Virus record (IMG/VR): IMGVR_UViG_3300045999_010308
Location: 1 to 64,000 of that record
DNA length: 64,000 bases
Direction: 5' to 3' (one strand)
Origin: an uncultured virus (IMG/VR IMGVR_UViG_3300045999_010308)
Lineage: Duplodnaviria > Heunggongvirae > Uroviricota > Caudoviricetes
Position numbers and translations under genes: made by a program
Shown: in pieces, positions 1 to 64,000 of the stretch
Layout of the letters: every line of letters starts with the position of its first letter
Numbering within the stretch: position 1 is the stretch's first letter
The notes under the pieces: model-generated
What the model saw: only the letters and a program-made list of their open reading frames with translations
What the model was told of the DNA's origin: nothing
Databases searched by the model: none

Positions 1-109
1 GCAGTGACAGAACAATTCAACGACGAAAATCTGTTGGCTCAATTGCTAAATCAAAATATTCTCAAAGTGTCTGCGGTTTTTAATAATTAGTTCTTGTAGG
101 AGTTTTGTT

Positions 110-331
110 ATGTTTGAATCTAAAAAATCACAAATGTGGACACCAGTAAAACTACAATCTAAAAGACTTTATCACTGGTTTGACGCTACTGATAATACTA
201 CTTTTGGTTGCGATAAAAATAATAGTATTTTTATCTTAAAAGGTGGAAGTAATCAGCATTTTCTACAAAAAGTATTTGCTTTCTTTAGAAAAGCAGTAAT
301 TAATCTGATAGCGATTTTTAAAGGTCTGTAA
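110..331 (+). CDS. short hypothetical protein, resembles N-terminus of LamG-like tail-fibre family
   Basis: WTP..L...WFDA motif parallels the WTP...IWIKA start of the downstream 263-aa protein. Confidence 0.4.
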   Translation: MFESKKSQMWTPVKLQSKRLYHWFDATDNTTFGCDKNNSIFILKGGSNQHFLQKVFAFFRKAVINLIAIFKGL

Positions 332-339
332 TTTTAAAA

Positions 340-1131
340 ATGCTAATAATTGATGCTAGTCCGACGCAAAGATGGACTCCGGCTTTTTCAAATTCTGCGA
401 TTTGGATTAAAGCTAATAATAGTAGTAGTTTAACTTTAAGTGGCTTAAACGTGACTGCTGTGCAAGATTTAGTTAATAATTTAAACTTTTCTGTCACGGG
501 GCCAATTACAGTTAATACTACAGAATTAGGAGGGGAGCGATCAGTTTTAAGTATTAATAATACTAGCTCTGCTCAATTTCTTTCTGCTATTTTTAATTAT
601 GCGGGAAATGCAATTACTTTGGCATCTGTTCATAGGAATAATTCTGCGTTAGCAGGAAAAGTTAGATTCGGAAGATTATGGTCGTTGTCGCCATCGACAC
701 AACAAGATTTCGATAACACTGGTGGAATAATTTTAACTTATGGAATTAACTCTAACAATGGTGTATATTTGTTCAGAAATAATGCTGTAGCTGCTCAAAC
801 ATCCCCTTTAATTAATAATCAATGGGCATCTGTTATCGCTACCAGAAACAGTTCCCAATCGAGAATAATTTTAAATGGTGGAACTGCATCATCTGGAACC
901 ACTTCTTTAGCTAATCTTGATTGTAATAGAATTAGGATTGGGAACGATATAACCGCAGTCGATTCAGGGATGAACGGCTTTATCGCTGAAAATATTTTAT
1001 GGACTAGAGAGCTATCTACCAATGAGATTAATTTATTAGCTGGTTATTTTCATTGGGAATGGGGGTTACAGTCTCTTCTACCAACGAATCACCCTTTTAA
1101 AAATCGTCCACCTCTTGTGTCTGATATTTAA
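340..1131 (+). CDS. LamG/concanavalin A-like lectin-fold virion/tail-fibre domain protein
   Basis: beta-rich N/S/T/G sequence; RIRIGND...MNGFIAENILWTRELS and C-terminal WGLQSLLPTNHPFKNRPP typical of this phage family. Confidence 0.6.
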   Translation: MLIIDASPTQRWTPAFSNSAIWIKANNSSSLTLSGLNVTAVQDLVNNLNFSVTGPITVNTTELGGERSVLSINNTSSAQFLSAIFNYAGNAITLASVHRNNSALAGKVRFGRLWSLSPSTQQDFDNTGGIILTYGINSNNGVYLFRNNAVAAQTSPLINNQWASVIATRNSSQSRIILNGGTASSGTTSLANLDCNRIRIGNDITAVDSGMNGFIAENILWTRELSTNEINLLAGYFHWEWGLQSLLPTNHPFKNRPPLVSDI

Positions 1132-1316
1132 GGTAAAATAAAATCAGAAAATATTTGGAGAATTTAAATTGAATTACAGAAAATACTTAGCTGGAATTAG
1201 TATTCCACCAGCAGAATTGATCACATGGCAAGACAAGAGTGGCAATAATAACCACCTTTTAGCACAACCGAAAAAAAGGTGGCATCAACGGCTTTCTGTC
1301 TTATCGAGCGATGCTA

Positions 1317-2384
1317 TTAAATATCATCCCATCCCGTTAAGCCAGAAGACATAACATAACTGGTAACAGTTGCTTCAAAAAAGTTTGACTTAGTGTGACC
1401 TTCCCCTTGAGTATCAGAGAATTTCTCTAAATGGGAATAGGGAGATTTTTTGTATTTGTCCTCGGTAAAAATTGGATTTAAGCCGATGGCTTTTAGTCGA
1501 ATATTGGCAAGGTATTTAGTATAGTGATCTATACTTTCTTCAGTAATGCCCAGTATTTGATTACCGATAATATGGTTAGACCAATTAATTTCTTGATTGA
1601 CAGCCTCTAAAAATGAACTTGCTATACCTTCTTTAATTGACTCTTTCGGGAATAATTGCAATGCTTCCACAATTAATTTTTGATACAATCGGACGTGACT
1701 TAATTCGTCTCGGTTGATCATCCTAAAAATATCGGCACTTCCAGCCATTAGCTGTCTAGAAGCTAAATTATAAAAATACTGGAACCCATTATAGAAATAC
1801 AGTCCTTCTAGAATATAATTAGCAACAAGAGAACCAAAATAATTACCCTGTGTTGGGCTGTCAATATATTTTTGATAAGAACTAGCAATAAATTCACAGC
1901 GATTTCTAAGAATTTTATCGGTGCGCCATAAATCATAAATTTCAGCCCTTTTGTTTGAGGGAATAATAGTCTCAATCAAGTATTGATAACTTTGATTGTG
2001 CATAGCCTCTTGAGAGATTTGTTCTGCCATACAAAGGCTGATCTCTGGGGCTGTGACGCAAGATTTTAAGTGAGGAATGTTACAGGTTTGTACAGAATCA
2101 AGAAAAGTTAGATAGGATAAAATACCATCATAAGCGCGTCTTTCATCAAGGGTTAAGTTATTATAGTCAGTTATATCTTGAGTAATATCTATTTTTTGCG
2201 GAATCCAGAAATTTTCACGCATCTGTTGATATAAACCTACAGCCCAAGCGTAGCGGACATCATTTAATTGCATTAGGTTGGTAGTGTTACCAAACCAGAT
2301 AGATCGAGTTTCAGTCGCATCATCCCCCGATGGATTGAAGATCGGGGAAATGGGCATTTTATTGTCAAGATTTGCTGATGTCAT
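1317..2384 (-). CDS. nrdB: ribonucleotide reductase class Ia beta subunit
   Basis: FWIPQ, EAMHNQSY, EGLYFYNGF, INRDELSH diiron motifs; NFFE C-terminal motif. Confidence 0.95.
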   Translation of the reverse strand: MTSANLDNKMPISPIFNPSGDDATETRSIWFGNTTNLMQLNDVRYAWAVGLYQQMRENFWIPQKIDITQDITDYNNLTLDERRAYDGILSYLTFLDSVQTCNIPHLKSCVTAPEISLCMAEQISQEAMHNQSYQYLIETIIPSNKRAEIYDLWRTDKILRNRCEFIASSYQKYIDSPTQGNYFGSLVANYILEGLYFYNGFQYFYNLASRQLMAGSADIFRMINRDELSHVRLYQKLIVEALQLFPKESIKEGIASSFLEAVNQEINWSNHIIGNQILGITEESIDHYTKYLANIRLKAIGLNPIFTEDKYKKSPYSHLEKFSDTQGEGHTKSNFFEATVTSYVMSSGLTGWDDI

Positions 2385-2401
2385 AGTTTTGATTGAGTAA
2401 A

Positions 2402-2674
2402 TTATCTGAAGATTGATTTAAAAGCTTCTAGGTCAAGATGTATGTCGTATTTTTTCCAGTGAATATAGCTGCCGTCTTCTGGAATAGTAAATCTTGATTG
2501 GTCGGATATTTCGATTCTTTTTAGTGCTGACAGAGAACTAAACGGAATCTGAAATAAATTTAAATTGCAATCAAAAACGATTAAGCTATCTTTAAAAACA
2601 ATAGCTGTACTAATCATCTTATTAGATGAACGCCATTTGTGAGCGATTATGATTCTTTTAATTATTGAAATCAT
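2402..2674 (-). CDS. DUF2442-like protein (putative antitoxin-family)
   Basis: DGSYIHW..YDIHL motif. Confidence 0.55.
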   Translation of the reverse strand: MISIIKRIIIAHKWRSSNKMISTAIVFKDSLIVFDCNLNLFQIPFSSLSALKRIEISDQSRFTIPEDGSYIHWKKYDIHLDLEAFKSIFR

Positions 2675-2961
2675 GGTTTATCTGAAGGTTCCCAGTCTCT
2701 ACATTGTACACAAGAAATAGAGGGATTTACACTACATTTCAGATTAAAATCTTTATGGGTTTCAGGATTATAATATTTACAAGAACTAATCCGATTATAT
2801 TCAGCTGTTGAATAGTATTTGAGTTGTTTAACTGTGTAGATTAAATTGGTCTTAAATCTAAAAAACACTCTACACACGACAACAGCAAAAATTAAAGCAG
2901 TATAAAGTAAAAATATACTTAATACAATAGTTGCTAGAAAGTTAATAATTATTATTGCCAT
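2671..2961 (-). CDS. membrane-anchored Cys-rich protein (DUF6464-like)
   Basis: N-terminal TM helix; CKYYN...LKCSVNP...C..CRDW. Confidence 0.5.
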   Translation of the reverse strand: MAIIIINFLATIVLSIFLLYTALIFAVVVCRVFFRFKTNLIYTVKQLKYYSTAEYNRISSCKYYNPETHKDFNLKCSVNPSISCVQCRDWEPSDKP

Positions 2962-3018
2962 AATGATTATTTATTTTTTCGAGTATTGATAAAATAACAG
3001 AAAAAATGATATTCATGG

Positions 3019-5271
3019 TTAATTAGCACAACTAGAACAGCTATCTTTAAAGTTATCCTTCTGAACAGTCCGTACATAATAGACTGCTTTACATTCTGAT
3101 TCCCACGCTAAAACTAGAGTTTCGTAAATTTCTTTAACTGTTAATACGCGGTTAGGTTCGTCAGGAAAATAAACACCCTGATTAAGGTTAAATAGTAATT
3201 CCATAGAAATCCCTGTATCAATCCATTTTTGCATTTCAGCAATCGCTTGAACAACAATCTTTTGATCAAGATTTTGATTCTCTTGATAATACCAAAAAGA
3301 ATCTTTGATAAAAGGAGGACAATTAGGAATAGCACCTTTTGAGTTTTTTTCTGTGAATACCCGCTTAAAGACGGGCAAAACACTAGCAGTACAACCCTGA
3401 ATTAAAGATGAAGTAGTATTGGGAGCTATAGCAGTAATATGAGAGTTTCTAATCCCGTAGCGTTGCACATCATTAATTAATTTATGCCAATTATAGGTAT
3501 CATCAGAATTTACTTTGAACCATTCTAATGGTTTAGCCCCTAGTAATTTACCCTGACTCCATTCACTGCCAGAAAAAGCTTGATAAGCACCGCGTTCTTT
3601 AGCTAATTCCATCGAAGCGTGAGTACAAAAATAGCTAATTCTTTCAAATAAATCACTGATAGATTTAAAGTCTTTATAAGATAATTTTTGTTTAGCCAAC
3701 CAATCGGCTAATCCCATGACTCCAACTCCAATCGTTCGATATTTATCATTATGTTCTTTAGCCTCGCCAATTGGGGGACAAGTGAGGTCGATAGTATTGT
3801 CAAGCATCCTGACAGCAAGATGACACATTTCTGATAAATCAGCAAGAGTGTCAATGTTAGCAAGATTAAGACTAACTAAATTACAGCAATGGGCCGTTTT
3901 ACCCGGTGTGACATTAGAAAAGCTTTCACAGCACAAATTAACTTGAGGGATGTACCCATCGTGTTTATTAGGATTAGCCCGATTAATGGTATCTTTGAAG
4001 GCAAGATAAGGCATACCTGTCTCGATTTGAGAGCGCATAATATCTTTAAATAATTCCCTAGCATTAACCTTCTTGTAGAGAGTAATTTTTGTTCCTAGAC
4101 TATCTTCAATTAATTCATAAGCCTCTTCAAATTTGTCCCCCCATAGTTCCGCTAATTCTATCCCTAGTTGTGTGCAAACTTCATAAGGATCAACTAATGT
4201 CCACTCGGCTTTATTTATTACCCGACGCATAAATTCATCGGTGATAACTAATTGGGGAAAAATATCATAAGCTTTGCGTCTTTGATCACCGGTTTCTGTT
4301 TGCATTTCCAAAAATTCTGGCACATCTAAATGCCAGATATCAACACCGATAGTTACTGCCCCGGCGCGTCTTCCCCCCTGATTTACTGCAATAGCTGTGT
4401 CGTTGAGTAATTTAATCCAGGGTATAATCCCCCCGGAAGCGTTAGCTTTTCCCATAACCGAGCTACCAGTGGCACGGATTCTACTCACATTCACCCCGAC
4501 ACCGCCACCATTCTTAGAGATGCGAGCAGTATTAGTAATCTCGCTAAAAATACTCTCTAGATTGTCTTCCATTGCTACGATGAAGCAACTACTTAAAGAA
4601 CCATTAGGGGTTCTTAGATTGCCTAAAATTGGAGTAGCTAGAGAGATTTTTCTTTGGGCTATGGCTAGGTAGATTTGACGAGCAAAACTTAATCTATCTT
4701 CTGGTTCCTTTTCTACACTGGCAAGTAATAAAGCGCAAGTCAAAAAAGCCTCTTGAGGTAATTCACAATCAAGTAAATACCTTTTTGACAACATGATTGC
4801 ACCAGCATAGTCAAAGTCTTTATCGTATTCTGGGTATATCCACTCCCCCGCAATTTCTAAGTCTTTTTCGTCATAGATTTCCGTAATTTTTGAATCATAA
4901 ACACCTCTATCCACTTGCCACTGGGCATATTTAGCGTAGTCAGTTCCTTCTAATCTCCTGAAAACCGTGCGAGATAAATACCCGCCAAATTCTCTTTTAA
5001 TTCTAGTATCCTTCCACAGTCCCCAGACGTGAAGTCTTCCAGCTACATACTTCCAATCGGTTTCTTCTACACAAAACAATCGTGTGGCAACATTGATTAA
5101 ATTTTCTTGAATTTCTTGCGTGGTAATACTATCTCGTAATCGAGAGGTTAACCCTGATTCTAAAGCGAGGGGATTTACTTCTAACCCTTCACACGCCCAT
5201 TCCACTACTCGTCGAATTTTAGTGATGTCTAAGGGACGAGTTTCTCCACTTCTTTGAATTACGTTAATCAT
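3019..5271 (-). CDS. nrdA: ribonucleotide reductase class Ia alpha subunit with ATP cone
   Basis: ATP-cone start VIQRSG, SSCF, NLCCE catalytic motif, APNTTSS, YYVR, C-terminal CSSC. Confidence 0.96.
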   Translation of the reverse strand: MINVIQRSGETRPLDITKIRRVVEWACEGLEVNPLALESGLTSRLRDSITTQEIQENLINVATRLFCVEETDWKYVAGRLHVWGLWKDTRIKREFGGYLSRTVFRRLEGTDYAKYAQWQVDRGVYDSKITEIYDEKDLEIAGEWIYPEYDKDFDYAGAIMLSKRYLLDCELPQEAFLTCALLLASVEKEPEDRLSFARQIYLAIAQRKISLATPILGNLRTPNGSLSSCFIVAMEDNLESIFSEITNTARISKNGGGVGVNVSRIRATGSSVMGKANASGGIIPWIKLLNDTAIAVNQGGRRAGAVTIGVDIWHLDVPEFLEMQTETGDQRRKAYDIFPQLVITDEFMRRVINKAEWTLVDPYEVCTQLGIELAELWGDKFEEAYELIEDSLGTKITLYKKVNARELFKDIMRSQIETGMPYLAFKDTINRANPNKHDGYIPQVNLCCESFSNVTPGKTAHCCNLVSLNLANIDTLADLSEMCHLAVRMLDNTIDLTCPPIGEAKEHNDKYRTIGVGVMGLADWLAKQKLSYKDFKSISDLFERISYFCTHASMELAKERGAYQAFSGSEWSQGKLLGAKPLEWFKVNSDDTYNWHKLINDVQRYGIRNSHITAIAPNTTSSLIQGCTASVLPVFKRVFTEKNSKGAIPNCPPFIKDSFWYYQENQNLDQKIVVQAIAEMQKWIDTGISMELLFNLNQGVYFPDEPNRVLTVKEIYETLVLAWESECKAVYYVRTVQKDNFKDSCSSCAN

Positions 5272-5339
5272 TTGGTTACTCCTGATTTTTAATTTTACTT
5301 TAATAATGATTGTCCTTTTGGGATAATTTGTGTTGACAT

Positions 5340-6875
5340 TTATTTATCCTGAGTGTAATTTGTTTTTAGTTGAGATGCCCGTTCAATTTCTCTAGCTAGG
5401 TAGCCGATATGAAAAGATTGAATACTGGGACAATCGGCAATTATTTGACGGATTAGCTTCAAAGGATTCTTACCTTCCCATTTTCCCACAAATTCACCGT
5501 TAGGGGTTAGCTGACTGACTGTGATATTATTGCCATCTGTTTCTACTAAAAAGTTACCAGCGGGATCACTGTACTCTCGAAACTCTTGACTAATAATTGA
5601 TTGGTATTGATTGTTAATTAACTGTTGTACGTTTTCCCAACAGTCATCGTAAATATGGGCCGATTGGCTAATAGTAATTAATGGACCCATTGATAAATTG
5701 TAGTCAGAGTGCTTGCTAATCTCATCCCTAATATGTTGCTGTAAAGCCCGCAGTCCCATGGCATTAGCGGGCCAAGCAGAAAACATATCATTACTTCTAA
5801 AGGTAGCTGTTAAAGACAGTTCATTATCTACTACTCTTACCCAAATGTGATTAAGGCAAGGTGAACCGCCGTGATTATGATCTGAGTCACCCCCTTTTCT
5901 TTCTCCTCGCACGATTGTATGATAATCGTTTGTACGCCAACTGTTATGTTCAGCAAGTATTTGATAGTTTCCACTCCCACTATCCCAGAGGGACATAACT
6001 GCACTGGCAGAGTCGATTTCTTTGATTAATTTTGTGATAACTGCTTTAATCTGATCCTGACCGAACCAAGAGCGTAATCTTTGACCGTAGGTATATTTAA
6101 CTCCTTCCCGATAGTTAGCATCACTAAGTATTTGTGGAATATAGTTCTTTAGATATTTTCTATCTAAAGGTAAGTAATTAGGTTCTGGAAAATAAAAATC
6201 TTCTGATTCATCGGTAACTATCGCCATTAAATCGATTAATTCTTGCCATTTACCGTCATAGCCAGTAGGTCTGATCGTGCCAGTAGTTTTGATTCTTTGC
6301 AGTATTTTTATCCAAGTTTCAGCAATGGTTTTACCTTCAATCCGATGACCATAGAGCGACCCAGGTTTTACTTCTGATGTAGGTTCATTGTAGGGAAAAG
6401 CCATCGGTTCTGCCCACGGTTTATTAGCACCATAAACTGTAGCCAGAATTGCGTAAGTTGTGAGACTATCTCTTAAAGTAACAGAAGACCGTAATTGATT
6501 TAAAACTTCTAAAGGAATATCTATATCAATATATCCTTTCACTAAAGAATCAATTACCCAACACTCTTTCCCTACATCATTTTTTCCTTTATAAACTCCA
6601 TTCTCAAAGAAGTCTTTCAAGCATTGAACACTACCAGAATTTTTGTCTTCTTGGGTTGAATCCATTACAACAAGATCGCGGACGTGGGGATTAGCTAACA
6701 AATTGCGAACTAAAAAGTTAATTCCCCTTGATGCACTATAAAGATTGCCAATCACAGCATAATCAGAAGGATCAAGTTTTGCGGCTACCGACTTAGCAGG
6801 AGTCCATCCTGTGCAGATAGCTATACAGCCTGTCCCGACAATTAATTGATTGGGCTTGTAGATTGCATTAAACAT
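5340..6875 (-). CDS. thyA: thymidylate synthase (ThyA fold) with N-terminal MtrA-like and C-terminal DUF4346-like domains
   Basis: YTYGQRL, SPCL, FRSNDM...AN, SAHIY; C-terminal DPAGNF...HIGYLARE. Confidence 0.8.
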   Translation of the reverse strand: MFNAIYKPNQLIVGTGCIAICTGWTPAKSVAAKLDPSDYAVIGNLYSASRGINFLVRNLLANPHVRDLVVMDSTQEDKNSGSVQCLKDFFENGVYKGKNDVGKECWVIDSLVKGYIDIDIPLEVLNQLRSSVTLRDSLTTYAILATVYGANKPWAEPMAFPYNEPTSEVKPGSLYGHRIEGKTIAETWIKILQRIKTTGTIRPTGYDGKWQELIDLMAIVTDESEDFYFPEPNYLPLDRKYLKNYIPQILSDANYREGVKYTYGQRLRSWFGQDQIKAVITKLIKEIDSASAVMSLWDSGSGNYQILAEHNSWRTNDYHTIVRGERKGGDSDHNHGGSPCLNHIWVRVVDNELSLTATFRSNDMFSAWPANAMGLRALQQHIRDEISKHSDYNLSMGPLITISQSAHIYDDCWENVQQLINNQYQSIISQEFREYSDPAGNFLVETDGNNITVSQLTPNGEFVGKWEGKNPLKLIRQIIADCPSIQSFHIGYLAREIERASQLKTNYTQDK

Positions 6876-7160
6876 TGGCTTTTCCTTTTTCTTTAATATT
6901 GGGTTGCTTCCAAGTTTCTATTTCTTTCAGAAATAAATCAGATTTAGGTTTCCAGTTTTCTATTTCTTTAAGAAGCGAGTCTAATTTTGCGTTGATTTCT
7001 TCAAGAGTCATAATTGATTTTACCTCTACTTTGTTCAAGAGATTTTATTTCTGCTAATGTTTTTTTGATTGATTCTTTTTCATTGGCAAGCAATTCTCTT
7101 ACTTTTTGAAAAAGAATCAATATTCTTTTGTCAATTTCTGCGATAGTTATAAGTCCCTCT

Positions 7161-7421
7161 TTATTGAGGCCTAACAAATACATGATATACCAATCCAGCT
7201 AGTTGATAAGTTCCAATGTATTGTCCTTTTTCATCTATCCAATAGCTACCAGTATAGTAAGTCAAAATATCAAAAATCCTCTTAGGTTCTTCTGTTTCTA
7301 CTAATGCCCAAAGTGTAGGAATATTATTTTGCAACTGAACGCATAATATCTTCGCGTTTAAAGGCATTTCAATCTCGCGACAAGAAGTTGTATCTATAGG
7401 GTACTTCCAGATGGTTCTCAT
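7161..7421 (-). CDS. conserved phage hypothetical protein
   Basis: IWKY...ILCVQ.Q...LWALV...YIGT...VYHVF pattern common in phages. Confidence 0.6.
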   Translation of the reverse strand: MRTIWKYPIDTTSCREIEMPLNAKILCVQLQNNIPTLWALVETEEPKRIFDILTYYTGSYWIDEKGQYIGTYQLAGLVYHVFVRPQ

Positions 7422-7476
7422 TGGTTTTTTGGGTTAGTGTACATTGATCCGATAACCAGTAACTGACATTGTGGTA

Positions 7477-7680
7477 CTACTCTGTTCTTGGGAAAGGATT
7501 ATCTCCTAATCCCCATTGATGCTTAAGAAAAGCTTTGTACATATTTTCTCTGACCATCATTTGTTCGTAAAGCTTGATCAGGAAATCCTGCGCTTGCTCC
7601 TGACTCATTTTTTCTACCTGAGTCTGAAAAGAACGAATGTTGAACTGTTGTTCTAAGGAAAGTTCGATAGGTTGAGACAT
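7477..7680 (-). CDS. nblA: phycobilisome degradation adaptor NblA
   Basis: LSLEQQF.IRSF..QV..MS.EQAQ.FL..LY.QMM..EN.YK..LKHQWG matches the NblA consensus. Confidence 0.93.
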   Translation of the reverse strand: MSQPIELSLEQQFNIRSFQTQVEKMSQEQAQDFLIKLYEQMMVRENMYKAFLKHQWGLGDNPFPRTE

Positions 7681-7695
7681 AGCATTACTCCTAAA

Positions 7696-7887
7696 TTAAA
7701 ATTCAGACTCTTCTTTTTGAGGTTCAAATCTATTATCAAAGTCTTCCAACGTTTGTTTTAGACAATGATAAAAGCCATTAAATTCGTCAAAAGGTTCCCA
7801 GTCTTTTTCGTGATGTTTGAGTAGCTTTCTTGCCATTTCTGGTTCAATGGGAACGTAAATGTAGTCTTCTAGTGATTTATCTTCCAC
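7696..7887 (-). CDS. hypothetical protein
   Basis: ORF in co-oriented operon. Confidence 0.5.
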   Translation of the reverse strand: MEDKSLEDYIYVPIEPEMARKLLKHHEKDWEPFDEFNGFYHCLKQTLEDFDNRFEPQKEESEF

Positions 7888-8173
7888 TGTCTAACTCCTC
7901 CCAAAAATTGTCAAAACAAGTGATTTTCGTCTCTAATCTTCTGTCAAATAAATCTTGAAAATTAGGATTATCAATTTCTTTTTTTATTCTATCAGAGTAT
8001 TCATGTACAAAAGAAATAATGTTTTCAAGGCTGATAGCATTGTTAGCTTCATCTTGATAATATTGTTCTTTTTGAGCATTCGACATTTTATCCCAAATTT
8101 GACTTCTTAATTCTATTAAGTCTTTTTTGGTTTTTTCTACAAAAGCAAGTCTAGCTTTAATTCTATCTTCCAT
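7877..8173 (-). CDS. hypothetical protein
   Basis: ORF with GGAG RBS in co-oriented operon. Confidence 0.55.
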   Translation of the reverse strand: MEDRIKARLAFVEKTKKDLIELRSQIWDKMSNAQKEQYYQDEANNAISLENIISFVHEYSDRIKKEIDNPNFQDLFDRRLETKITCFDNFWEELDSGR

Positions 8174-8202
8174 TGCCTAACTCCTTCCCAAAATTATCAA
8201 AA

Positions 8203-8712
8203 CTAGGTAATTTTTTGCTTTGTCTTTACTAAAACTTCCCACAGGTCGTTAGTGTAGGCTAGTTCTCTAGCCAGTTTTCTTTGTCTTTCTCTGTAATCTT
8301 CTTCCCATGATTTCTGAAATTCATCCCACGCTTTCTCGTCCCATCGTTTTTCGTATATATCATATTCGTATTGACTGTAGTCAAAGTCGTTCATTTTTTG
8401 CCACATTTCTTGTATTGTTTTTCTGAAATAGTTTTGCCTAATTTTCTTTAATTCCTCCCATACGTCATTAAAATTTGGAATAATTAATTGACTGGTTTTT
8501 ATCCAATTTTTCCAGTTTGCTTGCGTGTACTTTTTTATCGGATTAACCTCGACAATTTCCTGTATAACATTTTTTAGCAGTTCAATGCTTTTAATGTCTA
8601 GACATTCTTGAATTTCAAAACCACAGTAGTTACAAAAAACTACATAACTTAATGTGGTTCCCATTTTTACTCCAAGAGATAACGAGGTTTTATGAAGCTT
8701 GGATTTGTCCAT
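8203..8712 (-). CDS. hypothetical protein (CxxC, Trp-rich)
   Basis: ORF with AGGAGG RBS downstream of promoter 8882-8910. Confidence 0.6.
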   Translation of the reverse strand: MDKSKLHKTSLSLGVKMGTTLSYVVFCNYCGFEIQECLDIKSIELLKNVIQEIVEVNPIKKYTQANWKNWIKTSQLIIPNFNDVWEELKKIRQNYFRKTIQEMWQKMNDFDYSQYEYDIYEKRWDEKAWDEFQKSWEEDYRERQRKLARELAYTNDLWEVLVKTKQKIT

Positions 8713-8881
8713 GATGTACCTCCTTTAGATAACTATTTGGCTTTATAAGTTAACTTTTTTCTAAGAAAAGCCAAGAAACCCATAGAACTACTATCGCAAT
8801 ATTTAACATGAAAAATGTTAAATCTATCAGTAATTGTTTTGACATAATTTTATCTTGTTTCTACAAATTTACCATAACTCA

Positions 8882-8910
8882 ACTATACGCCTTCTTACTT
8901 GAATTGTCAA
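8882..8910 (-). promoter_or_regulatory. sigma70-type promoter
   Basis: TTGACA-17 nt-TATAGT on minus strand. Confidence 0.6.
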
Positions 8911-8955
8911 GATAATTTTGATACACTAAGATTAGAAAAATTTATATTAATACAA

Positions 8956-9390
8956 ATGTTTGACACTGCTATTGGAGTTGCGGGAAAGTTTCTAGAAAAT
9001 CCCACAATTAAGGCTAATGCCTCTCTATCCTTTTCTGTGGCTACAGGCTCTACCATGACTACCGATGCCGTTGGTAATCCAATTATGCGAGCATCTTCTA
9101 CAGAGTCTTTAGTAATTGCCTGTTGGTTGCAACAGGCAAAACCGCCTGTAGCAGAAGTACAAGAAGGTAGTTATCTCGATTGTGAATATTTTGAGGGAAG
9201 ATTGGTAAAGCCTAAAGATTACCCGTTCCCAATTCAGGCTACAGGGGAATTACAAGTAACAATTAATAACAGAATCGGTCTTGTCAGACAGTTAAATGTG
9301 TTTGAGTCTCCGACAAGCCAGCAGTTAGGGATTGCCGCAAAACTAGGACGGAGGATTAAACTTTATGTAAGATTTGATCAAGGTAGTTAA
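8956..9390 (+). CDS. putative head-closure/head-tail adaptor or hypothetical virion protein
   Basis: ORF 8899..9390, likely ATG at 8956; TTDAVGNP motif resembles head-tail joining proteins; adjacent to head genes. Confidence 0.4.
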   Translation: MFDTAIGVAGKFLENPTIKANASLSFSVATGSTMTTDAVGNPIMRASSTESLVIACWLQQAKPPVAEVQEGSYLDCEYFEGRLVKPKDYPFPIQATGELQVTINNRIGLVRQLNVFESPTSQQLGIAAKLGRRIKLYVRFDQGS

Positions 9391-9548
9391 CTTTCAGAAC
9401 CTTTTAAATAACCGAGGTATCCTGAAACAACTGCTACGATAACATTGCCGTAGGTGTCAGTAGTTTCAGGAGTAAAGAAAGAATGAATCAAGCAGGCGAA
9501 AACAATTAAAACACAGACAATAGACGGGTCTAATTTAAGATGTGGCAT
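9387..9548 (-). CDS. 53-aa two-TM membrane protein (holin-like), missed by ORF track
   Basis: translated by hand: MPHLKLDPSIVCVLIVFACLIHSFFTPETTDTYGNVIVAVVSGYLGYLKGSES; start overlaps end of the RusA-like gene. Confidence 0.5.
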   Translation of the reverse strand: MPHLKLDPSIVCVLIVFACLIHSFFTPETTDTYGNVIVAVVSGYLGYLKGSES

Positions 9549-9945
9549 TGCTGTTATCATCTTCTATAAAAATTTTCTTTAGAATTGGTTTATCACTAAT
9601 TGTTAACTTTAATTCGTCTTGTTTCCATTTTGTAAACATTGAATCGTATCCATAGATATATTTTAAATTGTCGTCGACAATAACTCCTGTCTTTTTCAGT
9701 GCGTCATTAACATATTTTGCGCTGCCACAAACATTATCGGGGTCACGTCCAAAGTTTTTAATTCGCCATTCGTAAAGCATCCATACTTTGTCAGGAAAAC
9801 GTGGAATTTTTTGTTCTATAATAAGTTTTTGTATATTAAAGTCCCATTCTTTTTTAGTAGTTGCGCTTTTAAATTTATTTGCACGAGCTAATCTTATTTG
9901 ATCATTAAGAGTCGGCGGAAGTGGACAGATAAAAATCGCTTTCAT
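9535..9945 (-). CDS. RusA-like Holliday junction resolvase
   Basis: PPTLN; RDPDN...K...DAL...G.I.DDN catalytic signature. Confidence 0.8.
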   Translation of the reverse strand: MKAIFICPLPPTLNDQIRLARANKFKSATTKKEWDFNIQKLIIEQKIPRFPDKVWMLYEWRIKNFGRDPDNVCGSAKYVNDALKKTGVIVDDNLKYIYGYDSMFTKWKQDELKLTISDKPILKKIFIEDDNSNATS

Positions 9946-10640
9946 AATCTTGTTGGGCGATACTTTTTAAATACCATTAGCAAATCATCAGGAATTGTAC
10001 CAAGTTGACCAGTTCCATAATTGATTTTTACCTCTTCAAAAGGTAACTCAACTGACGAAACACCCTTAAAAGAACCCGTATTACATACCCAATCTAAAAT
10101 ACGACCAAAAGCCGCTTTTATTTCCCTTGTTTGTCGGGTATCTTGGGTAAAATCAATGCCACTGGAATACTCTACATCAGCCTCAGAAAACTCAGGATAT
10201 GGTTCCCGACTGTAGCCATGATAGCCGCCATATCCCCACGATCTACCAATTGCTGTAGATAAGTGAATTTGACCATCTATATCGATTATGTAGTCGTTAG
10301 AACCTAAAACTTGCCAACTATCAGGAGCGATAGCCCGATTAAATCCATCGGTAATATTGCCTAGTCTAGCTTTAATTATCGGAGCAGGATTGCTGATAAG
10401 TGGAGTATTTATACTGACATAAGTTAATCTAAAATTTTGGAATTTTAGATTAACTCTTAGTCTTTCCCGGTGACGGGTAATTTCTAAAGGTCGATCTGCT
10501 CCTCTATCGCCTTCAATGATTGATTGAACAAAGTAAATCGCACCAGTGACGGCATCTTCTGATAAAGATACCGATGGTGCGAAAATAGAGAGGTCATCAA
10601 TGGTAAACATCATTAGGAAATTTTGCTCAACAAAGGACAA
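9942..10640 (-). CDS. head-tail connector-like protein
   Basis: position after capsid; V.Y.SG and IP.D....KKYR ending typical of gp6/gp15-like adaptors. Confidence 0.55.
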   Translation of the reverse strand: MSFVEQNFLMMFTIDDLSIFAPSVSLSEDAVTGAIYFVQSIIEGDRGADRPLEITRHRERLRVNLKFQNFRLTYVSINTPLISNPAPIIKARLGNITDGFNRAIAPDSWQVLGSNDYIIDIDGQIHLSTAIGRSWGYGGYHGYSREPYPEFSEADVEYSSGIDFTQDTRQTREIKAAFGRILDWVCNTGSFKGVSSVELPFEEVKINYGTGQLGTIPDDLLMVFKKYRPTRL

Positions 10641-10837
10641 CTTGTGTCATGAACCGGGCAAAATGGACGATGATCGAGATCAGTTCTGAGTTGACCCTTA
10701 CACCGGTTGCAGACTGGATAACCCAATGCCTTCAGATTGTTATAAGTGACCTCATTGGTTCCATTTGTCAGGAGAAGGTTTTTAGTTCCACTTGTTGCGA
10801 TAGATGGAGTTTCTTCGGGGGTTTCTTTGCTTGCCAT
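10613..10837 (-). CDS. small Zn-finger-like hypothetical protein
   Basis: CNRC...CP.....C; directly downstream of capsid gene. Confidence 0.45.
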   Translation of the reverse strand: MASKETPEETPSIATSGTKNLLLTNGTNEVTYNNLKALGYPVCNRCKGQLRTDLDHRPFCPVHDTSCPLLSKIS

Positions 10838-10857
10838 AATTGTTAGAAAGATAAGGT

Positions 10858-12732
10858 TTATACAGCTACATCTAGGGTGCGTAATTCGGCTACTCGTAAT
10901 TGTTGAGAAGCTTCCCCAGTACCTACGGGATCAACGTCAAGAGTTTTGTAGCCGAGCCACGCTAACCAAGTTGCGCGAATCCGACGATCAAATTGAGTGA
11001 CATTATCAAAAGTGATTTGAAACGGCATCCCTACACCAACACCTAACGCACCGGCTCCAATTAAATAACCAGTACGGGTAGTTTTAGCACCTAAAGAACC
11101 ACCCAATGTTTCACTTTGAACACCGGGTTGACCGGCCGCTCCGACACCGACACTATTGCCAGTTTCAAAAATATGGAATTTTTCTACCAACCCTAAATAC
11201 GAGCTAACCCTTCCAGTATCCCCGGGGGGAATATAAGACGGATTGAGAATATTTAGTAAAGCGTCAAGATCACGGGTCGTATTTGCTTGCCAATCGTCAT
11301 CATAACTCTCTTTTAATTGCAGAATTTGAGTCGAATTTAGGAATAGCAAATACGTCTGGTCAGGGTACATCTGGAACCTGTTATCGTGGGCGTATTGATA
11401 TAATCGCCGCAAGAATCCTTTGGTAAAAGTTCCATCATCTCCTGTTGCTGATAATCCAGTGGGGGAAGTAACGAGACTGCCTTTTTTGTTATACAAATGT
11501 AGTGACGTGCTATCAAGCATCGTTTTGATCATGGTATTATCAAAACTTGCATAGTCGTAATACAGCGTATTCTGCATCCAATCAATCATTCCCATCGCAC
11601 TAAAATATTCAGTGAAAGTTGGGATAGAAACAGGTCGGATTGCAGTAGAAGCACCTACTTTACCGCGCCCATACTCAAAGATTTCTGCCGATACGCTAGA
11701 CGCACTATTATTATCTGATTCAGAAGTCAGATCAGCATACTCACCCTTTCCTGATAGTTGATAATCGCTTACCGACGGGGAACTTGTTAGGTAATTTAAT
11801 CGAGGAATTCGGATAACAGTTCCATTACGAGCCGTAAAGTCTAAGGCATAATTAGGAATCTGCCAAAAGGCAAACCCAGGGATTTGAGTTTGACGGAGAA
11901 TTGCTGACAAAGTGTCAAGAAAAAACGGGGGAAGATCAGCCGCAGTCGTTGGGGCATTTTTTGAAACTTGACCGCCCATTACAGGAGCCGAACGAGTCCC
12001 TCTGAACCAGCCTTGTTTGCGACCCCAATCATCTAAAGAGTTGACAATCTGTTGCCGGTTATTTTTAACATGGCGATCTAATCGTACTTTATCGTACAGG
12101 TTTACTGTCTGATTACCGCCCATTACAGGAGCCGAATAGATTACACCAGAATTTTTCTGAATGTCTTCAATCAAATCAAAGGTTTCGTCAAGCGCACCAG
12201 TGATTTTATCGGCATCATGGGCGACGGTTTTATTGAAGTTAGGCAACTGCATTTTTTCTGGTGTTTGGCTACCGTAAAGCTTTCCTAAGTCAGCAAAATT
12301 ATTAATCGTTTTTTCCGATTCAGTGACTTTAGTTTCTAGTTGAGCGATTTTTTCATTAGATTTTTGGATAGCTTCCGTGGCAGAATTGAGAGAAGCTTCT
12401 AGGGTAGCTTTTGTAGTTTCAAACTGTTGCTTTTGGAATTCTAGTGCCGATTGTTTTTCCAATTCCATCGCTTGCTTTACTGAAGCTACGGTTTCTGCTA
12501 CGGTGTTTTTGACAATCTCTTGAATCGCTTTGGGGTCAAAGACTGGGACGGGAGTGGGATCAGGGTCAGAATTTTTGACTGGTACACCACCCTCAGAAGA
12601 CTTTAAATCACCTCGAAAAGTGGCTTTTTGAGTCAGGGCGTAGATTTCTTCTTGAGAAGGAGCATCACTTCCTTCTACTGAATCTTTAATAACTACGGGA
12701 GTAACCCGTTTGATTTCTTTTAGGGTATTCAT
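10858..12732 (-). CDS. major capsid protein with N-terminal coiled-coil scaffold region
   Basis: position after protease; coiled-coil N-terminus; G.VIRIPR, GAGALGVGV...FDRRIRATWL capsid-like C-terminal half. Confidence 0.7.
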   Translation of the reverse strand: MNTLKEIKRVTPVVIKDSVEGSDAPSQEEIYALTQKATFRGDLKSSEGGVPVKNSDPDPTPVPVFDPKAIQEIVKNTVAETVASVKQAMELEKQSALEFQKQQFETTKATLEASLNSATEAIQKSNEKIAQLETKVTESEKTINNFADLGKLYGSQTPEKMQLPNFNKTVAHDADKITGALDETFDLIEDIQKNSGVIYSAPVMGGNQTVNLYDKVRLDRHVKNNRQQIVNSLDDWGRKQGWFRGTRSAPVMGGQVSKNAPTTAADLPPFFLDTLSAILRQTQIPGFAFWQIPNYALDFTARNGTVIRIPRLNYLTSSPSVSDYQLSGKGEYADLTSESDNNSASSVSAEIFEYGRGKVGASTAIRPVSIPTFTEYFSAMGMIDWMQNTLYYDYASFDNTMIKTMLDSTSLHLYNKKGSLVTSPTGLSATGDDGTFTKGFLRRLYQYAHDNRFQMYPDQTYLLFLNSTQILQLKESYDDDWQANTTRDLDALLNILNPSYIPPGDTGRVSSYLGLVEKFHIFETGNSVGVGAAGQPGVQSETLGGSLGAKTTRTGYLIGAGALGVGVGMPFQITFDNVTQFDRRIRATWLAWLGYKTLDVDPVGTGEASQQLRVAELRTLDVAV

Positions 12733-12787
12733 TACTGATTACTGATCACTAACTATTAGATATAATTGTACTACAGAACTTTCTGTT

Positions 12788-13507
12788 TTAGCTAAAAACA
12801 AAAGTATTAAGACGGGAATCTATTAATCTTGCCTGACGACAATTGCCACTGGTAACAAAACTGCATTCGATAGAATCCATTTTTCCGGAGCGGCGATAGT
12901 AAGGGGTTAGTATTTCTTCATCTACTAATCCCGCCATATACGGGGGGTAGTGGGGACACTTAGGATCACTGTAAGGAATATCGCAGATAGGACAAATCGA
13001 CTCGCCATAAAAGATTCCCCCCATTGAAACATCGGCTTTTCTGCCATAGGAAATTTCAGAAATAATCGGGTGAGTCGCTTCTACAAAACCGAAAACCAAG
13101 ACCTGATGATAGCCATCTTTTTGGATTATTCGGTAATCTTCGTTTGGATTAGGAGATTTTTCGAGGATTCGTGCTATCCCTTCCTTGCTTACACGAGGCA
13201 AGGAATAAATAAAAGAATCATAGATCATCCCAAAAGTTTTGGACTGATCTTCCCATTCATGATCGATCATTAAAGCGCATCCAGGATAACTAGCTACCAT
13301 GGTTTCTAAAACATTTTTATCCCATACCTGGCCAGAACTGTGAATTAAGTTATTTGAGGCAATTAAAGCAAATCGCATCAGTTCCGATGATTCCCACGGA
13401 TCGAGTCCGTAGGGCTTAAATTGATTGATTAACGACATCTCCTCGTCGGTAGGATGACGGGTCTGTAGCAATATCTCTAATTCAGCGCGGGTTAGTTTTA
13501 GTTCCAT
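12788..13507 (-). CDS. putative prohead protease
   Basis: LMIDHEW, DVSMG, C.IC, ECSFV pattern; directly upstream of capsid gene. Confidence 0.6.
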   Translation of the reverse strand: MELKLTRAELEILLQTRHPTDEEMSLINQFKPYGLDPWESSELMRFALIASNNLIHSSGQVWDKNVLETMVASYPGCALMIDHEWEDQSKTFGMIYDSFIYSLPRVSKEGIARILEKSPNPNEDYRIIQKDGYHQVLVFGFVEATHPIISEISYGRKADVSMGGIFYGESICPICDIPYSDPKCPHYPPYMAGLVDEEILTPYYRRSGKMDSIECSFVTSGNCRQARLIDSRLNTFVFS

Positions 13508-13690
13508 GTCAATAAAAAATACTTATATAAATAATTCTATCCAAAGACTTGACGTTTGTGGTTGGTTGATCTATATTAATAGTGTCGTCTCCAGCCCAAC
13601 CCTATAAATACAAAATTTCAATACAAAATATTTGTCTCCATAGAAAGTGTATAGCTGAGGAAACAACGCAGGATTGATACCCTGCGTTTT

Positions 13691-14335
13691 TTATTTCGTC
13701 CAGCCAAAGTTTAACGAGAGCATATTCTCGGTAGGTCGTGTCCTAGAGTTAGAAAAAACAAAATAACAACCGCAATTGGCCCGACAAGTACATCTTTCAG
13801 TCGGTCGGGGAAGTGTTCCAATAGGCTGCCAGCCGGCACTTTCATAAAAAAGACACTCTTGGCAAGATTCTCTTTTGGTAATTATTCTCTTTTCCCACTT
13901 GTTGACTAGAGCGTGTCCTCTCCTATTCCCCTCTTCAAAAGCTTCTCTAGACTTGGCAACGTACTGTTTAGAGCGGTTGATTATTTGAGCCTCTGATTGA
14001 GTACCAAGAATAATATCACGGGAAAACTTTCTTAATCGTGCGTATTGTGTTCTAAGCATCTGACCAATTCTGCCATAGTCAGAAGCGTTCATATCAGGCT
14101 TGCCAACTCGATAAAGCTGAATAGTTAGGTTTTTAATCTCGAAAGACATTTTCTCTTCCCACTCACTAACAGTTATTTTTTTTTCTAAAAGGTCACGGGT
14201 AAGTTTATCTGTTTTTTGAGTACGGGCATTAATAGTTTGTTGAGAGATTTGTCTAACTTTTTCAGTAGAGACAAATCTCCCCGTTCGATTGTCTCGATAG
14301 CGTCGAGTTGCGGGGTTGAAAGAAAAATCACTCAT
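13691..14335 (-). CDS. head morphogenesis/minor capsid protein (SPP1 gp7/Mu F-like)
   Basis: C-terminal ESCQEC...PTERCTCRANCGC. Confidence 0.65.
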   Translation of the reverse strand: MSDFSFNPATRRYRDNRTGRFVSTEKVRQISQQTINARTQKTDKLTRDLLEKKITVSEWEEKMSFEIKNLTIQLYRVGKPDMNASDYGRIGQMLRTQYARLRKFSRDIILGTQSEAQIINRSKQYVAKSREAFEEGNRRGHALVNKWEKRIITKRESCQECLFYESAGWQPIGTLPRPTERCTCRANCGCYFVFSNSRTRPTENMLSLNFGWTK

Positions 14336-14498
14336 AACTTATTTCAGGTTCTAATAGGTTTTTAAATTCATCATCCGGAGGTTTCTTTTTCCAGTCATCG
14401 ATAGCTTTTTGAATGTCATTGGCTGTTACTTCCGCTCTCTCTAGTAACTGACCAATTGGCTGTAAGTTTTTATCTTCTGGGTTAAATTTATCTGCCAT
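14328..14498 (-). CDS. 56-aa hypothetical protein, missed by ORF track
   Basis: MADKFNPEDKNLQPIGQLL...; N-terminus duplicates that of 14503..14703 (MTDKFNPKDK). Confidence 0.55.
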   Translation of the reverse strand: MADKFNPEDKNLQPIGQLLERAEVTANDIQKAIDDWKKKPPDDEFKNLLEPEISYE

Positions 14499-14502
14499 GA
14501 CC

Positions 14503-14703
14503 TTATTCTACTTTCGATGGTTTTATCGGGCTTTTCAATGCTTTAACAAATTTAGAGCGTCCAATGTTTTTATGAATCGGGTCTTGTAAAGCAGAAATTA
14601 ATATTTCTGGCGGCAGTGGTTTTCGCATTTCCCATTCTTCTTTACTCATCTTTTTAGTAAGTTTACTTGACTTTTTATCTTTTGGGTTAAATTTATCTGT
14701 CAT
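14503..14703 (-). CDS. hypothetical protein
   Basis: ORF with GGAG RBS. Confidence 0.5.
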   Translation of the reverse strand: MTDKFNPKDKKSSKLTKKMSKEEWEMRKPLPPEILISALQDPIHKNIGRSKFVKALKSPIKPSKVE

Positions 14704-14704
14704 A

Positions 14705-14929
14705 TTATTTATCTCCTAATCCGTCATAAACTAATTCTTGGATTTTTTCTGATTTATTGAGTTTAGCTTTTAGGTTACGGTTTTCAATTTCTAACATTTT
14801 TATCTTTAATTTTAATGTTTCATAATCAAACATCAGGTTATCGTATGAGTCGGTTAATTCGGCGTATTCAGCTCTCAAGTCTTCGATACTCAAATCTTCG
14901 ATAATAGCGTCAAAGTTATTGTTATTCAT
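14705..14929 (-). CDS. coiled-coil hypothetical protein
   Basis: heptad pattern. Confidence 0.5.
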   Translation of the reverse strand: MNNNNFDAIIEDLSIEDLRAEYAELTDSYDNLMFDYETLKLKIKMLEIENRNLKAKLNKSEKIQELVYDGLGDK

Positions 14930-15203
14930 GAATTTTCTCTTTAAATTAAATAATAACTCTTGACCGTCAAGAGTTATTTCTTGTCAGTTCCCTAATCTAC
15001 TGTACGCTTTTCTTTCTGCTTTATTAAGTTCGCTAATCAAAGACTTACCCCGAGTTGTTAAGTCACGCACCTCATCTTCTAAAACCTCACTTTTAGCGTC
15101 TTTAGCATCTAGTTCGGTTAGAATACTATTATTAGAATCGGAAACAACATAAGCTTTTAGATTTGTCATAATTATCTCTTGATTTTACTGTATTTTATCA
15201 AAT

Positions 15204-16574
15204 TTAAAACAGTTTTAACTGTAATGGAGAATTATCTACTGGTTCTTCTATCGGTTCATCTGGAATAGGTTCTATAGGTTGGTCTAGTCTGTTACAAGCT
15301 ATCTGATAATATTCTAATTCTTTCTCGATACAGATATAATTTCTACCTAATTCTTTGCAAGCTAAAGCAGTAGTGCCAGAACCACAAAAAGGGTCTAAGA
15401 CTGTCCCACCCGGAGGTAATCCTAGAGTTAAGAGATATTTCATTAATGCTAGTGGTTTTACCGTAGGATGAGTATTACCTTCACCGCGTTCGGATTTACT
15501 AGCTTTAGCGCAATAGAAAAATCGGGCGGCAGAGCCTGAGTCACCGTATGTTTCAGCGATATGGTCTGTCTTGCTTCCGAAGAGAGGCTTGCTGGTTCGT
15601 ATCTGTCCCTCTTTCATCTTTCCGCTTTTTGTCTCAGGAAACAACCCCACCACCTCCTCGCTGCCGTCGTGGATGAAGTTGGCGGGCCATCTTCCGATGT
15701 TGGGAGAAGCGTCACTGTGGCGAAGAAGTGGTGTTGTGTTGCCTAGCTTGTCGAAATGAGAGCCAAGCCCATTCCCACCGCTTCCGCTAGTCTCCACCCT
15801 GCACCTATCGATATTAATCCCCCCAGTTCCCCACTGTAGGACATTCTCCGCGACCGTGCCAGTGAGAGGTTTACGAGCCACAATGATTGGTTCAAAGGCT
15901 GGTTTTAGAGCAGTTCCCCAGCCTTGCCACTGCTGGGCTTCGGGGGTGGCGGGATTGCATGAATCCATCACGGATGCACTATCGCCGATCTTGCTCCAAC
16001 CGTCATCGTTCAGGTTTGCGTTTTTATGAAGTCCTCCGGTAGCTGGCACTTTGTCCCTCTCCGCTCCGCGTACTTTTCCTGTACCATTACACGCAGGACA
16101 TTCAACTATAGATAATTCTAGCAATCGTTCCCACTCTTTGCGTGTCCCACCATAGGCTTGAGTTTTTTTAATCCACTCTTCCCATGACTCAAGTTTAGTG
16201 TTTTTTCCTGTACCATTACACGCAGGACATTCAACTACTGCAATTTTATCAATCGCCTTGCTCACGTCCAACGACTTCGGGAACCCCGACCCATAGACCC
16301 ACATAATTGTATCTCTGATTTCCCAACCAGCGTCCTCGATCGCTACTGCCAATCGGTGAAAAGTACGAGTCCCACCAAAAGCAAATAGGTGCGCTCCTGG
16401 GTTAGCAACTCGTAAAGCTTCAATCCAAAACTGTACACCGGGTACACCATGATCCCAATTTTTTCCCATGAACGAAAGTCCATAAGGAGGATCAGTAAGG
16501 ATTAAATCAATAGAACCATCAGAAATAGTTTTCAAAACCTCAAAACAATCACCATGAATAATTTGATTAATCAT
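15204..16574 (-). CDS. N4-C/N6-A DNA methyltransferase (beta class)
   Basis: TDPPY motif IV, HPTVKP, VLDPFCGSGTT motif I; inserted duplicated CPACNGTG; C-terminal QLKLF. Confidence 0.92.
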   Translation of the reverse strand: MINQIIHGDCFEVLKTISDGSIDLILTDPPYGLSFMGKNWDHGVPGVQFWIEALRVANPGAHLFAFGGTRTFHRLAVAIEDAGWEIRDTIMWVYGSGFPKSLDVSKAIDKIAVVECPACNGTGKNTKLESWEEWIKKTQAYGGTRKEWERLLELSIVECPACNGTGKVRGAERDKVPATGGLHKNANLNDDGWSKIGDSASVMDSCNPATPEAQQWQGWGTALKPAFEPIIVARKPLTGTVAENVLQWGTGGINIDRCRVETSGSGGNGLGSHFDKLGNTTPLLRHSDASPNIGRWPANFIHDGSEEVVGLFPETKSGKMKEGQIRTSKPLFGSKTDHIAETYGDSGSAARFFYCAKASKSERGEGNTHPTVKPLALMKYLLTLGLPPGGTVLDPFCGSGTTALACKELGRNYICIEKELEYYQIACNRLDQPIEPIPDEPIEEPVDNSPLQLKLF

Positions 16575-17850
16575 TTTGATTTATATTTAGTTTCTTAACA
16601 GGTTGTTTATTAGTTTCTTCATCGGTTAAATCAGAGTCAGTGTCTTCAACCTCCCCTCCTGATAGACCATCTATAGATTCACTCCATTCTGGCCACAGTA
16701 TCCGATATTTATTTTTAGCATTTTCGGCATAAAAATCTAACCCTTTTCTGAGAATGATTTCTGTATCAATTACCTGTTTGATAGCACCGCTAAGAAGCTG
16801 ACACCATCCGTATCTCATCCTAGAATAGCGACGATCAGGCGACCGGGATAACTCTTTAGTTCCCCCTTTTGATTCTAATCCTGGGAAGAAATAGGTCGGG
16901 AATCCAGGGATAATTAGCTTGTACCGGCATTGTAAAAGAGTATCAATTAACCCTGTTAAATCAGAGTTAAAATTAGTCATTTTGCGAATATCTTGTCCAG
17001 GATAGCTGAGAATATGGTCGGTTATTATTCCGCTTTTTCTACGGATTTCTAATTCTCGCTCATAAATTCTTTCTTGCTCGGTAGAAATACCTGGCATAAT
17101 ATGAAGCGTCGGGGAAACTCCTAAGTCATTGGATGCCCTAATCAAATTATCGAAAGCTTGTTTAACATCAGCCCAAGCATCTAAAGAAGCTAACCAAAGA
17201 GAGCGACCATAAAGAAAATCAGGTTCATGGCGAATATGGCAGATTTTATAGGGTTCAAAAAAATAATCAGGGTCAGACTCCGAAACGTATTTCCTTTGCT
17301 CAAACCCAATTAATTCCCCTTGATCTGTTTCTTTCCTAAACATCTCAAAGGTAGGCAAATAAAGAGCCTTTGCTACACCAAAATCCTTAGACTTGTTAGC
17401 AGATAAACCCTCTCGTTCAATACCTAACTCTAGAAAGCATTCTCCCTTCCCTAATGCCCATCTTAAGGCTTTCTTGAGTCTATCCCCACCAATCACATAG
17501 GTTGAAAAATTCTGCTTTCTCAACCTAATATCTTCTGCAATGGCAAACACTTCTGGGTTAATAGGAGTTTCTTCATCATCAAGGGTTTTGGCTACTACCC
17601 ATCCCTGATCATCTCCATCGTCAGATGCAAAGGTATCAGAAGCGGCCATGTCAAGGGCATGGATAACCTCATAGCACCATTGATTAAGTTCAATTAATTC
17701 TCTTGATATTCTTGGATCACGGATAGGATTTTCCGTAATCTCCAAATCGTACCGACGTGATACCGACACGATCCCCGGTGAAGTAAGGGATCGCTGAGAG
17801 CCTCTTAATTTGTCATCCTTTTTCTTCTTTTTTGCCATTAGAACTGCCAT
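16567..17850 (-). CDS. phage portal protein
   Basis: size; ALGKGECFLE, ICHIRH...LYGRS motifs; upstream of head genes. Confidence 0.7.
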   Translation of the reverse strand: MAVLMAKKKKKDDKLRGSQRSLTSPGIVSVSRRYDLEITENPIRDPRISRELIELNQWCYEVIHALDMAASDTFASDDGDDQGWVVAKTLDDEETPINPEVFAIAEDIRLRKQNFSTYVIGGDRLKKALRWALGKGECFLELGIEREGLSANKSKDFGVAKALYLPTFEMFRKETDQGELIGFEQRKYVSESDPDYFFEPYKICHIRHEPDFLYGRSLWLASLDAWADVKQAFDNLIRASNDLGVSPTLHIMPGISTEQERIYERELEIRRKSGIITDHILSYPGQDIRKMTNFNSDLTGLIDTLLQCRYKLIIPGFPTYFFPGLESKGGTKELSRSPDRRYSRMRYGWCQLLSGAIKQVIDTEIILRKGLDFYAENAKNKYRILWPEWSESIDGLSGGEVEDTDSDLTDEETNKQPVKKLNINQND

Positions 17851-17928
17851 GTACTATTTCTATGATATAAGAAAACAGACCATTTTGTTGATGGTCTGTC
17901 TTAAATCACCCAAGGAGAAATCTAAATA

Positions 17929-18195
17929 TTAAAAATATCTATCAAATGTCCCATCGCTCCGCAAAACTTTTCTTTCGTCAATGTCATCATCGGAAAAAAA
18001 TAAATCAGTAGTTAACGCTTTCATTAAAGCCTTAGCCGCAACATTAGATATTACAATTCCCACTTGTGAAGTCGCATCGACTATGTAATTATCTTCAATA
18101 GAGCAATAGGTAATTGTAATAATCTCGTAACAGTTAATAAATGCCGGATAACCTTCTACTGTCTCTAGTATTAACGGACGGTATTGTTTTCTCAT
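17929..18195 (-). CDS. hypothetical protein
   Basis: ORF with GAGG RBS and promoter TTGACA-17-TAATAT at 18218-18246. Confidence 0.55.
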   Translation of the reverse strand: MRKQYRPLILETVEGYPAFINCYEIITITYCSIEDNYIVDATSQVGIVISNVAAKALMKALTTDLFFSDDDIDERKVLRSDGTFDRYF

Positions 18196-18250
18196 GACAA
18201 CCTCTAATTTTAACTAAATATTACAGGTTACTTTTTGAATTGTCAATATC

Positions 18251-19009
18251 TTAGATAAATCTTAAAGCCCTCTCATAATACCGTTTTCTTTCAGCTAGAC
18301 CATTTGTACCACCGTTGACACGACGGGTAATTTGTTCAACGGTTGCCCCACGGTCACACAGTTCGTTCATTTTGTTATTTTGCCACCAAAACCCAGAAGG
18401 TAAAAATAAATATTTTTCGCTAACATATCGCCACCCTTCCATAACACGCTGATCGCCTATATAGTTAGCAAATGCCTGATAATGGGTTCTGCCAGTCATT
18501 TGAATAGCATCTACACCTCTGAACTTTTTGCCGTCACCAGGTCTGGTATTCCCTAAGTCTTTTCGTCCTTCATAATTTGAGCCGTCGTGGATTTCTACCA
18601 TAAACCTTAAGCCAGCTGATTCATGGGCTATTTGGCTTAAAAAATGTCGAACTCTTTGTACTGTGGTAATGTCAAATCTCTTAAGGCACTCATCTAATTT
18701 TTGAAACTGAAAATCAGTAATTTTATCGTTAAGCCTATTAAACACACCCTCAACTTGATCCTTGCGGACTACCGAGGGATTAGGGTCGTCAAAGTGACTA
18801 GCAAAAGCGTACCAATTAAATTTACCCTCAATCGGAGGCTTTACTTCTAGTAAATAGTGATTTTTTTCTTTTTTGAGAATCTGATTATAAATTACTCTTT
18901 GTCCAGCTTTGATTGGGATTGTTCTAAAGTCTTGGGGAAGACTTTCAGAACTAGAGTCAATTAGGTGCGATTTTAATATAGTGTTGCGATTTGCCGTTAG
19001 GGATTTCAT
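18251..19009 (-). CDS. glycoside hydrolase family 19 endolysin
   Basis: FLSQIAHES, YEGRKDLGN..GDG, IQMTGR, TRRVNGG.NGL.ER. Confidence 0.9.
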   Translation of the reverse strand: MKSLTANRNTILKSHLIDSSSESLPQDFRTIPIKAGQRVIYNQILKKEKNHYLLEVKPPIEGKFNWYAFASHFDDPNPSVVRKDQVEGVFNRLNDKITDFQFQKLDECLKRFDITTVQRVRHFLSQIAHESAGLRFMVEIHDGSNYEGRKDLGNTRPGDGKKFRGVDAIQMTGRTHYQAFANYIGDQRVMEGWRYVSEKYLFLPSGFWWQNNKMNELCDRGATVEQITRRVNGGTNGLAERKRYYERALRFI

Positions 19010-19040
19010 GGTAATTTAGTTAATAAAGTTGACAATTCTG

Positions 19041-19445
19041 TTAAGATTTATGTTCAAGTATTCCGATTCGTATATCAAATTCTTCCTGTTTTTTGCGAAT
19101 TGCTTCTATTTGATTAGAAATAGAAGAGAAAGTTTCTTGTTTCGCTTTAATAAGGCTTATCTCTTTGTCAAGTTGCGCTGTTAATATAGTCAGTTTTTCT
19201 ATCCCTGTTGATAGTCTTTCGACCATTTTCTCTAGCTTTTGCTCAAGAGATTCCATCTTCTTTGATGTTTTCTCAAAAGTTTCGTGATCAAGTTCTTTGG
19301 CCTGTGATTTGGTATTTCTTGAAAACATACTAAGTAATGCTATTGCGATAGCCACAACAGTGCCAATGTCATTAAGACTTATTTTTAGACCATGATTTTC
19401 GACATAGGGGGGATGGCTTTGGCTGGCAACAGAAATATAATACAT
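19041..19445 (-). CDS. single-TM coiled-coil protein (possible lysis accessory/holin-like)
   Basis: TM helix then coiled coil; immediately upstream of endolysin. Confidence 0.4.
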   Translation of the reverse strand: MYYISVASQSHPPYVENHGLKISLNDIGTVVAIAIALLSMFSRNTKSQAKELDHETFEKTSKKMESLEQKLEKMVERLSTGIEKLTILTAQLDKEISLIKAKQETFSSISNQIEAIRKKQEEFDIRIGILEHKS

Positions 19446-19524
19446 GGCAGAAGGGGAACATTAATAAAACTATTCTACAGTTTTTACTGTTATTTATGAA
19501 TTCAAATTAATTCTTTAGAAAAAC

Positions 19525-22500
19525 TTAGCTTTGCTTTGGAGAACTTAACAAAAAGTCATTTCCAGGCATAAAGTTGCCAAAACTGGGGATATTGCCAAAA
19601 TTTATAGTATTATTCCAAGTGTTTTTACAAGTATTGTAAGTTTTGTCACAGCCGGCTGTAAGGATTACGCCATCGTGGGTAGCTACGGGGCCAGATGCTT
19701 CAGTAAATAACTGAATATTAGTTTTACCTCCAAATATTGAAACAGTTCGGTAGATTGCGTAAGTAGCTGATTTATTTGCCCCGTCTGTAAATGTGCATTT
19801 TCCCCAAGCAAGATTTTGGTATTCTCCCCACACCTCAAAGTCTCTCCGACCATTAACACCAGCAACCTGAGTTTCGTAAAATGGTACTTGTTTACGGCAT
19901 CCTGAGTTATCACCGTTATCCTGTCCAAAAGCCCATTGGCAAAAAGGTGATGTTTTTTGATCTCTACTTTGCCTTAAATTAATACTAGAGCCAGTAAGAT
20001 TTTCAAGTGTATAGCTTTCGCCACCAAGTGATTTAATTTCTCCCACATAACCTATTTGTATTTGCTCGTCTGGAAGATCTAAAAGTGAATTAGGTAGGTT
20101 TCTCCAGTCAACAACTGCTGTAATAATTCGAGCTTCTCTAAATTTATTAGAAAAAAGTAAATTTTCGTCAATATTATCACTAAAAGCACCTCTATATTCC
20201 TGATTATCCGATTGTATTCCCAATCGTTTTTCCATTGCAGTCGGATCAAGAGATTGCTTTGCTCGAAATACTACCCCGCCAATTTTTAAGTCTTGGGAAA
20301 AATTCGTATAACCGAGATTTTCTCCGTTTGTAAGTTCAATTAAAACGCAATAACACAGCGTTAGAACAGGATTCGCGAAAAAATCTTCTAGCCCTGAATC
20401 TTGTTGTATTCCCTCGGTAAATCTCCTGATCTGTAATTCTCCAAGTGAATAAATCTGTAAAGAGGATTGGTTTTGGTAGCTCAAAGAGACAGAGTTGAAT
20501 CGGGACAAAATTGATAAATTGTTAACTAAATCAGGATAACGAAATGTCGCTCCTGAACCCTTGGCACACAACCATAGGGCAATCAAATAATCAATATCTT
20601 TTTGAGATAAAGTTTTTCTTTGTTGTAAAGAGCTAATGTCAGAGGGAATATTTCTCCGAGAAAATCTTTTTCTTTCTCCACTAGATAAACTAATAATATT
20701 TGTCTCAAATTTAGGAGAAATTGTACACCTTTTAGTCAAATTTAAATTAAAATCGTGATTTAAGTCCGAAGAAAAAACATCGCTAGGTAGCAATGCAATT
20801 TCAGGCTCAATTCTTGATTCTCGTAAAATTAATTTTGGGATAGAAAAAATAGCGTTATCTCTATTTTTTGTAATAGGTTGATAATCTAATTTATCTTCTT
20901 CAAAATGACATAATACCTTAAAAGTGCCTTCCCAAGTTAATTTGGGGCTACTAGGAGGTGGATTGTTGAAAACTATTTTACCAGGAGCTACTATATATTC
21001 CGACGGTGGTATCTCTGTAGTTCCTTGATAAATTTTTAGGTTGTCAATATCTGGGTAAAGAATAGGCCTGTAATGCACGTTGTCGCCGCAGGAATATGTT
21101 TTGATCAAAATAAATTCTGTATTTACTCCATTGTGTTCTGGGCTAAATATTCCTTCTGTGGGGGATGTTGAAGCAGTGAGATTAAATTTACTGGTGATAA
21201 ACATTCCGAAAACGTTATCATCATTGCTTGGGTTCACTGTTTTTAAGCTAAGGAAAGTATCTCCTGGCTGGATAAAAGGAGTGGTACTAGCGCTATTGCC
21301 AAGAGCAAGGTTATAGTATTCGTCGTCTGGATTCCCAACCCCAAAAGGATTGGGCTGAATCGTCGGATTTGGATTGGCAGGATTATCGCCTATCCCCCCA
21401 ACAGTTATCAAACTTCCATCTGCCGATGTTTGACCAGTAGTGCGGTCATCCGCTCCCCCTGCACTTGTAGTTAAACGTCGATTATTGGTTGAGTTAGTAG
21501 TTACGTCAATTACGGTAAATTGCTGCTGCCCCAAGACTGGCTGATGGCTATGACTAGAGGCAAGTGAAACCAGAAAATCTCCCCCAGTGTAAGGACTGGC
21601 AAAATTAAACTGGAACGTGTCTCCTTCGGTGGACAGTTCTCCGTCTAAGATAACCGAGGTAAAACCTTGGGTAGAAGGATTACTATAGGCAACGACAAGA
21701 ACCGCCCCATCGTTAGTTAGGTTTGGAGAAGGAGGCCCGTTTTCAACGATAGTAAAGTTTTGCAATCCCCCCGTAAAAGAAGAGGCGATGATACTGGTGA
21801 CATCCCAAAGGACGGTAGTGGCTAGGTTGTTATTCTGACTAAGAATAGTTGCTGAATCTAAGGAAAGTGTATTCCCATTAAAAGTTACTCCGTAAACTGA
21901 ACTTTTATCCCAGACGGAAACAGCATAGAGATAAGCCCTCTCAATAGTAGAACCCGTGGGTATATTGGCTTGAATAACTCCACTATTAGTTGTACTACCG
22001 AAACCGTCAATAGAAAGGGCAGCGTTGGGAATGACATTTCGTACCATCAAATCACCCATCAAACTGGTGGCAGCAGTGGCAGCACTCAATAGGCCTTTTA
22101 CCTGATAATCAGAAAGGTCACGATAAAGAAAATCTTTTTTTGATCCTTTCATTTCTTCATGAAAGTCGAGAATGGCATTTAAATCATCAGATTGTAACGT
22201 AGTTCGAGCAAGATTGAACACTCTAATAGGGCTAGACCATTCCACTATTCGTTGTTCTGCCCCTTCTGTGTTTTCTAGTAAAGAATTAGAAAACTGAATT
22301 TCTGTTTGATAGTCTTTGTCTGGAATAATAGGAAATTCAGGAATATTTACTGGGTAAGGATCATCAGGAAAATCAACTGGATCAGTGACACGAATAATGT
22401 CAATTACTGTAACATCATAAGCTAGTTTTTTGGGTTCGCTTACAGTACCAGAATAAGTGTAATTTTTACTGGTTCTCTCTAAAGAGATTGTGTCGGCAAT

Positions 22501-22737
22501 TGAACCAGTGTAACGAGAGTTATACTGATTTTCTGGAATAGAGAAAATACTTACTTGTTGACCGTATTTGCTAATTATTTTCCAAAATTGACCAAATAGA
22601 TTAATTCCACCAACAGGCTTTAATGTCGGTTCTTTGTCCCACGAAACCGGTATACCAGTACGCCAAAATATGGGATTATCTTGACTCCCATTTAAGCTTT
22701 TTTCTCTAGCAGTTCCAAAAACGTGATAATAAATCAT
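19525..22737 (-). CDS. GTA-type distal tail/hub fusion protein (DUF2460-like + DUF2163/BR0599-like) with inserted domain
   Basis: EQRIVEW, F.YRD.SDY, GERKRF, C-terminal AGCDK...C...NN..NFG.P..PG; ~310-aa foreign-looking insert. Confidence 0.75.
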   Translation of the reverse strand: MIYYHVFGTAREKSLNGSQDNPIFWRTGIPVSWDKEPTLKPVGGINLFGQFWKIISKYGQQVSIFSIPENQYNSRYTGSIADTISLERTSKNYTYSGTVSEPKKLAYDVTVIDIIRVTDPVDFPDDPYPVNIPEFPIIPDKDYQTEIQFSNSLLENTEGAEQRIVEWSSPIRVFNLARTTLQSDDLNAILDFHEEMKGSKKDFLYRDLSDYQVKGLLSAATAATSLMGDLMVRNVIPNAALSIDGFGSTTNSGVIQANIPTGSTIERAYLYAVSVWDKSSVYGVTFNGNTLSLDSATILSQNNNLATTVLWDVTSIIASSFTGGLQNFTIVENGPPSPNLTNDGAVLVVAYSNPSTQGFTSVILDGELSTEGDTFQFNFASPYTGGDFLVSLASSHSHQPVLGQQQFTVIDVTTNSTNNRRLTTSAGGADDRTTGQTSADGSLITVGGIGDNPANPNPTIQPNPFGVGNPDDEYYNLALGNSASTTPFIQPGDTFLSLKTVNPSNDDNVFGMFITSKFNLTASTSPTEGIFSPEHNGVNTEFILIKTYSCGDNVHYRPILYPDIDNLKIYQGTTEIPPSEYIVAPGKIVFNNPPPSSPKLTWEGTFKVLCHFEEDKLDYQPITKNRDNAIFSIPKLILRESRIEPEIALLPSDVFSSDLNHDFNLNLTKRCTISPKFETNIISLSSGERKRFSRRNIPSDISSLQQRKTLSQKDIDYLIALWLCAKGSGATFRYPDLVNNLSILSRFNSVSLSYQNQSSLQIYSLGELQIRRFTEGIQQDSGLEDFFANPVLTLCYCVLIELTNGENLGYTNFSQDLKIGGVVFRAKQSLDPTAMEKRLGIQSDNQEYRGAFSDNIDENLLFSNKFREARIITAVVDWRNLPNSLLDLPDEQIQIGYVGEIKSLGGESYTLENLTGSSINLRQSRDQKTSPFCQWAFGQDNGDNSGCRKQVPFYETQVAGVNGRRDFEVWGEYQNLAWGKCTFTDGANKSATYAIYRTVSIFGGKTNIQLFTEASGPVATHDGVILTAGCDKTYNTCKNTWNNTINFGNIPSFGNFMPGNDFLLSSPKQS

Positions 22738-22738
22738 A

Positions 22739-23599
22739 CTAAACTAATCCCTCAGTCCATACTCGCGTTAAAACTCTTTCATTGCCTATCTCTGCCACAC
22801 AAATCCAAAAAGGGTTATCGCTTCCATCAGGGTCAACTCCAGTATTGCGAATAACTTGACCTAATGGAATAGCTTGATTTACTTTTATAAGGTTGTGTGC
22901 TATTCCTATGGCTCTGTTAGGAGAAGCATTATCCCTAAAAACGTAATCTGTAGCGTCAGCACCTGGAGTTGATGTTTGGCAAGTTATGCCGTAATTATCA
23001 TTTAAGATAAGGGGTTCTCTTATTGTTTGGTTTTCAGATGCAACCCTAGCCGCTTGGTTGATGCTATGAGAGCGATATAATCCGCAAATATTTCTAAATC
23101 TGCTAGTCTCAGTATATAAACCTTGTTTTGTCCATCCTGCATAAAAAAATCTATATAAACCGAAATTATAGGCTCCCCCATTATTTGATACTGCAAAATA
23201 GCAAATAGATTCGGAATTGGCTACCATGTAAATATAAGCAGTTGAAACATTTAAAGTGTTTGAAAAGAAGCTACTATCGCTAACACCTATGGATTGGCTA
23301 TTACCATTAGCGGAGCCAGATTTTATCCTCAGATTATTACGTCCAGTCTCATTTTCCCCTATCCCAACTTTAAATCTCCAATTAGCAGAACTGGAAGTTG
23401 ATGTAATGTTTCCCGTCAAAGATTCATTTGTGGACGGCGGCCTAATATAAATGGCATCAGTTCCGTCAACAAAAAAGTTGCCAGCACCAAAAGCTGTTGT
23501 GCAAAAATTAGTTAAATCAGTCGATGTGATGCCCGCTTGTCCTAGTGTCAAGGAGCGTTCGTTAAAGTAGGTATTCCCAATATTGTCTTGGTTTATCAT
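22739..23599 (-). CDS. putative tail-associated protein
   Basis: between tail fibre and hub genes; beta-rich. Confidence 0.4.
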   Translation of the reverse strand: MINQDNIGNTYFNERSLTLGQAGITSTDLTNFCTTAFGAGNFFVDGTDAIYIRPPSTNESLTGNITSTSSSANWRFKVGIGENETGRNNLRIKSGSANGNSQSIGVSDSSFFSNTLNVSTAYIYMVANSESICYFAVSNNGGAYNFGLYRFFYAGWTKQGLYTETSRFRNICGLYRSHSINQAARVASENQTIREPLILNDNYGITCQTSTPGADATDYVFRDNASPNRAIGIAHNLIKVNQAIPLGQVIRNTGVDPDGSDNPFWICVAEIGNERVLTRVWTEGLV

Positions 23600-23752
23600 G
23601 GTGTTCTATTGAATTGGTTAATATCTTGAGCGCAATATAAGAAAGTCCCACCGACTAATATTGGTGGTCGCCATGCTTGTATTTGAGAATTTGCAAGTTG
23701 GCAATAAGTAAATTCTCCGTAAAGAGATGTAAGAGAGGGGAAAAATAACCAT

Positions 23753-24943
23753 CTAGACATATTTTCTTCCTATAGTAAAAAATAAATGTTTAGGGTTATT
23801 AACAGCAGAAACAACAAGTTCTAACCTGTCTCCTATGTCAAGAAGATTCCCTGTTGTTACGGGAACAGTTAATCGAGTAGAAGTAATAGATAAATTATTC
23901 AATCCAGAAATATTTATTCCATTAATGCTAACCGATATAGTAGCTGTACCAGATTCAGATACGGCACTAAAGCTTAGGATGTTATACCCTTTTAATAAAG
24001 CGAAATCAAGAGGATAAGTTTGAACAATAGGAGATTCTATGTCCCCAGAATATTGTTCTGTATTATCATTAATCTGATTTTGGATTTTGCCTAACGCAAT
24101 CAACAGTGTATCAGTAGCAGTTATTGCGCCACCAGTAGCTGTTGACAATCCAGTTAATACGGTTGTTAAAATATTTCCACTCAAATTAATATTAATACTA
24201 TTAATCTGATTTTGGATTTTGCCTAACGCAATCAACAGTGTATCAGTAGCAGTTATTGCGCCACCAGTAGCTGTTGACAATCCAGTTAATACGGTTGTTA
24301 AAATATTTCCACTCAAATTAATATTAATACTATTAATCTGATTTTGGATTTTGCCTAACGCAATCAACAGTGTATCAGTAGCAGTTATTGCGCCACCAGT
24401 AGTTATATTTAAAGCCGTCAATGAAGTTGACAAAACTTTTGAGAAAAAACCGAAGAATCCTTTATTTCCTGATTCTTTCCCGTAGAAAGTATCATTACTA
24501 GGATTCCCTACAATTTCATCAGCTCTAGCCACTGTCCCGAACGATGATCCCCCGTAATCAGCGATAAGCATATCCCCCCCCGCGACTGAGGTTCGCCAAT
24601 CTATACCATCAAAAAATATTATTTCTCCAGAAACAGAAAAAACTGTTAATCCAGTAAAAGGCTGCCAGAATTTCCAAGTTCCTGTAGGTAATCCATTCAA
24701 GCCAATTACGGGATAAGCTATCTGATTAGTTTTTCCCGCCCATGCCCCAGTAGCTCCTGCGGGGACAATATAGTAGCTATCTATACTTTGAGGAATTGGG
24801 GGTGTGGTAAGGGTATAGGAAAGAATAGGCGCGGAGCCTATAGAAATAAGTCTAAATAGCTCGTTAGCTATTTGTTCCTTGTATTCCTGGGAAGATGCCA
24901 GTAATAATCCATTAGAGCCGAATATTGTCCCAGCCATCTCCAA
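23753..24943 (-). CDS. tail fibre protein with DUF2793-like N-terminal domain and 44-aa repeats
   Basis: YIVPAGATGAWAG...IA...W.F..P..G; GGAITATDTLLIALGKIQNQIN repeats. Confidence 0.75.
   Translation of the reverse strand: MEMAGTIFGSNGLLLASSQEYKEQIANELFRLISIGSAPILSYTLTTPPIPQSIDSYYIVPAGATGAWAGKTNQIAYPVIGLNGLPTGTWKFWQPFTGLTVFSVSGEIIFFDGIDWRTSVAGGDMLIADYGGSSFGTVARADEIVGNPSNDTFYGKESGNKGFFGFFSKVLSTSLTALNITTGGAITATDTLLIALGKIQNQINSININLSGNILTTVLTGLSTATGGAITATDTLLIALGKIQNQINSININLSGNILTTVLTGLSTATGGAITATDTLLIALGKIQNQINDNTEQYSGDIESPIVQTYPLDFALLKGYNILSFSAVSESGTATISVSINGINISGLNNLSITSTRLTVPVTTGNLLDIGDRLELVVSAVNNPKHLFFTIGRKYV
24068..24402. repeat. perfect 132-bp tandem repeat (~2.5 copies) in tail fibre
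   Basis: units start at 24068, 24200 and 24332. Confidence 0.95.
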
Positions 24944-26720
24944 ATTCCTCTTTCATCTTGGCTTTTACCCAGTTATCGTTCTCGATTTGACAAAGACTTT
25001 TCAAGTAAGCCTCGTAATTATTCAAGTCTTTTACAGTATAGTCTTTTTTGAAGATTGCGTGTAACTTCCAAGATTTAGGGGGCATCCAGTCTTTAGTTAA
25101 TTTAGGATTTTTGAATGTTTTGATCATCCATCCCCGGACACTATCAATATGCTCACCTTTCTTATAGGCTTCCTTGAGGGCGTACTTATAGGCTAAGTAT
25201 AATTCTCTATCTTTATCGTGAATAATGATCTCTAGTCTTTCGTTAGCGATTTGTTTCTTTTCTTTTGTCGGAAATTCGTAGCCACAATGAGGACAAATAC
25301 GAGCGGAAGCGTAGGTTATTTTATTGCAATTTTTGCACTCTTTGATCGGAGCTTGTCCTTTTTGAGTATCAGAAGATGTAAAAAGCTTAGGATACTCTAC
25401 ATCCTCGATAAATCCATGCTCGGTTACGTTCCCCGCTTGATCCAAAATCAGACAATCGATCTTGCCCAACCAGCTACAGAGCCGCTGACCCCGACCAGTC
25501 ATCTGAATATAAAGAGTTCTGCTCTTAGTTGGTCTAGCGTGAATTATGCAAGAAATTGCGGGTAAGTTGAACCCTATCCCGCAAGTATTGATATTTATGA
25601 TCCCCCGCAATCTCAATTCAGCTACTTTTCTAAATATTTCTCTTCTTTCCTGCTCTGGTGTTTCGGCCGTAATAACAGCCGTGGGAACACCCCTCTCGTT
25701 AAATTCTGTACAGAGGCTTTTAGCGTGTTCCACACCCGTAGCAAAACAAACGAATTGTCTCCCTTGACCGAGCCTGCGATACTCGGAAACTGTTGATTTT
25801 ACCGCCTCAAGACAACGAATCTCTAACTGACTAGCATCAAAGTCACCGCCATTAATTTTTACTCCTTTAGTATTAATTTTATTTTTAGTTCCAAAATAAA
25901 CACAACCGACAAGCGCGCCACGTTCGATCATTTCTTTTGGAGTGGGTCCAGTTACCTGAACCTCAAAAATATCTCCCAACTCTTCACGCGGAGTTGCTGT
26001 TAGTCCAATTACGAGGCGATTATCTACTGGTAGGGTTTTCCCTGAAAAAAGGTGCTGTTGTTTCCGAATTACTCCCCATGCTGAGTTTATTTCTTGTAAT
26101 ATCTCTTTTGACTCAGCGTAAACTAGGCTAAGGTGTTTGCATTTTTCTTTAGCTTCCTCAAAAGTAATTTTGTAAGATTCTATGTCTTCTCTTTCTACAG
26201 CGATACCTAATACTGCTAATTCATCACGAATGTCTTTAATTGAGGTTGTTTGCTTACCGTTTTTAAGATTGGGAAAATTGTCTCTAAACCATTGGCAGTA
26301 AGCTGATAGATGAACTTCGTCGGCCAGTATTACTTCGGGATTAAACCAAGTAATATCTCGTCCTCTAGATAAGGTTTGAGTTGTTGCGATTTGTACTAAT
26401 TGGCTTCTATCTTCTTTGTAGTTACCAGCAATTACCCCAGCAGATAGTCCAAATTTTCCTAGAGTTTCTAGGGTTTGCTCAATAAGCACCCTAAAAGGTA
26501 CTACGATTAAAGTCCGACGCTGTCTTTTTACAGCAGCGTCGTAGATTATTTGACACAAAAATACTGTTTTACCCCATCCGCAAGGGGCAACTGCTAAGGC
26601 TCTTTTGTAGATTTTTAGAGCATCATACAGTTCTCTTTTAAGAGCTTTTTGGTCATCTCTTAATTGAATTTGTGGCTTGGTCGGCACGAAAAGTGTTTGT
26701 GTTTGTAGTGTTAGTGTCAT
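24912..26720 (-). CDS. superfamily 2 DEAD/DEAH helicase with C-terminal Zn ribbon (RadD/YejH-like)
   Basis: APCGWGKT, DEVH, TATP, QMTGRGQR, CKNC/CPHC. Confidence 0.9.
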   Translation of the reverse strand: MTLTLQTQTLFVPTKPQIQLRDDQKALKRELYDALKIYKRALAVAPCGWGKTVFLCQIIYDAAVKRQRRTLIVVPFRVLIEQTLETLGKFGLSAGVIAGNYKEDRSQLVQIATTQTLSRGRDITWFNPEVILADEVHLSAYCQWFRDNFPNLKNGKQTTSIKDIRDELAVLGIAVEREDIESYKITFEEAKEKCKHLSLVYAESKEILQEINSAWGVIRKQQHLFSGKTLPVDNRLVIGLTATPREELGDIFEVQVTGPTPKEMIERGALVGCVYFGTKNKINTKGVKINGGDFDASQLEIRCLEAVKSTVSEYRRLGQGRQFVCFATGVEHAKSLCTEFNERGVPTAVITAETPEQERREIFRKVAELRLRGIININTCGIGFNLPAISCIIHARPTKSRTLYIQMTGRGQRLCSWLGKIDCLILDQAGNVTEHGFIEDVEYPKLFTSSDTQKGQAPIKECKNCNKITYASARICPHCGYEFPTKEKKQIANERLEIIIHDKDRELYLAYKYALKEAYKKGEHIDSVRGWMIKTFKNPKLTKDWMPPKSWKLHAIFKKDYTVKDLNNYEAYLKSLCQIENDNWVKAKMKEEFGDGWDNIRL

Positions 26721-26767
26721 GTTTTTATTTTAGATTATATTTTGGTTTTAATAAAATCTATAGCCAC

Positions 26768-27190
26768 TTACAATTGACTATTTTTTTTTCTAGACGAGTC
26801 TATTTTAGACTGTATTCCATTTTCGATAAAATCTGAGATAGGTCTCATTATTTCCTTTGTTTCTGTGAGTAAAATATCCAAATGTTTACCATCTCCTTGT
26901 ATTTTTTTCTTGTTTGATTTTATTTCAACCCAACTAAGATAAGGTACAGAATTATGCTCTAAAGCTAAACAAGCTTCTACTGTAACTATTAATTTTTTAG
27001 AATATTTATTTTGAAACTCAATCCACACTTCGTATTGACATTGGACTAGACATTGAGAAAACATATGCAGTGTTCCTTGTAGATAGGAAAATCCGTCTTC
27101 CGTCTTTATTTGCCATTCTGAGTAATTAGACTGACTAAAAGTTTCTCTACAAAAAACCTCAATTTGTTTCAATGCTTCTATTTTGTTCAT
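26768..27190 (-). CDS. hypothetical protein (paralogous family)
   Basis: similar N-terminal helix to neighbouring ORFs. Confidence 0.55.
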   Translation of the reverse strand: MNKIEALKQIEVFCRETFSQSNYSEWQIKTEDGFSYLQGTLHMFSQCLVQCQYEVWIEFQNKYSKKLIVTVEACLALEHNSVPYLSWVEIKSNKKKIQGDGKHLDILLTETKEIMRPISDFIENGIQSKIDSSRKKNSQL

Positions 27191-27195
27191 TAGCG

Positions 27196-27672
27196 TTAAT
27201 CCTCAGCTTTAATTGTTTTGATAAAACCTAAAATAGTTTCCATTATCTTTGTTGCTTCTGGAATCAAAATATTGAACTCTTCTTTGTTTCCGCTTGGATA
27301 AAGATTATATCTTGAAGTTTCATTGTTTTTGTCAAGACTGTAGTTCCAATGCAGGACAACCAAAGACCCGCCTAACGTACCTTCTATTGTGATTTTTTCA
27401 AAGCATTTGTTTATCAATTGATATTCAGTCGAAATTTCTCGACATTCAATCAAAACTTCATACCTTTTGTTTTTTATTAACTTACCATAAGTTTTGTAAA
27501 GATAATCTTCTTTAATTACCAAAGTTCCTATCAAACGAATACATTTGTCGTCTGCGACTGTATCCCACTCTGAGATGTCCACTGTATCGTATTCGGAGAT
27601 ACTCATCTGCTCAAAAGTTTTTTTAAAGACATCTCTGATTTCTTTAAGTGACGCTTTTTTTAATAGTTCCAT
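27196..27672 (-). CDS. hypothetical protein (paralogous family)
   Basis: ORF with GAGG RBS; C-terminal IL.PEA..IM..I..FI shared with 26768..27190. Confidence 0.55.
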   Translation of the reverse strand: MELLKKASLKEIRDVFKKTFEQMSISEYDTVDISEWDTVADDKCIRLIGTLVIKEDYLYKTYGKLIKNKRYEVLIECREISTEYQLINKCFEKITIEGTLGGSLVVLHWNYSLDKNNETSRYNLYPSGNKEEFNILIPEATKIMETILGFIKTIKAED

Positions 27673-27682
27673 TGTTATTGCC

Positions 27683-28015
27683 TCAAATACAAATAACTAA
27701 ATCGCCGACACAAACATTGACAAATTTCTTGCAGTCATATCGAGAATTATTACAAGCTTGAATAATAGAGGTATTTTCTTTAACAGAAATAATCATTCCT
27801 GACCCTTTATAAAGAATACGATGACCAATGAAGTCGCTAGTTATCGGGTCGTATATTGGCTTGTTTGTAATCGAATAAACTAGATGAGAAGTATCTATTC
27901 GGATACAATTTAATTTACCACGGTTTATTACTACTTTAAAATCATCGATAACTTCAATTACCTTAGCTGGATACGTTCCTTTAGGCGGAAGTCCTAACTC
28001 TTTGTTTGTCGCCAT
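27683..28015 (-). CDS. hypothetical beta-barrel protein
   Basis: KVVINRG...I.DPIT...G...VGDLV pattern. Confidence 0.55.
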   Translation of the reverse strand: MATNKELGLPPKGTYPAKVIEVIDDFKVVINRGKLNCIRIDTSHLVYSITNKPIYDPITSDFIGHRILYKGSGMIISVKENTSIIQACNNSRYDCKKFVNVCVGDLVICI

Positions 28016-28038
28016 TGTTTTAACTCTTAGTAATGTTT

Positions 28039-28401
28039 TTACTCTTGGATTTCATCGAGAATAAAGTTAAAAATATTTAACATTATTTTTCGAGTTTCTC
28101 TGTATTTGTTATCAAAATAATCAGATTTTGACTTTCTAATATAATTAAATGCTATTTGATTCTCATAACGATAGTTATTGTCTCTATCATCAGGGTTTAT
28201 CCATAATTCAAACGTGCCTACATAATACGCTTTGCATAAAACACGCTTAAGCGGACTATCCAGAAAAACCTCTATTATTAATTCATCAGGAAAAAGTGGA
28301 CACTGAATTATATTATTTTCAGAGTCAAGATTCCATCTTAAATTTGGATAACTTCTGTGACAGAATTCCAATATTTTCTCTGTTACTTGTTTTATGTCCA
28401 T
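28039..28401 (-). CDS. hypothetical protein (paralogous family)
   Basis: paralog of 28415..28861 (EK...FC...YP.L.W; IFNFI.DEIQE). Confidence 0.6.
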   Translation of the reverse strand: MDIKQVTEKILEFCHRSYPNLRWNLDSENNIIQCPLFPDELIIEVFLDSPLKRVLCKAYYVGTFELWINPDDRDNNYRYENQIAFNYIRKSKSDYFDNKYRETRKIMLNIFNFILDEIQE

Positions 28402-28414
28402 TTGTTACTCCTGT

Positions 28415-28861
28415 CTATTCTTGGATTTCATCTTCAATAAAATTAAAGATTTCTCTCACTATTTTTCTGGCTTTTTTTACTAAAAGCCAGCTATCATCAT
28501 TCCACTCGTCATGAGTGGCAATCGTAAACTCTAACTCGCTATTCTTATCATGGTTTAGACTTACTTGAAAGCTACCTGACCAGGGAAGTAAGGATTTTTC
28601 TTCTGATTGAGATATTCGAAGCAACCCTAGTATATAATCGTAAGTAGCTTCTTTTTCGTAAGAATAACGCTCTTGTTTTTTCTCTGAGCGAATTTCTAGC
28701 TCCAGTTTAAACAAAGAGCAAGAACCAAAAATAAGTGAAACATCCTTACAATTATCAATACCACTATAAGAATAATCCCAAGACCATTTTAAATCTGGAT
28801 ATCTTCCCTCACAAAAATTAAACAGTTTTTCCGCTACTAACCGTGTGTCCATTAGTGTCAC
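28415..28861 (-). CDS. hypothetical protein (paralogous family)
   Basis: paralog of 28039..28401. Confidence 0.6.
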   Translation of the reverse strand: MTLMDTRLVAEKLFNFCEGRYPDLKWSWDYSYSGIDNCKDVSLIFGSCSLFKLELEIRSEKKQERYSYEKEATYDYILGLLRISQSEEKSLLPWSGSFQVSLNHDKNSELEFTIATHDEWNDDSWLLVKKARKIVREIFNFIEDEIQE

Positions 28862-29192
28862 TCCTGTTGGGTGAAATTACTAGGAAATACCTACTGATTC
28901 CTCTACTAGAATACCGCGATGCCCGTTGCGGCTTAAAGCGTCTAAATAAGCCATTAATCGGCTTTCGTGCATAGAAGTTTTAATCTTGCAAGGTTTATTT
29001 TTTCTATCTATTGTTCTGATTGTATATTTCATTGTCTCCAATCCTTTAAGTGTTTTCTACAATTTTCTAGATGCGCTTTAAGCCTATTAGCAGACTCTTG
29101 TTCTTCCGTTCCTCTGACAAGTCCTTTGTTCTTGTCAATCTCATCCTGACTTGATAATTTAGCCCATGCTTTCTTTTTTTCTTCTGTCATGA

Positions 29193-29381
29193 TTACACCT
29201 TTACTTTTTTAAAACCCCGTTGTTCTAAAACTTTATTATACTCCTGGATTTTAGAGTATAAAATGGCACGTTTTTTTTGGACATTTTCTCCAGATTCTTT
29301 TTTAGAATTTCGATATTGTCCCGCATAGAAATTAGCGTAATAACTAATTTCAGCAGTGTTCATGTTTACGATAAGCTTCAT
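29193..29381 (-). CDS. hypothetical protein
   Basis: GAGGA RBS; promoter TTGACA-17-TAAGAT at 29408-29436. Confidence 0.55.
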   Translation of the reverse strand: MKLIVNMNTAEISYYANFYAGQYRNSKKESGENVQKKRAILYSKIQEYNKVLEQRGFKKVKV

Positions 29382-29432
29382 GATTTCCTCTTCAATCTAT
29401 TACTTAAATCTTACATCATTTTACTAGAATTG

Positions 29433-29636
29433 TCAAGAAATTTCTGTAAAATCTTCTTTGCGAAAACAGTAAAAATGTTCTCCTTTTGTGAGGTGATCGA
29501 GTGACTCAAAGTGATAGTAGATTCCTATAGCAGTCTTAACAATCCCCAGTGGTTTGCACCGAGGAAAAACTTGACCATAGGAATTGACACGATAAACCTT
29601 TTCAGGGTATCGAGAGGGAATGTATTGTCCAATCAT
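29433..29636 (-). CDS. hypothetical protein
   Basis: ORF directly downstream of tRNA-like RNA. Confidence 0.45.
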   Translation of the reverse strand: MIGQYIPSRYPEKVYRVNSYGQVFPRCKPLGIVKTAIGIYYHFESLDHLTKGEHFYCFRKEDFTEIS

Positions 29637-29640
29637 TAGG

Positions 29641-29838
29641 TACTAGAGACGGGAATTGAACCCGCAAAACTTAATTAAATCTACTCCTGACGAAACGCCC
29701 TTCCCTCACTCAATCTTTGCCAAGTTCGGTGGATTCGCAAATTTCAGTTTTGAAACAAAAAATAACTTTATTTTTTGCATTAAGTCCCTTTTCGGTTGAA
29801 GGCTCCGTTTCAGCCTTTAGCTACCAAGCTACTCTAGC
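29641..29838 (-). ncRNA. tRNA-like RNA with ~110-nt insert replacing the anticodon loop
   Basis: acceptor GCTAGAG/CTCTAGT+A, D-stem GCTT/AGGC, stem GAAAC/GTTTC, T-arm GCGGG-TTCAATT-CCCGT; promoter immediately upstream. Confidence 0.7.
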
Positions 29839-29844
29839 ACTTTA

Positions 29845-29873
29845 ATCCTATCAGGGACTCCTAAAATTGTCAA
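29845..29873 (-). promoter_or_regulatory. sigma70-type promoter for tRNA-like RNA
   Basis: TTGACA-17-TAGGAT; predicted +1 at ~29838. Confidence 0.65.
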
Positions 29874-29878
29874 TCCTA

Positions 29879-32746
29879 TCAGGTGCTTATATCCTGTAAA
29901 TAGCAATCAGAAAACGGAATTGTAAAAATGATCACAGACCCATTTAGAACAGTTTCTACCCTCAAAAGCCATTGATCGTCAAAAGTTACTTCTATAATTT
30001 TTCCGACCGCTCTCGGAGGGATAGTTCGCTCTCCTATCTGAATAGGTGCAGCCGTCCGCACTAATACCCTTTCTTTTTCAAGATCAGGTAAGTTATCGAT
30101 GTGTACACCATCAGCCGATAGCTCATCGACTGGTTCTGGTTCAATTTTTACTGTCTCAGGTTCTGATTTTGGCGTAGGAGTGGGAACCTGAATAACTTCC
30201 TCTTTTATCTCTGATTGATATTCCAGAGAATCTTCTATCTCAAAAGTTTCTACTACTTTTGGCTCTTGATAGTGCAACACCATACCCCTTGACTTAATTT
30301 CTAATCGTCCATAGCCAGCTTGCTCTAACTGAGTAAGTAGGGTACGGGCGATAGATGTATTTACTTTTTCCCCATTAATTTTACGCCCGCCGAATTTTTG
30401 GGCAACGTCCCGAGGTTTAATTTGACCTGCGCTTTTAACGATCTCCCAGATTTCGGATAAAATACCCTGTACTGGATTTTCGTCCTGAGACGTGACTCCC
30501 TGAATTGTCAAGAATTGACTGATATAGAAGTCGGTCATCTTAGCAGCTTTAATGGCTGTTTGTACAGGAATACTGTAAAGATTGGTATTATCTGGATCAA
30601 ATATCCAATTGAGAAGATGAATACTTAATGTAAGCCTTAAAAAGGTCTTCATTTGTTTTCCTAAGTAGGAAGCAAATGATGGATTAATCGCTCGATACTT
30701 CTTAATAAGTATCTCGTAATGGTACTTAATACCAAAGGCATAACTTTCTCCAATTTCGCTAAACCAGCAATTATGAGGATCGACAATCCCATCCTCATCG
30801 GCTTCTAGGCTAATTCCACTGATTTGATTGATAATATTTTCGATACACTCATCGATAGAATTAGGGTCTTCTGGCGGCTTACCAGGGCGAGGATCAAGAG
30901 GTTCGTGTAGCAAGAAAAGATACCGAGAAACCGCTCCGTCAACATCATTAGATAAATCAAGATATTTCCTAAGTTTGTCGACTTGTATCCCACCTAATTT
31001 ATTAAGTGTCTGTCCATCTAAATAGTATCGATTATCTTTGTTTACACGGTCAAAAGTATTTCGGATTGGTCCATTCCAATTGCTTAAATCTCGTTGCCGG
31101 TCATTCCCTTTACCACCTGATCGGTACTGATTTAATCCCTCGAAAAATCCCGATAGCTCATCATAGACGACTACCCCACCTTGCCAAGAAGGTTGTGAGG
31201 ACATCGTTTTTAAAATGCCATCAAGAGTCCCCTCGTCGTAAAACCACCGACGCGCCTGACAGTGTTCTTTTTCGTAAAGACGTGGGTTGATTTCAGCGTT
31301 TGTTTTGTTTGCCTTGCGATCTGATGCTGACATTTCTTGCCACGCAGCTTTTAGATCGTCTAGTGTGGATTGTTCCTTAGTAACTCTTTTCTGCTCGGCT
31401 AAATCTTTTCTTTTCAAAACCCGACAAACTTCGTTTTGAGTGAGAGTTTTTCCAGTAGAAACCCCGCCTAAGTCTGCACAATAGAAGATCGGGTATTCCT
31501 TCCAGCATTCCCTTTCTCTTGCAGTAGTTCGGAGGTTAATCGCAAACCGACTTCCTAAAATAGCTCCTAGTATTGGCCATAAAGAATGCAGTAATCTGAT
31601 TGGGGGTTGATTCAAAGTTTTGGCACGGGATATAATCGCTTCGGCTAAAGGTTTGGGAAGTATCTCAAAAAGATCAATCTCTTTTTTCTGGTAATGCTTA
31701 CCTTTCAGGAACCCTTCTAATCCTGATTTAATAGCGTCCCCTTCTGCTATTTCTGTTTTACGGATTTCAATTAAATGTCGTATTTCTGCTGGTTTTTTAC
31801 CAGTGGCTTTTGCCCACAGATCGACTTTTTCTTGCCATTGAGTTCGGGTAATTTCGTCTTGACCAATACAGCCGTCAATAGCTGTTATTAGGTCTTGAAA
31901 AGTCATCGTTTCTGTTACCGTGACTTCTTTTTCTTTGCTCTCTTTTATTTCTTTTGGCTTATCAACTATTGAAGTTAATAATGTATCGAGAGTTACCTTC
32001 TTTTCTTCAATCCAATTGATAATATCTACCCCTTGAGATTCTGGCAAGTGATCCCATAAAGGAGAATCTGGATAGGCATAAAGCCATTTTGCATCGGGGA
32101 AATCTTGATAAATTTTCTGGCAGTGAGACACTCCCCCTTTGTCACGATCAGGACATAAAACCAGATTTGCTCCCTTTAAAGCTTCTGTGTGAAGCGGCTG
32201 CCATTTCTTTGATCCGCCTATATTACAAGTGGCAACTAATCCCAGAGATTCAAGCTTTTCTACTTTAGCCTCACCCTCAACTACAAATACCCGGGTTCCT
32301 TCCTTAATAGCCTTTTCCAGCCGATCTTGACGGTAAAGAGGTATATCTTTGTACTCAATATCACCTAGTCCCCATTTCCAATTTTTACCATTATCTGTAG
32401 AATGCTGCTGCTTGATATCCTTTTTCCAGATACCATTCTCTTGATAGTCCTTCCGGTACACACGGATTTTCAAGCCACTGGCAAGAGGGGGATAAAGGGA
32501 GTATTGAGTTTTTTCTGTTTTGTAGTCGGAAAATTTGACTTCTTTCTTGAGATAGTAGAGCGGTGTACCCTCACTATCTACGTTGCTCGATTTTTCCCAT
32601 CCTGGTGCAGGGTCGTAGTTTCGCTTGCATACCGAGAGTAGATTGCCGTCCTGGGCTGTGTACATATAGCACCAATCAGGCTTGCCACAGTGGGGACAAG
32701 GATTGTTTTTATCGATCTTGACACGGTTAGAGTTTTGTGTTACCAT
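29879..32746 (-). CDS. primase-helicase fusion (Zn-binding + TOPRIM + DUF3987-like P-loop domain)
   Basis: CPHCGKPDWC, VVEGE..., PDRD..G, GGVSTGKT, YDELSG. Confidence 0.85.
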   Translation of the reverse strand: MVTQNSNRVKIDKNNPCPHCGKPDWCYMYTAQDGNLLSVCKRNYDPAPGWEKSSNVDSEGTPLYYLKKEVKFSDYKTEKTQYSLYPPLASGLKIRVYRKDYQENGIWKKDIKQQHSTDNGKNWKWGLGDIEYKDIPLYRQDRLEKAIKEGTRVFVVEGEAKVEKLESLGLVATCNIGGSKKWQPLHTEALKGANLVLCPDRDKGGVSHCQKIYQDFPDAKWLYAYPDSPLWDHLPESQGVDIINWIEEKKVTLDTLLTSIVDKPKEIKESKEKEVTVTETMTFQDLITAIDGCIGQDEITRTQWQEKVDLWAKATGKKPAEIRHLIEIRKTEIAEGDAIKSGLEGFLKGKHYQKKEIDLFEILPKPLAEAIISRAKTLNQPPIRLLHSLWPILGAILGSRFAINLRTTARERECWKEYPIFYCADLGGVSTGKTLTQNEVCRVLKRKDLAEQKRVTKEQSTLDDLKAAWQEMSASDRKANKTNAEINPRLYEKEHCQARRWFYDEGTLDGILKTMSSQPSWQGGVVVYDELSGFFEGLNQYRSGGKGNDRQRDLSNWNGPIRNTFDRVNKDNRYYLDGQTLNKLGGIQVDKLRKYLDLSNDVDGAVSRYLFLLHEPLDPRPGKPPEDPNSIDECIENIINQISGISLEADEDGIVDPHNCWFSEIGESYAFGIKYHYEILIKKYRAINPSFASYLGKQMKTFLRLTLSIHLLNWIFDPDNTNLYSIPVQTAIKAAKMTDFYISQFLTIQGVTSQDENPVQGILSEIWEIVKSAGQIKPRDVAQKFGGRKINGEKVNTSIARTLLTQLEQAGYGRLEIKSRGMVLHYQEPKVVETFEIEDSLEYQSEIKEEVIQVPTPTPKSEPETVKIEPEPVDELSADGVHIDNLPDLEKERVLVRTAAPIQIGERTIPPRAVGKIIEVTFDDQWLLRVETVLNGSVIIFTIPFSDCYLQDIST

Positions 32747-32917
32747 AGTTTCTATATGAAAAGTGTTTGTTTACACGACCCGCCTCTGAGCGGGTTTTTT
32801 GTTGGGTAGTTGGGTAGATGGGTAGGAGGGAGCAAATCAAGGTATTTACTATCCTAGCAGAATTTTCTTGATCGGTAAATACTACACTTGCACTACACCT
32901 GTAAATCCTTGCTACGC

Positions 32918-33142
32918 TTAGGTTTTAGATTTATGCAAAGAGTTGTAAAACGCAGCTTCGCCTTCTTTTCTGGCATTGAGTTCGGTGTCAATGGGGATAA
33001 AAAGGTAAGATTTTAGTGCAATTTCAAATACTTCTTGGGTCTTTAGGTCTAAAACCTCGGCCCTTTGACAAATTTCAGCCCATAGCTCTCGTTTTACCCG
33101 GATCGAAACAACTTTTATTGGGGCATCTTGATTGGCGGACAT
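32918..33142 (-). CDS. ribbon-helix-helix-like small regulator divergent from repressor
   Basis: VVSIRV..ELW.EI...A RHH-like pattern. Confidence 0.55.
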   Translation of the reverse strand: MSANQDAPIKVVSIRVKRELWAEICQRAEVLDLKTQEVFEIALKSYLFIPIDTELNARKEGEAAFYNSLHKSKT

Positions 33143-33193
33143 AGTTCAATCTACAGAATTTTCTATATTGTAGCATAAAAGTTGAGATTGGTT

Positions 33194-33226
33194 GCAAGTT
33201 TTTTGTAAGTTTTTTGTAAGTTTTTT
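33194..33226. repeat. three phased 11-bp repeats G(C/T)AAGTTTTTT in the divergent control region
   Basis: 33194, 33205, 33216; reverse-complement pair at 37611-37632. Confidence 0.7.
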
Positions 33227-33270
33227 ACAGGGTAGTGTAAGATAAGGGTATCTTATCAAAATACACTTTT

Positions 33271-33876
33271 ATGGCTACACCACGATTCAATAGCGACGGA
33301 TCACCCCGGAAACGAGTAAAAAGTTCGGCCCTGTCAGAAAAAGGGATAAGTAGAATGTCTGATACTATTAAAGCGAAAAGAATAGGTCTAGGTATGACCC
33401 AAGCCGAATTTACCGAGTGGATACTAAAAGAAGGCCGGCGATTGGGATTACCTGGCACAGAATTTTCTGGGGGAGCGGTTCAAAACTGGGAGCTAAAAAA
33501 TATCGCTAGTTGCCCTGATCTAGGGAATATGCGATTACTAGCTGCTGTATTTGGACTTGATACAGATTCTTTTGTGAATTATCTTAATGGCGATTGGCTA
33601 ACAATTCAGGATTTTCTAAAAGATCCAATCAATCAAAAAAAGGATTGTGTTAAAAATCCTAATTTAGTTCCCGAACTTTTTCAGGAAGCTGATACTCAAG
33701 TTAAAGCAAAGCTTGTAATTAAAGAAGTTGAGTCTCTTTACTCAAAGCTAGATGAGTTACAGAAGATGATTAAAGAGATTGATCTAGAAGATGTGAAAGC
33801 TTTTCTGTGTTCCGCCCCAAAAGATTTACAGAAAGAAGTTTACCAATATTTACAGGAGAAACTAATCGGAGCATAA
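33271..33876 (+). CDS. XRE-family HTH repressor
   Basis: IKAKR..LGMTQAEF...AVQNWE....P....M..LA..F. Confidence 0.8.
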   Translation: MATPRFNSDGSPRKRVKSSALSEKGISRMSDTIKAKRIGLGMTQAEFTEWILKEGRRLGLPGTEFSGGAVQNWELKNIASCPDLGNMRLLAAVFGLDTDSFVNYLNGDWLTIQDFLKDPINQKKDCVKNPNLVPELFQEADTQVKAKLVIKEVESLYSKLDELQKMIKEIDLEDVKAFLCSAPKDLQKEVYQYLQEKLIGA

Positions 33877-33880
33877 CAGA

Positions 33881-33911
33881 AAAAAAACAGAGGGTTAACC
33901 CTCTGTTTTTT
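33881..33911. terminator. bidirectional intrinsic terminator
   Basis: perfect palindrome AAAAAACAGAGGGTTAACCCTCTGTTTTTT between convergent genes. Confidence 0.8.
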
Positions 33912-33920
33912 ATTTGAGAT

Positions 33921-34280
33921 TTATTGAAACATATCATTTGTTGCTTGATATGTTCTAACTGGAGTAAATCCTTCTTTATCTTTTCGGTTAATTCCATAAT
34001 CACTTAAGTACGGACCGTAAAGGGGAATACTTTCTAAATGTCTATAATAATCCTCTAAGTTCCATCGGCTGCCATCAGAAAATACATAAATTGTATATCC
34101 GTAAACTATTTCAATTTTTTCTAGACTCCCAAGTATTCTTTTTGAATGAATACTTCTAAAAATCTTTTTTTCTGCCCGTTTTTTTTCTTGTTCTATTTTT
34201 TCTGGACTCAGTTGTACGGGGTCAAGCTGAGGCCACTCTGTGTCACGAGAAGGACAATCTGAAAAGACGAAAAAAGACAT
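33921..34280 (-). CDS. hypothetical protein
   Basis: ORF with AGGAG RBS. Confidence 0.55.
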   Translation of the reverse strand: MSFFVFSDCPSRDTEWPQLDPVQLSPEKIEQEKKRAEKKIFRSIHSKRILGSLEKIEIVYGYTIYVFSDGSRWNLEDYYRHLESIPLYGPYLSDYGINRKDKEGFTPVRTYQATNDMFQ

Positions 34281-34332
34281 AATACTCCTAATTGTTTTGA
34301 TTTTTAGTTGATAACTGATAGCTAATTTTAAA

Positions 34333-34563
34333 CTAATCTAACTTAGATAGTAAAGCTTCAATTGTTTTTAGCCCATTCCCCGCCGCTACACATCCGTCTT
34401 GAGAAGCTAAAAGCGACAAATCTACAAGTATTAATTCAAAAAAGACTGTTTTTTCTTCTTTACTAGCAAAGAGAAAAACTAAATCACCGACTACATCTGT
34501 TAGTTTTTCGGCCATTAGTGAAGTCTGTGTAGGATCGCTGTAATAGTCAATTTTTTGGCTCAT
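34333..34563 (-). CDS. hypothetical protein
   Basis: ORF in operon. Confidence 0.5.
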   Translation of the reverse strand: MSQKIDYYSDPTQTSLMAEKLTDVVGDLVFLFASKEEKTVFFELILVDLSLLASQDGCVAAGNGLKTIEALLSKLD

Positions 34564-34615
34564 TGTTTTTCTCTGATTTATTTAGTAATTTTCTACTGAT
34601 AACTGACAACTAATC

Positions 34616-35677
34616 CTAACTTAATCTCTCTACAAAATCAATGACTTTTTCCCATAACTCTTTGGGAAAGTCCACACTCATTGTATCATCATCTGTTTGC
34701 CTCGCATTCCCTTCGGTTGCTAAAGTCATTAGTAGATATTTAACTTCTTTAGCTTTCGGAGTAAGCTTAATTGGTTTTGGCTCTGTTTCGTCGCTAGGTT
34801 TTACACTCTCATCAGAGTCTAAAAAGGTTGGATTTTTAGACTCTATAAAGTTGGCTGTTACCGATTCGACTAATTCCCCAGTGGCTTTTATCCCTTTTTC
34901 TTCTGCTATAGCTACAGTCTCTAAAAGAACACTTTCTTTCTCCGAGAGTGTTAGTTCATTTTTCCTCACAAGATTGTGTAAAGTCGTTTCCGATACTTTA
35001 CCTTCGATTGCTTTTAATGTCGGACTAGACATCGAGGAAATCTCTAAAGTTCGGTTATAGTCCGATTTTTTCCATCCTGTTTTTTCACAAAACTGTTGGC
35101 AGGACTGTTCTTCAGTTAAGCCACCTAATCTGTCCTCATGTAGATGTCTTTTGATCAGTTTTGCTTTATCGTACACCGATAGTTTTTCGCTGTCAGTGCC
35201 GTAGGAAAGCATTTGATACTCTAAATCACGGACGGTCAGACCTGATGCTAGAGGCTTAATAATTGCCAAAACATTAGGAACAATAATCTCTTGAGAGGCT
35301 AAAAGCAACCAAGCCAAGACCCTCCGATGCCCGTCCATAGGAAACAATCTATCGCCGTCGGCGACTAAATGTAAAGGTTGATAAATTGTTCCCGATGCTA
35401 GTATTTTATCGGCTAGTTCCTGAATTAGCTCCAAATCGTAGGTAACGCGGGTATTCCATCCGTTTTCTCCTGAGATAGCCTCGATTAAATCGAGGCTAAA
35501 GGTTAAATGGGTTTCGCTAGGTAAGACGCGCATTTTGCCGTCGTCATGAAGCCCTATTCTTGGTCCGATAAAGTCACCGTTAGCTAATCTAAAAGAAATT
35601 AGCTGGGGATCGACTACGATTAACTCTCCTCTTGCAGACCCATAAGTTCTGATTTTGTCTCTTGATTTTGCGCTCAT
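34616..35677 (-). CDS. ParB/Srx-like N-terminal domain protein
   Basis: WNTR...IQELADKI...G.IYQPL...DGHRR. Confidence 0.75.
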   Translation of the reverse strand: MSAKSRDKIRTYGSARGELIVVDPQLISFRLANGDFIGPRIGLHDDGKMRVLPSETHLTFSLDLIEAISGENGWNTRVTYDLELIQELADKILASGTIYQPLHLVADGDRLFPMDGHRRVLAWLLLASQEIIVPNVLAIIKPLASGLTVRDLEYQMLSYGTDSEKLSVYDKAKLIKRHLHEDRLGGLTEEQSCQQFCEKTGWKKSDYNRTLEISSMSSPTLKAIEGKVSETTLHNLVRKNELTLSEKESVLLETVAIAEEKGIKATGELVESVTANFIESKNPTFLDSDESVKPSDETEPKPIKLTPKAKEVKYLLMTLATEGNARQTDDDTMSVDFPKELWEKVIDFVERLS

Positions 35678-35738
35678 ATGGCTTACCCCTGTTTTAGGTT
35701 ATTTTTAGTTGTTTTTTACTTTATTTATGGCTCTAATA

Positions 35739-36167
35739 TTAGAGACTAGATTTATCGTCATCGCTCTTTACAGAATAGCTAGAAGCTATAACAAGAGATT
35801 GCAGAAAAAGACAATAGTTTTCTTTGAGAAGTTTAGGTATTGCTACACCTGTTAAAATCGAAAAGATAAACTGGAATATAGCAATTTTAAAATGCCAAAA
35901 ACATCCTGCTTCCCTATCTGAATCAGCGTCAATAAATGCACCGCTTAAAAGTGCATCTATGTCGTCTGCTTTGATTGCAATGTCATGAAAATCTTTTAGG
36001 ATTGTCGATACAAAGGGTTTTTTTGTTTTTATTAAGTGCTTAATGTATTGTTTAGCTTCAGTTGGTAACTCATCATAACTTAAATCAACTAAGAGATTCA
36101 GAATGTATTGTTTAGCTTCAGTTGGTAACTCATCATAACTTAAATCAACTAAGAAATTCAGATTCAT
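35739..36167 (-). CDS. hypothetical protein with 20-aa N-terminal duplication
   Basis: 60-bp near-perfect tandem repeat at ~36042-36162. Confidence 0.55.
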   Translation of the reverse strand: MNLNFLVDLSYDELPTEAKQYILNLLVDLSYDELPTEAKQYIKHLIKTKKPFVSTILKDFHDIAIKADDIDALLSGAFIDADSDREAGCFWHFKIAIFQFIFSILTGVAIPKLLKENYCLFLQSLVIASSYSVKSDDDKSSL

Positions 36168-36246
36168 TTAATACTCCTTAATTTCTATTTTTAGATTTTT
36201 TAGTTTTTCAGGTCTTTATAGGTTGCTGATAACTGACAACTAACTA

Positions 36247-37239
36247 TTAAAAATCTTCACTGAGGAGTTCACCAGGATCAATAATTTCACTGCAAACTTC
36301 TATTACTGGCTTTGTCCTTGCGTCTATAGCTTTTTTCAGGAGGTCGGCTAATTCTTTTTCAGAGGTTGCTTGTTGGGCGATTTGCTCTGCTTGTGATTGA
36401 GGTAATCCTTGATTTACAGCCCAAGCGATACCAGCTTTTTTACGATCATCTAGTAGTGATTGCGAAGGGTTAAACATTTTTACGTTTCCCGTTGACGCAG
36501 GAGTTAGAGTTCTGATAGGTTCTACATTTCCCGTAAATTGCTGAAAAGCTTTTGTTTCGATTATTTGCAATACTTGAGAAGCACTATTAGGGTGAACACG
36601 GATCGATAAAAGACTAAAAGTCTTTCGTCCCCTTTTTCCGTCTGGTAAGGGATAAGATAGCTCTCTTGACCCGCGTTCTAATAGAAAAGGGATACCAATC
36701 AAACTACCAGCCGATGTTTCAATAGCTAGTAGTTGCTCTGTTAGTCCGATAATATCCCACTTTGAATGGGTTTCGACTTCAAAGTATCCTAGCTCACCTA
36801 ATTTAGGCAAGACAACTTGTAATCGACCGACTTGCTTGCATTTACACCCTGAATAGCTTCCGTCAGGGTTTTGTTGACGTTTGCACGGGATAGGATTAGT
36901 GGCAATCATTTTGCCAGCTTGTTGGTAGATATGTTGCTTTTCTTCGTCACAACGAGAAACTAATCCCGTAGCTCCCCAATCTTCCATCCAACAAGGAAAT
37001 ACTTGATCTGTATAAGGAAAAGGTAATAAGCAATCTAATTGCTTTGGTTCTTTCCCGTAAATAGCGGTAAATTTTTCGTTGATTCCTTGAATATCAGAAT
37101 CAATGCGAAAATATTCTAAATCATCTCCGCTTATTAGAGTGCCAGGTCTTTTAGGGTTTTCTTTTTTTTCTCCCCCTTTGCGAATTTTCCCTAATAAAGG
37201 GAATCGGGCCTGCCTTGTTGTCAAAGATTTTATAGGCAT
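36247..37239 (-). CDS. Gp3-like/recombination-directionality-factor-like protein
   Basis: RFP.LGKIRKG.EK...DLEYFR, C.CKQVGRL.V.LP.L...G...VETHS. Confidence 0.65.
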   Translation of the reverse strand: MPIKSLTTRQARFPLLGKIRKGGEKKENPKRPGTLISGDDLEYFRIDSDIQGINEKFTAIYGKEPKQLDCLLPFPYTDQVFPCWMEDWGATGLVSRCDEEKQHIYQQAGKMIATNPIPCKRQQNPDGSYSGCKCKQVGRLQVVLPKLGELGYFEVETHSKWDIIGLTEQLLAIETSAGSLIGIPFLLERGSRELSYPLPDGKRGRKTFSLLSIRVHPNSASQVLQIIETKAFQQFTGNVEPIRTLTPASTGNVKMFNPSQSLLDDRKKAGIAWAVNQGLPQSQAEQIAQQATSEKELADLLKKAIDARTKPVIEVCSEIIDPGELLSEDF

Positions 37240-37250
37240 TGTTTTTACTC

Positions 37251-37544
37251 CTAAAACGGAAGGTTACTCTGTAATTCAGAATAAATAGATGATGGAAACT
37301 CATCTATTTCTTTACCAGCAAAATATTTAGTAACACTGGGGCAAACGACGCTGTGAGCCTCTGTTATTTCTTGCAGTTTCGACATAACTACTTGCTGTGC
37401 TTGATTTAAAAGAAATTCATAGCAAGCGTCAGGATATTCGTCGTCTTCTGGTTTTCCGTGAATATTTAGGGAGATACTCACAGACTCAAAATTACCAAGG
37501 TTGACTTTCTGAGTGTAATCTACCGAGATATGGGTGATAAGCAT
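37251..37544 (-). CDS. hypothetical protein
   Basis: KVNLGNFES motif common in phage proteins; promoter TTGACA-17-TAAGAT at 37571-37599. Confidence 0.6.
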   Translation of the reverse strand: MLITHISVDYTQKVNLGNFESVSISLNIHGKPEDDEYPDACYEFLLNQAQQVVMSKLQEITEAHSVVCPSVTKYFAGKEIDEFPSSIYSELQSNLPF

Positions 37545-37677
37545 CTCTCCTCTAAAATTTGATTAATACAATCTTATAGTAAATTGCTAGAATTGTCAAG
37601 CATTTTTTAAAAAAAACTTGCAAAAAACTTACAAAAAGATAATAGTACAAAAAAACTAAGTTATTATCGTTAATAAA

Positions 37678-37917
37678 TTGTAGATAAGGGTATCTACAAT
37701 GGAACTATTGATATATATAGGTTTCAGGCTTTGTTGATGTTGTTAACGCTATCCCCCAATATTGTTTTTCTTACACTCTTACTGTTGAGGCTGTCTTCCC
37801 CCTTTACCCCATTTTCTTTTTTTCCCCTATAAAGCATCAACGGTATCAACAAACCTTAAAACCTAGTCAGGTTAAAGGTTTCGATTGTTAATAAGGTTAT
37901 TAACAATCGAATTACAA
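37678..37917. repeat. ~240-bp quasi-palindromic non-coding element, copy 1
   Basis: colinear imperfect match to 48501-48739; perfect 15-bp-arm inverted repeat at 37880-37911. Confidence 0.8.
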
Positions 37918-37966
37918 AAGAACAGTAGATATACTTAGCATATTTAAATTAAATGCTGCTATCTGC

Positions 37967-40228
37967 CTAGCTGATCGTTGCTAGTGATTCTTTAAAAGGC
38001 ACTGGATAACTTGAATTTTGAAAAACCCGTACTGTGTAAGCCGATTGGACTGACCCCCAGTCGGCTATCTGTTGCGATTCTGTGTAAACGACGCTTCGGG
38101 TCGATGGTACTGACCATTCTCGTTTTACTGTGTCCCCGTCGTAAATTCTGACTACATAGCTGTCCAATTCTCCTGCTGCGTAAGCAATGTCGATATAGTC
38201 GATCCAACGACCATTTAACCGCGTCCGTCGATACCAAGTAATAATTAAATCGTTGTTATCTTTTTCGCCTCTTACAGCACAAGGGAAAGGCTTCAATCCT
38301 TCTAGGGTGATTGTGTGAGCAATCTCGTCTTCTATATCAGTTTCAAGTAGTCCATTAGGAACTACTTTTAATAAATATTCTCGATTAATATCAGAAAGAT
38401 TTAAGGGGAATCGAACTAAATAATTAGTTAGTAACACAAATTTTTCCCCTATTATATGCCTAGAAATAACTGGTTCAGTTCCTTTGACTCCACGAATTGT
38501 ATATGAAATATCAAAGGTTAAGGGATTGTTGGACACAATAGCAGCATTTTTAAAAGCTATAATTTCTCCGGTAGAGAACCAACCTAATTGTTTGCCCGAT
38601 AGAAATGTTTCAAGAGTGACTGGCTCTAATTCCCCTGAATTCATGCTTACTCGTATCCAGTTTGAATCGTCAATAAAACTAGGAGAAGCGTTGTTAAAAT
38701 TTGGGGAGAAGCTTAATACAGTACCAGTTGTGCTGTTGATGATATTGCCAGCAGCAAAATCATAACTTAAGCCGTTGTCATCGGAATAAAATAAGGCTCC
38801 TCTGTTAAAACTAGAGTTACCTTCAATTGCCACATAAATTCCTATGTCTGTATCTCGGGTATCAACTATTGGGCATTCAATAGGAATAGCGTTAGCGCGT
38901 CCGTAGGGACGAGGGCTGTTATTGTCTGGTGGAAATTCGTTATCTATAGGAATATCTGGTGAATATCCTACTCCTTGAAATCGAGTAGCTTCAATTTCAA
39001 TTAAATAATTTACACCTCTTACTTTCTTTGTAATTTGCATCAATTCCTGATGATAATTGTTATTATCATCGGTAAAAATTACATCCCCAACTTTCAAATT
39101 TTCCCATGCTGGCAATAAAAACATTTTTGAAAAAGTTTTTGATTGCGTTTTCCCTAAAAAAAGAATTTTTGAAGCAATATTCATGAAAAGCGTATCTACA
39201 TCTATTAACTTAGTTTGAAAACTAAGCTCGTTTGTGTGAGTATCTGATGGGTCTTTAGCTACTACGGTAATAGTTTCATGATTTTTTAAAACATTTAGTC
39301 CAGATACTGTAACGGCACTAGGAGTTTCTCTAAAATGAGTCAGTTTTTTCTCATTAATGTCAATAGGATTTTCTCCAAATTTTTTAGATCCAAAAGAGCT
39401 TTTAGGGATAAAAATAGGATCAGATAATTGTTCTTGTCTTTTAAAAATGATTTTATCTTTTGGCTCCCTTGCTACAATAAAAAAAGCTCTCATAAGTTCT
39501 TCTAACTGATCAGCAAAAGATGTCCCATCAAACAATAAATCAAATCCTTGAATTCGGTAATCATCAGGAATGTCAGTCACATCAATTTGATCGTCTTTTC
39601 TACTAGCTAATTTACAAATAGTTTTCAAAATATCTTTTATTTTTGGATTGTCTTCACTTTCTCCAATCACCTCAATATCAATAGCAGGAAATCCAGTGCC
39701 GTCATAGTTAGCAATCGGATAATTATCGAAAATTAAAAAAGACATTCCAGTAAAAGCAGGTACTGGATTAGATTCTTTTGATTGAATTACTGACGATGGT
39801 GTAGTTTGATTGCCAGTATAAATAGTTGTATGCTCAATAAACTTTAGGCTTTTTTCGTCATTAGTTTCGGAATTGTAAACGAGGACGCTGTTCATCCAAA
39901 CCCGCCTAACAGAGCCAATTTTTCTAGCAATTGGATAAGCAGCTGTCAGAAAATAAGTGTAAACTTCGGTAGTTTGCCCACCACCACCACCTTTTCCGCC
40001 TTGTCTTTCGGTCGTGACGACTTCCTTAAGAGGAATCCCCCACATCATAGTTAGCCCTTCTTTCCTCACTTTTCCAAAAGGATAGGATAGGCTTTTACCG
40101 TATTCAGCATCGGGAAAACCAGTATCCTCAATTTTTCCTTTTTGTTGGGTAGGAGGTTTAGGAGCAAATAGAGATAATAATAGGTTAGCTCCGATTCCTA
40201 TCGCTACGGGAATGAGAAAATTAGCCAC
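37967..40228 (-). CDS. GTA-like tail tip/host-specificity protein (phage-tail_3/J-like)
   Basis: YG..L...FG, RRVW.N, PAF.G, RG.KGT, ITW.RRTR..G.W. Confidence 0.8.
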   Translation of the reverse strand: MANFLIPVAIGIGANLLLSLFAPKPPTQQKGKIEDTGFPDAEYGKSLSYPFGKVRKEGLTMMWGIPLKEVVTTERQGGKGGGGGQTTEVYTYFLTAAYPIARKIGSVRRVWMNSVLVYNSETNDEKSLKFIEHTTIYTGNQTTPSSVIQSKESNPVPAFTGMSFLIFDNYPIANYDGTGFPAIDIEVIGESEDNPKIKDILKTICKLASRKDDQIDVTDIPDDYRIQGFDLLFDGTSFADQLEELMRAFFIVAREPKDKIIFKRQEQLSDPIFIPKSSFGSKKFGENPIDINEKKLTHFRETPSAVTVSGLNVLKNHETITVVAKDPSDTHTNELSFQTKLIDVDTLFMNIASKILFLGKTQSKTFSKMFLLPAWENLKVGDVIFTDDNNNYHQELMQITKKVRGVNYLIEIEATRFQGVGYSPDIPIDNEFPPDNNSPRPYGRANAIPIECPIVDTRDTDIGIYVAIEGNSSFNRGALFYSDDNGLSYDFAAGNIINSTTGTVLSFSPNFNNASPSFIDDSNWIRVSMNSGELEPVTLETFLSGKQLGWFSTGEIIAFKNAAIVSNNPLTFDISYTIRGVKGTEPVISRHIIGEKFVLLTNYLVRFPLNLSDINREYLLKVVPNGLLETDIEDEIAHTITLEGLKPFPCAVRGEKDNNDLIITWYRRTRLNGRWIDYIDIAYAAGELDSYVVRIYDGDTVKREWSVPSTRSVVYTESQQIADWGSVQSAYTVRVFQNSSYPVPFKESLATIS

Positions 40229-40266
40229 GGGTTAAGTAGGTAGAGTGAGTATTTTCTCTATTCTAA

Positions 40267-40339
40267 TAGGTTGAGTAGGAATCGAACCTACCCAAGACGA
40301 ATTATGAGTTCGTTGCCTCAACCGCTCGGCCATCAACCC
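40267..40339 (-). tRNA. tRNA-Met/Ile2 (CAT)
   Basis: GGGTTGA/TCAACCT acceptor, ACGAA-CTCATAA-TTCGT anticodon arm, GTAGG-TTCGATT-CCTAC T-arm. Confidence 0.88.
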
Positions 40340-40344
40340 TTGAC

Positions 40345-40755
40345 CTATTTAGGAAAAAATAAAGTAGGAGAGATATTAAAAAAATCGGCTAATTTTTGAA
40401 CGTGAATATCTGTTATCTCTCGCTGTCTATCAAAAATATCATCTAGGATTGATTGATCCTCAAAAATAGATAATAAGTCTTGCTTTTGCAAGTTCTTTAG
40501 TTCTAACAAAAATTTCAATAGCTCAACTCCATAAATATCAGGTATTGGCTCTTGATTTTCCTCATACTCATAAATCAAAGTTCCTAAAACACTTAAATAC
40601 TCCCTTTCTTCTATTGTCAATTGAATTTTATCTAATATGATTTTATCTAAAAAAGAACTGATAACTCTTTCCGTGTTTTCTAGCTCTTCCTTGTCGTGAA
40701 TAGGACGAGGAGGGTATTGTTTTAATAATTCTAAGTATTTATTTGTATCAAACAT
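40345..40755 (-). CDS. HigA-like antitoxin/HTH regulator (no cognate toxin adjacent)
   Basis: YPPRPI...E.E...L..LI..YE...LKFLL....LQKQDL...R.IT..H..KLA.FF. Confidence 0.8.
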   Translation of the reverse strand: MFDTNKYLELLKQYPPRPIHDKEELENTERVISSFLDKIILDKIQLTIEEREYLSVLGTLIYEYEENQEPIPDIYGVELLKFLLELKNLQKQDLLSIFEDQSILDDIFDRQREITDIHVQKLADFFNISPTLFFPK

Positions 40756-40783
40756 AGTGTGACTTTAATCGCTGTAACTTTTT

Positions 40784-40812
40784 ATTATAGGTCAAGTCTT
40801 TGATTTTGTCAA
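40784..40812 (-). promoter_or_regulatory. consensus sigma70 promoter
   Basis: perfect TTGACA-17-TATAAT. Confidence 0.75.
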
Positions 40813-40828
40813 TATGTTTGATTTTAAG

Positions 40829-40911
40829 TGGGTTGGGCTGGATTTGCACCAGCGTGGAATTAAATCTACAGATTTACAGTCTGTCACCTTCGGCTACTCG
40901 GTCACTAACCC
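40829..40911 (-). tRNA. tRNA-Tyr (GTA)
   Basis: GGGTTAG/CCAACCC acceptor, ACAGA-CTGTAAA-TCTGT anticodon arm, long variable region, GCTGG-TGCAAAT-CCAGC T-arm. Confidence 0.85.
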
Positions 40912-40941
40912 TTGTTTAAATTTATCTTACCACAATTAAAG

Positions 40942-41190
40942 TTATTTGTCTATAGTTTTGATAAAAAAATAAATTAGATTTACTTTTTCCGATGTCAGTG
41001 TTTTGATTTTCATTAAGATTTCTATTAATTTATCCTTAAGTTCTTTTTTAGTGGGTTCTGTGTCAGTTGGTTTGTAAATGAAAGTTTTAGCACTCCCATC
41101 TTGTTCTATTTTAATCAAAGTGTATTTTTCCATTGTTTTGTTCTTCAATAAGAAATCCTGATATATCAAAATGATATTCACTGTCACCAT
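40942..41190 (-). CDS. hypothetical protein
   Basis: ORF downstream of array 1; real start may be MEKYTL. Confidence 0.45.
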   Translation of the reverse strand: MVTVNIILIYQDFLLKNKTMEKYTLIKIEQDGSAKTFIYKPTDTEPTKKELKDKLIEILMKIKTLTSEKVNLIYFFIKTIDK

Positions 41191-41203
41191 TTTGAGAAAC
41201 TAC

Positions 41204-42264
41204 CCTGCAATCTACTTAACAAGTCAAGCCGATTGTTACAAAAACCAGTAAATGCGATGGTGAAGGTAGCTTTTTCCTTGCAATCTACTTAACAAGTCAA
41301 GCCGATTGTTACCCTTAGTGGCGAAGGTTTCCCCTGAGATGAAGCGTCACTTGCAATCTACTTAACAAGTCAAGCCGATTGTTACGAAAAGCGAGGGGAA
41401 ACCGCGGCCACAATCTTAAGAGACTTGCAATCTACTTAACAAGTCAAGCCGATTGTTACTGTGGGGAGGGTTCCCCAGATTGTCGGTATAGTACCCTTGC
41501 AATCTACTTAACAAGTCAAGCCGATTGTTACGGAAAAGGAAAGATTCACTTGACAGATTCCAAGAGAAACTTGCAATCTACTTAACAAGTCAAGCCGATT
41601 GTTACCCCGATCGACCGCGAGTCTCTCTCGACAAAGGGGCTTGCAATCTACTTAACAAGTCAAGCCGATTGTTACCTGATTTTGATAACGTTGATTGGCA
41701 CTGGATAGGTCTTCTTGCAATCTACTTAACAAGTCAAGCCGATTGTTACTAGATGAAATTTTGGCCGCAATTGCTATAAGTAACCCACTTGCAATCTACT
41801 TAACAAGTCAAGCCGATTGTTACTTCGCGGTTTATCAGGCTTAAAACACCCCCATTGTGCTTGCAATCTACTTGACAAGTCAAGCCGATTGTTACTAACT
41901 GATTAAGATCATCGGAGTAGTACACTTCTGTCCTACTTGCAATCTACTTAACAAGTCAAGCCGATTGTTACCAATTGCCTCGATAATTTGATCCTTAGTT
42001 GCCCCTTCATCCTTGCAATCTACTTAACAAGTCAAGCCGATTGTTACCAGTTACCGGCTAGAGTGCCGGGAGTGTGGACGGTTCCAAACTTGCAATCTAC
42101 TTAACAAGTCAAGCCGATTGTTACAGGTTCATTTTGGCAAAATAAGCCAAAATGACGCGCTTGCAATCTACTTAACAAGTCAAGCCGATTGTTACTGGGA
42201 ATACAATTTTGATCGCTCAAGTGCCGGTCTTGCAATCTACTTAACAAGTCAAGCCGATTGTTAC
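41204..42264 (-). CRISPR. CRISPR array 1: 15 repeats (36 bp, GTAACAATCGGCTTGACTTGTTAAGTAGATTGCAAG), 14 spacers of 33-41 bp
   Basis: repeat starts on + at 41204, 41277, 41350, 41424, 41496, 41570, 41640, 41714, 41788, 41860, 41936, 42012, 42089, 42160, 42229; degenerate repeat at 41204 marks the trailer; ATTGCAAG 3' end supports minus orientation. Confidence 0.98.
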
Positions 42265-43946
42265 CCAGTCTCCCAGAGTGTAAGCTGCGTATAGTCTGCG
42301 TTGACTGTTTGCGCGGGTTGCGAGTGGATCGACCTTTTCCTTGTTTTTTTCTTAGGTGTCACTGGCTCGGAGGTCAAAACCAGTAAGGTTTCGAGGGTTT
42401 CTTCCCCAAGTAACAATCGGCTGGACTTGTCAAGTAATTCCTCCTGCGCTGATTCCTTATCGAAATCCTTCAGAGGCTTAACTTCCCCGGTGCAAGCCGG
42501 GTAGCTTCTTACGAAGTCTGCTTTCCCTAAGATGTTGATTGCGGCGGCCACATCTCTGGGTAAAGTACATCCACACTCTAAACATTTATGGGTGCGGGTT
42601 GATAAACTTTTTTTAACACGATTGCCACAGCGAGGACAATCCTGACTGGTGTAAGCTGGTTGAACTTTGATAAACTCTCGGTTGGGAGTTTTCATTTTCG
42701 TTTCAAGAAAACCAGTTAATTGTCCTAAACTAGCATCAGCAAAGGATTTATTTAATCCCCCTTTGGCTTTCGCGTTATTGCGTTCGTAGCCTTTACCGTC
42801 TTCTCTTTTTTTCGGTTTAGGTCGTCGCATTAAATTCTTTAAGTTGAGGTCTTCTACGGCTACAGCGCCATGATTTCTAGCAATATCGGTACTTAAGGCA
42901 TGATTAAATCCTTTGCGTTGTCTTGCTATTTTTTCGTGAGTTTTGGCAACTTTAGCACGAGTTTTAGCGAGATTTTTGCCGTCTTTATTTTCCCCTGCTT
43001 TATACTGTCTAGCGGTTTTTCTTTGCAGTTTTGCTAGTCTTTTTTGCTGTTTTCTATAGTATTTGGGCGGGTCAATTTGTTGGCCGTCGCTGGTACTAAT
43101 TATATATTCTAGTCCTACGTCAATACCGATTGCTTTATCGGAATCAGGTAGATCATCTACTTCAAATTCACCAAATAGACTTAGATAATATCCCGATGGG
43201 TATTTGATAATTGATACGGTAGAGGCTTTTCTGTCACCCCACCGAATATCTAAGGTATTGTTGATAATTTTTAAATCGCCTAATGTTTTGCCACAGCTAC
43301 CTATAGATATTTTATCCCCTTTTCTAACAGCGCAATCGCTGATCTCAGAATAAAGAGATTTAATTTTATCTTCTTTTCTTTTAAATCTAGGAAGTTTTCT
43401 GTCTAAATTCTTTTTATCGAGTTTGGTGTAAGCTTTCCAAGAATCAGCAAGCTTTTTTAAAACCCCTTTGACAAAAGCCATAGGGATGTCCTTGCATAGC
43501 TCTGGACATTTTTCTTTTGTAATACAGCCACATAACCCAAAATAATTATCAGATTTTAACCGCCGTTGAATAGGGATATGGACAGGATAAGAGTGACCTG
43601 CTTTTTGTCTTTTTTCTCTAGCTATCTGTATTTTAACTTTTTGCTTGCCAGTTAAATATTTGGGGGTGTAAAGGGGATTAGGAAGGGATTTACCTTTTTC
43701 GTTTTTCAGGGAGTCAATAAATTGAGGTTTTTTAGCTAAACGACGTTTAACCCGTTTAACTGGTTTTCCTGTTATTTTCTCAATCTCGTCGTAATACTTA
43801 TTAAGCTGATATTCCATCAGTAGCTCTAGCCCAAAATTCCAGACAGCTTTAAGCTCGTCCATCCAGCGATCAATATAGGCTCGCTGAGTAGCATTAAGGT
43901 TAAGCTTTATGTCCGCAATAGTTTTCTTGACTAGCATGGCTCTCAT
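42261..43946 (-). CDS. TnpB-derived compact type V CRISPR effector 1 (Cas12f/V-U-like), RuvC residues present
   Basis: N-terminal HTH_OrfB-like; RuvC-I GIDVG, RuvC-II VEDL, CPRC/CLEC Zn finger, RuvC-III RDVAAAINI; directly abuts array 1. Confidence 0.88.
   Translation of the reverse strand: MRAMLVKKTIADIKLNLNATQRAYIDRWMDELKAVWNFGLELLMEYQLNKYYDEIEKITGKPVKRVKRRLAKKPQFIDSLKNEKGKSLPNPLYTPKYLTGKQKVKIQIAREKRQKAGHSYPVHIPIQRRLKSDNYFGLCGCITKEKCPELCKDIPMAFVKGVLKKLADSWKAYTKLDKKNLDRKLPRFKRKEDKIKSLYSEISDCAVRKGDKISIGSCGKTLGDLKIINNTLDIRWGDRKASTVSIIKYPSGYYLSLFGEFEVDDLPDSDKAIGIDVGLEYIISTSDGQQIDPPKYYRKQQKRLAKLQRKTARQYKAGENKDGKNLAKTRAKVAKTHEKIARQRKGFNHALSTDIARNHGAVAVEDLNLKNLMRRPKPKKREDGKGYERNNAKAKGGLNKSFADASLGQLTGFLETKMKTPNREFIKVQPAYTSQDCPRCGNRVKKSLSTRTHKCLECGCTLPRDVAAAINILGKADFVRSYPACTGEVKPLKDFDKESAQEELLDKSSRLLLGEETLETLLVLTSEPVTPKKKTRKRSIHSQPAQTVNADYTQLTLWETG
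42410..42436 (-). ncRNA. anti-repeat (tracrRNA candidate) inside effector 1 CDS
   Basis: + strand GTAACAATCGGCTGGACTTGTCAAGTA is 25/27 identical to the 5' part of the crRNA repeat, i.e. inverted relative to the array. Confidence 0.8.
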
Positions 43947-44067
43947 GGATCGACCTTCCTTTATTCTTATTTAAATCTACCACAACCCTACTAGAAATGT
44001 CAAGTAAAAAGTCTAAAGATTTTTTGGGATACCAGTTCCCACATCAGAACCTGTAGCCCAACCCTTA
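43937..44067. repeat. 131-bp perfect direct repeat, copy 1 (promoter + RBS + MRA start)
   Basis: identical to 46832-46962; contains TTGACA-18-TAGATT and AAGGAAGG RBS. Confidence 0.95.
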
Positions 44068-44146
44068 GTTAGGCTAACCATGTTCCCAAGAGAAATCCTA
44101 GTAATAAAGTTGGTATTCCAATAAGATAAATTTCGTGATTTATTAT

Positions 44147-44434
44147 TTATTCTTTATAATTATTAATAGTTTCCCAGAAATAAATCTCTGCTAGTAATTT
44201 ATTTCTTTTAAGTATTAGTTTTTGCCAAAAACGAAAACTTTCAAAAAAGTTATCCCATCCACGAGGGACATCAACAAAAATACTATCTAAAATGATAAGT
44301 AGATACCTCTCGACAAAATTGCGTATTGTTAAGATTAAAGAACGTGGTTTTATTTCCATTTCTTTTAGTTCCGCTTTGGTTAATTTTTTCCTTAAAAATT
44401 GACTAATCTTTTTATCTAGTTGTGTTTGATTCAT
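44147..44434 (-). CDS. hypothetical protein
   Basis: ORF between array 2 and effector 1 promoter. Confidence 0.5.
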   Translation of the reverse strand: MNQTQLDKKISQFLRKKLTKAELKEMEIKPRSLILTIRNFVERYLLIILDSIFVDVPRGWDNFFESFRFWQKLILKRNKLLAEIYFWETINNYKE

Positions 44435-44458
44435 TGTTTTTTTCGGGTTTAATATTTA

Positions 44459-44854
44459 GTTTAATCTTAATAAGGCTTAAGCTTAATTGTTTCACTCAAA
44501 ATCACCCATAGGATGATATTAAGATGGTACGTTTCAATCCCTAATAAGGATTAAGGTTAATTGCTTTAACATATTAATTTGCAAACAATAGCTTCAGATG
44601 AAGTTTCAATCTCTAATAAGGCTTAAGGTTAATTGCTTCATCGCCTAGACTTGAAATAATTCTCAATGATTACATCGTTTCAATCCCTAATAAAGCTTAA
44701 GCTTAATTGCTTCTGTTAAAGGGGAAAAATTGTCATCATACCGTGAGTTTCAACCCCTAATAAGGATTAAGCTTAATTGCTTCGCTAATTGCGACCGGGT
44801 TAATTGGGACTACATTGGTTTCAACCCCTAATAAGGCTTAAGCTTAATTGCTTC
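44459..44854 (-). CRISPR. CRISPR array 2: 6 repeats (37 bp, consensus GAAGCAATTAAGCTTAAGCCTTATTAGGG(A/G)TTGAAAC), 5 spacers of 33-37 bp
   Basis: repeat starts on + at 44459 (degenerate), 44531, 44603, 44677, 44747, 44818; TTGAAAC 3' end on minus strand. Confidence 0.95.
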
Positions 44855-45007
44855 CCATCTTCTTTTAGCCCTTGATGTAAAAGGGTTTCGGGTAAGGATT
44901 GCGCCCCATTCGCTAAAATTTAGTTTTCAAGGTTCTGCTCATTCCAAAAAATCAGGCTAGTAAATCCCAGATCGTAAGTTGGTCGGGGTTTTCGGGGATT
45001 GCGCCCC
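44855..45007 (-). promoter_or_regulatory. leader of CRISPR array 2 (extends into effector 2 CDS)
   Basis: leader-like GAAACCCTTT...AAGGG; GGATTGCGCCCC repeated at 44896 and 44996. Confidence 0.55.
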
Positions 45008-46841
45008 GTGATTTTTTAGAACTTCGCTTAGATGCCTTATTGGGTAAGGCTTTCGGGTTATTTATGCCGTGGCTATCCTCGCACGGCTGAGGTGGGGCGG
45101 AAAGAAAAATAAGGGATTGCGAGTCATTCTCGGACTGAGTAGGTATGCGATTCCCTTCCTGCTTCATCTGCTTACTGATCGAGTGTTCGGCATTCTCTAT
45201 CGGCGCGTCCCCGATAGACTCTTGATTTGCATCAAGATCAGGCGTGAATTCCCTCGCTAAACCGAGGTATTTTCCAATCAAAGAGACAGGAAACTTGATT
45301 AAAGAGCCAATCGCTCTTAAAAACTCATCTCGTAAGCCACGAATCAGAATATTTGCGGCGGCATTCTGATCGGCGTGGGCTTCGTAACCACAGCTAGTGC
45401 ATTTAAACTTTGATTGACTAACGCGGTTAGCTTTATTAATATTACCACAATTGAAGCAAGTTTGTGAAGTATGTTTAGGATTAACTCGGATCACTTTTCT
45501 GCCACGTTCTTTGGCTTTATTCTCGATGAACGTGCGAAGTTGACCGATAGCATTATCAAGCAATACTTTATTTAATCCAGACTTTCTTTTTTTGCCATTC
45601 TGTTTATAGCCATTGCCGTCTTCCTTTTCTTTAGGTTTTGCGGCGGCTGTCATGTTTTTTAGTTTTAAATCTTCTAAAATAACTGATTGATATTCGCTGG
45701 TTATTTTATGGGCTAATTGGGCATTTCTCCCTTTTCTTTGACGGGCTATTTTCTCATGAACACGGGCAAGTTTAGCGTAAGTTTTACGCTGATTATTAGA
45801 GTTATCTTTTTGTCTAGAAGCTTGACGTTGCAATCGGTTAAGTCGCTTTTTCTGAATTTTTGCGTAGCGTTTAGCTTCTGATTGTCTCCCTAAGTCATCG
45901 GTAAATATTGCTACAGCACCCATATCTAACCCGACACACTTATCAGATTCTTTGTAGATCGTGTCGTCAGTTTCGATTTCGATAGTTAGCTGTAAATAAT
46001 ATCCCGTCGCTTTACGAGTAATTTTAGCCATTCGGGGAGCTTTCCCTTGCAATCGATCAAGTCCCCGTACTTTCAGTAATCCTATCTTTGAAGAAACAAT
46101 AACTCCATTAGATTTAATCTTTATAGTTTCAGGTTGACCGTTAACAAGAGTCTCTACCTTATCCCGTCTTCCTTTAAACTTAGGAACCCCACGAATACCT
46201 TTTTTAGCGGCATCGTAAGCGGGTTCAATCACACTTTTAAAAAAGCCTTTTTTAAACTCTGTTTCAATTTCACCGATAAATTTTGCTGTATCTTCTCGGA
46301 AATAAAAAGCAAGTTTCTGTCTATTAAGATAGTTAACAGCATCCTTATCAATATTTTCAGCATTCATAAAACGACGGATAGGAATAGCATCTAAGGGAGT
46401 GTACTCTTTTCCGTTACTTGTCTTTTTAAAATAGGCGATTTTACAGCAAGGATTACCGATTAAAAGTTCTTTCTCTTCATCTTTAAGGGTTTCAAACTCT
46501 TTTTCGTCGTAATGCCCAAAATAACTTAACTCCCATATTTCAGGGCTAAACTCATCAAATTTATGTTTTGTGCGATAATATCTTTGTTTTGATTCTTCCT
46601 TAAGTGCGATCGAAAGATTCCAGAGTAACTTACACGCCACTAAAGAACGATCAATCTCTGTGATTTGTTCTTTAGTAGGATGTATTTTAAATTCTAAGAC
46701 TTTCCTAGGAGGCTTTTCTTCCTTTGTCTTAGGAGTCTTTTTGACAATACTAAACCTTATATGCCCGTCTTTAGAACTAGGCGTTTTTTGAATTTGATAC
46801 TCATCTACTTTACGCTTAACTTTACTTTTTTTGGCTCTCAT
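44952..46841 (-). CDS. TnpB-derived compact type V CRISPR effector 2 (C2c8/V-U2-like), RuvC residues present
   Basis: LEFKIHPT..Q...I...WN; RuvC-I GLDMG, RuvC-II LEDL, CFNC/CTSC, RuvC-III ADQNAAANI; array 2 lies 98 bp downstream. Confidence 0.85.
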   Translation of the reverse strand: MRAKKSKVKRKVDEYQIQKTPSSKDGHIRFSIVKKTPKTKEEKPPRKVLEFKIHPTKEQITEIDRSLVACKLLWNLSIALKEESKQRYYRTKHKFDEFSPEIWELSYFGHYDEKEFETLKDEEKELLIGNPCCKIAYFKKTSNGKEYTPLDAIPIRRFMNAENIDKDAVNYLNRQKLAFYFREDTAKFIGEIETEFKKGFFKSVIEPAYDAAKKGIRGVPKFKGRRDKVETLVNGQPETIKIKSNGVIVSSKIGLLKVRGLDRLQGKAPRMAKITRKATGYYLQLTIEIETDDTIYKESDKCVGLDMGAVAIFTDDLGRQSEAKRYAKIQKKRLNRLQRQASRQKDNSNNQRKTYAKLARVHEKIARQRKGRNAQLAHKITSEYQSVILEDLKLKNMTAAAKPKEKEDGNGYKQNGKKRKSGLNKVLLDNAIGQLRTFIENKAKERGRKVIRVNPKHTSQTCFNCGNINKANRVSQSKFKCTSCGYEAHADQNAAANILIRGLRDEFLRAIGSLIKFPVSLIGKYLGLAREFTPDLDANQESIGDAPIENAEHSISKQMKQEGNRIPTQSENDSQSLIFLSAPPQPCEDSHGINNPKALPNKASKRSSKKSRGAIPENPDQLTIWDLLA

Positions 46842-46962
46842 GGATCGACCTTCCTTTATTCTTATTTAAATCTACCACAACCCTACTAGAAATGTCAAGT
46901 AAAAAGTCTAAAGATTTTTTGGGATACCAGTTCCCACATCAGAACCTGTAGCCCAACCCTTA
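46832..46962. repeat. 131-bp perfect direct repeat, copy 2
   Basis: identical to 43937-44067; includes the last codons of ORF 46908..47276. Confidence 0.95.
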
Positions 46963-47276
46963 TAAAAGTTAAAGGCGGTAGTATCAATATAAAGGGGAAA
47001 ACCTATAGCTTCCCAACAGTATAATAATCTTGGCACATCAACAATCTGAGACTTATAATTTAATCCTGTTTCAGTGATGATAAATTTTTCAAAAATCTCT
47101 GGGGCAACTAAAACAGAACAATAGCTAGTATCGTTAAATTTACCAGATTTTTTGGCTAATTCAGAAGTAATTGCGATCAAAATCTCTTTTGTAAGTAATC
47201 TTTCTTGCGATATATTGCAACTATCTAAGTTAGTCCAAGCGGTAAATTTAACATAATTAGATCGGGAATTAAACAT
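46908..47276 (-). CDS. hypothetical protein upstream of effector 2
   Basis: 122-aa ORF; related promoter at 47321-47350. Confidence 0.55.
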   Translation of the reverse strand: MFNSRSNYVKFTAWTNLDSCNISQERLLTKEILIAITSELAKKSGKFNDTSYCSVLVAPEIFEKFIITETGLNYKSQIVDVPRLLYCWEAIGFPLYIDTTAFNFYKGWATGSDVGTGIPKNL

Positions 47277-47343
47277 AACTTATAGCAGAAAAAGGTGCTA
47301 AACTATATTTGACTAACTTAAATCTACCATAAACCTACTAGAA

Positions 47344-47496
47344 ATGTCAAATGAAAATAAGGATATAGATTATTATCCTCTCAATGCCCGTATCTCGATC
47401 CCCGAAGAGAAAAAGCTAAAAAACTACTGTAAAGCCCAAAAGCGGTCAATAACCGAGGTAGTCCGGGAATTGATTAGAAGTTTACCCGATGACTGA
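47344..47496 (+). CDS. 50-aa CopG/ribbon-helix-helix regulator, missed by ORF track
   Basis: MSNENKDIDYYPLNARISIPEEKKLKNYCKAQKRSITEVVRELIRSLPDD; followed by terminator. Confidence 0.75.
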   Translation: MSNENKDIDYYPLNARISIPEEKKLKNYCKAQKRSITEVVRELIRSLPDD

Positions 47497-47528
47497 TACT
47501 CAAGAGTGTTGTCGGAATAGCCAACACA

Positions 47529-47558
47529 AAAAGTGCCAGTTCATAGACTGGCACTTTT
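47529..47558. terminator. bidirectional intrinsic terminator
   Basis: AAAAGTGCCAGT-loop-ACTGGCACTTTT between convergent genes. Confidence 0.75.
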
Positions 47559-47562
47559 AACT

Positions 47563-48384
47563 TTATTCCCCAATTAATAGTTGACGGTTTCTAGCCTTAG
47601 AAAAAAGCTGCTTAACTTCCTTGAGGTTTTCGGTGGGGACATAGGATGCTTGATTAACTCGCAACCCCTGACACACTAAATGAGAGTGTCCATTCTTCTC
47701 TAACCAACGCTCTAACTCTCTTCCAGACTTGAATCCTAGTTCTTTCCCTAACTCAGCAGTAGAACGACCCTCAAAACTCACGTTTCGTCCGTTTTTACAA
47801 ATAATTGTCTCAGTAATTTTTTCAACCTTCTCGATCACAATATCTGGACGGCCATCTAACAAGGCTAAAACCTCAGCACCATGTATTAATCGAATTGCGT
47901 CACGCCGATCCATGTAGTAGGTTTTGGCTTTTGTCAGTTCTAACTCAAGTTCTAATTCTCGAATACGTCCACTTTGAGCGGGGATTACTTCTTTGATAAG
48001 TTGCTTTGCTTGACTAAATGCCTTGACTAAGTTGCGCTTACAAGCAATGACCTGCGAAGTATTTCGAGACAGTGTCATCAAAAAAGTTGCTTGCTCTTCA
48101 TTCAGGTAGCAGTAACGCTCAGGACGACCGCCGCTAGAGCCTTCTAGGGGTTTCGACATTTGAAATGCGACAACTCCAAACTCTTGAATCTCGTCAATGT
48201 ATTTTTCTATGGTTTGACGCAAGGCGCGGTGTTCAATCCCCAACTCATCAGCAATCAAACGAGAATCAACGACAAGACAATCATTCTGTGATACTATTTC
48301 AATAGCCATATTGGCCTCTTGTTCAGGTAATGTGGTTAGTCCCCCGGTACTAACGGGGGCATCGCTACAATTGTACCATTTCAA
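47563..48384 (-). CDS. Rha-family phage regulatory/antirepressor protein
   Basis: VVDSRLIA..LG..H....GGRP..Y..LNE.QATFLMT.SRN...V...K..LV.AF; true start probably MAIEIV. Confidence 0.85.
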   Translation of the reverse strand: MKWYNCSDAPVSTGGLTTLPEQEANMAIEIVSQNDCLVVDSRLIADELGIEHRALRQTIEKYIDEIQEFGVVAFQMSKPLEGSSGGRPERYCYLNEEQATFLMTLSRNTSQVIACKRNLVKAFSQAKQLIKEVIPAQSGRIRELELELELTKAKTYYMDRRDAIRLIHGAEVLALLDGRPDIVIEKVEKITETIICKNGRNVSFEGRSTAELGKELGFKSGRELERWLEKNGHSHLVCQGLRVNQASYVPTENLKEVKQLFSKARNRQLLIGE

Positions 48385-48500
48385 ATAGTTGCTTGACGAT
48401 TCTAGTCAGTAGGAAGAAATAATCAGGGAAAGAGGATTAAAATAATCCTCTTTCTTTTTTAGTGTCCTATGCTGGCAGTCATTGTTAGTTTGTAGTTAGA

Positions 48501-48739
48501 TTGTAGATATTGTTATTAACAATAGAACCCTTGATATATATAGCTTCTAGACTTTGTTAATACTGTTAACGCTATCTCCCGATATTATTTTTTTACGCTC
48601 TTATTGCTGAGACTGTCTTTCCTTTTTACCCCATTTTCTTTTTTTTCTCTATACGACATCAACGACATCAACAAAGCCTAAAACCTAGACAGGGTAAAGG
48701 TTTCGATTGTCAATAACTTTATTAACAATCGAATTACAA
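48501..48739. repeat. ~240-bp quasi-palindromic non-coding element, copy 2
   Basis: imperfect match to 37678-37917; flanked by GTTAGATTGTA/TACAATCTAAC inverted ends. Confidence 0.8.
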
Positions 48740-48763
48740 TCTAACTTCTCACGGCATTACCTC

Positions 48764-49075
48764 TCAGTTACGCGGAAAAAACTCTGGACATCTTTTTTTA
48801 GCGTTGACAAGGATTGCTTCTGTTTGACCTCTCACAATTTCATCGCGCAAAATATACAGTATTTCTGATCCTGATCCTGTCCCCGTCCCTACTCTTGCTG
48901 TTGCGTACGGAAAAACAGCAGAACTAATCGCTCCCATAGTTTCTCCCAGTGTCAGTCCAGATTTGAGATACTGACAAGTTCTTTTCTCAAGTATCTCTTG
49001 AGTTTGAGCATCGAGAGACAGTGCCACGGTAGGCATCATTCCTAAAAACAATAAGCTTAAAACAATCTTTCTCAT
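48764..49075 (-). CDS. small secreted protein
   Basis: signal peptide; C...C pair (CQYL...KRCPE). Confidence 0.55.
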   Translation of the reverse strand: MRKIVLSLLFLGMMPTVALSLDAQTQEILEKRTCQYLKSGLTLGETMGAISSAVFPYATARVGTGTGSGSEILYILRDEIVRGQTEAILVNAKKRCPEFFPRN

Positions 49076-49093
49076 CGGGGTTATGGTAATTTT

Positions 49094-49537
49094 CTATGAT
49101 TTTACCACTCCCAAAACAGGTACTCGATAAATTAGTACAGGCGGGTATTCATGGATATAGGTCTTAGTCACGCCATTTATTGAATCAGCATGGATGTACT
49201 CACCATCTCCCAGATAAATCCCCACGTGACCATTTACTCCTGACTTACGAAACATCAAAATATCTCCTTTAAACAAATCACCTTCAACTCTATCTAGTAA
49301 GCGATCAAGGAATTTAACTAAGAAGTTATTCCGGGGAATCCGTTCGTAGTTTTCAATAATGAAATCATGAGGCAAGAATCCGACTTCAATCCCTACGCCA
49401 GCGATAAATCCTACACAATCGGTTCCAATTCCTTTAAGCGATTGACCATGAAACCAAGGAGTACCGAGCCATTCAAGAGATTCAGCAACGATTTGATTAC
49501 CCAAAGAATCGTTTTTTAGTTCGTTCATTTTGTGCAT
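49094..49537 (-). CDS. NlpC/P60 tail-associated peptidase (GTA-type)
   Basis: WLGTPW.H.....G.GTDC.GF; GD.L.FR...H.GI......IHA. Confidence 0.9.
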   Translation of the reverse strand: MHKMNELKNDSLGNQIVAESLEWLGTPWFHGQSLKGIGTDCVGFIAGVGIEVGFLPHDFIIENYERIPRNNFLVKFLDRLLDRVEGDLFKGDILMFRKSGVNGHVGIYLGDGEYIHADSINGVTKTYIHEYPPVLIYRVPVLGVVKS

Positions 49538-52500
49538 TTTCCCGTTCTTTCAATTGATTTAAACTATAACCCATATCATTCCGTGATTCTACAGTCACAT
49601 TATTGGTGTTATTAATTACCAAAGACTGATTAGAGCTATTAGTATTTGAAGTTGTGGAGTAATTAGGCTTACCCCCGACAAATCCTCCATTAGCATAGTT
49701 CTTAATAGGAGCGTTGTTTCTGTACTCTAGATATGCTTCTGTTTCTTTAGGGTTGAGAACTAATTCGTCTTCATTGGCTACGATTAATCGAGGTTTTCGG
49801 CCTCCTGACATTGATCGTTCACGCTGGAAAGCTGAAATGATATTTTTCTCTATCGGAACATTGGCATCCCCAACTTTCCCGCCATCACTAAATAAGCTGA
49901 ATCCTGTACCTAGAGAAAAGGCAGAAGCTGGGACAGAAGCAAAGCTAGAGGCTCCTATACTACCAAGTGATCCAATGGAACCGAGTCCTCCACTAAAAAT
50001 CCCTGTTATTCCACTAAATAAGCTATTAAATAAGCCACCTCCGCCACCGCCCCCAAAAATAGAGGAAAAGATGTTACCTACTGGTTTGAAGATACTGTTT
50101 AGGGCGTTAGTAAAGAAATTGCCTACTGGCCCGATGATTGCATTAAATACTGATTCAAATGCCTGAGTAATCGGCTTTATAAATCCATCGATAGCAGAAG
50201 TTAGGACATCGATAGCAGGCTTAGTAATACCCTCGACAAATTTTGTCATGATATTTAAGCCAAGACTACTAAAAGCTGATCCTATTCCTTTTCCTTCTCT
50301 AATATCAGAGAAAAAGCTTTCAGCTGCGCCACGATTTGGGGAAGCGTCTAACTCCGCTCGTTCTAATCTTAATTCTGCAAGTTTTTCCCATTCCGAGCGA
50401 ATATTAGCCACATATTCAGCGTATTGTGGTAAGTTTTTGTAAGGTTCTAAATAATCCTCTAATTCTTCTTTTTCTTTTTGTAGGCTAATACGTTCGGCAA
50501 GGATAGCAGAATCATCAAATAAAGTCGGTCGGGATTGATTCTCTAACTTCATTCTTTGGACAGTTAAATCATTTAACCGATCACGAATACTCCTGACTGT
50601 ATCTCTGGTTTTTCTAAATGATGCTTCTAAGGTAGCTACTCCCTGATTCTTGCCTAATCGTTCAATTGCTTGATCAAGAATTGTTACCTGTTCTTTAGCT
50701 GATTCAGCGTTTTTAGCTAAAACCTCGATACTATCTGTCATCTCTTTGACAAATTCAGGAGGAAGAGCTATACCTTTTTCTTGAAATTCTCCTAAGATTT
50801 CTTTTATTGCGTCGCTGTATTTTTTTTGAGCGTCGGCATTTAAAAGTAAAGTCCGTCGCTGGTCTTGTAGTGATTCAATCTGAGAGCGGTATTGTCGAGA
50901 GACTTCTGTGGCACTCTTATTAATTTCTTCTTGTACTGTCAGATACCCTTTAGAGTTGATAGTCAAATCAGCGACATTCTCGGAAGCATCTCTTAAAGTA
51001 CGTTCTAATCCACGGGCATCTTCCTCTTGCTGCCGTCTAAATTTCATTGATCTGTCAAGAGCATTGTTTAGATTTTGTTGCTCTTCTAGTCGTCTTGAAA
51101 ACTCCTCAGCGTTTTGGTTAGCTATTTCAGCTTTGCGAATTTGATCAGCGGCCGCATCAAGATTACCCGTAGGGAGATTAGGAACGGGAAGTAAATTAGG
51201 ACTCTGGAAGTTAATCGGATTGTCTTTAAGAACCGGTGGTAAATCGGCATCCCAGAAATTATCTTGATTTTGATTAGGTAGAGTCGGTAATTGGGCTATA
51301 GGTGGAGGACTACTATATTCTGGACCACCTTGATTTCTTCTGAATTGCCGAAGAAATTCCCGGTAATACTGCATTACTATCTTGACATCTTCAACAGTAC
51401 CCTTGGCTAATTGACCATTTCTAACATTTCCTGGTCCTGCTTTGTAGGCTGATATAGCTAACTCAATATTGCCGTTAAATCGCTCAAGCATTCTAGCAAG
51501 ATAAGTTGCGCCGCCAATTAGATTTTCAGTAGGATTAAGGGGATTTACTCCTAACTCTTCGGCAGTGCCAGGCATTAATTGACTAAGTCCCATTGCACCC
51601 GCTGAACTCTTATGGATTTGAGTAGGATGATCGGGATCCATGTGATGGAAACTTGATTCTTTTTTAATTAAAGCGGCAAAAAGAAGCGGATCAATGCCAA
51701 CTTGTCTAGCCGCACCTTCAATCAAAGAAGCAAAGGGAACTTTAGGAAATCCTGAACTTACAGTATTTTTTTGTTGATTTGCAATCGCATCAAACACTCG
51801 TAAAGTGTCGCGATTTGATAAAGCTGATCGCCCTCGAAAATTTGCAGTTTCTGAGAGTCCTAAGTGGAGATGAGGTGCTCCTCCAGCCATGCCTACGCCG
51901 CCTAAAACTACTCCTTCTTTTACTTGTTGCCCTACCTGAAAATTTTGTGCAAGATCAGTTAAATGAGTATAGTAAGCGTGTGTCAAAGTTTTCCCATCTA
52001 CGACAATTGGAATATCAAATTGGATTTTGATCGAATGTTGATTTTGATATCCAGGTAAACTTGGATTAGAATCTTCTTTATTAATTGTTCCGCCTGGTCC
52101 AGCACTAACAATCCTTCCTGATCGAATATTTAAAACTGGCGTTCCTACGGGCGCAAAAACATCAACTCCGCGATGTTGATCGCCCTGATCGCCTGTGATT
52201 TGCCCGTTTGGAACAGGATAAACAAAGATATTGCGCGGGATATTTTTAAATTCCGAGCCGTTAAAAGTTTGTCGAAAATTATTGCGGCCTTTTAACGACT
52301 GTGGTGGCGGTAAAAACCCTCCCCCATTCCACACAGGAGCAGGGGCGAAATTACCAGGTGCTGGTAGTATCAAACCTTCCTTAGCTTTTCTAATTGCCTC
52401 AGCAGTTTCCTCTATACTTTTTACTAAGTCTTCTCCAGAAGTCTTAATATTTGGGGGAATAGCCACTAACTCAGAATTGATTAATTTAATTGGTTCTGGA

Positions 52501-55500
52501 AGTGTATTAAGATTTGTGACAATATCCTTGATTGATTGGGGAATAAAGCCTAATTCTTTATTAGTTTGTCGGATTAAATCAGCTAAAGTGCGATTAAGGT
52601 TTTCCTGAGTCCGTTTAATATCCTCAATCGTTCTTAGTCTATTTCTTTCAGCGTCTTGCTGTTGCTCTTGTAGATTACGGATATTTCTTAGGGTAGAGAT
52701 ATAGGAAGTTTCTATCTCCTCGGTTCGGGATTGGAAGGTGCGTCCGCGACTGGCAAGGTCAGCTTGTCCCTGTACAAATTCCAGGAAAATGTCCCCTAAT
52801 TCTTTACCAGCGTCGCTTGTACCGGGTATTAATAACCGATTTTTAACTTGCTGTACCCTGATTCTATCAGTTGTATCTAGTAGCTGATTTTGGGCATTTA
52901 AGAGGTTCTTATCGAGTTCCCTAACTAAATCACTGTAACTTTCAGATAGGGAACGATTCTCTTTAAATGCTGACAGTTGAGCGTCTTCAATCTGTCTCCT
53001 GTAATCGTCAATCTGACGATTAAAGTCGATTATCTGACGGTCAAGGTTGCGGTAATAGTCTTGTAGTGATGTTTGTTGCTGTAATAGGTTAGCGCGGGCT
53101 TGTTCTAGGGCTAATCGGGTATTATCAACCTCTTGCTGAATCACATTAGGGTCGTCTGACGCACTTTCTAATCGACGATAAGCCTCTCCTAATAATCTCT
53201 CTTGGTTGCGAACTTCTGATAAGGCATCCCGATAGGAAGCGGCTGGCCCCCCAAAGGGTAATTGCCTTAAAGTAGCAATTCTCTCGTTGACATTGGCACC
53301 GACTATTGATGCTTGTCTGGCATTTCTTGCGCGCTCTCGTCTAGCGTTAGCAATTTCTAGTTCTGTATCAACAATTGATTTATCAATAGTTAAAGTTTGT
53401 CGTCTAATAGATGCTTGCTGTTTAGCTGTTTCTAATACCTGTTTTAATTCAAAAGGCGATTGATCTCCCAACTGTTGTAACCGATCACCTATAGCTTCTG
53501 GTGACACACTTCCCTGCTGTAATGCCGTTCTAAAATCTATTCCATTTAATTCAGGCATTAACTCAGTTATTCGCTGATTAATCTGATCTGTTAGGGTGTT
53601 TTGTAATTCTTTTTCTTTAGTTGCCAGTAATCCATTAAGCGAATTAAACTGATCCTTGACAATAGATAGGCTCTGTTCTCTAACGGTCAAGTCTATTTCA
53701 AACGGCTTCAGGTTCCCAGATAAAACTTGTCGTTTAATATCTGTTTCAGACAAAATAGTTCGACCACTAGAGACAAATTCAATATTAGATAAAGCTCTTG
53801 CTACTTTATTTATTTGTTCTGTTAATTGTTGATAGTTGACTAAATTCTCTTTGACTGCTTCGTTATATTTTTCTTGCGATTCTTTTAATTTTCTAAGTTG
53901 AACTTCAGTAATTTCTAGCTGGATACTAGCATTATCTTTTTGGGAATTAGAAGACTCTGGATCATCTAAAACTTTTTTAATTGCTGTAATTCTTTCTTCT
54001 GTAGATGCTATCTCATTAACAATAAGCCCAATTTGAGGAAAGTATTTTTCCGTTAAAGCTTGTATTTCTTGGTTTACTTTCGCAATTTCTTGACGAACAG
54101 ATGTAGCTTTTTTAATGTCAGCATCTCCACTAGCTATGATTTCATCTATCTTGAGGTCTTTCGCTTTTTGCCGCAATGTGTCAAGTTTACCTGTAAATTC
54201 GGTAATCTTTGTATCACTGAATGTATCGGTTGATAATCTTAAAATTTGTGTCGTATCAATGAGTCCCCCCGCAGTAAATTCTAAGCTTTTATCTCTTTCT
54301 CTGTTGTTTTTAAATCGCTGAATTGCGGTTGCACTATCAGTTATAACAGTAGAAGCTTTAGGTGTAGGCAAAGGTTTCTCTAGTAATCTTCTCAATTCTT
54401 GTAACGATTCTTGAGTTGATTTAAGAGATCGTTTAGACTCTTCGGAGCCTGCGTTGATGTACTGATAAAGCTCTTTAAAAGCTTCCATTACACCATAAAT
54501 TAAAGCAGTCCATCCTAGTCCTTTAAGTAGTCCTACTCCAATCTGAGATATTGCCCCACGAGTAGATGCCGCTGTAACTCCCAGTGCTTTTAATCCTAAG
54601 TCTATAAGTCCGATATTTTTTAAAACCATAATAAAACCGCCAGCACTAACAACACCAATAGATGTCAATACAGTAGCTAACGACTGACCATTTTTCGTTA
54701 ATATTTCTAGTCCTTTTGTTATTAATGGTAATCCTAATTTAGAAGCGTTTAATAAAGATTCGCCTAATGAAATGCGAAGCAATTCTATCTGATTTTGAAC
54801 TCTGGCAACTTGAGCAAAAGCAGTATCATCAATAACACTAAGTCCACCAGCACTTTCTAAGTTAATCTGTGTAGCTAGTTTAGGTAGCAAATCTTCTGCT
54901 AAAATAGATCCTGATTCAACTAATTTAATAAATTCTTGAGAAGTCAATCCCATAGAACGAGCAGCAATCTGTAACGCGCCTGGCATTGCTTCACCTAACT
55001 GAGAGTTAAGTTCTTCCATTGAAACACGACCTTTACTAGCTATCTGAGTAATGGCTAGTAAAGCTCTGTCTTGCTGTTGAGAACTAGCACCTCTAGTAGC
55101 CAATCCTAATGTTATTCCTTCAAAAATTTTATCTTTTTGAAATTCTAATGGCGTATTTATTACAGAAGCACTAAACTGCTGATAATTTTTGGCAGAAGAT
55201 AAAAATGATATTCCTAATCGGTCAGCTTGTATCTTTAATTTAGCAAGAGAAGATTCAGCATTTCCAGTTGAGAAATTTAAGACTGTTTCAAGCCGCTCCA
55301 TGTTTAATGCTGCTTGAAAAGAATCAGTGGTAAATTGTCGAAAAAACACACCGGCTTGCTGAAGAATTTGAAAACCAGCAAAAGCTGATAACAGTGTTCT
55401 TGCTCCAAGCAAGACTCGTTTAATAGGTTCAGGCAAGTTATTTAACTGATTTTTAATTGCTTCAAATGCCTTACCTATTTTTTGTAATTGAGTAGGATTG

Positions 55501-58500
55501 TCTATATTCTGAATTATCTTGCTTGCCGATTTTACCTGTTTATTTGGTTCGGGTTCGGGATCAGATGAAGCAACAGGTCGGTTGATAGGGGGTTTAGGAG
55601 GTTGCCCATCTGCACCACCTGTAGATGCTTCTGTCCAAGGATCAGGAATTGAACCAAGATTAATAGCAGGCGGTAAAGCTTTCTGTTTAAATTCCTTAAT
55701 AGTTTTAGCATAAATTTCTTCCGCTTTTTTAGCTGAACGTTTTGTCATTTCTTTTAAAAATAACTCTTCAGACTTTTTAGCAGATTCTGCTAACATTTTT
55801 TCAATTTTATTAGTAGATTGCCCAGATTCTTTTAATACTTGAACCTTTTTTTCTACAATAGAAGACGGTGTATAAAGAGGAAGTTCTTCTTCTGTCTTTT
55901 CTGTTTTTATTTTGTTGTTACCTAGTGTTTCAGTGGATGCTATAACAGGAACTAGCTGTTGTGTACTAGCTTTTTTCTGCGCTTCATGATTTGTCCATAA
56001 TTTTGCCCATGCTTCTTTTTCTGCTTTATGTTTACGAGTACGTTCCGCATCTTTCTCAGACAGTTCTCGTATTTTTGCAGTATATTTAGATGCTTCAGTT
56101 AATGCTTTATTAGTAGCTTTTCTATTTGCTTCATTTTCGGCTTCTAACGCTAGTCTTTGGTTAATAGCTTTTTGATTGACTTGAGAAATAGATTGACTTT
56201 GATATGAAACGCCTTGTATTTTTTCTTGCCCTAATTGGATGTCCCCAATAAAAGTATTTGATGATTGTTTTTGATACGCTTCTATTTGATGAGGAAAAAA
56301 CGGATCGATGTTTACAGGATTTTTAGTTGCCAAATAACGATTTTCTATCATATTTTTAGCAATGATAGCCATCGTCGCTTGTAAGTCTTTTTCTTTTGAC
56401 TTAATTCCTTTAATTTCACCTTCAACTATATTTTTTCCTACTTTTTCAAATTCTTTAGAAGGCGACTGTATTTTATTGATTTGTTTGGTTATTTCTAGTG
56501 GAATAGAGGCAATGTCTATTGAAACAGTCTCAAGTTCTGCTAATTTACTATTTAATCCTTGTACTAATCCAGAGACAATACTAGAACCAGTATCAGTCAT
56601 TTCTGGTATTACTTGAGATTTAACGTCAATAGCGTCAAGAATTTCTTTATTTACACCTAATTTTTTTAAATCATAAATAGGATTAACATTTTCGGCAGAT
56701 TCTTTAAGTTGAGTAAGGTTCCCTTTTAATGACGCTAATGGATGCCCAAATCTTTCGTTTTTTGGCACTTTAGCTAATAAATTATTAACTCGATCAATAG
56801 CATCTTGAGACGCTTTTCTTAAAGTGTTAGCATTTTGAATAACATAGGAAACTTCGCGTTGAACGTCTTCAATTCTAAGGTTTTTAGCAATTGTCTGTTT
56901 ATCAATCTTGCTTAACTGTGGAGGGGTCGGTATTTTGGCTTCTGGATTGTTGGTCTGCTCGTATTTAATTAATGCTTGCTCGTATTCTGTTTGTTTTTTA
57001 AGAAATGATTCTCGTTTTTTTTCTGGTAATAAATTTAGATAATTTGAATTAACACCACTACCGAACATTTTTAATTGAGGTGTTACTCCTGTTAATTGAG
57101 TTTGTATATCTTTTGTTAATGAAGAAATAATTGATCCTAAGAGTGTAGGATCAATTATTTCTTCTGGCTGAAATTGTGCAACACGCTCAAGTAATTTTTT
57201 AACAATTTCTTTAGGCACATTTTCTGTGATTTTAGTAATTTTTAATGCAATTTTTGCTAATTGTTCTTTTGGTACAAGAGTATCTATATTTGTTATGTCT
57301 ATTTTAGAAAAATCCCGTAAAATAGGATCGTTTTGTAGTCTTTTGCTTTGTTTTATCCTTGCCTGTAAGTTTTTTAAATTTTGATTTATTTTATTTTGAG
57401 ATTGTATTGCGGGTGAATCATCATATTCAGCGTTTTGGGCTTCTTTTTGAAGTTGCTCTAAATCTTGTTGAATTAACTCGCTTCCAACAATTATAGATTT
57501 AGCGTATTGAATAGCTTGTGAAATACTATGCTGAAATAAATTATCGAACGTACCTAAAGTAGTTGTCAATCTTTGTTCAATCTGTTTACTTATTTGAGTA
57601 ACTTGTTCATTCTGTTTTAAATTAAATTTTAAGTTTGGCTCAACAATTTTTCTAGAAGAAATTTGCGCTACTAAACGATTACCTTCTCCTTCAGGAACAA
57701 ACCCAAATCGTTGATAAATTGATCCCCGTCTTTTTCCTTTTTGATCTGCATTTTCTGGCGATGCAGTTAATATAGCTTCATTAGTATTGCTTACAAACTT
57801 ATTAAAAAACTCAGACACAGAGTTTTTTAGCTGAATTACTTCTTTTTTTGTTAATTGCGCTGCATCCCCTAGACTAGAAAACTGAGAATCTAGAGAAAAA
57901 GCAATTTCATAAATATCTTGCCCAACACCAGGCATTGATTGTTTTGGTGTGGCTGTAAATCCGATCACTCGACCACCTACATTGTCGGTTCCAATATATT
58001 TACCTTCATCGTTAACAAAAAATGATTTATGATTTTCTCTTGCAATTAATCTAAATCCTTGTTCAATAATTTTTTGCTCTGATACTGCTTGCTTTAAAGC
58101 TCCGATAAATTCTGCGCTACTTCCCTCTAAAGCTTTTTGAGTTTTCAAAAGAGAGTGAGATTGTTTAATAATTTGTAAAAAATCTTTTCCACTAAAAGCA
58201 ATTGTTATTTTTAATAAATCTGCTAAATCTTTAGTAAGCTCACCTAAGTCATTTTCGGAAGATATAAGGTTTAATAACTCTGTTAGTGAAGTTATTGCTT
58301 TTTGAGATGCTTCTGGAAATTTTGAAAATTCGCCACTTCCTAAAACACTGAGCATATTTTGAAAACTTGCTATCGAATTATCTATAGATTTTTGAGTATA
58401 AGGATTATTATTAGAAACTCCTATCTTGGTTTGTATTTTTTGGAAAGTTTCTGATGCAGTTAATATTCGTTCTCCAATCGGTTTATCTCTGCCTGTTATT

Positions 58501-59204
58501 TTATCTATTTTTATTTGTAAAGTATCAACAAGTTTATTTAATACTGGTTGAACAAACTGTACAGAACTAGCAGTTATATTTCCAGTTTTTTGCCCAGCGG
58601 ATTCAAAGTTAAACCCAGTTTTTTTAGTAAAACTTTGTTCAAATCCTTGACTAAAACTTTTAGTCAAATTAAATCCAATTCCTTGTATTAAAGAATTGCT
58701 TATAGTTCCAATAGCTGTAGGCTTTAATCTAGAAACAGATTTAACAACTTCTTTAATTTCTTTTGTAACCGCTTTAATTTCTGTTAATAATTCAAGATTT
58801 GCATTTTTGATAGATACTTCTACTTTTTGTTTAATCTCATTAGAATATTTTTGGCTAGAACCTTTAGATTGAACTGATGCCTGAACTATAACTGTTTTGT
58901 TTGCTATTTCTTGTAGTTCACTGTCATCAACTTTAATCCTGATAACTTTTTTACTAACTCGATCAATGTGTTTTTCTTTTTCTGATAAATGTTTATTTAA
59001 ACCATGCAATGGGCGATGATCTACTACTGGAACAATTGTTAACTTAGGAATACTTTGCTTAAGAGACCATTCTATGTCTCTAGTGATTTTTTGGGCATGA
59101 TCTTCTAAAGAAGAAAGCTGGTCTTTAGCCGATTTGATACCGCTATCATATTGGGCTGTATTTAGCCCTAGACCGATTTCTAAAGTACCAAGTGATAAAG
59201 ACAT
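49497..59204 (-). CDS. tape measure protein with M23 peptidase and lytic transglycosylase domains
   Basis: likely ATG at 59204 (MSLSLGTL); tape-measure motif QIASKGRVSMEEL..QLGE; HRGVD/HLHL M23; ESSF/GAMGLSQLMP SLT. Confidence 0.92.
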   Translation of the reverse strand: MSLSLGTLEIGLGLNTAQYDSGIKSAKDQLSSLEDHAQKITRDIEWSLKQSIPKLTIVPVVDHRPLHGLNKHLSEKEKHIDRVSKKVIRIKVDDSELQEIANKTVIVQASVQSKGSSQKYSNEIKQKVEVSIKNANLELLTEIKAVTKEIKEVVKSVSRLKPTAIGTISNSLIQGIGFNLTKSFSQGFEQSFTKKTGFNFESAGQKTGNITASSVQFVQPVLNKLVDTLQIKIDKITGRDKPIGERILTASETFQKIQTKIGVSNNNPYTQKSIDNSIASFQNMLSVLGSGEFSKFPEASQKAITSLTELLNLISSENDLGELTKDLADLLKITIAFSGKDFLQIIKQSHSLLKTQKALEGSSAEFIGALKQAVSEQKIIEQGFRLIARENHKSFFVNDEGKYIGTDNVGGRVIGFTATPKQSMPGVGQDIYEIAFSLDSQFSSLGDAAQLTKKEVIQLKNSVSEFFNKFVSNTNEAILTASPENADQKGKRRGSIYQRFGFVPEGEGNRLVAQISSRKIVEPNLKFNLKQNEQVTQISKQIEQRLTTTLGTFDNLFQHSISQAIQYAKSIIVGSELIQQDLEQLQKEAQNAEYDDSPAIQSQNKINQNLKNLQARIKQSKRLQNDPILRDFSKIDITNIDTLVPKEQLAKIALKITKITENVPKEIVKKLLERVAQFQPEEIIDPTLLGSIISSLTKDIQTQLTGVTPQLKMFGSGVNSNYLNLLPEKKRESFLKKQTEYEQALIKYEQTNNPEAKIPTPPQLSKIDKQTIAKNLRIEDVQREVSYVIQNANTLRKASQDAIDRVNNLLAKVPKNERFGHPLASLKGNLTQLKESAENVNPIYDLKKLGVNKEILDAIDVKSQVIPEMTDTGSSIVSGLVQGLNSKLAELETVSIDIASIPLEITKQINKIQSPSKEFEKVGKNIVEGEIKGIKSKEKDLQATMAIIAKNMIENRYLATKNPVNIDPFFPHQIEAYQKQSSNTFIGDIQLGQEKIQGVSYQSQSISQVNQKAINQRLALEAENEANRKATNKALTEASKYTAKIRELSEKDAERTRKHKAEKEAWAKLWTNHEAQKKASTQQLVPVIASTETLGNNKIKTEKTEEELPLYTPSSIVEKKVQVLKESGQSTNKIEKMLAESAKKSEELFLKEMTKRSAKKAEEIYAKTIKEFKQKALPPAINLGSIPDPWTEASTGGADGQPPKPPINRPVASSDPEPEPNKQVKSASKIIQNIDNPTQLQKIGKAFEAIKNQLNNLPEPIKRVLLGARTLLSAFAGFQILQQAGVFFRQFTTDSFQAALNMERLETVLNFSTGNAESSLAKLKIQADRLGISFLSSAKNYQQFSASVINTPLEFQKDKIFEGITLGLATRGASSQQQDRALLAITQIASKGRVSMEELNSQLGEAMPGALQIAARSMGLTSQEFIKLVESGSILAEDLLPKLATQINLESAGGLSVIDDTAFAQVARVQNQIELLRISLGESLLNASKLGLPLITKGLEILTKNGQSLATVLTSIGVVSAGGFIMVLKNIGLIDLGLKALGVTAASTRGAISQIGVGLLKGLGWTALIYGVMEAFKELYQYINAGSEESKRSLKSTQESLQELRRLLEKPLPTPKASTVITDSATAIQRFKNNRERDKSLEFTAGGLIDTTQILRLSTDTFSDTKITEFTGKLDTLRQKAKDLKIDEIIASGDADIKKATSVRQEIAKVNQEIQALTEKYFPQIGLIVNEIASTEERITAIKKVLDDPESSNSQKDNASIQLEITEVQLRKLKESQEKYNEAVKENLVNYQQLTEQINKVARALSNIEFVSSGRTILSETDIKRQVLSGNLKPFEIDLTVREQSLSIVKDQFNSLNGLLATKEKELQNTLTDQINQRITELMPELNGIDFRTALQQGSVSPEAIGDRLQQLGDQSPFELKQVLETAKQQASIRRQTLTIDKSIVDTELEIANARRERARNARQASIVGANVNERIATLRQLPFGGPAASYRDALSEVRNQERLLGEAYRRLESASDDPNVIQQEVDNTRLALEQARANLLQQQTSLQDYYRNLDRQIIDFNRQIDDYRRQIEDAQLSAFKENRSLSESYSDLVRELDKNLLNAQNQLLDTTDRIRVQQVKNRLLIPGTSDAGKELGDIFLEFVQGQADLASRGRTFQSRTEEIETSYISTLRNIRNLQEQQQDAERNRLRTIEDIKRTQENLNRTLADLIRQTNKELGFIPQSIKDIVTNLNTLPEPIKLINSELVAIPPNIKTSGEDLVKSIEETAEAIRKAKEGLILPAPGNFAPAPVWNGGGFLPPPQSLKGRNNFRQTFNGSEFKNIPRNIFVYPVPNGQITGDQGDQHRGVDVFAPVGTPVLNIRSGRIVSAGPGGTINKEDSNPSLPGYQNQHSIKIQFDIPIVVDGKTLTHAYYTHLTDLAQNFQVGQQVKEGVVLGGVGMAGGAPHLHLGLSETANFRGRSALSNRDTLRVFDAIANQQKNTVSSGFPKVPFASLIEGAARQVGIDPLLFAALIKKESSFHHMDPDHPTQIHKSSAGAMGLSQLMPGTAEELGVNPLNPTENLIGGATYLARMLERFNGNIELAISAYKAGPGNVRNGQLAKGTVEDVKIVMQYYREFLRQFRRNQGGPEYSSPPPIAQLPTLPNQNQDNFWDADLPPVLKDNPINFQSPNLLPVPNLPTGNLDAAADQIRKAEIANQNAEEFSRRLEEQQNLNNALDRSMKFRRQQEEDARGLERTLRDASENVADLTINSKGYLTVQEEINKSATEVSRQYRSQIESLQDQRRTLLLNADAQKKYSDAIKEILGEFQEKGIALPPEFVKEMTDSIEVLAKNAESAKEQVTILDQAIERLGKNQGVATLEASFRKTRDTVRSIRDRLNDLTVQRMKLENQSRPTLFDDSAILAERISLQKEKEELEDYLEPYKNLPQYAEYVANIRSEWEKLAELRLERAELDASPNRGAAESFFSDIREGKGIGSAFSSLGLNIMTKFVEGITKPAIDVLTSAIDGFIKPITQAFESVFNAIIGPVGNFFTNALNSIFKPVGNIFSSIFGGGGGGGLFNSLFSGITGIFSGGLGSIGSLGSIGASSFASVPASAFSLGTGFSLFSDGGKVGDANVPIEKNIISAFQRERSMSGGRKPRLIVANEDELVLNPKETEAYLEYRNNAPIKNYANGGFVGGKPNYSTTSNTNSSNQSLVINNTNNVTVESRNDMGYSLNQLKERENAQNERTKKRFFG

Positions 59205-59662
59205 TAGCTTTTCTCCCCTATTAATTGAATTATTTCGTCGTATAGTCCGCAATCAACTATTATCTGAGTGGCGAAGACTGGCACTTGGCCAGCTTGCATA
59301 GCTTCTAACAGAATTTGAGCGGTTTCTTGATCAAGAAAATATTTTTTATTTTCTTTAAACTGGTAAGGCAGAAAATCATTGGGTTTTGGAGGTTGAGACT
59401 GTGATTTTTCTTTTGATTGTGCTATTAGGTAGGCGTGAACCATGGCGGCAATTTGACTAACCGTAGCCGATAGTGAATTAATTTCTTCACATTTGACTTT
59501 TTGAATCCCTGAATATTTTTTTAGGATTAACCAGTCTGGCCACTCTTCCCACTCCTCGATAGGCAATCCCCATGCACACCATTTGTAATAGATTTCTTCC
59601 CAATTAATGGGGTTAGCGATTGCCTCTAACCGCGCATTAATTGCGTCATCTATTCGTTTTTT
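59204..59662 (-). CDS. tail assembly chaperone C-terminal (gpT-like) frame, reached by -1 frameshift
   Basis: frame of the 120-aa ORF is open back to the A AAA AAC slippery site at 59656-59662. Confidence 0.75.
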   Translation of the reverse strand, partial: KKRIDDAINARLEAIANPINWEEIYYKWCAWGLPIEEWEEWPDWLILKKYSGIQKVKCEEINSLSATVSQIAAMVHAYLIAQSKEKSQSQPPKPNDFLPYQFKENKKYFLDQETAQILLEAMQAGQVPVFATQIIVDCGLYDEIIQLIGEKS

Positions 59663-60438
59663 TCGTCATCCTCCGTTGATTCTGATTCTGATTTTTCAGG
59701 CTCTGGTTTCTCAGTTTCTGGGTTTTGCCACTGAGTTATGTCTTGCCAGAGATAGTCTTGATAGAGTTTTACTACCATAAATTGAGACATATCATTAATG
59801 TCTTGTATGGTAAAATCAACAGAAGATTTATTATCTTTAAGTTTAACTACCCGTCGAGGACTACCTAGAAAGTTAGCTAACAAGGCTTTATTGTAAGTTT
59901 CATAGGTTGTTTCCCGATCCTTAAATAAAGCGTTTAATTCATCGAGATAAGGCTCTACAAGTTCTATAGATTCTCTTGCTAGTTCTCTTGTTTTTTTACG
60001 GTTGCTTAAAATCGATTGCTGTACAATAGCGGCGGTTTCTACTTTTTGTTCTACGCTGTCAGATTTTACCCCGTCAAGGGCATCAACCATGACCTGTTCA
60101 ATCCGTTCTCGGATCGAACCGTCGTTAACTACTACTCCTTCAATTTCAGCAGTGGATAGTCCCGTTTTTTGTCCGATAGCTTTAATTTTCTCAAGATAAG
60201 CTTTGTCAGCTTTTTCCCGTGCCTCTAAGTATTCCTTGACTGTTTCATTTTCCTTTGGATTAATTCCGTATCGTTTTAAAAACTTGATTCCAATCTCTCC
60301 ATTTTCTTCAGTGGCAATTGTATCTATCTTTTCTAATAAAGCATCATTGTCTTGGATATAATAAAGCCACTCTTTTTTTAAAGGAAAAAAGAATGTTTCA
60401 TTAAATTTCAATTTGCCCAATACGCTTAACTTCGCCAT
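59650..60438 (-). CDS. tail assembly chaperone (gpG-like)
   Basis: position between tail tube and tape measure; slippery site before the stop. Confidence 0.75.
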   Translation of the reverse strand: MAKLSVLGKLKFNETFFFPLKKEWLYYIQDNDALLEKIDTIATEENGEIGIKFLKRYGINPKENETVKEYLEAREKADKAYLEKIKAIGQKTGLSTAEIEGVVVNDGSIRERIEQVMVDALDGVKSDSVEQKVETAAIVQQSILSNRKKTRELARESIELVEPYLDELNALFKDRETTYETYNKALLANFLGSPRRVVKLKDNKSSVDFTIQDINDMSQFMVVKLYQDYLWQDITQWQNPETEKPEPEKSESESTEDDEKNE

Positions 60439-60694
60439 TTATTTTTACCTTTTGATTTCTTTTTGCACTTTGTTCAGTATTGAGCCACAGAGGATCAATG
60501 ATCACAGATACCTGTATTCTTTCTTGGTTTTTTGTTCCGTCTGGTGGTTCGATTAATATCTTTTCTTGTTGACTTATTTCTCGATCAAACGTACCGAAAG
60601 AAAACCAGAGGTAATTATTGATTATTCTAGAATTGACTAACATTACCTCTTGGTCTTCATCAACAAGGAGTTTAACTATTTTAATTGAGGTCAT
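60401..60694 (-). CDS. hypothetical tail-module protein
   Basis: overlapping ORF in tail operon. Confidence 0.5.
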   Translation of the reverse strand: MTSIKIVKLLVDEDQEVMLVNSRIINNYLWFSFGTFDREISQQEKILIEPPDGTKNQERIQVSVIIDPLWLNTEQSAKRNQKVKINGEVKRIGQIEI

Positions 60695-61421
60695 CGGCTA
60701 CATTAGGAGAGAATGGCGACGTTGCCATCGGTTTAATGTCAAACACATTGCCACTAATAGTTAGAGTTACGTTTCCTTGTAGGAAATTGCCTTTTTCACC
60801 ACTAACATTTTGGCTAACATTTGTCTGGAACCCTAAACCTCCGCGCTGTCCCATATAGACAATTTCGAGGTAAATTCGCTCACCTTTTTGCTCTGCGGCC
60901 TTTACGATTTCATATCCAGGATCACCAAATACAAGCGGACCCGATACCGACCCAGTACTCATGATCTCAGAGATAAATTTCTCCACCGCCATTTCACCAA
61001 AGACGGAATCAGTAACCTCAGTAGAGGAGGTGTCAACGTTAAAGGTCTTGGCGCTCAAAAAAGGAACCCAAGATTTAATCGTGCATTTTTGAGCGGGAGT
61101 ACCAACAGCAGCAGCAATTTTGGAAGGTTCGATCTGGATTGCTGTCTGAGTTAGCGTCGTCGTTTTTGTTCGGACGATCACATAATCACCGGCAGTCCCC
61201 ACATAAATTAAAGTGCCAGCATATAAAAGGCGACCAAAACCCCCAGTCGCTACGGTAAGAGTGGTATCACCTAAGACGATTGCGGAAGCTAAATCGGCTA
61301 CTCGTGTGGGAGGTTCTTGTCCAAATCCGTAAGCACCAGAAATAAAAAATTGCGTATCACGGCTAGGGGTGAGGTTGTCACTCCGATTCAACTCTAAAAT
61401 CTGATTGGACATTCTAATCAC
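60681..61421 (-). CDS. major tail tube protein
   Basis: synteny; GSVSG....DPGY...; G...V....G......V.LTISG. Confidence 0.65.
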   Translation of the reverse strand: MIRMSNQILELNRSDNLTPSRDTQFFISGAYGFGQEPPTRVADLASAIVLGDTTLTVATGGFGRLLYAGTLIYVGTAGDYVIVRTKTTTLTQTAIQIEPSKIAAAVGTPAQKCTIKSWVPFLSAKTFNVDTSSTEVTDSVFGEMAVEKFISEIMSTGSVSGPLVFGDPGYEIVKAAEQKGERIYLEIVYMGQRGGLGFQTNVSQNVSGEKGNFLQGNVTLTISGNVFDIKPMATSPFSPNVADDLN

Positions 61422-61474
61422 TGACTAAACTTTTCTAGTTATATTGTACTATAAAAGATTAGTAAATGTGTACT

Positions 61475-61924
61475 CTAGAAGTCTAAAAGCCTAGCAGTAG
61501 TGATTTTAAAGGTCACTTTTGGTCTGATAATCCCCTCGGAGGTTTTGGTATAGGGGGTTAGGCGAGGCTGATCTAGAAAATTCCAGTAGCGAGAAGATTT
61601 AAGTCTCTCGATCACCGGTGTTAAGGATTTCTCTAGATTGTACTGTTTTAGGGTAATGCAATAGTTATTTATACCTACGGTATATCCTAGTAAATTTTCG
61701 TGATAAGGATTAGGCTCTCTTTGAATAATTGCTTCGATGCCGCTATTAGGTTTTACTTTATAGTTAGGGGGTAATTCAGGAGGCTCTACCCAAATAGCAT
61801 CAATTTCTTTTAAATTTTGCCCTGTAGGGCTTGTTATTTCGTATTTACCTAAGTCAGTACCGATAAGTATCTTTAAATTGTTTCTAATACCTAATAAAAT
61901 ATTTCTTAATTCTGATTCACTCAT
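61475..61924 (-). CDS. putative tail terminator/completion protein
   Basis: synteny upstream of tail tube. Confidence 0.45.
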   Translation of the reverse strand: MSESELRNILLGIRNNLKILIGTDLGKYEITSPTGQNLKEIDAIWVEPPELPPNYKVKPNSGIEAIIQREPNPYHENLLGYTVGINNYCITLKQYNLEKSLTPVIERLKSSRYWNFLDQPRLTPYTKTSEGIIRPKVTFKITTARLLDF

Positions 61925-62315
61925 TTAATTTTTCCTTTAAGATTTCACTATAAGCCTCAATTGGATTATAGTCTTCTATAGCCGTGTCGATAAATGGGCG
62001 GGCGGGAACATCTGTCACCGTCCCATCGTTACGCTCTATTTGATACCCTTCATGGACAAGAGCGGCATGATCAGCCGTGTAACCGATTACTTTATAGGTA
62101 TCCGATACATCTTCAATAAATTGGCTATTTTTTAGCTCACCTGTATCTACAATGTCCCGGGGTGAGCCAACTACACCGCCATTTTTTCGTACAGTCTCCC
62201 GTGGCCAGTTCCATTTAGTATCTTTTATCTGAAAGTTAATCTCTTGGGCAAATTCGCCCACCATTTCATTAAAAGACTCAATGGCTAATTGTCTTCCTAG
62301 ATTCCAGTTAATCAT
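61917..62315 (-). CDS. HK97 gp10-like neck/tail completion protein
   Basis: VDTGELKNS...Y.A.VHEG...PARPFI. Confidence 0.75.
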   Translation of the reverse strand: MINWNLGRQLAIESFNEMVGEFAQEINFQIKDTKWNWPRETVRKNGGVVGSPRDIVDTGELKNSQFIEDVSDTYKVIGYTADHAALVHEGYQIERNDGTVTDVPARPFIDTAIEDYNPIEAYSEILKEKLNE

Positions 62316-62408
62316 TAAAAAATAGCTGTAAGGATAACTTACAGCTATTATAGCAACTTTAGACTAACCGATTACGGATAGTCAACTCTTATGTCTCGTG
62401 GTGAGATA

Positions 62409-62777
62409 TTAATTTATCATTAAAGACTCAAACAATTCTTTAAATTTAACGTTTCTCCATCCTTTTTGAATTTTAAAAAAAACTTGTAACTCACCGTTAA
62501 TACATTCTGTGGTTTGTTTACCAATAGTTTCTATGCCTTGAGTTAAAGAATCCGAAAAAGTGTTACATTCTTGCGTGTAAGTTTTTTGAATAAACCACTG
62601 CCCGCAATTGCAGTTTTTCTCGTCTATTATGTATCTTACCTGAAAAGATACATATTCTACGCCATGATAATTAATATCTGCCGAGAAACTTGAGCAACTT
62701 TTCCAAAACTTACATTCTCTTTCACTTGGACTAAGAACGTTCAAAACTTGTTCTTGAAACTCTTGAAATGATAGCAT
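62409..62777 (-). CDS. hypothetical protein
   Basis: likely start MLSFQEF with GGAG RBS; the longer ORF-track call overlaps the FGE gene. Confidence 0.5.
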   Translation of the reverse strand: MLSFQEFQEQVLNVLSPSERECKFWKSCSSFSADINYHGVEYVSFQVRYIIDEKNCNCGQWFIQKTYTQECNTFSDSLTQGIETIGKQTTECINGELQVFFKIQKGWRNVKFKELFESLMIN

Positions 62778-62824
62778 AATTACTCCCGTTGATTCGTTGC
62801 TGACAACTGATAACTGATAACTGA

Positions 62825-63460
62825 CTAATTGTCGCAGACAACTCGAAAACCGAGGCTGAAGTTGAAGCGGAAGCCGGGGAAGAGCCAGAAACGAACCGCA
62901 CTGCGACAGTACCTCGGATTGATGAACCAAGAACCGCCGCGCAGACAACTATCTTCGCACCACTCCCAAACATTACCACTCATGTCATACAGTCCCCAAC
63001 CATTGGGCTTTTTCTGTCCTACGGGATGAGTTGTGTCATTAGAATTTTCGCTATACCAAGCATAATCTCTTAACTGATTAGCATCATCACCAAAATAATA
63101 TGTAGTAGTTGTACCTGCTCGACAAGCATATTCCCATTCCGCTTCTGTGGGTAGGCGATAGGTTTTACCGGTTATTCGACTCAATTTCTGACAAAAAGCT
63201 CTAGCATCGTCCCAACTAACCTGTTCTACCGGATTTTGGGGATTATTTTTAAAGTGAGAGGGATTGGTTCCCATTACTGCTTGATATTGTTCCTGAGTCA
63301 CCGGATATTTGCCAATCGCAAAACTGTTGACTTTAACTTGGTGTGAAGGCTTTTGATGATTTTGAACATCGGGATCACTATCAGGAGAGCCTATGAGAAA
63401 CTCACCTGCTGGTAAGTTCACCATTTCTAATGCGACTTGATTGGGTAGTTTTTCGGTCAT
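62825..63460 (-). CDS. FGE-sulfatase (CLec-fold) protein, probable DGR target
   Basis: RLPTEAEWEYACRAG, GLYDMSGNVWEW, RGGSW...GFRVV with NNC-codon variable region. Confidence 0.9.
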   Translation of the reverse strand: MTEKLPNQVALEMVNLPAGEFLIGSPDSDPDVQNHQKPSHQVKVNSFAIGKYPVTQEQYQAVMGTNPSHFKNNPQNPVEQVSWDDARAFCQKLSRITGKTYRLPTEAEWEYACRAGTTTTYYFGDDANQLRDYAWYSENSNDTTHPVGQKKPNGWGLYDMSGNVWEWCEDSCLRGGSWFINPRYCRSAVRFWLFPGFRFNFSLGFRVVCDN

Positions 63461-63517
63461 CGTGAACTCCTTTGGTTTTTTGGTATATACCTATAATGAC
63501 AGGTATATGTTTGTATG

Positions 63518-63715
63518 TCAAGTGTTTTTTTGTTTTTTTTTCAGCCGATAACGACGACATCTTTCGGCGTTAGTCATTGAATCAGGGTGGGAGGGTTTTC
63601 CTGCCGGATTACCAGTAAAATGATGATTGCAATCCTTACATCGGTATCTCTGTTTTCCTGACACAGAGAACCCTTTTTTAGAGATTCTCTGTGATTGGCA
63701 TTTAGGACATTGCAT
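63518..63715 (-). CDS. small InsA-like Zn-ribbon protein
   Basis: CPKC...GKQRYRCKDC plus MTNAER.RRYR tail. Confidence 0.6.
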   Translation of the reverse strand: MQCPKCQSQRISKKGFSVSGKQRYRCKDCNHHFTGNPAGKPSHPDSMTNAERCRRYRLKKKQKNT

Positions 63716-64000
63716 TAATTAAGGCTTCCATTTTTTCAATTTCAGACAAAATCAAGTCTCTTTCTTTTTTGTATTTACCAGGATTTCGGTGTTTTCTAAT
63801 TTGTAATTCAACTACAGAAAGTCTTTGTTTTTTGTATTCAATTTGTATTTCTATTGTACGTTTTTTTCTGTTAAGCATCTGCTTATCTCCTTTGTGTTTG
63901 TTTCTCTATATCCCCATTGTAGGGGATATGTTTGTATGTTGTCAAGGGGTTTGGAAAATATTTTTCAAATAACCCCGTAGTCTGACAATGCAAATACTGA

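What the first reader, a model, noticed from the sequence alone, without database searches (positions are those of the whole stretch)
29641..29873. Promoter-driven tRNA-shaped RNA whose anticodon loop is replaced by a mini-ORF (tmRNA-like architecture, non-Ala identity)
Seen on the minus strand: a 7-bp acceptor stem GCTAGAG/CTCTAGT with A discriminator followed by CC, a D-stem, a canonical T-arm and a long variable region. The anticodon stem GAAAC/GTTTC is extended by GCCTTC/GAAGGGC and encloses ~100 nt. That insert has an AT hairpin (CAAAAAATAA/TTATTTTTTG) and an ORF at 29780-29706 (MQKIKLFFVSKLKFANPPNLAKIE) preceded by AAGGGA. Another frame starting GCA reads AKNKVIF..., faintly like cyanobacterial tmRNA tags. 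A TTGACA-17-TAGGAT promoter places +1 at about the 5' G. Position 3:70 is U-A, not the G-U required for alanylation. Inference: a reduced or divergent tmRNA, a tRNA-mimic decoy, or a tRNA scaffold protecting a small mRNA.
Basis: partly seen in the sequence, partly recalled or inferred. Interest (0 to 1): 0.8.

Follow-up and report, generated by a model that had tools for sequence, protein, structure and literature searches.

The report
tRNA-shaped RNA gene in Microcystis phages

Summary
The described features are in the window. On the minus strand, a TTGACA-17-TAGGAT promoter precedes a 198-nt RNA (29838..29641). The RNA has a 7-bp acceptor stem, an A discriminator, a canonical T arm and an A/U hairpin.

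Default ARAGORN and Rfam miss it. ARAGORN in intron mode calls it, and calls nothing in shuffled controls.

The same promoter-plus-RNA block of about 240 bp occurs in Ma-LMM01/MaMV myoviruses and in an unrelated ~83-kb phage type, the window's own. I counted 48 IMG/VR contigs. The RNA is about ten times less variable than its flanks.

A rival fold is 7-10 kcal/mol more stable. In it the extra domain sits at the variable-arm position.

The AUG mini-ORF is not conserved: AUG is AUA in 5 of 28 variants, and indels shift the frame in 2 more. tmRNA membership fails: no G3:U70, no ARAGORN or Rfam tmRNA hit, no phage SmpB. One oddity remains: all 4 substitutions in the last 11 codons are synonymous or stop-to-stop.

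Best reading: a stable, non-decoding tRNA mimic with an unknown target. This scan has found the same element three times before on other genomes.

The parts
29868..29873 (-). -35 box TTGACA
   Evidence: Promoter scan found TTGACA-17-TAGGAT, 10 of 12 matches. TTGACA is unchanged in 31 of 32 distinct 341-nt copies; one has TTGACG.
29845..29853 (-). extended -10 box, TG-n-TAGGAT
   Evidence: Variants are TAGAAT, TATAAT, TAAAAT and TAGCAT. T1, A2, A5 and T6 are kept in all 32 copies, as expected for a sigma-70 -10 box.
29840..29883 (-). two direct copies of CCTGATAGGATT, 28 nt apart, overlapping the -35 and -10 boxes
   Evidence: copies at 29868-29883 and 29840-29855. Meaning unknown.
29641..29838 (-). 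198-nt tRNA-shaped RNA, G1 to discriminator A198
   Evidence: Mean column identity is 97% over 28 distinct variants. One metatranscriptome holds a stand-alone 187-nt contig covering 29643-29829.
29832..29838 (-). acceptor stem, 5' strand GCUAGAG
   Evidence: Pairs with 29642-29648. Changes seen: 1:197 G.U to A-U; 6:192 A-U to G.U to G-C; 5:193 G-C to G.U.
29642..29648 (-). acceptor stem, 3' strand CUCUAGU
   Evidence: Replaced by a non-pairing sequence in 2 of 28 variants (L042, L060).
29649..29665 (-). T arm GCGGG-UUCAAUU-CCCGU
   Evidence: Loop variant UUCGAUU occurs. An ordinary tRNA-Thr(GGU) in a MAG shares 21 nt of this arm and the acceptor strand.
29755..29778 (-). A/U hairpin, r61-84
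   Evidence: U69-A76 changes to U.G and then C-G. Ma-LMM01 has paired 1-nt deletions on both strands. G61.U84 becomes A-U in 5 variants.
29807..29811 (-).
   Evidence: 28:147 goes G-C to A.C (L037, L068) and then A-U (L077). In the rival fold these bases lie in the loop GAAACGG.
29692..29696 (-).
29799..29817 (-). rival anticodon-arm-like hairpin AAGGCU-GAAACGG-AGCCUU, r22-40
   Evidence: RNAalifold consensus and minimum-energy fold. Only the first and last loop bases vary. Insertions of 1-2 nt occur at its 5' edge.
   Evidence: Present in the window but not conserved from the AUG.
29706..29738 (-). r101-133, GCG AAU CCA CCG AAC UUG GCA AAG AUU GAG UGA: candidate conserved frame
   Evidence: G103U, G112A, G118A and G132A are all silent or stop-to-stop in this frame. 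In the other two frames, 3 of the 4 change the residue or make a stop and G132A is silent.
29582..29640 (-). 3' flank shared with Ma-LMM01, with hairpin CGAUACC-CUGAAAA-GGUUUAUCG
   Evidence: It is not part of the minimal block: one Ma-LMM01-like group of contigs diverges right after the RNA. No minus-strand terminator was called.

Best explanation
This is a self-contained gene for a stable, non-decoding tRNA mimic.

Shown:
- A conserved sigma-70-type promoter sits 7 nt upstream of G1.
- The RNA has a tRNA acceptor/T-arm minihelix maintained by compensatory change.
- It carries a highly conserved extra domain of about 105-130 nt and has no usable anticodon loop.
- The promoter-plus-RNA block of about 240 bp is shared by unrelated Microcystis phages.

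Inferred:
- Host RNA polymerase transcribes it.
- The host tRNA enzymes (RNase P, 3' trimming, CCA addition) mature it, because the 12-bp acceptor/T stack is what those enzymes recognise.
- The tRNA shell gives stability and a handle for tRNA-binding proteins.
- The extra domain is the working part, and it acts as RNA, not through the AUG mini-ORF.

My best guess for the target is a host factor that binds or cuts tRNA, so that the RNA acts as a decoy or competitor (about 0.3 on its own). Base-pairing by the exposed A-rich stretch comes second (about 0.15).
For: - Promoter: plus its conservation pattern TAnnAT with variants up to a perfect TATAAT.
- tRNA shell: ARAGORN -i calls it, with 0 calls in 10 shuffled windows.
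- Both-sided changes occur at 6:192, 69:76 and 28:147. That is 3 pairs against 0.7 expected, and 3 of 500 shuffles reach it.
- Purifying selection: pairwise diversity is 0.032 in the RNA, 0.090 in the promoter block and 0.34-0.36 in the flanks, over 32 distinct copies.
- Spread: 9 GenBank records of Ma-LMM01/MaMV phages. By my count of the listings, 48 distinct IMG/VR contig names. Also 2 MAG contigs and 12 metagenome contigs.
- Different contexts: in Ma-LMM01 it lies next to tRNA-Tyr and antisense to all neighbouring genes. In the window it lies between a primase/helicase-like gene and small ORFs on their strand.
- The window phage's large terminase is at most 44% identical to anything in the phage collection. 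None of the 10 listed hits is a Microcystis phage.
- Not coding from the AUG.
- Expression hint: 9 runs on record as RNA hold part of the element. In one of them a 187-nt contig covers only 29643-29829, with the insert retained and no loose ends.
Against: - No target, partner protein or phenotype is known, so the decoy step is pure inference.
- 2 of 28 variants have a disrupted 3' acceptor strand while the rest of the RNA is intact (5 IMG/VR contigs plus 1 metagenome contig). The tRNA shell may therefore not be essential, or those copies are dead.
- The interior fold is unresolved.
- The whole-RNA folding z-score is only -1.92.
- In three of four laid runs the contigs run on into the flanks, so they may be DNA or read-through transcripts. 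The tool warns that an RNA library can contain DNA.
- The silent-substitution pattern in r101-133 is not expected for a purely non-coding RNA, though it can be chance.
Confidence: 0.5

Rival explanations
1. It is a tmRNA-like rescue RNA. The tRNA shell is aminoacylated with an amino acid other than alanine. The RNA enters stalled ribosomes, and translation resumes on the internal frame (about GCG AAU CCA CCG AAC UUG GCA AAG AUU GAG UGA), adding a tag that is not a standard degradation signal.
For: - The topology is tRNA ends plus an internal open frame that ends in a stop codon and needs no start codon.
- All 4 substitution events in r101-133 are silent in this frame, including UGA to UAA. In each of the other two frames, 3 of the 4 change the residue or make a stop.
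- The chance of a silent change is 0.21 per random substitution and 0.36 per transition. By my arithmetic that gives roughly 0.01 for one frame and about 0.03 after allowing three frames.
- The upstream AUG is dispensable, as it would be for a resume codon.
Against: - ARAGORN -m finds nothing, even at lowered thresholds.
- No Rfam tmRNA family hits at E up to 10.
- Pair 3:70 is U-A in 26 of 28 variants and never G.U in an intact stem.
- No SmpB in the 82.8-kb record.
- No pseudoknots are predicted.
- The tag end ...AKIE is unlike the hydrophobic ends of known tags (recalled knowledge).
- C87U, just upstream, is non-silent.
- Four events is a small sample.
Confidence: 0.12
2. It is an intron-containing tRNA gene. 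A roughly 105-nt intervening sequence is removed to give a 95-nt type-II-like tRNA, which ARAGORN names tRNA-Pro(GGG).
For: - ARAGORN -i gives this call, with the intron at 34/35.
- The one variable base at the proposed position 34 (G, A or U) would keep a proline anticodon (NGG).
- A 3-nt bulge and a 1-nt bulge flank a 3-bp helix at the proposed junctions (sequence).
Against: - The resulting loop CGGGGCG has neither U33 nor a purine at position 37.
- No group I intron or self-cleaving ribozyme model hits at E up to 10.
- 105 nt is far below known group I intron sizes (recalled knowledge).
- Pfam and PHROGs scans of the record named no splicing endonuclease or RtcB.
- The insert is at least as conserved as the 'exons'.
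- The only RNA-limited contig keeps the insert, and no joint was reported.
Confidence: 0.07
3. It is a small protein-coding gene. The SD-like AAGGGA and the AUG drive translation of a 24-residue peptide, and the tRNA shell only stabilises the message.
For: - The window has AAGGGA, 4 nt, AUG and a 24-codon frame.
- The C-terminal codons show only silent changes.
Against: - AUG is AUA in 5 of 28 variants. One of them (L056) has no other in-frame start upstream.
- A 1-nt deletion (L035) and a 2-nt deletion (Ma-LMM01 and its isolates) put the AUG in other frames. These give MQKYLYFLFQN* and MQKYLYFCFKTEICESTELGKD* (my translation).
Confidence: 0.04
4. It is a decaying tRNA gene with a chance insertion (a pseudogene or a MITE-like insertion) that merely hitch-hikes in mosaic phage DNA.
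For: - The shell resembles an ordinary tRNA-Thr in its first 12 nt and its T arm/acceptor strand.
- Some copies have a broken acceptor stem.
- The insert ends are imperfect inverted repeats, GCCUUC and GAAGGGC.
Against: - The insert and the shell are about ten times less variable than the flanks.
- Compensatory changes keep the helices.
- The promoter is maintained and in some lineages improved to TATAAT.
- The block persists in two unrelated phage types.
Confidence: 0.05

Closest known systems
tmRNA (SsrA; Rfam RF00023 and the cyanobacterial, alpha and beta two-piece families), including phage-encoded tmRNAs
   Same: - tRNA-like acceptor stem and T arm with no decoding anticodon.
- A large internal domain between the two halves of the tRNA-like part.
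- An internal frame that ends in a stop codon and needs no start codon.
- An independent gene of a few hundred bases or less.
   Different: - No G3:U70 pair.
- Not recognised by ARAGORN -m or by any Rfam tmRNA model.
- Only 198 nt, with no predicted pseudoknots.
- It keeps a D-arm-like hairpin.
- The tag-like frame has weak statistical support and an atypical end.
- No SmpB gene in the phage.
Phage T4 species 1 and species 2 RNAs (rnaC, rnaD), as recalled from the literature; not fetched here
   Same: - Phage-encoded stable small RNAs.
- tRNA-like ends.
- Cannot decode.
- Function unknown.
   Different: - T4's lie inside the tRNA gene cluster and are co-transcribed with it. This RNA has its own promoter and moves as a cassette.
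Engineered 'tRNA scaffold' RNAs, in which a foreign RNA is placed in the anticodon arm of a tRNA (recalled)
   Same: This is the design that makes recombinant RNAs stable and processable.
   Different: - This one is natural.
- The position of the insert (anticodon arm or variable arm) is unresolved.
tRNA genes with group I introns in the anticodon loop (cyanobacterial tRNA-Leu(UAA) and tRNA-fMet)
   Same: - The host phylum.
- ARAGORN places the insertion between positions 34 and 35, the tRNA-Leu(UAA) intron site.
   Different: - The insert is 105 nt.
- No Intron_gpI hit.
- No canonical anticodon loop after removal.
Aminoacylatable tRNA-like structures of plant RNA viruses, such as the valine-accepting TYMV structure (recalled)
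   Same: - A viral RNA that imitates a tRNA without decoding.
- In the rival fold the anticodon-like loop shows AAC with an A discriminator. These are the valine identity elements A35, C36 and A73 as I recall them.
   Different: - Those are 3' ends of viral genomes with a pseudoknotted acceptor. This is a free-standing gene with a normal acceptor stem.
- Position 33 is A.
- Aminoacylation is untested.

Membership tests
tmRNA (SsrA) | Recognised by dedicated detectors (ARAGORN tmRNA mode, Rfam tmRNA covariance models) | tested here: not met
   ARAGORN finds no tmRNA at default or at lowered thresholds of 90 and 80. Rfam gives no tmRNA family at the gathering score or at E up to 10.
tmRNA (SsrA) | G3:U70 wobble pair, the alanine identity element | tested here: not met
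   Pair 3:195 is U-A in 26 of 28 variants. It is U.G only in the 2 variants whose 3' strand is replaced.
tmRNA (SsrA) | tRNA-like domain: acceptor stem plus T arm, no anticodon | tested here: met
tmRNA (SsrA) | Conserved internal tag frame from a resume codon to a stop codon | tested here: inconclusive
   4 of 4 events in r101-133 are silent or stop-to-stop, and 1 upstream event is non-silent. By my estimate p is about 0.03 to 0.09.
tmRNA (SsrA) | SmpB partner and pseudoknot-rich body | tested here: inconclusive
   No SmpB in Pfam or PHROGs scans of the 82.8-kb record, but the host's SmpB could serve. Pseudoknots are not assessable with the folding tools used.
canonical tRNA (Rfam RF00005) | Scores above the family threshold | tested here: not met
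   Only the 3' 50 nt match, at 15.8 bits against a gathering score of 29. Default ARAGORN makes no call.
canonical tRNA (Rfam RF00005) | 7-nt anticodon loop with U33 and a purine at position 37 | tested here: not met
   The loop would be CGGGGCG in ARAGORN's model or GAAACGG in the rival fold.
canonical tRNA (Rfam RF00005) | 7-bp acceptor stem, and a 5-bp T stem with a 7-nt UUCRAnn loop | tested here: met
tRNA with a group I intron | Intron with a group I catalytic core | tested here: not met
   No Intron_gpI or other ribozyme hit at E up to 10. The insert is 105 nt.
tRNA with a group I intron | Spliced product exists | tested here: inconclusive
   No joint appears in the contigs of 4 runs, and the RNA-limited contig keeps the insert. 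Contigs cannot exclude a spliced minority.
RNA anti-CRISPR (solitary repeat unit) | Close likeness to a host CRISPR repeat | tested here: not met
   The 3' 19 nt of the Microcystis subtype I-D repeat (PMC4428289, Table 3, passages seen) find only the phage's own array at 44.5-44.8 kb. They do not find this locus at up to 3 mismatches.
bacterial Y RNA (YrlA-type, tRNA-like module) | Rfam Y-RNA-type model hit, with the tRNA-like module internal and the ends forming the Ro-binding helix | tested here: not met
   No such hit. Here the ends form the acceptor stem.
T4 species 1/2 RNAs | Sequence or structure likeness to rnaC or rnaD | not tested
   No reference sequence was fetched. The comparison rests on recall.

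The most novel reading that the evidence does not exclude
Microcystis phages carry a minimal relative of tmRNA that does not use alanine. It would be a 198-nt RNA that is aminoacylated through its tRNA shell and makes ribosomes resume on an internal frame (...ANPPNLAKIE-stop) with no start codon. In that way it would rescue or re-tag stalled host ribosomes during infection. The silent-only substitutions, including UGA to UAA, and the dispensable AUG do not exclude this.
Probability: 0.1. Interest if true: 0.9.

Novelty: new variant of a known kind. Interest (0 to 1): 0.6.

Why it matters
Microcystis blooms are a water-quality problem, and their phages are studied as natural controls. Here, unrelated Microcystis phages share a promoter-driven RNA gene that is under strong purifying selection. 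No database lists it, and it is unannotated in the Ma-LMM01 and MaMV-DH01 records I inspected.

Such a gene is likely to matter for infection of a host that is unusually rich in defence systems. It adds to the few known phage RNAs that imitate tRNA without decoding. It is also small enough for direct tests: northern blot, RNase P cleavage, aminoacylation and deletion.

If the internal frame is really read, it would be a new form of trans-translation.

Tried and rejected
**Detectors**
- Default ARAGORN and Rfam at gathering thresholds find nothing at the locus.
- Rfam at E up to 10 gives only weak chance-level hits (BMV pseudoknot, a CRISPR repeat family, snoRNAs) and a partial tRNA hit.

**Search for distant homologues**
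- Three exact-pattern scans of IMG/VR, one of metagenomes, one of genomes, and blastn against the phage collection all returned copies at least 91% identical.
- The interior fold therefore could not be settled by covariation.
- The genome scan gave two MAG contigs with the element, probably mis-binned phage DNA, and one ordinary tRNA-Thr.
- Relatives cannot be drawn for a virus record. No Microcystis genome handle could be obtained, so host homologues, host tmRNA and host targets were not examined.

**Other copies**
- There is no paralogue in the window or in 8 kb of Ma-LMM01, and none within 1.5 kb in five other contigs.

**Antisense targets**
- Within the window there are only 11-12-nt matches at E above 1.

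**CRISPR-repeat mimic idea**
- The promoter region loosely resembles the 3' half of the host I-D repeat, but it is not found at up to 3 mismatches.
- A shorter motif occurs at chance frequency: 100 matches against 93 expected.
- The apparent hairpin there is not kept in variants with better -10 boxes.
- Rejected.

**Partners and termination**
- Pfam and PHROGs scans of the ORFs of the 82.8-kb record named no SmpB, RtcB, splicing endonuclease or CCA-adding enzyme.
- No intrinsic terminator is called on the minus strand after the RNA.

**Sequencing runs**
- Runs X3, X11 and X2 carry the element inside longer contigs of Ma-LMM01-type context. They say nothing about RNA ends.

**Literature**
- I ran five full-text searches.
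- I searched passages for terms in three papers: PMC5780444 (no occurrence of tRNA, gp162, gp163, intergenic, non-coding or TTGACA), PMC10690425 and PMC4428289.
- None describes this RNA. Supplements were not consulted.
Full report
**What is in the window**

On the minus strand, an intergenic gap of about 240 nt separates a 955-residue primase/helicase-like ORF (29879-32746; DUF3987, PHROG DNA primase) from a 67-codon ORF (29433-29636).

- Promoter: TTGACA-17-TAGGAT, preceded by TG.
- G1 at 29838, 7 nt after the -10 box.
- Acceptor stem GCUAGAG/CUCUAGU, with pair 1:72 G.U and pair 3:70 U-A.
- T arm GCGGG-UUCAAUU-CCCGU.
- Discriminator A at 29641, followed by CC.
- An A/U hairpin, and the ORF 29780-29706.

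Default ARAGORN and Rfam at curated thresholds report only tRNA-Met (40267-40339) and tRNA-Tyr (40828-40911) in the window. At E up to 10, Rfam aligns only the last 50 nt to the tRNA model (15.8 bits against 29). It gives no tmRNA, intron or ribozyme hit.

With introns allowed, ARAGORN calls the locus as a 95-nt 'tRNA-Pro(GGG)' with a 105-nt intron at 34/35. This is the only extra call in 64 kb. Ten block-shuffled copies of the window give none. The tRNA-shaped outline is therefore real, but the loop it implies (CGGGGCG) has neither U33 nor a purine at position 37.

**Where else it occurs**

The window is the first 64 kb of an 82.8-kb IMG/VR virus record.

- Blastn against the phage collection finds window 29898..29582 at 91-92% identity in 9 records, all Ma-LMM01/MaMV Microcystis myoviruses (genus Fukuivirus). 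It finds nothing else.
- In Ma-LMM01 the stretch is unannotated. It lies next to tRNA-Tyr and runs antisense to every neighbouring gene. The flanks do not align.
- Of the 8 kb around the element, only the element itself matches Ma-LMM01 (4% of the query). A second module, about 27230-28852 at 87% identity, is shared with some MaMV isolates.
- The window phage has a 3251-residue tape-measure-like protein, ribonucleotide reductase and a T4-type large terminase. That terminase is at most 44% identical to anything in the phage collection, and none of the 10 listed hits is a Microcystis phage.
- Exact-pattern scans found the element on 31, 42 and 46 IMG/VR stretches. By my count of the listings that is 48 distinct contig names.
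- It is also on 12 metagenome contigs and 2 contigs filed under bacterial MAGs.
- In one Ma-LMM01-like group of contigs, likeness is limited to promoter plus RNA, query positions 24-264, about 241 bp.

The unit is thus a promoter-plus-RNA cassette present in at least two unrelated phage types.

**Selection**

I compared 32 distinct 341-nt copies.

| Region | Pairwise diversity |
|---|---|
| RNA | 0.032 |
| Promoter block | 0.090 |
| Sequence on either side | 0.34-0.36 |

The flank values are partly inflated by non-homologous flanks.

The -35 box is unchanged in 31 of 32 copies. The -10 box varies as TAGGAT, TAGAAT, TATAAT, TAAAAT and TAGCAT, always keeping T1, A2, A5 and T6. This is the pattern expected of a working sigma-70-type promoter.

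**Structure**

I aligned 28 distinct RNA variants; mean column identity is 97%.

It is paired in 99.1% of cells. Three pairs change on both sides:
- 6:192, A-U to G.U to G-C.
- 69:76, U-A to U.G to C-G.
- 28:147, G-C to A.C in two variants and then A-U in one.

Only 3 of 500 column shuffles reach that count. Ma-LMM01 also has matched 1-nt deletions on the two strands of the A/U hairpin.

RNAalifold and the single-sequence minimum-energy fold prefer a different interior:
- a short D-like hairpin (r8-12 with r17-21);
- an anticodon-arm-like hairpin AAGGCU-GAAACGG-AGCCUU (r22-40);
- a long-range helix (r53-60 with r164-171) that closes a domain of about 130 nt at the variable-arm position.

That fold is paired in 99.6% of cells. 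It has only the two shell and hairpin covariations, and 37 of 500 shuffles reach that count.

In the rival fold, the variable sites fall at the first and last loop positions, G28A and G34A/U. Insertions of 1-2 nt fall at the loop edge, while AAACG in the middle never changes.

I cannot decide between the folds. Both leave the RNA without a standard anticodon loop. The acceptor stem, the T arm and the A/U hairpin are the parts I regard as established.

Against a strict need for the shell, 2 of 28 variants carry a replaced, non-pairing 3' acceptor strand in an otherwise intact RNA. These represent five IMG/VR contigs plus one metagenome contig.

**The mini-ORF**

- The AUG is AUA in 5 of 28 variants (L046, L049, L056, L061, L071).
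- A 1-nt deletion (L035) and a 2-nt deletion (Ma-LMM01) in the hairpin put the AUG into other frames.
- The GCA-initiated frame gains a stop in L039.

So neither reading frame proposed from a start at the 5' side is conserved.

One observation remains unexplained. Downstream of the hairpin there are five substitution events across all fetched copies. The four in r101-133 are G103U, G112A, G118A and G132A. In each of the other two frames, three of the four change the residue or create a stop, and G132A is silent in one of them. The fifth event, C87U, is non-silent.

Random substitutions in that stretch are silent with probability 0.21, and transitions with probability 0.36. My estimate is p of about 0.03, or about 0.09 if C87U is counted. 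That is suggestive but not significant. It keeps alive a tmRNA-like reading in which translation would resume without a start codon.

**tmRNA membership**

Membership fails on the tested criteria: the detectors, G3:U70 and a phage SmpB.

**Expression**

- Nine runs on record as RNA, in a search that touched 9 studies, hold 39-48% of the sampled words of the 341-nt query. That is roughly the RNA part.
- Four runs were laid. In the rRNA-depleted freshwater metatranscriptome X1, the only matching contig is 187 nt, identical to the window, and covers 29643-29829. It stops 2 nt and 9 nt inside the predicted RNA ends, keeps the insert, and has no loose ends.
- The other three runs carry the element within longer contigs of Ma-LMM01-type context.
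- Contigs cannot prove transcription or ends, and RNA libraries can contain DNA. I take this as a hint of a discrete, unspliced RNA.

**What it most likely is**

It is a stable, non-decoding tRNA mimic made from its own promoter. I infer that it is matured by the host's tRNA enzymes, because the acceptor/T minihelix is what RNase P and the CCA-adding enzyme recognise (established knowledge). It presents a conserved extra domain.

I put 0.5 on this class of explanation. Within it, a decoy or competitor for a host tRNA-binding or tRNA-cutting factor is my first guess and base-pairing my second. Neither is tested.

| Rival reading | Odds |
|---|---|
| tmRNA-like action | 0.12 |
| Intron-containing tRNA | 0.07 |
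| Decaying tRNA pseudogene | 0.05 |
| AUG-initiated small protein | 0.04 |

**Comparison with what is known**

No Rfam family matches. Five full-text searches and term searches in three papers found no description of this RNA. Supplements were not read.

The closest kinds are:
- tmRNA: same topology, membership not met.
- The T4 species 1 and 2 RNAs: recalled, not compared.
- Engineered tRNA scaffolds.
- Viral tRNA-like structures.

I class it as a new variant of a known kind, namely phage or viral tRNA mimics.

This scan had already met the same element on three other windows. Those notes reached similar conclusions. My additions are:
- the 28:147 covariation;
- the energy gap between the two folds;
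- the ARAGORN intron-mode call with its shuffled control;
- the silent-substitution pattern;
- the RNA-limited metatranscriptome contig;
- the lineage with a broken acceptor strand.

Noticed in passing
window 44480-44856, minus strand: A phage-borne CRISPR array. It has six 37-nt repeats (GAAGCAATTAAGCTTAAGCCTTATTAGGGGTTGAAAC-like, the last one degenerate) and five spacers of 33-37 nt. The 3' half of the repeat matches the Microcystis aeruginosa subtype I-D repeat printed in PMC4428289 Table 3. No cas genes were named in the record's Pfam or PHROGs scans.
   Followed up: partly
window 42261-43946 and 44952-46841, minus strand: Two large TnpB-like ORFs (561 and 629 residues; OrfB_IS605 plus a Cas12f1-like TNB domain; PHROG 'transposase') flank the CRISPR array.
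   Followed up: no
L144 (MaMV-DH01, OP394178.1) 3105-3141; also MaMV-CH01, CH02, DL01 and DL02 near 40-44 kb: Solitary CRISPR-repeat-like units occur in Ma-LMM01-type phages. In MaMV-DH01 one sits directly upstream of a small gene, about 1 kb from the tRNA-shaped RNA. They could be RNA anti-CRISPR candidates. Not examined.
   Followed up: partly
run X11, contig record 2: A 12.9-kb contig holds the element. About 1.2 kb upstream, in the same orientation, it holds a second partial copy of the promoter plus the first 37 nt of the RNA (window 29802-29871, 7 differences). No such copy was found in the window, in Ma-LMM01, or in five IMG/VR records.
   Followed up: partly
loci L042, L044, L062, L078, L060 and L126: In this sub-lineage of the element, the 3' acceptor strand and the following bases are replaced by a shorter, non-pairing sequence. 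The rest of the RNA differs by at most two substitutions.
   Followed up: partly
window 29433-29636, minus strand: A 67-codon ORF starts 5 nt after the RNA. Its first 18 codons lie in the block shared with Ma-LMM01, where the frame stops after 17 codons. It has no Pfam or PHROG match.
   Followed up: partly
window about 27230-28852: Four small ORFs of unknown function are 87% identical in DNA to a stretch of MaMV-CH01, CH02, DL01, DL02 and DH01, but are absent from Ma-LMM01 and MaMV-DC. This is another module exchanged between the two phage types.
   Followed up: no
L143 6396-6947 (G000 70396-70947), minus strand: A 183-residue HAD-family protein with a weak polynucleotide kinase 3'-phosphatase match (PF08645, E 1e-6). 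No RNA ligase was seen beside it.
   Followed up: no
window 40267-40339 and 40828-40911, minus strand: Ordinary tRNA-Met(CAT) and tRNA-Tyr(GTA) genes. The tRNA-Tyr variable arm shares a 12-nt string with the element's r156-167 region (blastn E 1.2), which is probably chance.
   Followed up: no

Follow-up and report, generated by a model that had tools for sequence, protein, structure and literature searches.

Two diverged type V-U2 (C2c8) effector-plus-array cassettes in tandem in a Microcystis virus, with spacers that match small plasmids

The genome described here is best explained as that of a Microcystis siphophage-like virus which carries two diverged type V-U2 (C2c8) cassettes in tandem, each formed by an effector gene and its own array. 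In our reading the cassettes would be directed against plasmids and rival phages, the tandem form is of recombinant origin, the casB cassette would be aided by the host and the casA cassette would carry its own guide scaffold. We give this account as a whole a probability of about 70%. The IMG/VR record of this virus has 82,822 nt, with a completeness of 91% (CheckV), and encodes a terminase, a baseplate hub and a ribonucleotide reductase (Pfam). By the window we mean the stretch analysed, positions 1 to 64,000 of the record. Its relevant features are the following:

41204..42264, minus strand: array 1 (R1), 15 repeats of 36 nt which end in ...GATTGCAAG, with 14 spacers
42261..43946, minus strand: casA, a 561-aa C2c8 (type V-U2) effector (369.7 bits) of a subclade unlike that of casB
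42410..42440, minus strand: anti-repeat to R1 inside the 3' coding region of casA, a tracrRNA- or omegaRNA-like candidate
42432..42467, plus strand: protospacer inside casA, matched at 35/36 positions by spacer sp72 of the casB-only relative L009; 5' flank GTC
43937..44067, minus strand: the copy of the 131-nt duplicated segment that lies in front of casA, 100% identical to 46832-46962
43974..44003, minus strand: promoter-like TTGACA-N18-(TG)TAGATT upstream of casA
44147..44434, minus strand: 95-aa ORF between array 2 and the casA insert, found downstream of R2 arrays in relatives
44457..44854, minus strand: array 2 (R2), 6 repeats of 37 nt which end in ...GGTTGAAAC, with 5 spacers
44855..44951, minus strand: leader, from the casB stop codon to the first R2 repeat, with a decayed repeat-like stretch
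44952..46841, minus strand: ORF of casB, a 629-aa C2c8 (type V-U2) effector (V_cas_c2c8, 463 bits)
45017..45050, minus strand: degenerate, weak candidate for an R2 anti-repeat, -23.2 kcal/mol against a local -10.1 +/- 3.1
45155..45284, minus strand: candidate small RNA of ~130 nt in the 3' coding region of casB, with weak evidence
46832..46962, minus strand: original copy of the 131-nt duplicated segment, in front of casB
46869..46898, minus strand: the same promoter-like site upstream of casB
46908..47276, minus strand: 122-aa ORF, located before the cassette locus in each of the two phage genotypes; this flank is conserved
47321..47350, minus strand: third promoter-like copy, upstream of the 122-aa ORF

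The two genes are intact TnpB-like ORFs of 561 and 629 aa, both on the minus strand, and each array is found downstream of its own gene on the same strand; the first R1 repeat overlaps the stop codon of casA. The first-pass annotation had recognised two distinct Cas12-like effector-plus-array modules without adaptation genes, and the ORFs, the arrays and a Pfam scan confirm it: neither Cas1, Cas2, Cas4, Cas6 nor a Y1 transposase (TnpA) appears in 83 of the 86 phage ORFs. The scan took non-overlapping ORFs of at least 75 aa in the whole 82,822-nt record; outside it are a 3251-aa ORF (49497-59252), an artefact within array 1 and an ORF across position 64000. The motifs were read again and are as annotated, GIDVG / VEDL / RDVAAA in casA and GLDMG / LEDL / ADQNAAA in casB, with two CxxC pairs each. 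Array 1, with spacers of 33–41 nt, does have near-identical repeats (13 of 15 are identical, the other two have one change each). In this genome array 2, with spacers of 33–37 nt, is the shorter and the more decayed of the two, as had been described: its six repeats are 73–100% identical to the reference copy, and the most decayed one is the copy most distant from casB. The repeats had also been called unrelated. R1 and R2 have indeed diverged, yet 24 of 39 aligned columns are identical.

Both proteins belong to the C2c8 family. Their scores with V_cas_c2c8 (NCBIfam NF038192) are 369.7 bits for casA and 463 bits for casB, with a curated cut-off of 350 bits, and were confirmed on the genome. 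A single clade of 91 long proteins, apart from the TnpBs (SH-aLRT 100), unites them with named C2c8 proteins, in a tree which is a quick IQ-TREE search without bootstrap and where six named outgroup rows are not monophyletic. An independent derivation of each module from IS605 TnpB, as had been proposed, does not agree with a common cut-off and a common clade. Judging by their sequences, casA and casB are two branches of one family which arrived in the phage separately. Their identity is 32%; the nearest relatives of casA are found in Xenococcus, Xenococcaceae and Chroococcus (~50% identical), and casA itself is 95–100% identical across 37 viral loci. The V-U2 pattern of an adjacent array with no adaptation module is also present in cyanobacteria (L045, L046, L050, L051-L055 and L103).

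It is extremely improbable that casA and casB are ordinary IS200/IS605 TnpB transposon genes which adjoin arrays by chance. They do match Pfam OrfB_IS605 (casB also Cas12f1-like_TNB) and TnpB-family NCBIfam models, and close homologues are labelled 'IS605 OrfB family transposase'. However their IS200_TnpB scores are 171.1 and 139.1 bits (casA/casB pair), far from the cut-off of 425, no TnpA is present in the 83 ORFs scanned, they occupy one fixed locus in ~50 phage contigs and they do not nest among ordinary IS605 TnpBs, but in the separate clade just described. A true TnpB is different in this respect: gp49 of the phage Mic1 reaches 424.5 bits and has no array. This Microcystis siphophage nuclease of the TnpB superfamily is expressed immediately after infection, and its disruption is the only non-neutral change reported in a Mic1 variant whose burst falls from ~450 to ~2, according to PMC11237433. 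We considered gp49 as a homologue and rejected it: it is an ordinary IS200/IS605 TnpB, with 113 bits in the C2c8 model and no adjacent array. Mic1 is not close to the phage with casA and casB.

The locus is single and fixed across ~50 phage contigs, and it is occupied in all related contigs. We have found casB in 17 viral loci, 16 of which have only casB and an R2 array, and casA in 37 viral loci, of which 33 have an R1 array; some 33 contigs have casA alone. Each gene goes with its array: an R2 array is present at 17/17 casB loci and an R1 array at 33/33 casA loci which extend beyond the end of the gene. Only one of the 37 casA loci has casB alongside, and its contig is L003 itself. The casA and casB cassettes are thus alternative occupants of one phage locus, and the shared 131-nt promoter segment is the joint of the tandem form, a rare recombinant. 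When compared with casB-only phages the insert spans 41204-44067 (2.87 kb), and its upstream edge is the 131-nt duplication, which contains the tail of the 122-aa ORF, a promoter, an RBS and the first three codons. The promoter-like site occurs three times in the window, exactly or nearly so, where chance would give 0; each cassette would be transcribed from its own copy of this phage promoter. Neither the 122-aa nor the 95-aa ORF has a match in Pfam or NCBIfam. A phage collection, possibly without the nearest records, gave no match to 40000-48000 (megablast) or to array 1 (blastn).

The arrays are variable. A first set of 151 spacers, 14 of them R1 spacers of the window, contains 94 unique ones; those at the trailer end are common to relatives, while the cas-proximal ones are unique. 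R1 arrays contain 85 unique spacers among 173. In related phages R2-type arrays reach 26 repeats and show fresh spacers at the cas-proximal end, so that the earlier view of array 2 as not current is misleading for the lineage.

Among the unique spacers, 31/94 and 31/85 match plasmid-like circular contigs, with at most five mismatches. The contigs matched are four, and the matches come from 6/14 R1 spacers of the window and 25/80 R2-type spacers in the first set, and from the 31/85 R1 spacers. Many of the matches bear 3–5 mismatches; shuffled spacers gave 0/94 matches to the four contigs. One spacer of array 2, sp15, is identical (33/33) to the plasmid-like contig L134. The target contigs have ~7–9 kb, with terminal overlaps of 127–141 nt in three of the four, and encode an integrase and a DUF3987/DUF3854 primase-helicase. 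Their replication protein and that of plasmid p1 of M. aeruginosa NIES-2549 have 75% identity, and spacers match p1 too. The phage has a related primase-helicase (31% identity over 840 aa, E = 8e-90), and iteron-like TTGTAAGTTTT repeats are common to the phage and two target plasmids. Because of the homologous primase-helicase and the shared repeats, the plasmids are likely competitors or parasites of phage replication, and they may harm the phage. The presence of phage-like replication genes in the targets suggests that the virus could use its cassettes against rival genetic elements. Competition with other phages or plasmids had been proposed as their role, and this is their likely purpose: the spacers match mainly plasmids and occasionally other phages. 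An R1 spacer (a59) matches a casB-type phage, G002, at 37/37 positions, and sp72, which matches casA, is the only one of 94 unique spacers which matches this phage lineage outside arrays. Array 1 had only chance-level matches of 14–22 nt in five related phage records.

The comparison of spacers with possible targets, which the first-pass annotation had recommended, also allowed two PAMs to be deduced. For R2-type spacers GT is found at positions -3,-2 in 17/25 cases (background 4.4%, p = 8e-18): the 5' flank is GTC, GTT or GTA in 16/25 and GTG in one. R1 spacers have an NTT flank in 15/31 cases and TTC in three more. The 5' PAMs would then be GTN for casB/R2 and T-rich (NTT) for casA/R1. With diverged repeats and different putative PAMs the modules look orthogonal, as had been supposed. 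Each array is predicted to give crRNAs with which the RuvC nuclease of the same cassette would find double-stranded DNA beside the 5' PAM, mainly in small circular Microcystis plasmids (~7–9 kb) and to a minor extent in the rival phage genotype.

A different activity should be considered at this point. Binding without cleavage is known for Cas12m and TldR. These systems might likewise bind their targets and regulate genes or block replication; several protospacers do lie in the replication gene region of the plasmid. In addition a regulatory role for V-U2 was proposed by the authors who described the cyanophage vB_AphaS-CL131, and small V-U effectors were formerly judged too small to cleave (both from PMC6293099). 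However we consider it very unlikely. The acidic triad of RuvC and the zinc finger (D276, E365 and D465 with C437, C440, C455 and C458 in casA numbering) are invariant in an alignment of 20 sequences, and the equivalent residues (D, E, D and four Cys) show no variation across 28. Protospacers occur all over the plasmid, in both strands, with no concentration at promoters. A rapid turnover of spacers and a clear PAM agree with interference. We retain guided nucleases, which would cleave, as the preferred interpretation.

The anti-repeat found in casA pairs with R1 at -43 kcal/mol (RNAduplex), to be compared with a background of -11.9 +/- 3.5 in 6920 windows. It is present in 33/33 casA loci which cover the region, pairing is kept by all three variants, and the predicted fold joins it to repeat 1 (z = -5.0). 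Contigs from RNA libraries of four studies cross it; they are assembled contigs, blind to strand, ends and level, with DNA carry-over possible. Their depths cannot rank parts of a gene, and regions without coverage are uninformative. We propose that casA carries its own guide scaffold: the anti-repeat at its 3' coding end would pair with the repeat as a tracrRNA or omegaRNA does. No anti-repeat was found in the cyanobacterial loci L050, L103 and L051-L055, and no inverted repeats in L045-L047. Since it is lacking both in closer (L045, L046) and in more distant (L050, L103) cellular relatives, it is not a trait of the C2c8 family.

For R2 the duplex scans gave no convincing anti-repeat, only the weak candidate at 45017..45050, which is outside the top matches of a wider anti-repeat scan. 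The best duplex partner of R2 is on the plus strand, at 44861-44905 (-30.4 kcal/mol). By eye, the repeat-like stretch in the leader appears to be a repeat remnant. The fold of the small-RNA candidate in casB is unexceptional (z = -1.2). In one run (X8) there are very deep short contigs at this candidate (45066-45279), and loose ends at both its edges resemble, by eye, a sequencing adapter; we take the deep contigs and the adapter-like ends as a lead only.

The casB cassette has a close counterpart in the host. The Microcystis chromosome has a gene, placed between cas6 and a large array, with 91% identity to casB over 585 aa, and the R2 repeat is identical in 30/37 positions to the repeat beside this host c2c8. 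The best explanation of these sequences is that casB has probably been exchanged recently with the host chromosome. Two host c2c8 loci (L052, L053) have cas6 and arrays of 16 to >60 repeats. In the host arrays beside c2c8, 22/132 spacers match the phage lineage (at most five mismatches), with GT at -3,-2 in 20/22. The Microcystis cas6 - c2c8 - array loci have cas6 and target phage, whereas the phage casB cassette has no cas6 and targets plasmids. The GTN/GTH PAM is common to phage casB/R2, to the host arrays and to M. aeruginosa type I-D (TiD), for which GTH is given in PMC7648086. Host-like repeats and the host PAM indicate that spacer uptake, and perhaps Cas6 processing, probably come from the host type I-D/III machinery, which would supply them to the casB array during infection. 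Cas1 appeared above cut-off (Pfam PF01867, TIGR00287) in 0/3 draft Microcystis genomes with c2c8; since they are drafts, this does not show absence, and a description of another strain lists Cas1d and Cas2d. R1-type repeats were found in none of 17 Microcystis genomes (at most three mismatches); host effectors are accordingly not expected to load R1.

The same data could be understood in another way: R2-type arrays at least would be host class 1 arrays which load host I-D/III-B effectors, and C2c8 would be a regulator or a selfish nuclease which, as a TnpB might, holds the cassette in place. Indeed, with no strong R2 anti-repeat, a repeat of the host kind that Cas6 processes and the PAM of type I-D, R2 crRNAs might serve host class 1 effectors. 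The host c2c8, between cas6 and its large array, lies beside Uma2, a neighbourhood known for a Microcystis type III-B cluster, and PMC6293099 mentions that cyanophage N-1 has an array without cas genes. Nevertheless we find this unlikely. R1, absent from the 17 host genomes, belongs to a cassette whose arrays vary as well and whose targets are the same; wherever a phage locus covers both, the gene goes with its array; the catalytic residues are invariant; and Cas12p, as its preprint (below) reports, is a mini Cas12 which uses a GTN PAM and 37-nt ...AAAC repeats. We continue with host-aided cassettes which would load their own effectors.

It had been implied that a phage-borne V-U2 system was a novelty, but one was published in 2018 in the cyanophage vB_AphaS-CL131 (AEM 2018, PMC6293099). 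CL131, a siphophage which infects a bloom-forming cyanobacterium, has a single TnpB-like V-U2 effector as its only cas gene; the array beside it has 36-nt repeats and 10 spacers, only one of which was matched, to a DNA primase pseudogene, and the authors report that they found no tracrRNA, host-like repeats, clear targets or PAM. Its effector is the best match among isolates, 38% identical to casA and 37% to casB. In contrast with the single cassette of CL131, here there are two diverged ones, one of them host-derived with host-like repeats, as well as dozens of matched protospacers, two deduced PAMs and an anti-repeat. The new features are the alternative-cassette locus, the host-derived casB, the plasmid targets, the differing PAMs, the casA anti-repeat and the cross-genotype spacers. 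For V-U2 (C2c8) neither PAM nor size is given in the table of a 2024 review.

The AlphaFold model of casB has a confident core, and Cas12p is its top fold match in the PDB (9jfs; Foldseek E = 1.8e-22, 569 columns, 19% identity), followed by TnpB and Cas12f. Cas12p, or 'Cas12 hacker' (V-P), is described in bioRxiv 10.1101/2025.01.20.633832 as a phage-encoded miniature Cas12 of 500–700 aa, an early TnpB-Cas12 intermediate. Its PAM is GTN, the tracrRNA pairs with the 3' AAAC of its 37-nt repeat, and it has tail genes as neighbours. The casB/R2 cassette resembles it by the GT flank (17/25), from which its putative PAM was deduced, and by a 37-nt repeat ending in AAAC; casA/R1 differs by a putative T-rich PAM and a repeat ending in GCAAG. 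With phmmer only casA 268-462 and casB 327-497 align with Cas12p (E = 1e-26, 1e-19). It was rejected as a member of the same family: sequence matches are confined to the RuvC region, and identity in the structural alignment is 19%.

A parallel is found in Vibrio cholerae. Seed et al. in 2013 reportedly described a type I-F CRISPR-Cas of the lytic phage ICP1 which acts against the satellite PLE; ICP1 spacers are said to match this small, integrase-bearing, host-resident element, which interacts with phage replication. Here too the elements matched by phage spacers are small, reside in the host and carry an integrase. However the class 1 system of ICP1 is complete and includes adaptation genes, whereas here we have single-effector cassettes without them, and the targets look like autonomous small plasmids which are only putative parasites. 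As a more tentative proposal, which we hold to be rather doubtful, small p1-like plasmids would be satellites or competitors which exploit phage replication, the phage population would keep two interchangeable, orthogonal cassettes to counter them, the genotypes would attack each other's cassettes and R1 arrays would continue to gain spacers, despite the lack of Cas1-Cas2 in the phage and of a matching repeat in the 17 Microcystis genomes. If so, R1 uptake would depend on a foreign host adaptation module used promiscuously on an unrelated repeat, or would need no cognate Cas1-Cas2.

The locus and its ~50 relatives give testable predictions for V-U2: two natural PAMs, the orientation of the guide and dozens of natural targets. 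They also pose the question of how arrays without cognate adaptation genes continue to gain spacers. A candidate tracrRNA within the 3' end of the effector gene itself is an arrangement like that of the TnpB omegaRNA, and the putative nucleases, with 561 and 629 aa and apparently orthogonal, are compact candidates for genome editing. In an organism which forms harmful blooms, the arrays depict a three-way conflict: those of the host are directed to the phage, those of the phage to small plasmids related to it in replication and, now and then, those of one phage genotype to the cassette of its rival.

We have found in the window two genes of the C2c8 (type V-U2) family, casA and casB, each followed by an array of its own, with R1 repeats in array 1 and R2 repeats in array 2:

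41204–42264: array 1, 15 repeats of 36 nt with 14 spacers, downstream of casA
42261–43946, minus strand: casA, open reading frame of 561 aa
44457–44854: array 2, 6 repeats of 37 nt with 5 spacers, downstream of casB
44952–46841, minus strand: casB, open reading frame of 629 aa

The first-pass annotation had described two TnpB-like genes, each with its own array. The reading frames, the repeat calls and the Pfam domains OrfB_IS605 and Cas12f1-like_TNB, present in both proteins, agree with it, and the RuvC motifs which it quoted are found in the translations. Alignments of 20 and 28 relatives show no variation in the RuvC residues D, E and D or in the four cysteines of the zinc finger. The first repeat of array 1 overlaps the stop codon of casA; casB is separated from array 2 by a leader of 97 nt. 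Array 2 is indeed the shorter and more degenerate of the two in the window (6 vs 15 repeats): its repeats vary more than those of array 1 and its distal copy has decayed. The reported lack of tnpA, cas1, cas2 and cas4 extends to the full record of 82,822 nt, where Pfam detects no Cas1, Cas2, Cas4, Cas6 or Y1 transposase in 83 of the 86 open frames of at least 75 aa; a frame of 3251 aa (49497–59252) is among the three left out of the scan. The latter lies on the minus strand about 2.7 kb from casB, adjoins an NlpC/P60 gene and probably codes for the tape-measure protein. The record is 91% complete and encodes a terminase, a baseplate hub, a ribonucleotide reductase, methylases and a DUF3987 primase-helicase. 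A perfect tandem repeat of 132 nt (2.5 copies, 100% matches) is found at 24068–24402, within an open frame (23753–24943) with a DUF2793 match.

The two genes had been taken for independent domestications of TnpB, which is not what we find. Both proteins exceed the cut-off of 350 bits of the NCBIfam model V_cas_c2c8 (NF038192), casA with 369.7 and casB with 463 bits, and stay far under the cut-off of 425 bits of the IS200/IS605 TnpB model (171 and 139 bits). Between casA and casB the identity is 32% over 497 aa. In a tree of 112 rows, built by a quick search without bootstraps and with a named TnpB outgroup which is not monophyletic, every one of the 91 long C2c8-like proteins falls in a single clade (SH-aLRT 100), separate from the short TnpBs. 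Within it casB clusters with chromosomal Microcystis genes (SH-aLRT 100); casA, on a long branch, falls in a different subclade of 19 rows (SH-aLRT 100) with sequences from Xenococcaceae, Chroococcus and related organisms. As judged from their sequences, casA and casB are members of one family and not two separate inventions. An AlphaFold model of casB (mean pLDDT 67) has a confident core and disordered residues 517–629; it is closest to Cas12p, a phage-encoded miniature Cas12 of type V-P (Foldseek E = 1.8e-22, 19% identity), and next to TnpB and Cas12f. At the extreme C-terminus both proteins have a Q-L-x-L-W motif (casA residues 553–558, window 42261–42290; casB residues 620–625, window 44952–44985), preceded by a long tail for which disorder is predicted. 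It is conserved throughout the C2c8 family, with one column nearly invariant, and it looks like a protein motif, since its codons in casA and casB differ at synonymous positions.

A V-U2 system in a phage is not new in itself. The cyanophage vB_AphaS-CL131, published in 2018 (PMC6293099), has a putative V-U2 locus made up of a single TnpB-like gene and 10 spacers between repeats of 36 nt; in their passage on this locus its authors report that they found neither a tracrRNA nor a clear target. Among isolates, this phage gives the best match to each of our proteins (37–38% identity), but the virus studied here has two cassettes instead of one and many matched targets. A Microcystis phage, Mic1, also has a TnpB gene (gp49), but it is an ordinary TnpB with no adjoining array, whereas casA and casB have one each. 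In the unannotated gap of about 3 kb 3' of gp49 (18856–21907 of contig L175, 53855–56906 of the Mic1 record) there are nine families of direct repeats, with spacings of 51, 64 and 137 nt, which are not CRISPR-like. In the literature on C2c8/V-U2, and on Microcystis combined with cyanophage, Cas12 or TnpB, we found no description of the present dual-cassette system. The V-U2 entry in the table of a 2024 review has neither PAM nor size. The finding is real; it goes beyond the first reading in some respects and is less novel in others.

Most related phages have a single cassette. casB is encoded at 17 viral loci (91–100% identity), 16 of them with casB and an R2-type array (4–26 repeats) only; the other one, L003, has both cassettes and shows no difference from the window over 10 kb. 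casA is encoded at 37 viral loci (95–100% identity), 33 of them with R1 arrays of 2–15 repeats, and casB accompanies it in only one, the same contig as L003. A fragment, L160, has an identical array of 15 repeats and ends upstream of it. Compared with the casB-only phages, the window carries a clean insert of 2.87 kb (41204–44067). Its upstream edge is a segment of 131 nt, 100% identical to one upstream of casB, which holds the tail of a 122-aa open frame, a promoter TTGACA-N18-(TG)TAGATT, a ribosome-binding site and the first three codons. The casA-only phages have this promoter, too, in front of casA. The population distribution, the duplicated edge and the common promoter suggest that the casA and casB cassettes occupy the same locus as alternatives to each other, and that the tandem form would be a rare recombinant, joined via the shared promoter region. 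Five casA-only loci (L149, L150, L151, L152 and L164) have one R2-like repeat match each, possibly the remnant of a replaced casB cassette.

A chromosomal gene in a Microcystis genome matches casB with 91% identity over 585 aa. In two such genomes the order is Uma2, cas6, c2c8 and a large array of 37-nt repeats, and the repeat next to the host c2c8 is identical to R2 at 30 of 37 positions. Spacers in the host arrays match the phage lineage in 22 of 132 cases (at most 5 mismatches, several perfect), which indicates that Microcystis is the host and that an arms race between it and the phage is under way. A survey of 17 species-representative genomes of Microcystis gives a long casB-like c2c8 in just three, and neither a casA-like gene nor R1-type repeats in any. 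In the two chromosomes with this gene order around c2c8 (L052 and L053) the large array is of class 1 type, with cas6 on the other side of c2c8 and Uma2 close by, and its leader-proximal spacers match the phage lineage with a GTN PAM. In L051 (Microcystis sp.) the match to c2c8 covers 1761–4050 but contains a much shorter open frame, and searching the genome gives two separate matches on this contig; the gene may be interrupted or duplicated. A casB-like gene with R2-type arrays is also present on L054 and L055, two contigs (one is 86,497 nt long) assigned to a Crocinitomicaceae MAG; the probable explanation is a binning error which placed phage contigs in the genome of a member of the Bacteroidota.

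The first-pass annotation had proposed a BLAST search of the spacers and an inference of PAMs, and both gave results. Array 1 has matches in 3 of 17 Microcystis genomes. Using local BLAST over the full spacer with at most 5 mismatches, four plasmid-like Microcystis contigs are matched by 6 of the 14 R1 spacers of the window, by 25 of 80 R2-type spacers and by 31 of the 85 unique R1 spacers of the casA loci, vs none of 94 shuffled controls. Spacer sp15 of array 2 matches one of them, L134, at 33/33. Three of the four (8.8–9.2 kb) have terminal direct overlaps of 127–141 nt, a signature of circular molecules. They encode a tyrosine integrase, a Mu-like HTH protein and a primase-helicase (DUF3987 or DUF3854, some 1000 aa long), 75% identical to its counterpart on plasmid p1 (6,987 bp) of M. 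aeruginosa NIES-2549. This plasmid is also matched by both spacer types, for example by sp66 at 34/35. The primase-helicase of the phage (29879–32746, minus strand, 955 aa, DUF3987) is homologous to the plasmid protein (E = 8e-90, 31% identity over 840 aa). Two clusters of iteron-like TTGTAAGTTTT repeats, one upstream of this phage gene (33192–33224) and one at 37613–37634, recur in the plasmid-like contigs L135 and L137. Host arrays seldom match the target plasmids (3 of 132 spacers).

The window and the 17 casB loci have 151 spacers, 94 of them unique. Spacers at the trailer end are common to several phages and cas-proximal ones are unique, a pattern typical of arrays which gain spacers at the leader end and lose some by deletion now and then. 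The run 38-39-40 is common to L006, L008 and L012, the run 68-69-70 to L008 and L012, and spacers 16 and 18 to the window and L007. R1 arrays, with 85 unique among 173 spacers, also display sharing, deletions and reshuffling.

The 5' flank of the protospacers differs between the two types. R2-type spacers have GT at positions −3 and −2 in 17 of 25 cases (GTC 8, GTT 6, GTA 2, GTG 1; background 4.4%, binomial p = 8e-18), and host-array spacers on the phage have GTN in 20 of 22. R1 spacers have NTT in 15 of 31 cases, plus TTC in three (background of TT 9.8%); TT is found for four of the six matched R1 spacers of the window. These flanks indicate that the cassettes differ in PAM as well as in repeat, which fits the orthogonality proposed for them. 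The R2 signature GTN corresponds to the GTH reported for the type I-D system of M. aeruginosa (PMC7648086) and to the GTN reported for Cas12p (bioRxiv 10.1101/2025.01.20.633832). It suggests that host type I-D adaptation proteins may load the phage R2 arrays.

A peculiarity of casA is an anti-repeat in its 3' coding end (42410–42440), about 145 nt upstream of repeat 1, which complements nearly the whole repeat. The duplex has −43 kcal/mol, vs −11.9 ± 3.5 over 6920 local windows. It is kept in all 33 casA loci which cover the site; three variants alter the encoded residue (D, S, N), always retaining a G·U or A-U pair with the invariant repeat. In a fold of 265 nt it pairs with repeat 1 around smaller hairpins (z = −5.0, none of 200 shuffles as good). 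The structure recalls a tracrRNA, or a naturally occurring single guide similar to omegaRNA, and is a candidate for such a role; we did not find it in the cellular relatives examined. Parts of the cassette region appear in 18 freshwater metatranscriptome runs from 8 studies. Contigs from four runs (4 studies) cover the first repeat, the anti-repeat and the stretch between them, with some of the contigs extending to other spacers; as contigs, they demonstrate presence in RNA libraries and give no strand, ends or level. For casB there is only a weak anti-repeat candidate (45017–45050). Short contigs of very high depth are found in one run at 45066–45279, with loose ends which look adapter-like by eye, in a stretch coding for a part of the casB protein predicted to be disordered; as evidence of a casB small RNA they are a lead only.

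Spacer sp72 of the casB-only phage L009 matches casA at 42432–42467 (35/36, flank GTC), adjoining the anti-repeat, and the R1 spacer a59 of the casA-only phage L159 matches the genome of L009 (37/37). With one case in each direction and no pattern, this is suggestive of reciprocal targeting of phage genotypes.

We infer cleavage, crRNA loading, adaptation and the effect of plasmids. What is new in this virus is the dual organization of apparently alternative cassettes, a recent exchange of casB between host and phage, plasmid targets akin to the replication module of the phage, an anti-repeat inside the casA gene and two inferred PAMs for the uncharacterised subtype V-U2.

Follow-up and report, generated by a model that had tools for sequence, protein, structure and literature searches.

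Does the gene for a type V-U2 CRISPR nuclease, C2c8, carry within its own coding sequence the RNA that pairs with the repeats of the adjoining array? The question was raised by an earlier note on the window, a 64,000-nt stretch of DNA from an uncultured virus of the Caudoviricetes (IMG/VR record IMGVR_UViG_3300045999_010308), in which an effector ORF of 561 aa (c2c8; 42261..43946, minus strand) abuts a CRISPR array whose 15 repeats (36 nt each) are separated by 14 spacers (41204..42264, minus strand). The effector is TnpB-like by family models and by profile and fold matches. The 561-aa product scores 369.7 bits against the NCBIfam C2c8 model NF038192 (cut-off 350), and Pfam assigns OrfB_IS605 and Cas12f1-like_TNB domains (PF01385, PF07282). 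The protein has a TnpB-like RuvC domain that carries a zinc-finger insert. Its D-E-D triad is intact: D276, E365 and D465 are invariant among 39 aligned sequences, as are the four zinc-finger cysteines. No adaptation gene is seen at the locus, none of the 14 neighbouring ORFs scanned being a cas gene. Its sequence places the gene at 42261-43946 among the type V-U2 effectors (C2c8). Upstream of c2c8, a candidate sigma-70-like promoter (TTGACA, 18 nt, TG-TAGATT; 43974..44003, minus strand) was identified by consensus match, scoring 10/12 as the sole strong minus-strand site within 42300-44200.

The coding tail of c2c8 contains an anti-repeat at 42410..42439 (minus strand), with a 27-nt core at 42410-42436. 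The core reads TACTTGACAAGTCCAGCCGATTGTTAC from 42436 to 42410 on the minus strand. As the earlier note had claimed, it codes for LLDKSSRLL and complements repeat bases 1-27 (25 of 27 bases, the exceptions being a C/U mismatch and a G-U pair), and a GEVKP-coding segment (GGGGAAGTTAAGCC) lies upstream of it at 42488-42475. When one bulge is allowed, the anti-repeat spans 30 nt and the pairing extends to repeat base 31. When at most 3 mismatches were allowed, a search of the whole window for the 27-mer returned 16 matches, namely the 15 repeats and one inverted copy, against 0.00 expected by chance (100 shuffles). The local-pairing score of the anti-repeat with the repeat is 60; 100 shuffled repeats gave 23.9 +/- 3.9, and none scored as high. 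The population alleles GAC, AGC and AAC within the anti-repeat all keep the pairing. A chance origin of the complementarity in the window is excluded. Cofolding with the repeat, which the earlier note had proposed as a check, gave -65.3 kcal/mol for a 100-nt scaffold plus the repeat. The feature by which a tracrRNA is recognized, a sequence able to pair with the CRISPR repeat, is present here and covaries in homologues.

Two stem-loops are predicted ahead of the anti-repeat on the minus strand. Stem-loop 1 (42480..42506), a predicted fold, starts at codon Y482 (42503). Its loop, CTTGCA (42496-42491), complements the TGCAAG at the 3' end of the repeat, with a 4-nt CTTG:CAAG pseudoknot as the core of the match; 27 of 28 population copies have the loop CTTGTA, and therefore only four loop nucleotides are constant. 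Stem-loop 2 (42443..42474) has a two-tier stem that derives from MFE folds of 16 lineages, mostly judged by eye; the outer stem seen in longer homologues, CCUG:CAGG, corresponds to conserved codons for K-P and Q-E. For the window itself, the 65-nt scaffold is of unremarkable stability (z = -1.28, with 19/200 shuffles folding equally well) and lacks two hairpins found in homologues. An Rfam search of the scaffold region returned no family match. RNAalifold on the MAFFT alignment of homologues recovered stem-loop 1 alone, since that alignment does not keep the later hairpins in register.

The anti-repeat:repeat duplex might instead act only in cis, or as a processing or regulatory site, and not be a structural part of the guide. 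RNase III, for example, could cut the 27-bp duplex, so that the crRNA is matured and the effector mRNA is shut down. The duplex is long (-43 kcal/mol), the anti-repeat lies on the strand of repeat 1 and 145 nt upstream of it, and the window's scaffold is weakly structured on its own, all of which would suit such a role. However, such a role does not account for the covariation in the 4-bp pseudoknot formed with the final bases of the repeat, and the anti-repeats of homologues, at the same place, form 8-10 bp, too short for RNase III. We regard this explanation as rather unlikely.

The proposed reading of the tail as a guide scaffold was compared across a homologue set of 15 other loci and the second C2c8 system of the window. 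The covariation check put forward in the earlier note came out in its favor: in most lineages complementarity is kept, and it tracks each lineage's own repeat. The loop tetramer of stem-loop 1 matches the last 4 nt of its own repeat exactly in 13/16 lineages, in six tetramer classes, and in the other three it pairs with the repeat end through G-U wobble; other tetramers match the repeat end in 5/112 control tests. In the pair counts for stem-loop 1, 96.4% of cells are paired, versus 71.6% in shuffles (0/500 as high) and 26-53% in slid controls, and the covariation score is 0.635 versus 0.171 (0/500 shuffles as high). For repeat bases -14 to -5, the best 10-mer forms 8-10 pairs in 13/16 lineages, where it lies 0-1 nt past a hairpin, the last of the scaffold, and takes rank 1-5 among 170-396 positions. 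With non-self repeats the number of pairs is 4.3-6.7. Independent MFE folds of the 16 lineages give the same hairpin order, and fold stability reaches z values of -3.3 to -5.8 in 5/8 lineages. Such lineage counts overstate the number of independent events, because the lineages have common ancestry.

Pairing of the tail to the repeat scored above at least 96 of 100 shuffles in 8/17 lineages, the whole-tail pairing test being not significant in 9/17, and an ungapped 12-mer pairing test gave no discrimination across lineages. RNAduplex over the whole gene produced loop-rich duplexes, in which shuffled controls equaled the real sequences in all lineages except W1, and it was replaced by the local pairing score. 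A scan of genome contigs brought up, for the most part, ordinary TnpB genes. The family search, which took in 401 cyanobacterial genomes, gave 7 matches; in several of these a separate non-coding stretch lies between the gene and its array.

The second C2c8 system in the window, also on the minus strand, has a gene of 629 aa (44952..46841; NF038192, 463 bits). Within its coding tail are a stem-loop 1 (45252-45269), whose loop GTTT (45259-45262) complements the repeat end AAAC, and an anti-repeat (45108-45119) with 9/10 pairs, which directly follows a hairpin. Its array of 6 repeats of 37 nt (44457..44854) begins 97 nt past the ORF stop. The array resembles Rfam CRISPR-DR5 at 32.9 bits, under the gathering score of 40.

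A further relative is the V-U2 system of Aphanizomenon phage vB_AphaS-CL131, which belongs to the same family as the effector (38% identity) and shares the scaffold hairpin, and an anti-repeat in the same position, with the c2c8 of the window. Between CL131 and the lineage L182, compensatory changes are seen, CT/TC in the anti-repeat and AG/GA in the repeat. In another explanation, C2c8 would work with a crRNA alone; the inverted copy would then be a relic left by rearrangement of the array, and the hairpins in the tail would be incidental. The repeat does self-fold (-8.7 kcal/mol), a review table marks V-U2 as lacking a tracrRNA in the portion of that article available (PMC11641405), and the available text of the CL131 paper states that no tracrRNA was found (PMC6293099). 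A relic, however, would not covary with differing repeats across lineages that are 30-50% identical, and the available parts of these two sources report neither a search within the ORF nor a V-U2 guide-RNA experiment (PMC11641405; PMC6293099). We consider a crRNA-only system very unlikely.

Conservation of the tail might also be a matter of the protein alone (the peptides EVKP, KQE and QLxLW), the RNA pairings being by-products. The tail is translated in most lineages, and the codons of its C-terminal motif vary synonymously among homologues; coding constraints could mimic some of the tail conservation. Against this, stem-loop 1 of lineages L154 and L155 differs by paired synonymous changes (CCT/AGG versus CCG/CGG), and the loop tetramer follows the repeat end, which is not a property of the protein. 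The CL131 ORF is shortened by a TGA where related phages have CGA, and its tail is therefore untranslated, yet scaffold and anti-repeat are still there. A purely protein-level origin of the pairings thus appears highly improbable. Synonymous differences amount to 97/356 in the scaffold versus 2169/4832 in the gene body (pooled by hand), and the scaffold rate is lower in 12/16 pairs, which are non-independent. Population SNPs in the c2c8 tail were too few for any dN/dS statement.

The tail also has features of a protein and of a leader. AlphaFold predicts that C2c8 is disordered from about residue 481 onward, with a pLDDT below 60, the same point at which the RNA scaffold starts, and the protein tail carries a basic patch with a conserved QLxLW peptide at its end. 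In the window this motif, QLTLW, is encoded at 42273..42287 (minus strand); the pattern Q[LM]x[LIVMF][WF] occurs within the last 30 aa of 57/88 homologues of at least 480 aa, and elsewhere at 0.0045 per 30 aa. The effector stop TAA (42263-42261) lies within repeat 1 (42264-42229, minus strand), as the earlier note had it, and the stop codon is within repeat 1 in 12/17 lineages. The same note had argued that the leader is also coding. Across the population, 37 arrays hold 95 distinct spacers, the newest at the gene-proximal end, so that the coding tail of c2c8 acts as leader too. A conserved nucleotide block in the tail after the anti-repeat (42309..42332, minus strand; alignment columns ~520-545) is a candidate leader motif, reading CGATCCGCGCAA in homologues with identical R-S-A-Q codons. 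A megablast search of the spacers against plasmids and phages gave no match.

The earlier note's proposal that protein, scaffold/tracr, leader and array share a single transcript goes beyond the evidence. Contigs from RNA libraries of two studies span the c2c8 tail and repeat 1, these contigs being assemblies and not transcripts, and metatranscriptome contigs cover the scaffold region in 2/4 runs. Contig ends at 42235 and 42229 were considered as RNA ends and rejected, as they fit assembly breaks in the repeat; stretches that no contig covers carry no meaning. Prediction within c2c8 gave no internal promoter, which is weak evidence.

From the pairing, the covariation and the array polarity, we conclude that an omegaRNA-like tracrRNA is probably embedded in the coding tail of c2c8, with the rest of the tail serving as the CRISPR leader. 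The 3' end of the gene, from codon Y482 to the stop, would then be read in three ways. The first reading would give a disordered protein tail, ending in the basic patch and QLxLW. In the second, the first ~95 nt (42506-42410) would form a tracrRNA-like scaffold derived from an omegaRNA, in which the loop of stem-loop 1 would pair with the final bases of the repeat in a 4-bp pseudoknot, and stem-loop 2 and then the anti-repeat on repeat bases 1-31 would follow; scaffold, repeat and spacer together would rebuild a guide of the TnpB/Cas12p type. In the third, the last ~145 nt would be the leader, running as far as repeat 1, in which the ORF ends. The scaffold RNA would presumably be bound by the C2c8 nuclease. 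It may be excised from the mRNA or the pre-crRNA; the effector itself could make the cut, as TnpB does, or RNase III could act on the 27-bp duplex. More tentatively, the tail might be a three-way overlapping code of tracrRNA scaffold, leader (with the R-S-A-Q codon motif) and disordered tail with a QLxL[WF] motif that binds the sliding clamp, a possibility we would not favor at present. If it were true, clamp binding would tether a phage nuclease to replicating DNA, and excision of the scaffold from the mRNA would also limit nuclease synthesis.

In the available part of a 2024 review, a table lists V-U2 as the sole original V-U subtype still under the V-U name, with neither size nor PAM (PMC11641405). 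If the scaffold does lie inside the ORF, a single-guide design follows, in which 42506-42410 is joined through a linker to the repeat and a spacer, and it would serve a nuclease with a folded core of only ~480 aa. A scaffold in that position would also explain how tracrRNA searches confined to intergenic DNA missed V-U2, and would show how closely the roles of protein, RNA and leader can be combined in a single piece of phage DNA.

A scaffold embedded in an ORF is known in related nucleases and is not described for type V-U2. In Cas12n (type V-N, formerly V-U4/C2c9), the tracrRNA overlaps the ORF as proposed for C2c8, according to the available portion of its description, which mentions neither an ORF end inside repeat 1 nor a coding leader (PMC12216341). 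Cas12n is a different family, and no c2c9/Cas12n model was among the NCBIfam hits of the effector at E <= 0.01. The closest solved relative of C2c8 is Cas12p ("Cas12 hacker", type V-P, PDB 9jfs), with a profile match of E 1.2e-57. As described in the accessible sections of its report, Cas12p is phage-borne, has a 37-nt repeat and a disordered C-terminal domain, and uses a tracrRNA, bases 7-10 of which pair with the final 4 nt of the repeat in a 4-bp pseudoknot; those sections do not place the tracrRNA relative to the ORF (bioRxiv 10.1101/2025.01.20.633832). Cas12p also carries a thioredoxin-binding insert. It is also the closest fold to the effector (9jfs_A; Foldseek E 1.3e-21, TM 0.57/0.60), although the homology is distant (E 1.1e-26, identity ~20%).

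C2c8 shares its fold with TnpB of IS200/IS605 elements, such as ISDra2 (8h1j, 8exa, 8iaz), and the effector scores 218.9 bits against the NCBIfam guided_TnpB model and 171 bits, under the cut-off of 425, against the curated IS200_TnpB model. The 3' end of a tnpB gene is overlapped by its guide scaffold, the omegaRNA or reRNA, which has a pseudoknot beside the guide; sequence and covariation predict the same layout at c2c8. TranC nucleases (LaTranC, PDB 9jfo/9jfq) are reportedly transposon-CRISPR intermediates in which the omegaRNA is functionally split into tracrRNA and crRNA; they are far more distant from C2c8, matching in the zinc-finger part only (E 4e-18). The earlier note had presented the locus as an intermediate between omegaRNA and tracr:crRNA systems. 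A conserved, covarying scaffold in the coding tail supports that part of the proposal; its framing as unique does not stand, since Cas12n and Cas12p are known. In place of the single continuous guide that marks OMEGA systems at the right end of IS200/IS605, the guides of C2c8 are supplied by an array of 15 repeats to which new spacers are added. TnpB uses one RNA continuous with a single guide at the transposon end, whereas in C2c8 the scaffold would be split from the guides by the anti-repeat:repeat duplex and would serve a spacer-acquiring array.

The ORF at 42261-43946 (-) encodes a TnpB-like protein of 561 aa that scores 369.7 bits against the NCBI curated C2c8 (type V-U2) model (cut-off 350). 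A CRISPR array of 15 repeats of 36 nt (41204-42264) lies directly 3' of it on the same strand, and genes for tRNA-Met and tRNA-Tyr are found just 3' of the array (40267-40339 and 40828-40911 (-)). A second C2c8 gene (44952-46841 (-), 463 bits against the same model) with its own array of six repeats sits just upstream, placing two systems in tandem; the second system (44457-46841 (-)) is divergent, with 30% identity to the first. The repeats of its array score 32.9 bits against the cyanobacterial CRISPR-DR5 family, a resemblance below the gathering score of 40. A close homologue in a cyanobacterial genome (L125) adjoins a cas2-like gene and also a host array whose repeat is similar. The source virus record is 82.8 kb with a completeness rating of 91%, and phage-type genes surround the locus, including Rha, a baseplate "megatron"-like protein, NlpC/P60 and a DUF3987 primase. 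The neighbourhood of the locus showed no adaptation genes.

An earlier note had described an anti-repeat within the effector ORF, and its sequence statements were all correct when the window was re-read. Positions 42436-42410 pair with bases 1-27 of the repeat, interrupted by a single mismatch and including one G-U pair, and this is the sole anti-repeat copy outside the array (0.00 expected from 100 shuffles). The observation itself is real. Three anti-repeat alleles, coding D, S or N, occur in the phage population and all retain pairing, while rare repeat variants convert the mismatch or the G-U pair to a Watson-Crick pair.

The effector's TAA (42263-42261) does sit within repeat 1, as had been claimed. 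ORF ends were compared in 17 lineages, comprising the two systems of the window, Aphanizomenon phage vB_AphaS-CL131 (CL131) and a further 14 loci, viral or metagenomic, with 23-57% identity to the query. The stop codon lies within repeat 1, with an overlap of 4-30 nt, in 12 lineages, and we conclude from this shared ORF end that the placement is no accident. The ORF ends 5-20 nt ahead of repeat 1 in three lineages and 97 nt ahead in the second system of the window; CL131 carries a premature TGA in place of its relatives' CGA. The published CL131 c2c8 stops at this TGA (L001 3905-3907), and its tail beyond is also frameshifted; related phage contigs with CGA (L158-L165, L182, L184) read on for approximately 75-140 codons past the site. 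At locus L181 (2310-2345) the repeat itself codes the protein's end, LLLW motif included (…GDLLLWDVG*), and therefore every repeat in that array carries peptide-coding sequence.

Complementarity in homologs was examined in two ways. When the 300 nt before repeat 1 were scored for local pairing with the repeat, none of 100 shuffled repeats reached the observed score in five lineages (both window systems, L182, L157 and L167), one did so for L183, four for CL131 and L179, and 11-89 for the remaining nine. A test at the homologous position, using the best-pairing 10-mer against repeat bases -14 to -5 in 16 lineages, was more informative. Complementarity at this place appeared in 13 of the 16 (exceptions L179, L191 and L167), as 8-10 pairs located 0-1 nt past a hairpin and ranking 1-5 of 170-396 positions; the same 10-mers make a mean of only 4.3-6.7 pairs with other lineages' repeats. 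Between CL131 and L182, a double change in the anti-repeat strand is matched by one in the repeat strand.

Every lineage has a hairpin at codon Y482 (stem-loop 1) followed by a GGAAGUUAAGCC-like sequence. In 13/16 lineages the hairpin loop contains the exact reverse complement of the four bases that end that lineage's own repeat, the other three pair by wobble, and six repeat-end/loop pairings occur (CAAG/CTTG, GAAG/CTTC, AAAG/CTTT, GAAC/GTTC, CAAC/GTTG and AAAC/GTTT). Other lineages' tetramers were present in the loop in 5/112 tests. Across the homologue alignment (A4), 96.4% of cells in the hairpin and this pseudoknot pair, compared to 71.6% when shuffled (0/500 reach this), and the covariation score is 0.635 versus 0.171 (0/500); slid controls pair in 26-53% of cells. 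Because related sequences can beat shuffles without any structure, more weight goes to the slid control and to the matrix of loop tetramers. The window has C at 42492, so that its loop reads CTTGCA and matches the repeat end over 6 nt; 27/28 population copies have T (CTTGTA), leaving only the 4-nt core.

Separate MFE folds agree on one order in most lineages: stem-loop 1 comes first, then stem-loop 2 with its two tiers, two more hairpins and the anti-repeat. The outer strands of stem-loop 2 are formed by conserved K-P and Q-E codons in the longer homologues. MFE z-scores are -5.79 (L162), -3.83 (L191), -3.39 (L189 and L182), -3.28 (L166), -2.09 (L168), -1.69 (L183) and -1.28 (this window). The window's scaffold (42506-42410 (-)) is reduced to stem-loops 1 and 2 followed by an unusually long anti-repeat. 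Conserved residues show fewer synonymous differences in the scaffold (97/356) than in the gene body (2169/4832; both pooled by hand), and the scaffold is lower in 12/16 pairs, which are not independent. A tracr-like reading of the tail is well supported by these sequence comparisons.

The tail is translated in most lineages. An AlphaFold model (39-row alignment, mean pLDDT 76) has no secondary structure past residue 475, and pLDDT falls below 60 from about residue 481, coinciding exactly with the scaffold start. Q[LM]x[LIVMF][WF] is found at the C-terminal end of 57/88 homologues of at least 480 aa, versus 0.0045 per 30 aa elsewhere, with codons that vary between homologues; in the window a QLxL[WF] peptide is encoded at 42273-42287 (-). 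A K/R patch precedes it in 53/88 homologues. The peptide resembles the bacterial sliding-clamp-binding consensus.

RNA-library contigs from four studies cover parts of the first c2c8 gene, with DNA carry-over possible. In two of the four a contig runs from the tail into repeat 1, covering 42235-42440 in one and 42229-42671 in the other; the contig ends are not RNA ends. The sole good minus-strand promoter match, predicted by consensus, is upstream of this gene.

Near-identical phages in the population (loci L002-L036 and L172-L174) have effector genes 95-100% identical and arrays (41204-42264) almost wholly different, with 95 distinct spacers in 37 arrays, and spacer turnover is therefore fast. 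Novel spacers adjoin the gene and shared spacers are distal, so the coding tail acts as leader; this gene-proximal position bears out the earlier proposal that the leader is also coding. Within it, block CGATCCGCGCAA at 42309-42332 (-) (A4 columns about 520-545) retains identical R-S-A-Q codons in lineages whose proteins are only 35-45% identical, which suggests a candidate leader motif at the DNA or RNA level. A GCGCAA-containing element is also present in the second system's leader, which is non-coding.

The closest solved structure to the 561-aa protein is Cas12p ("Cas12 hacker"). Its preprint describes a phage-borne system with a 37-nt repeat and a tracrRNA, of which bases 7-10 form a 4-bp pseudoknot with the repeat's last four bases, and a disordered C-terminal domain (bioRxiv 10.1101/2025.01.20.633832); this agrees with the architecture proposed here for the window's C2c8. 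In the accessible text, the original report of the CL131 V-U2 locus gives no tracrRNA (PMC6293099), and V-U2 is entered without one in the table of a 2024 review (PMC11641405). No paper characterising a V-U2/C2c8 guide RNA was found in the literature searched (V-U2, C2c8, Cas12p). In Cas12n the tracrRNA and the ORF overlap (PMC12216341). This kind of arrangement is already known from Cas12n, Cas12p and TnpB; what is new is that it is assigned to V-U2, that no non-coding DNA at all separates effector and array, and that leader and peptide motifs are overlaid on the same bases.
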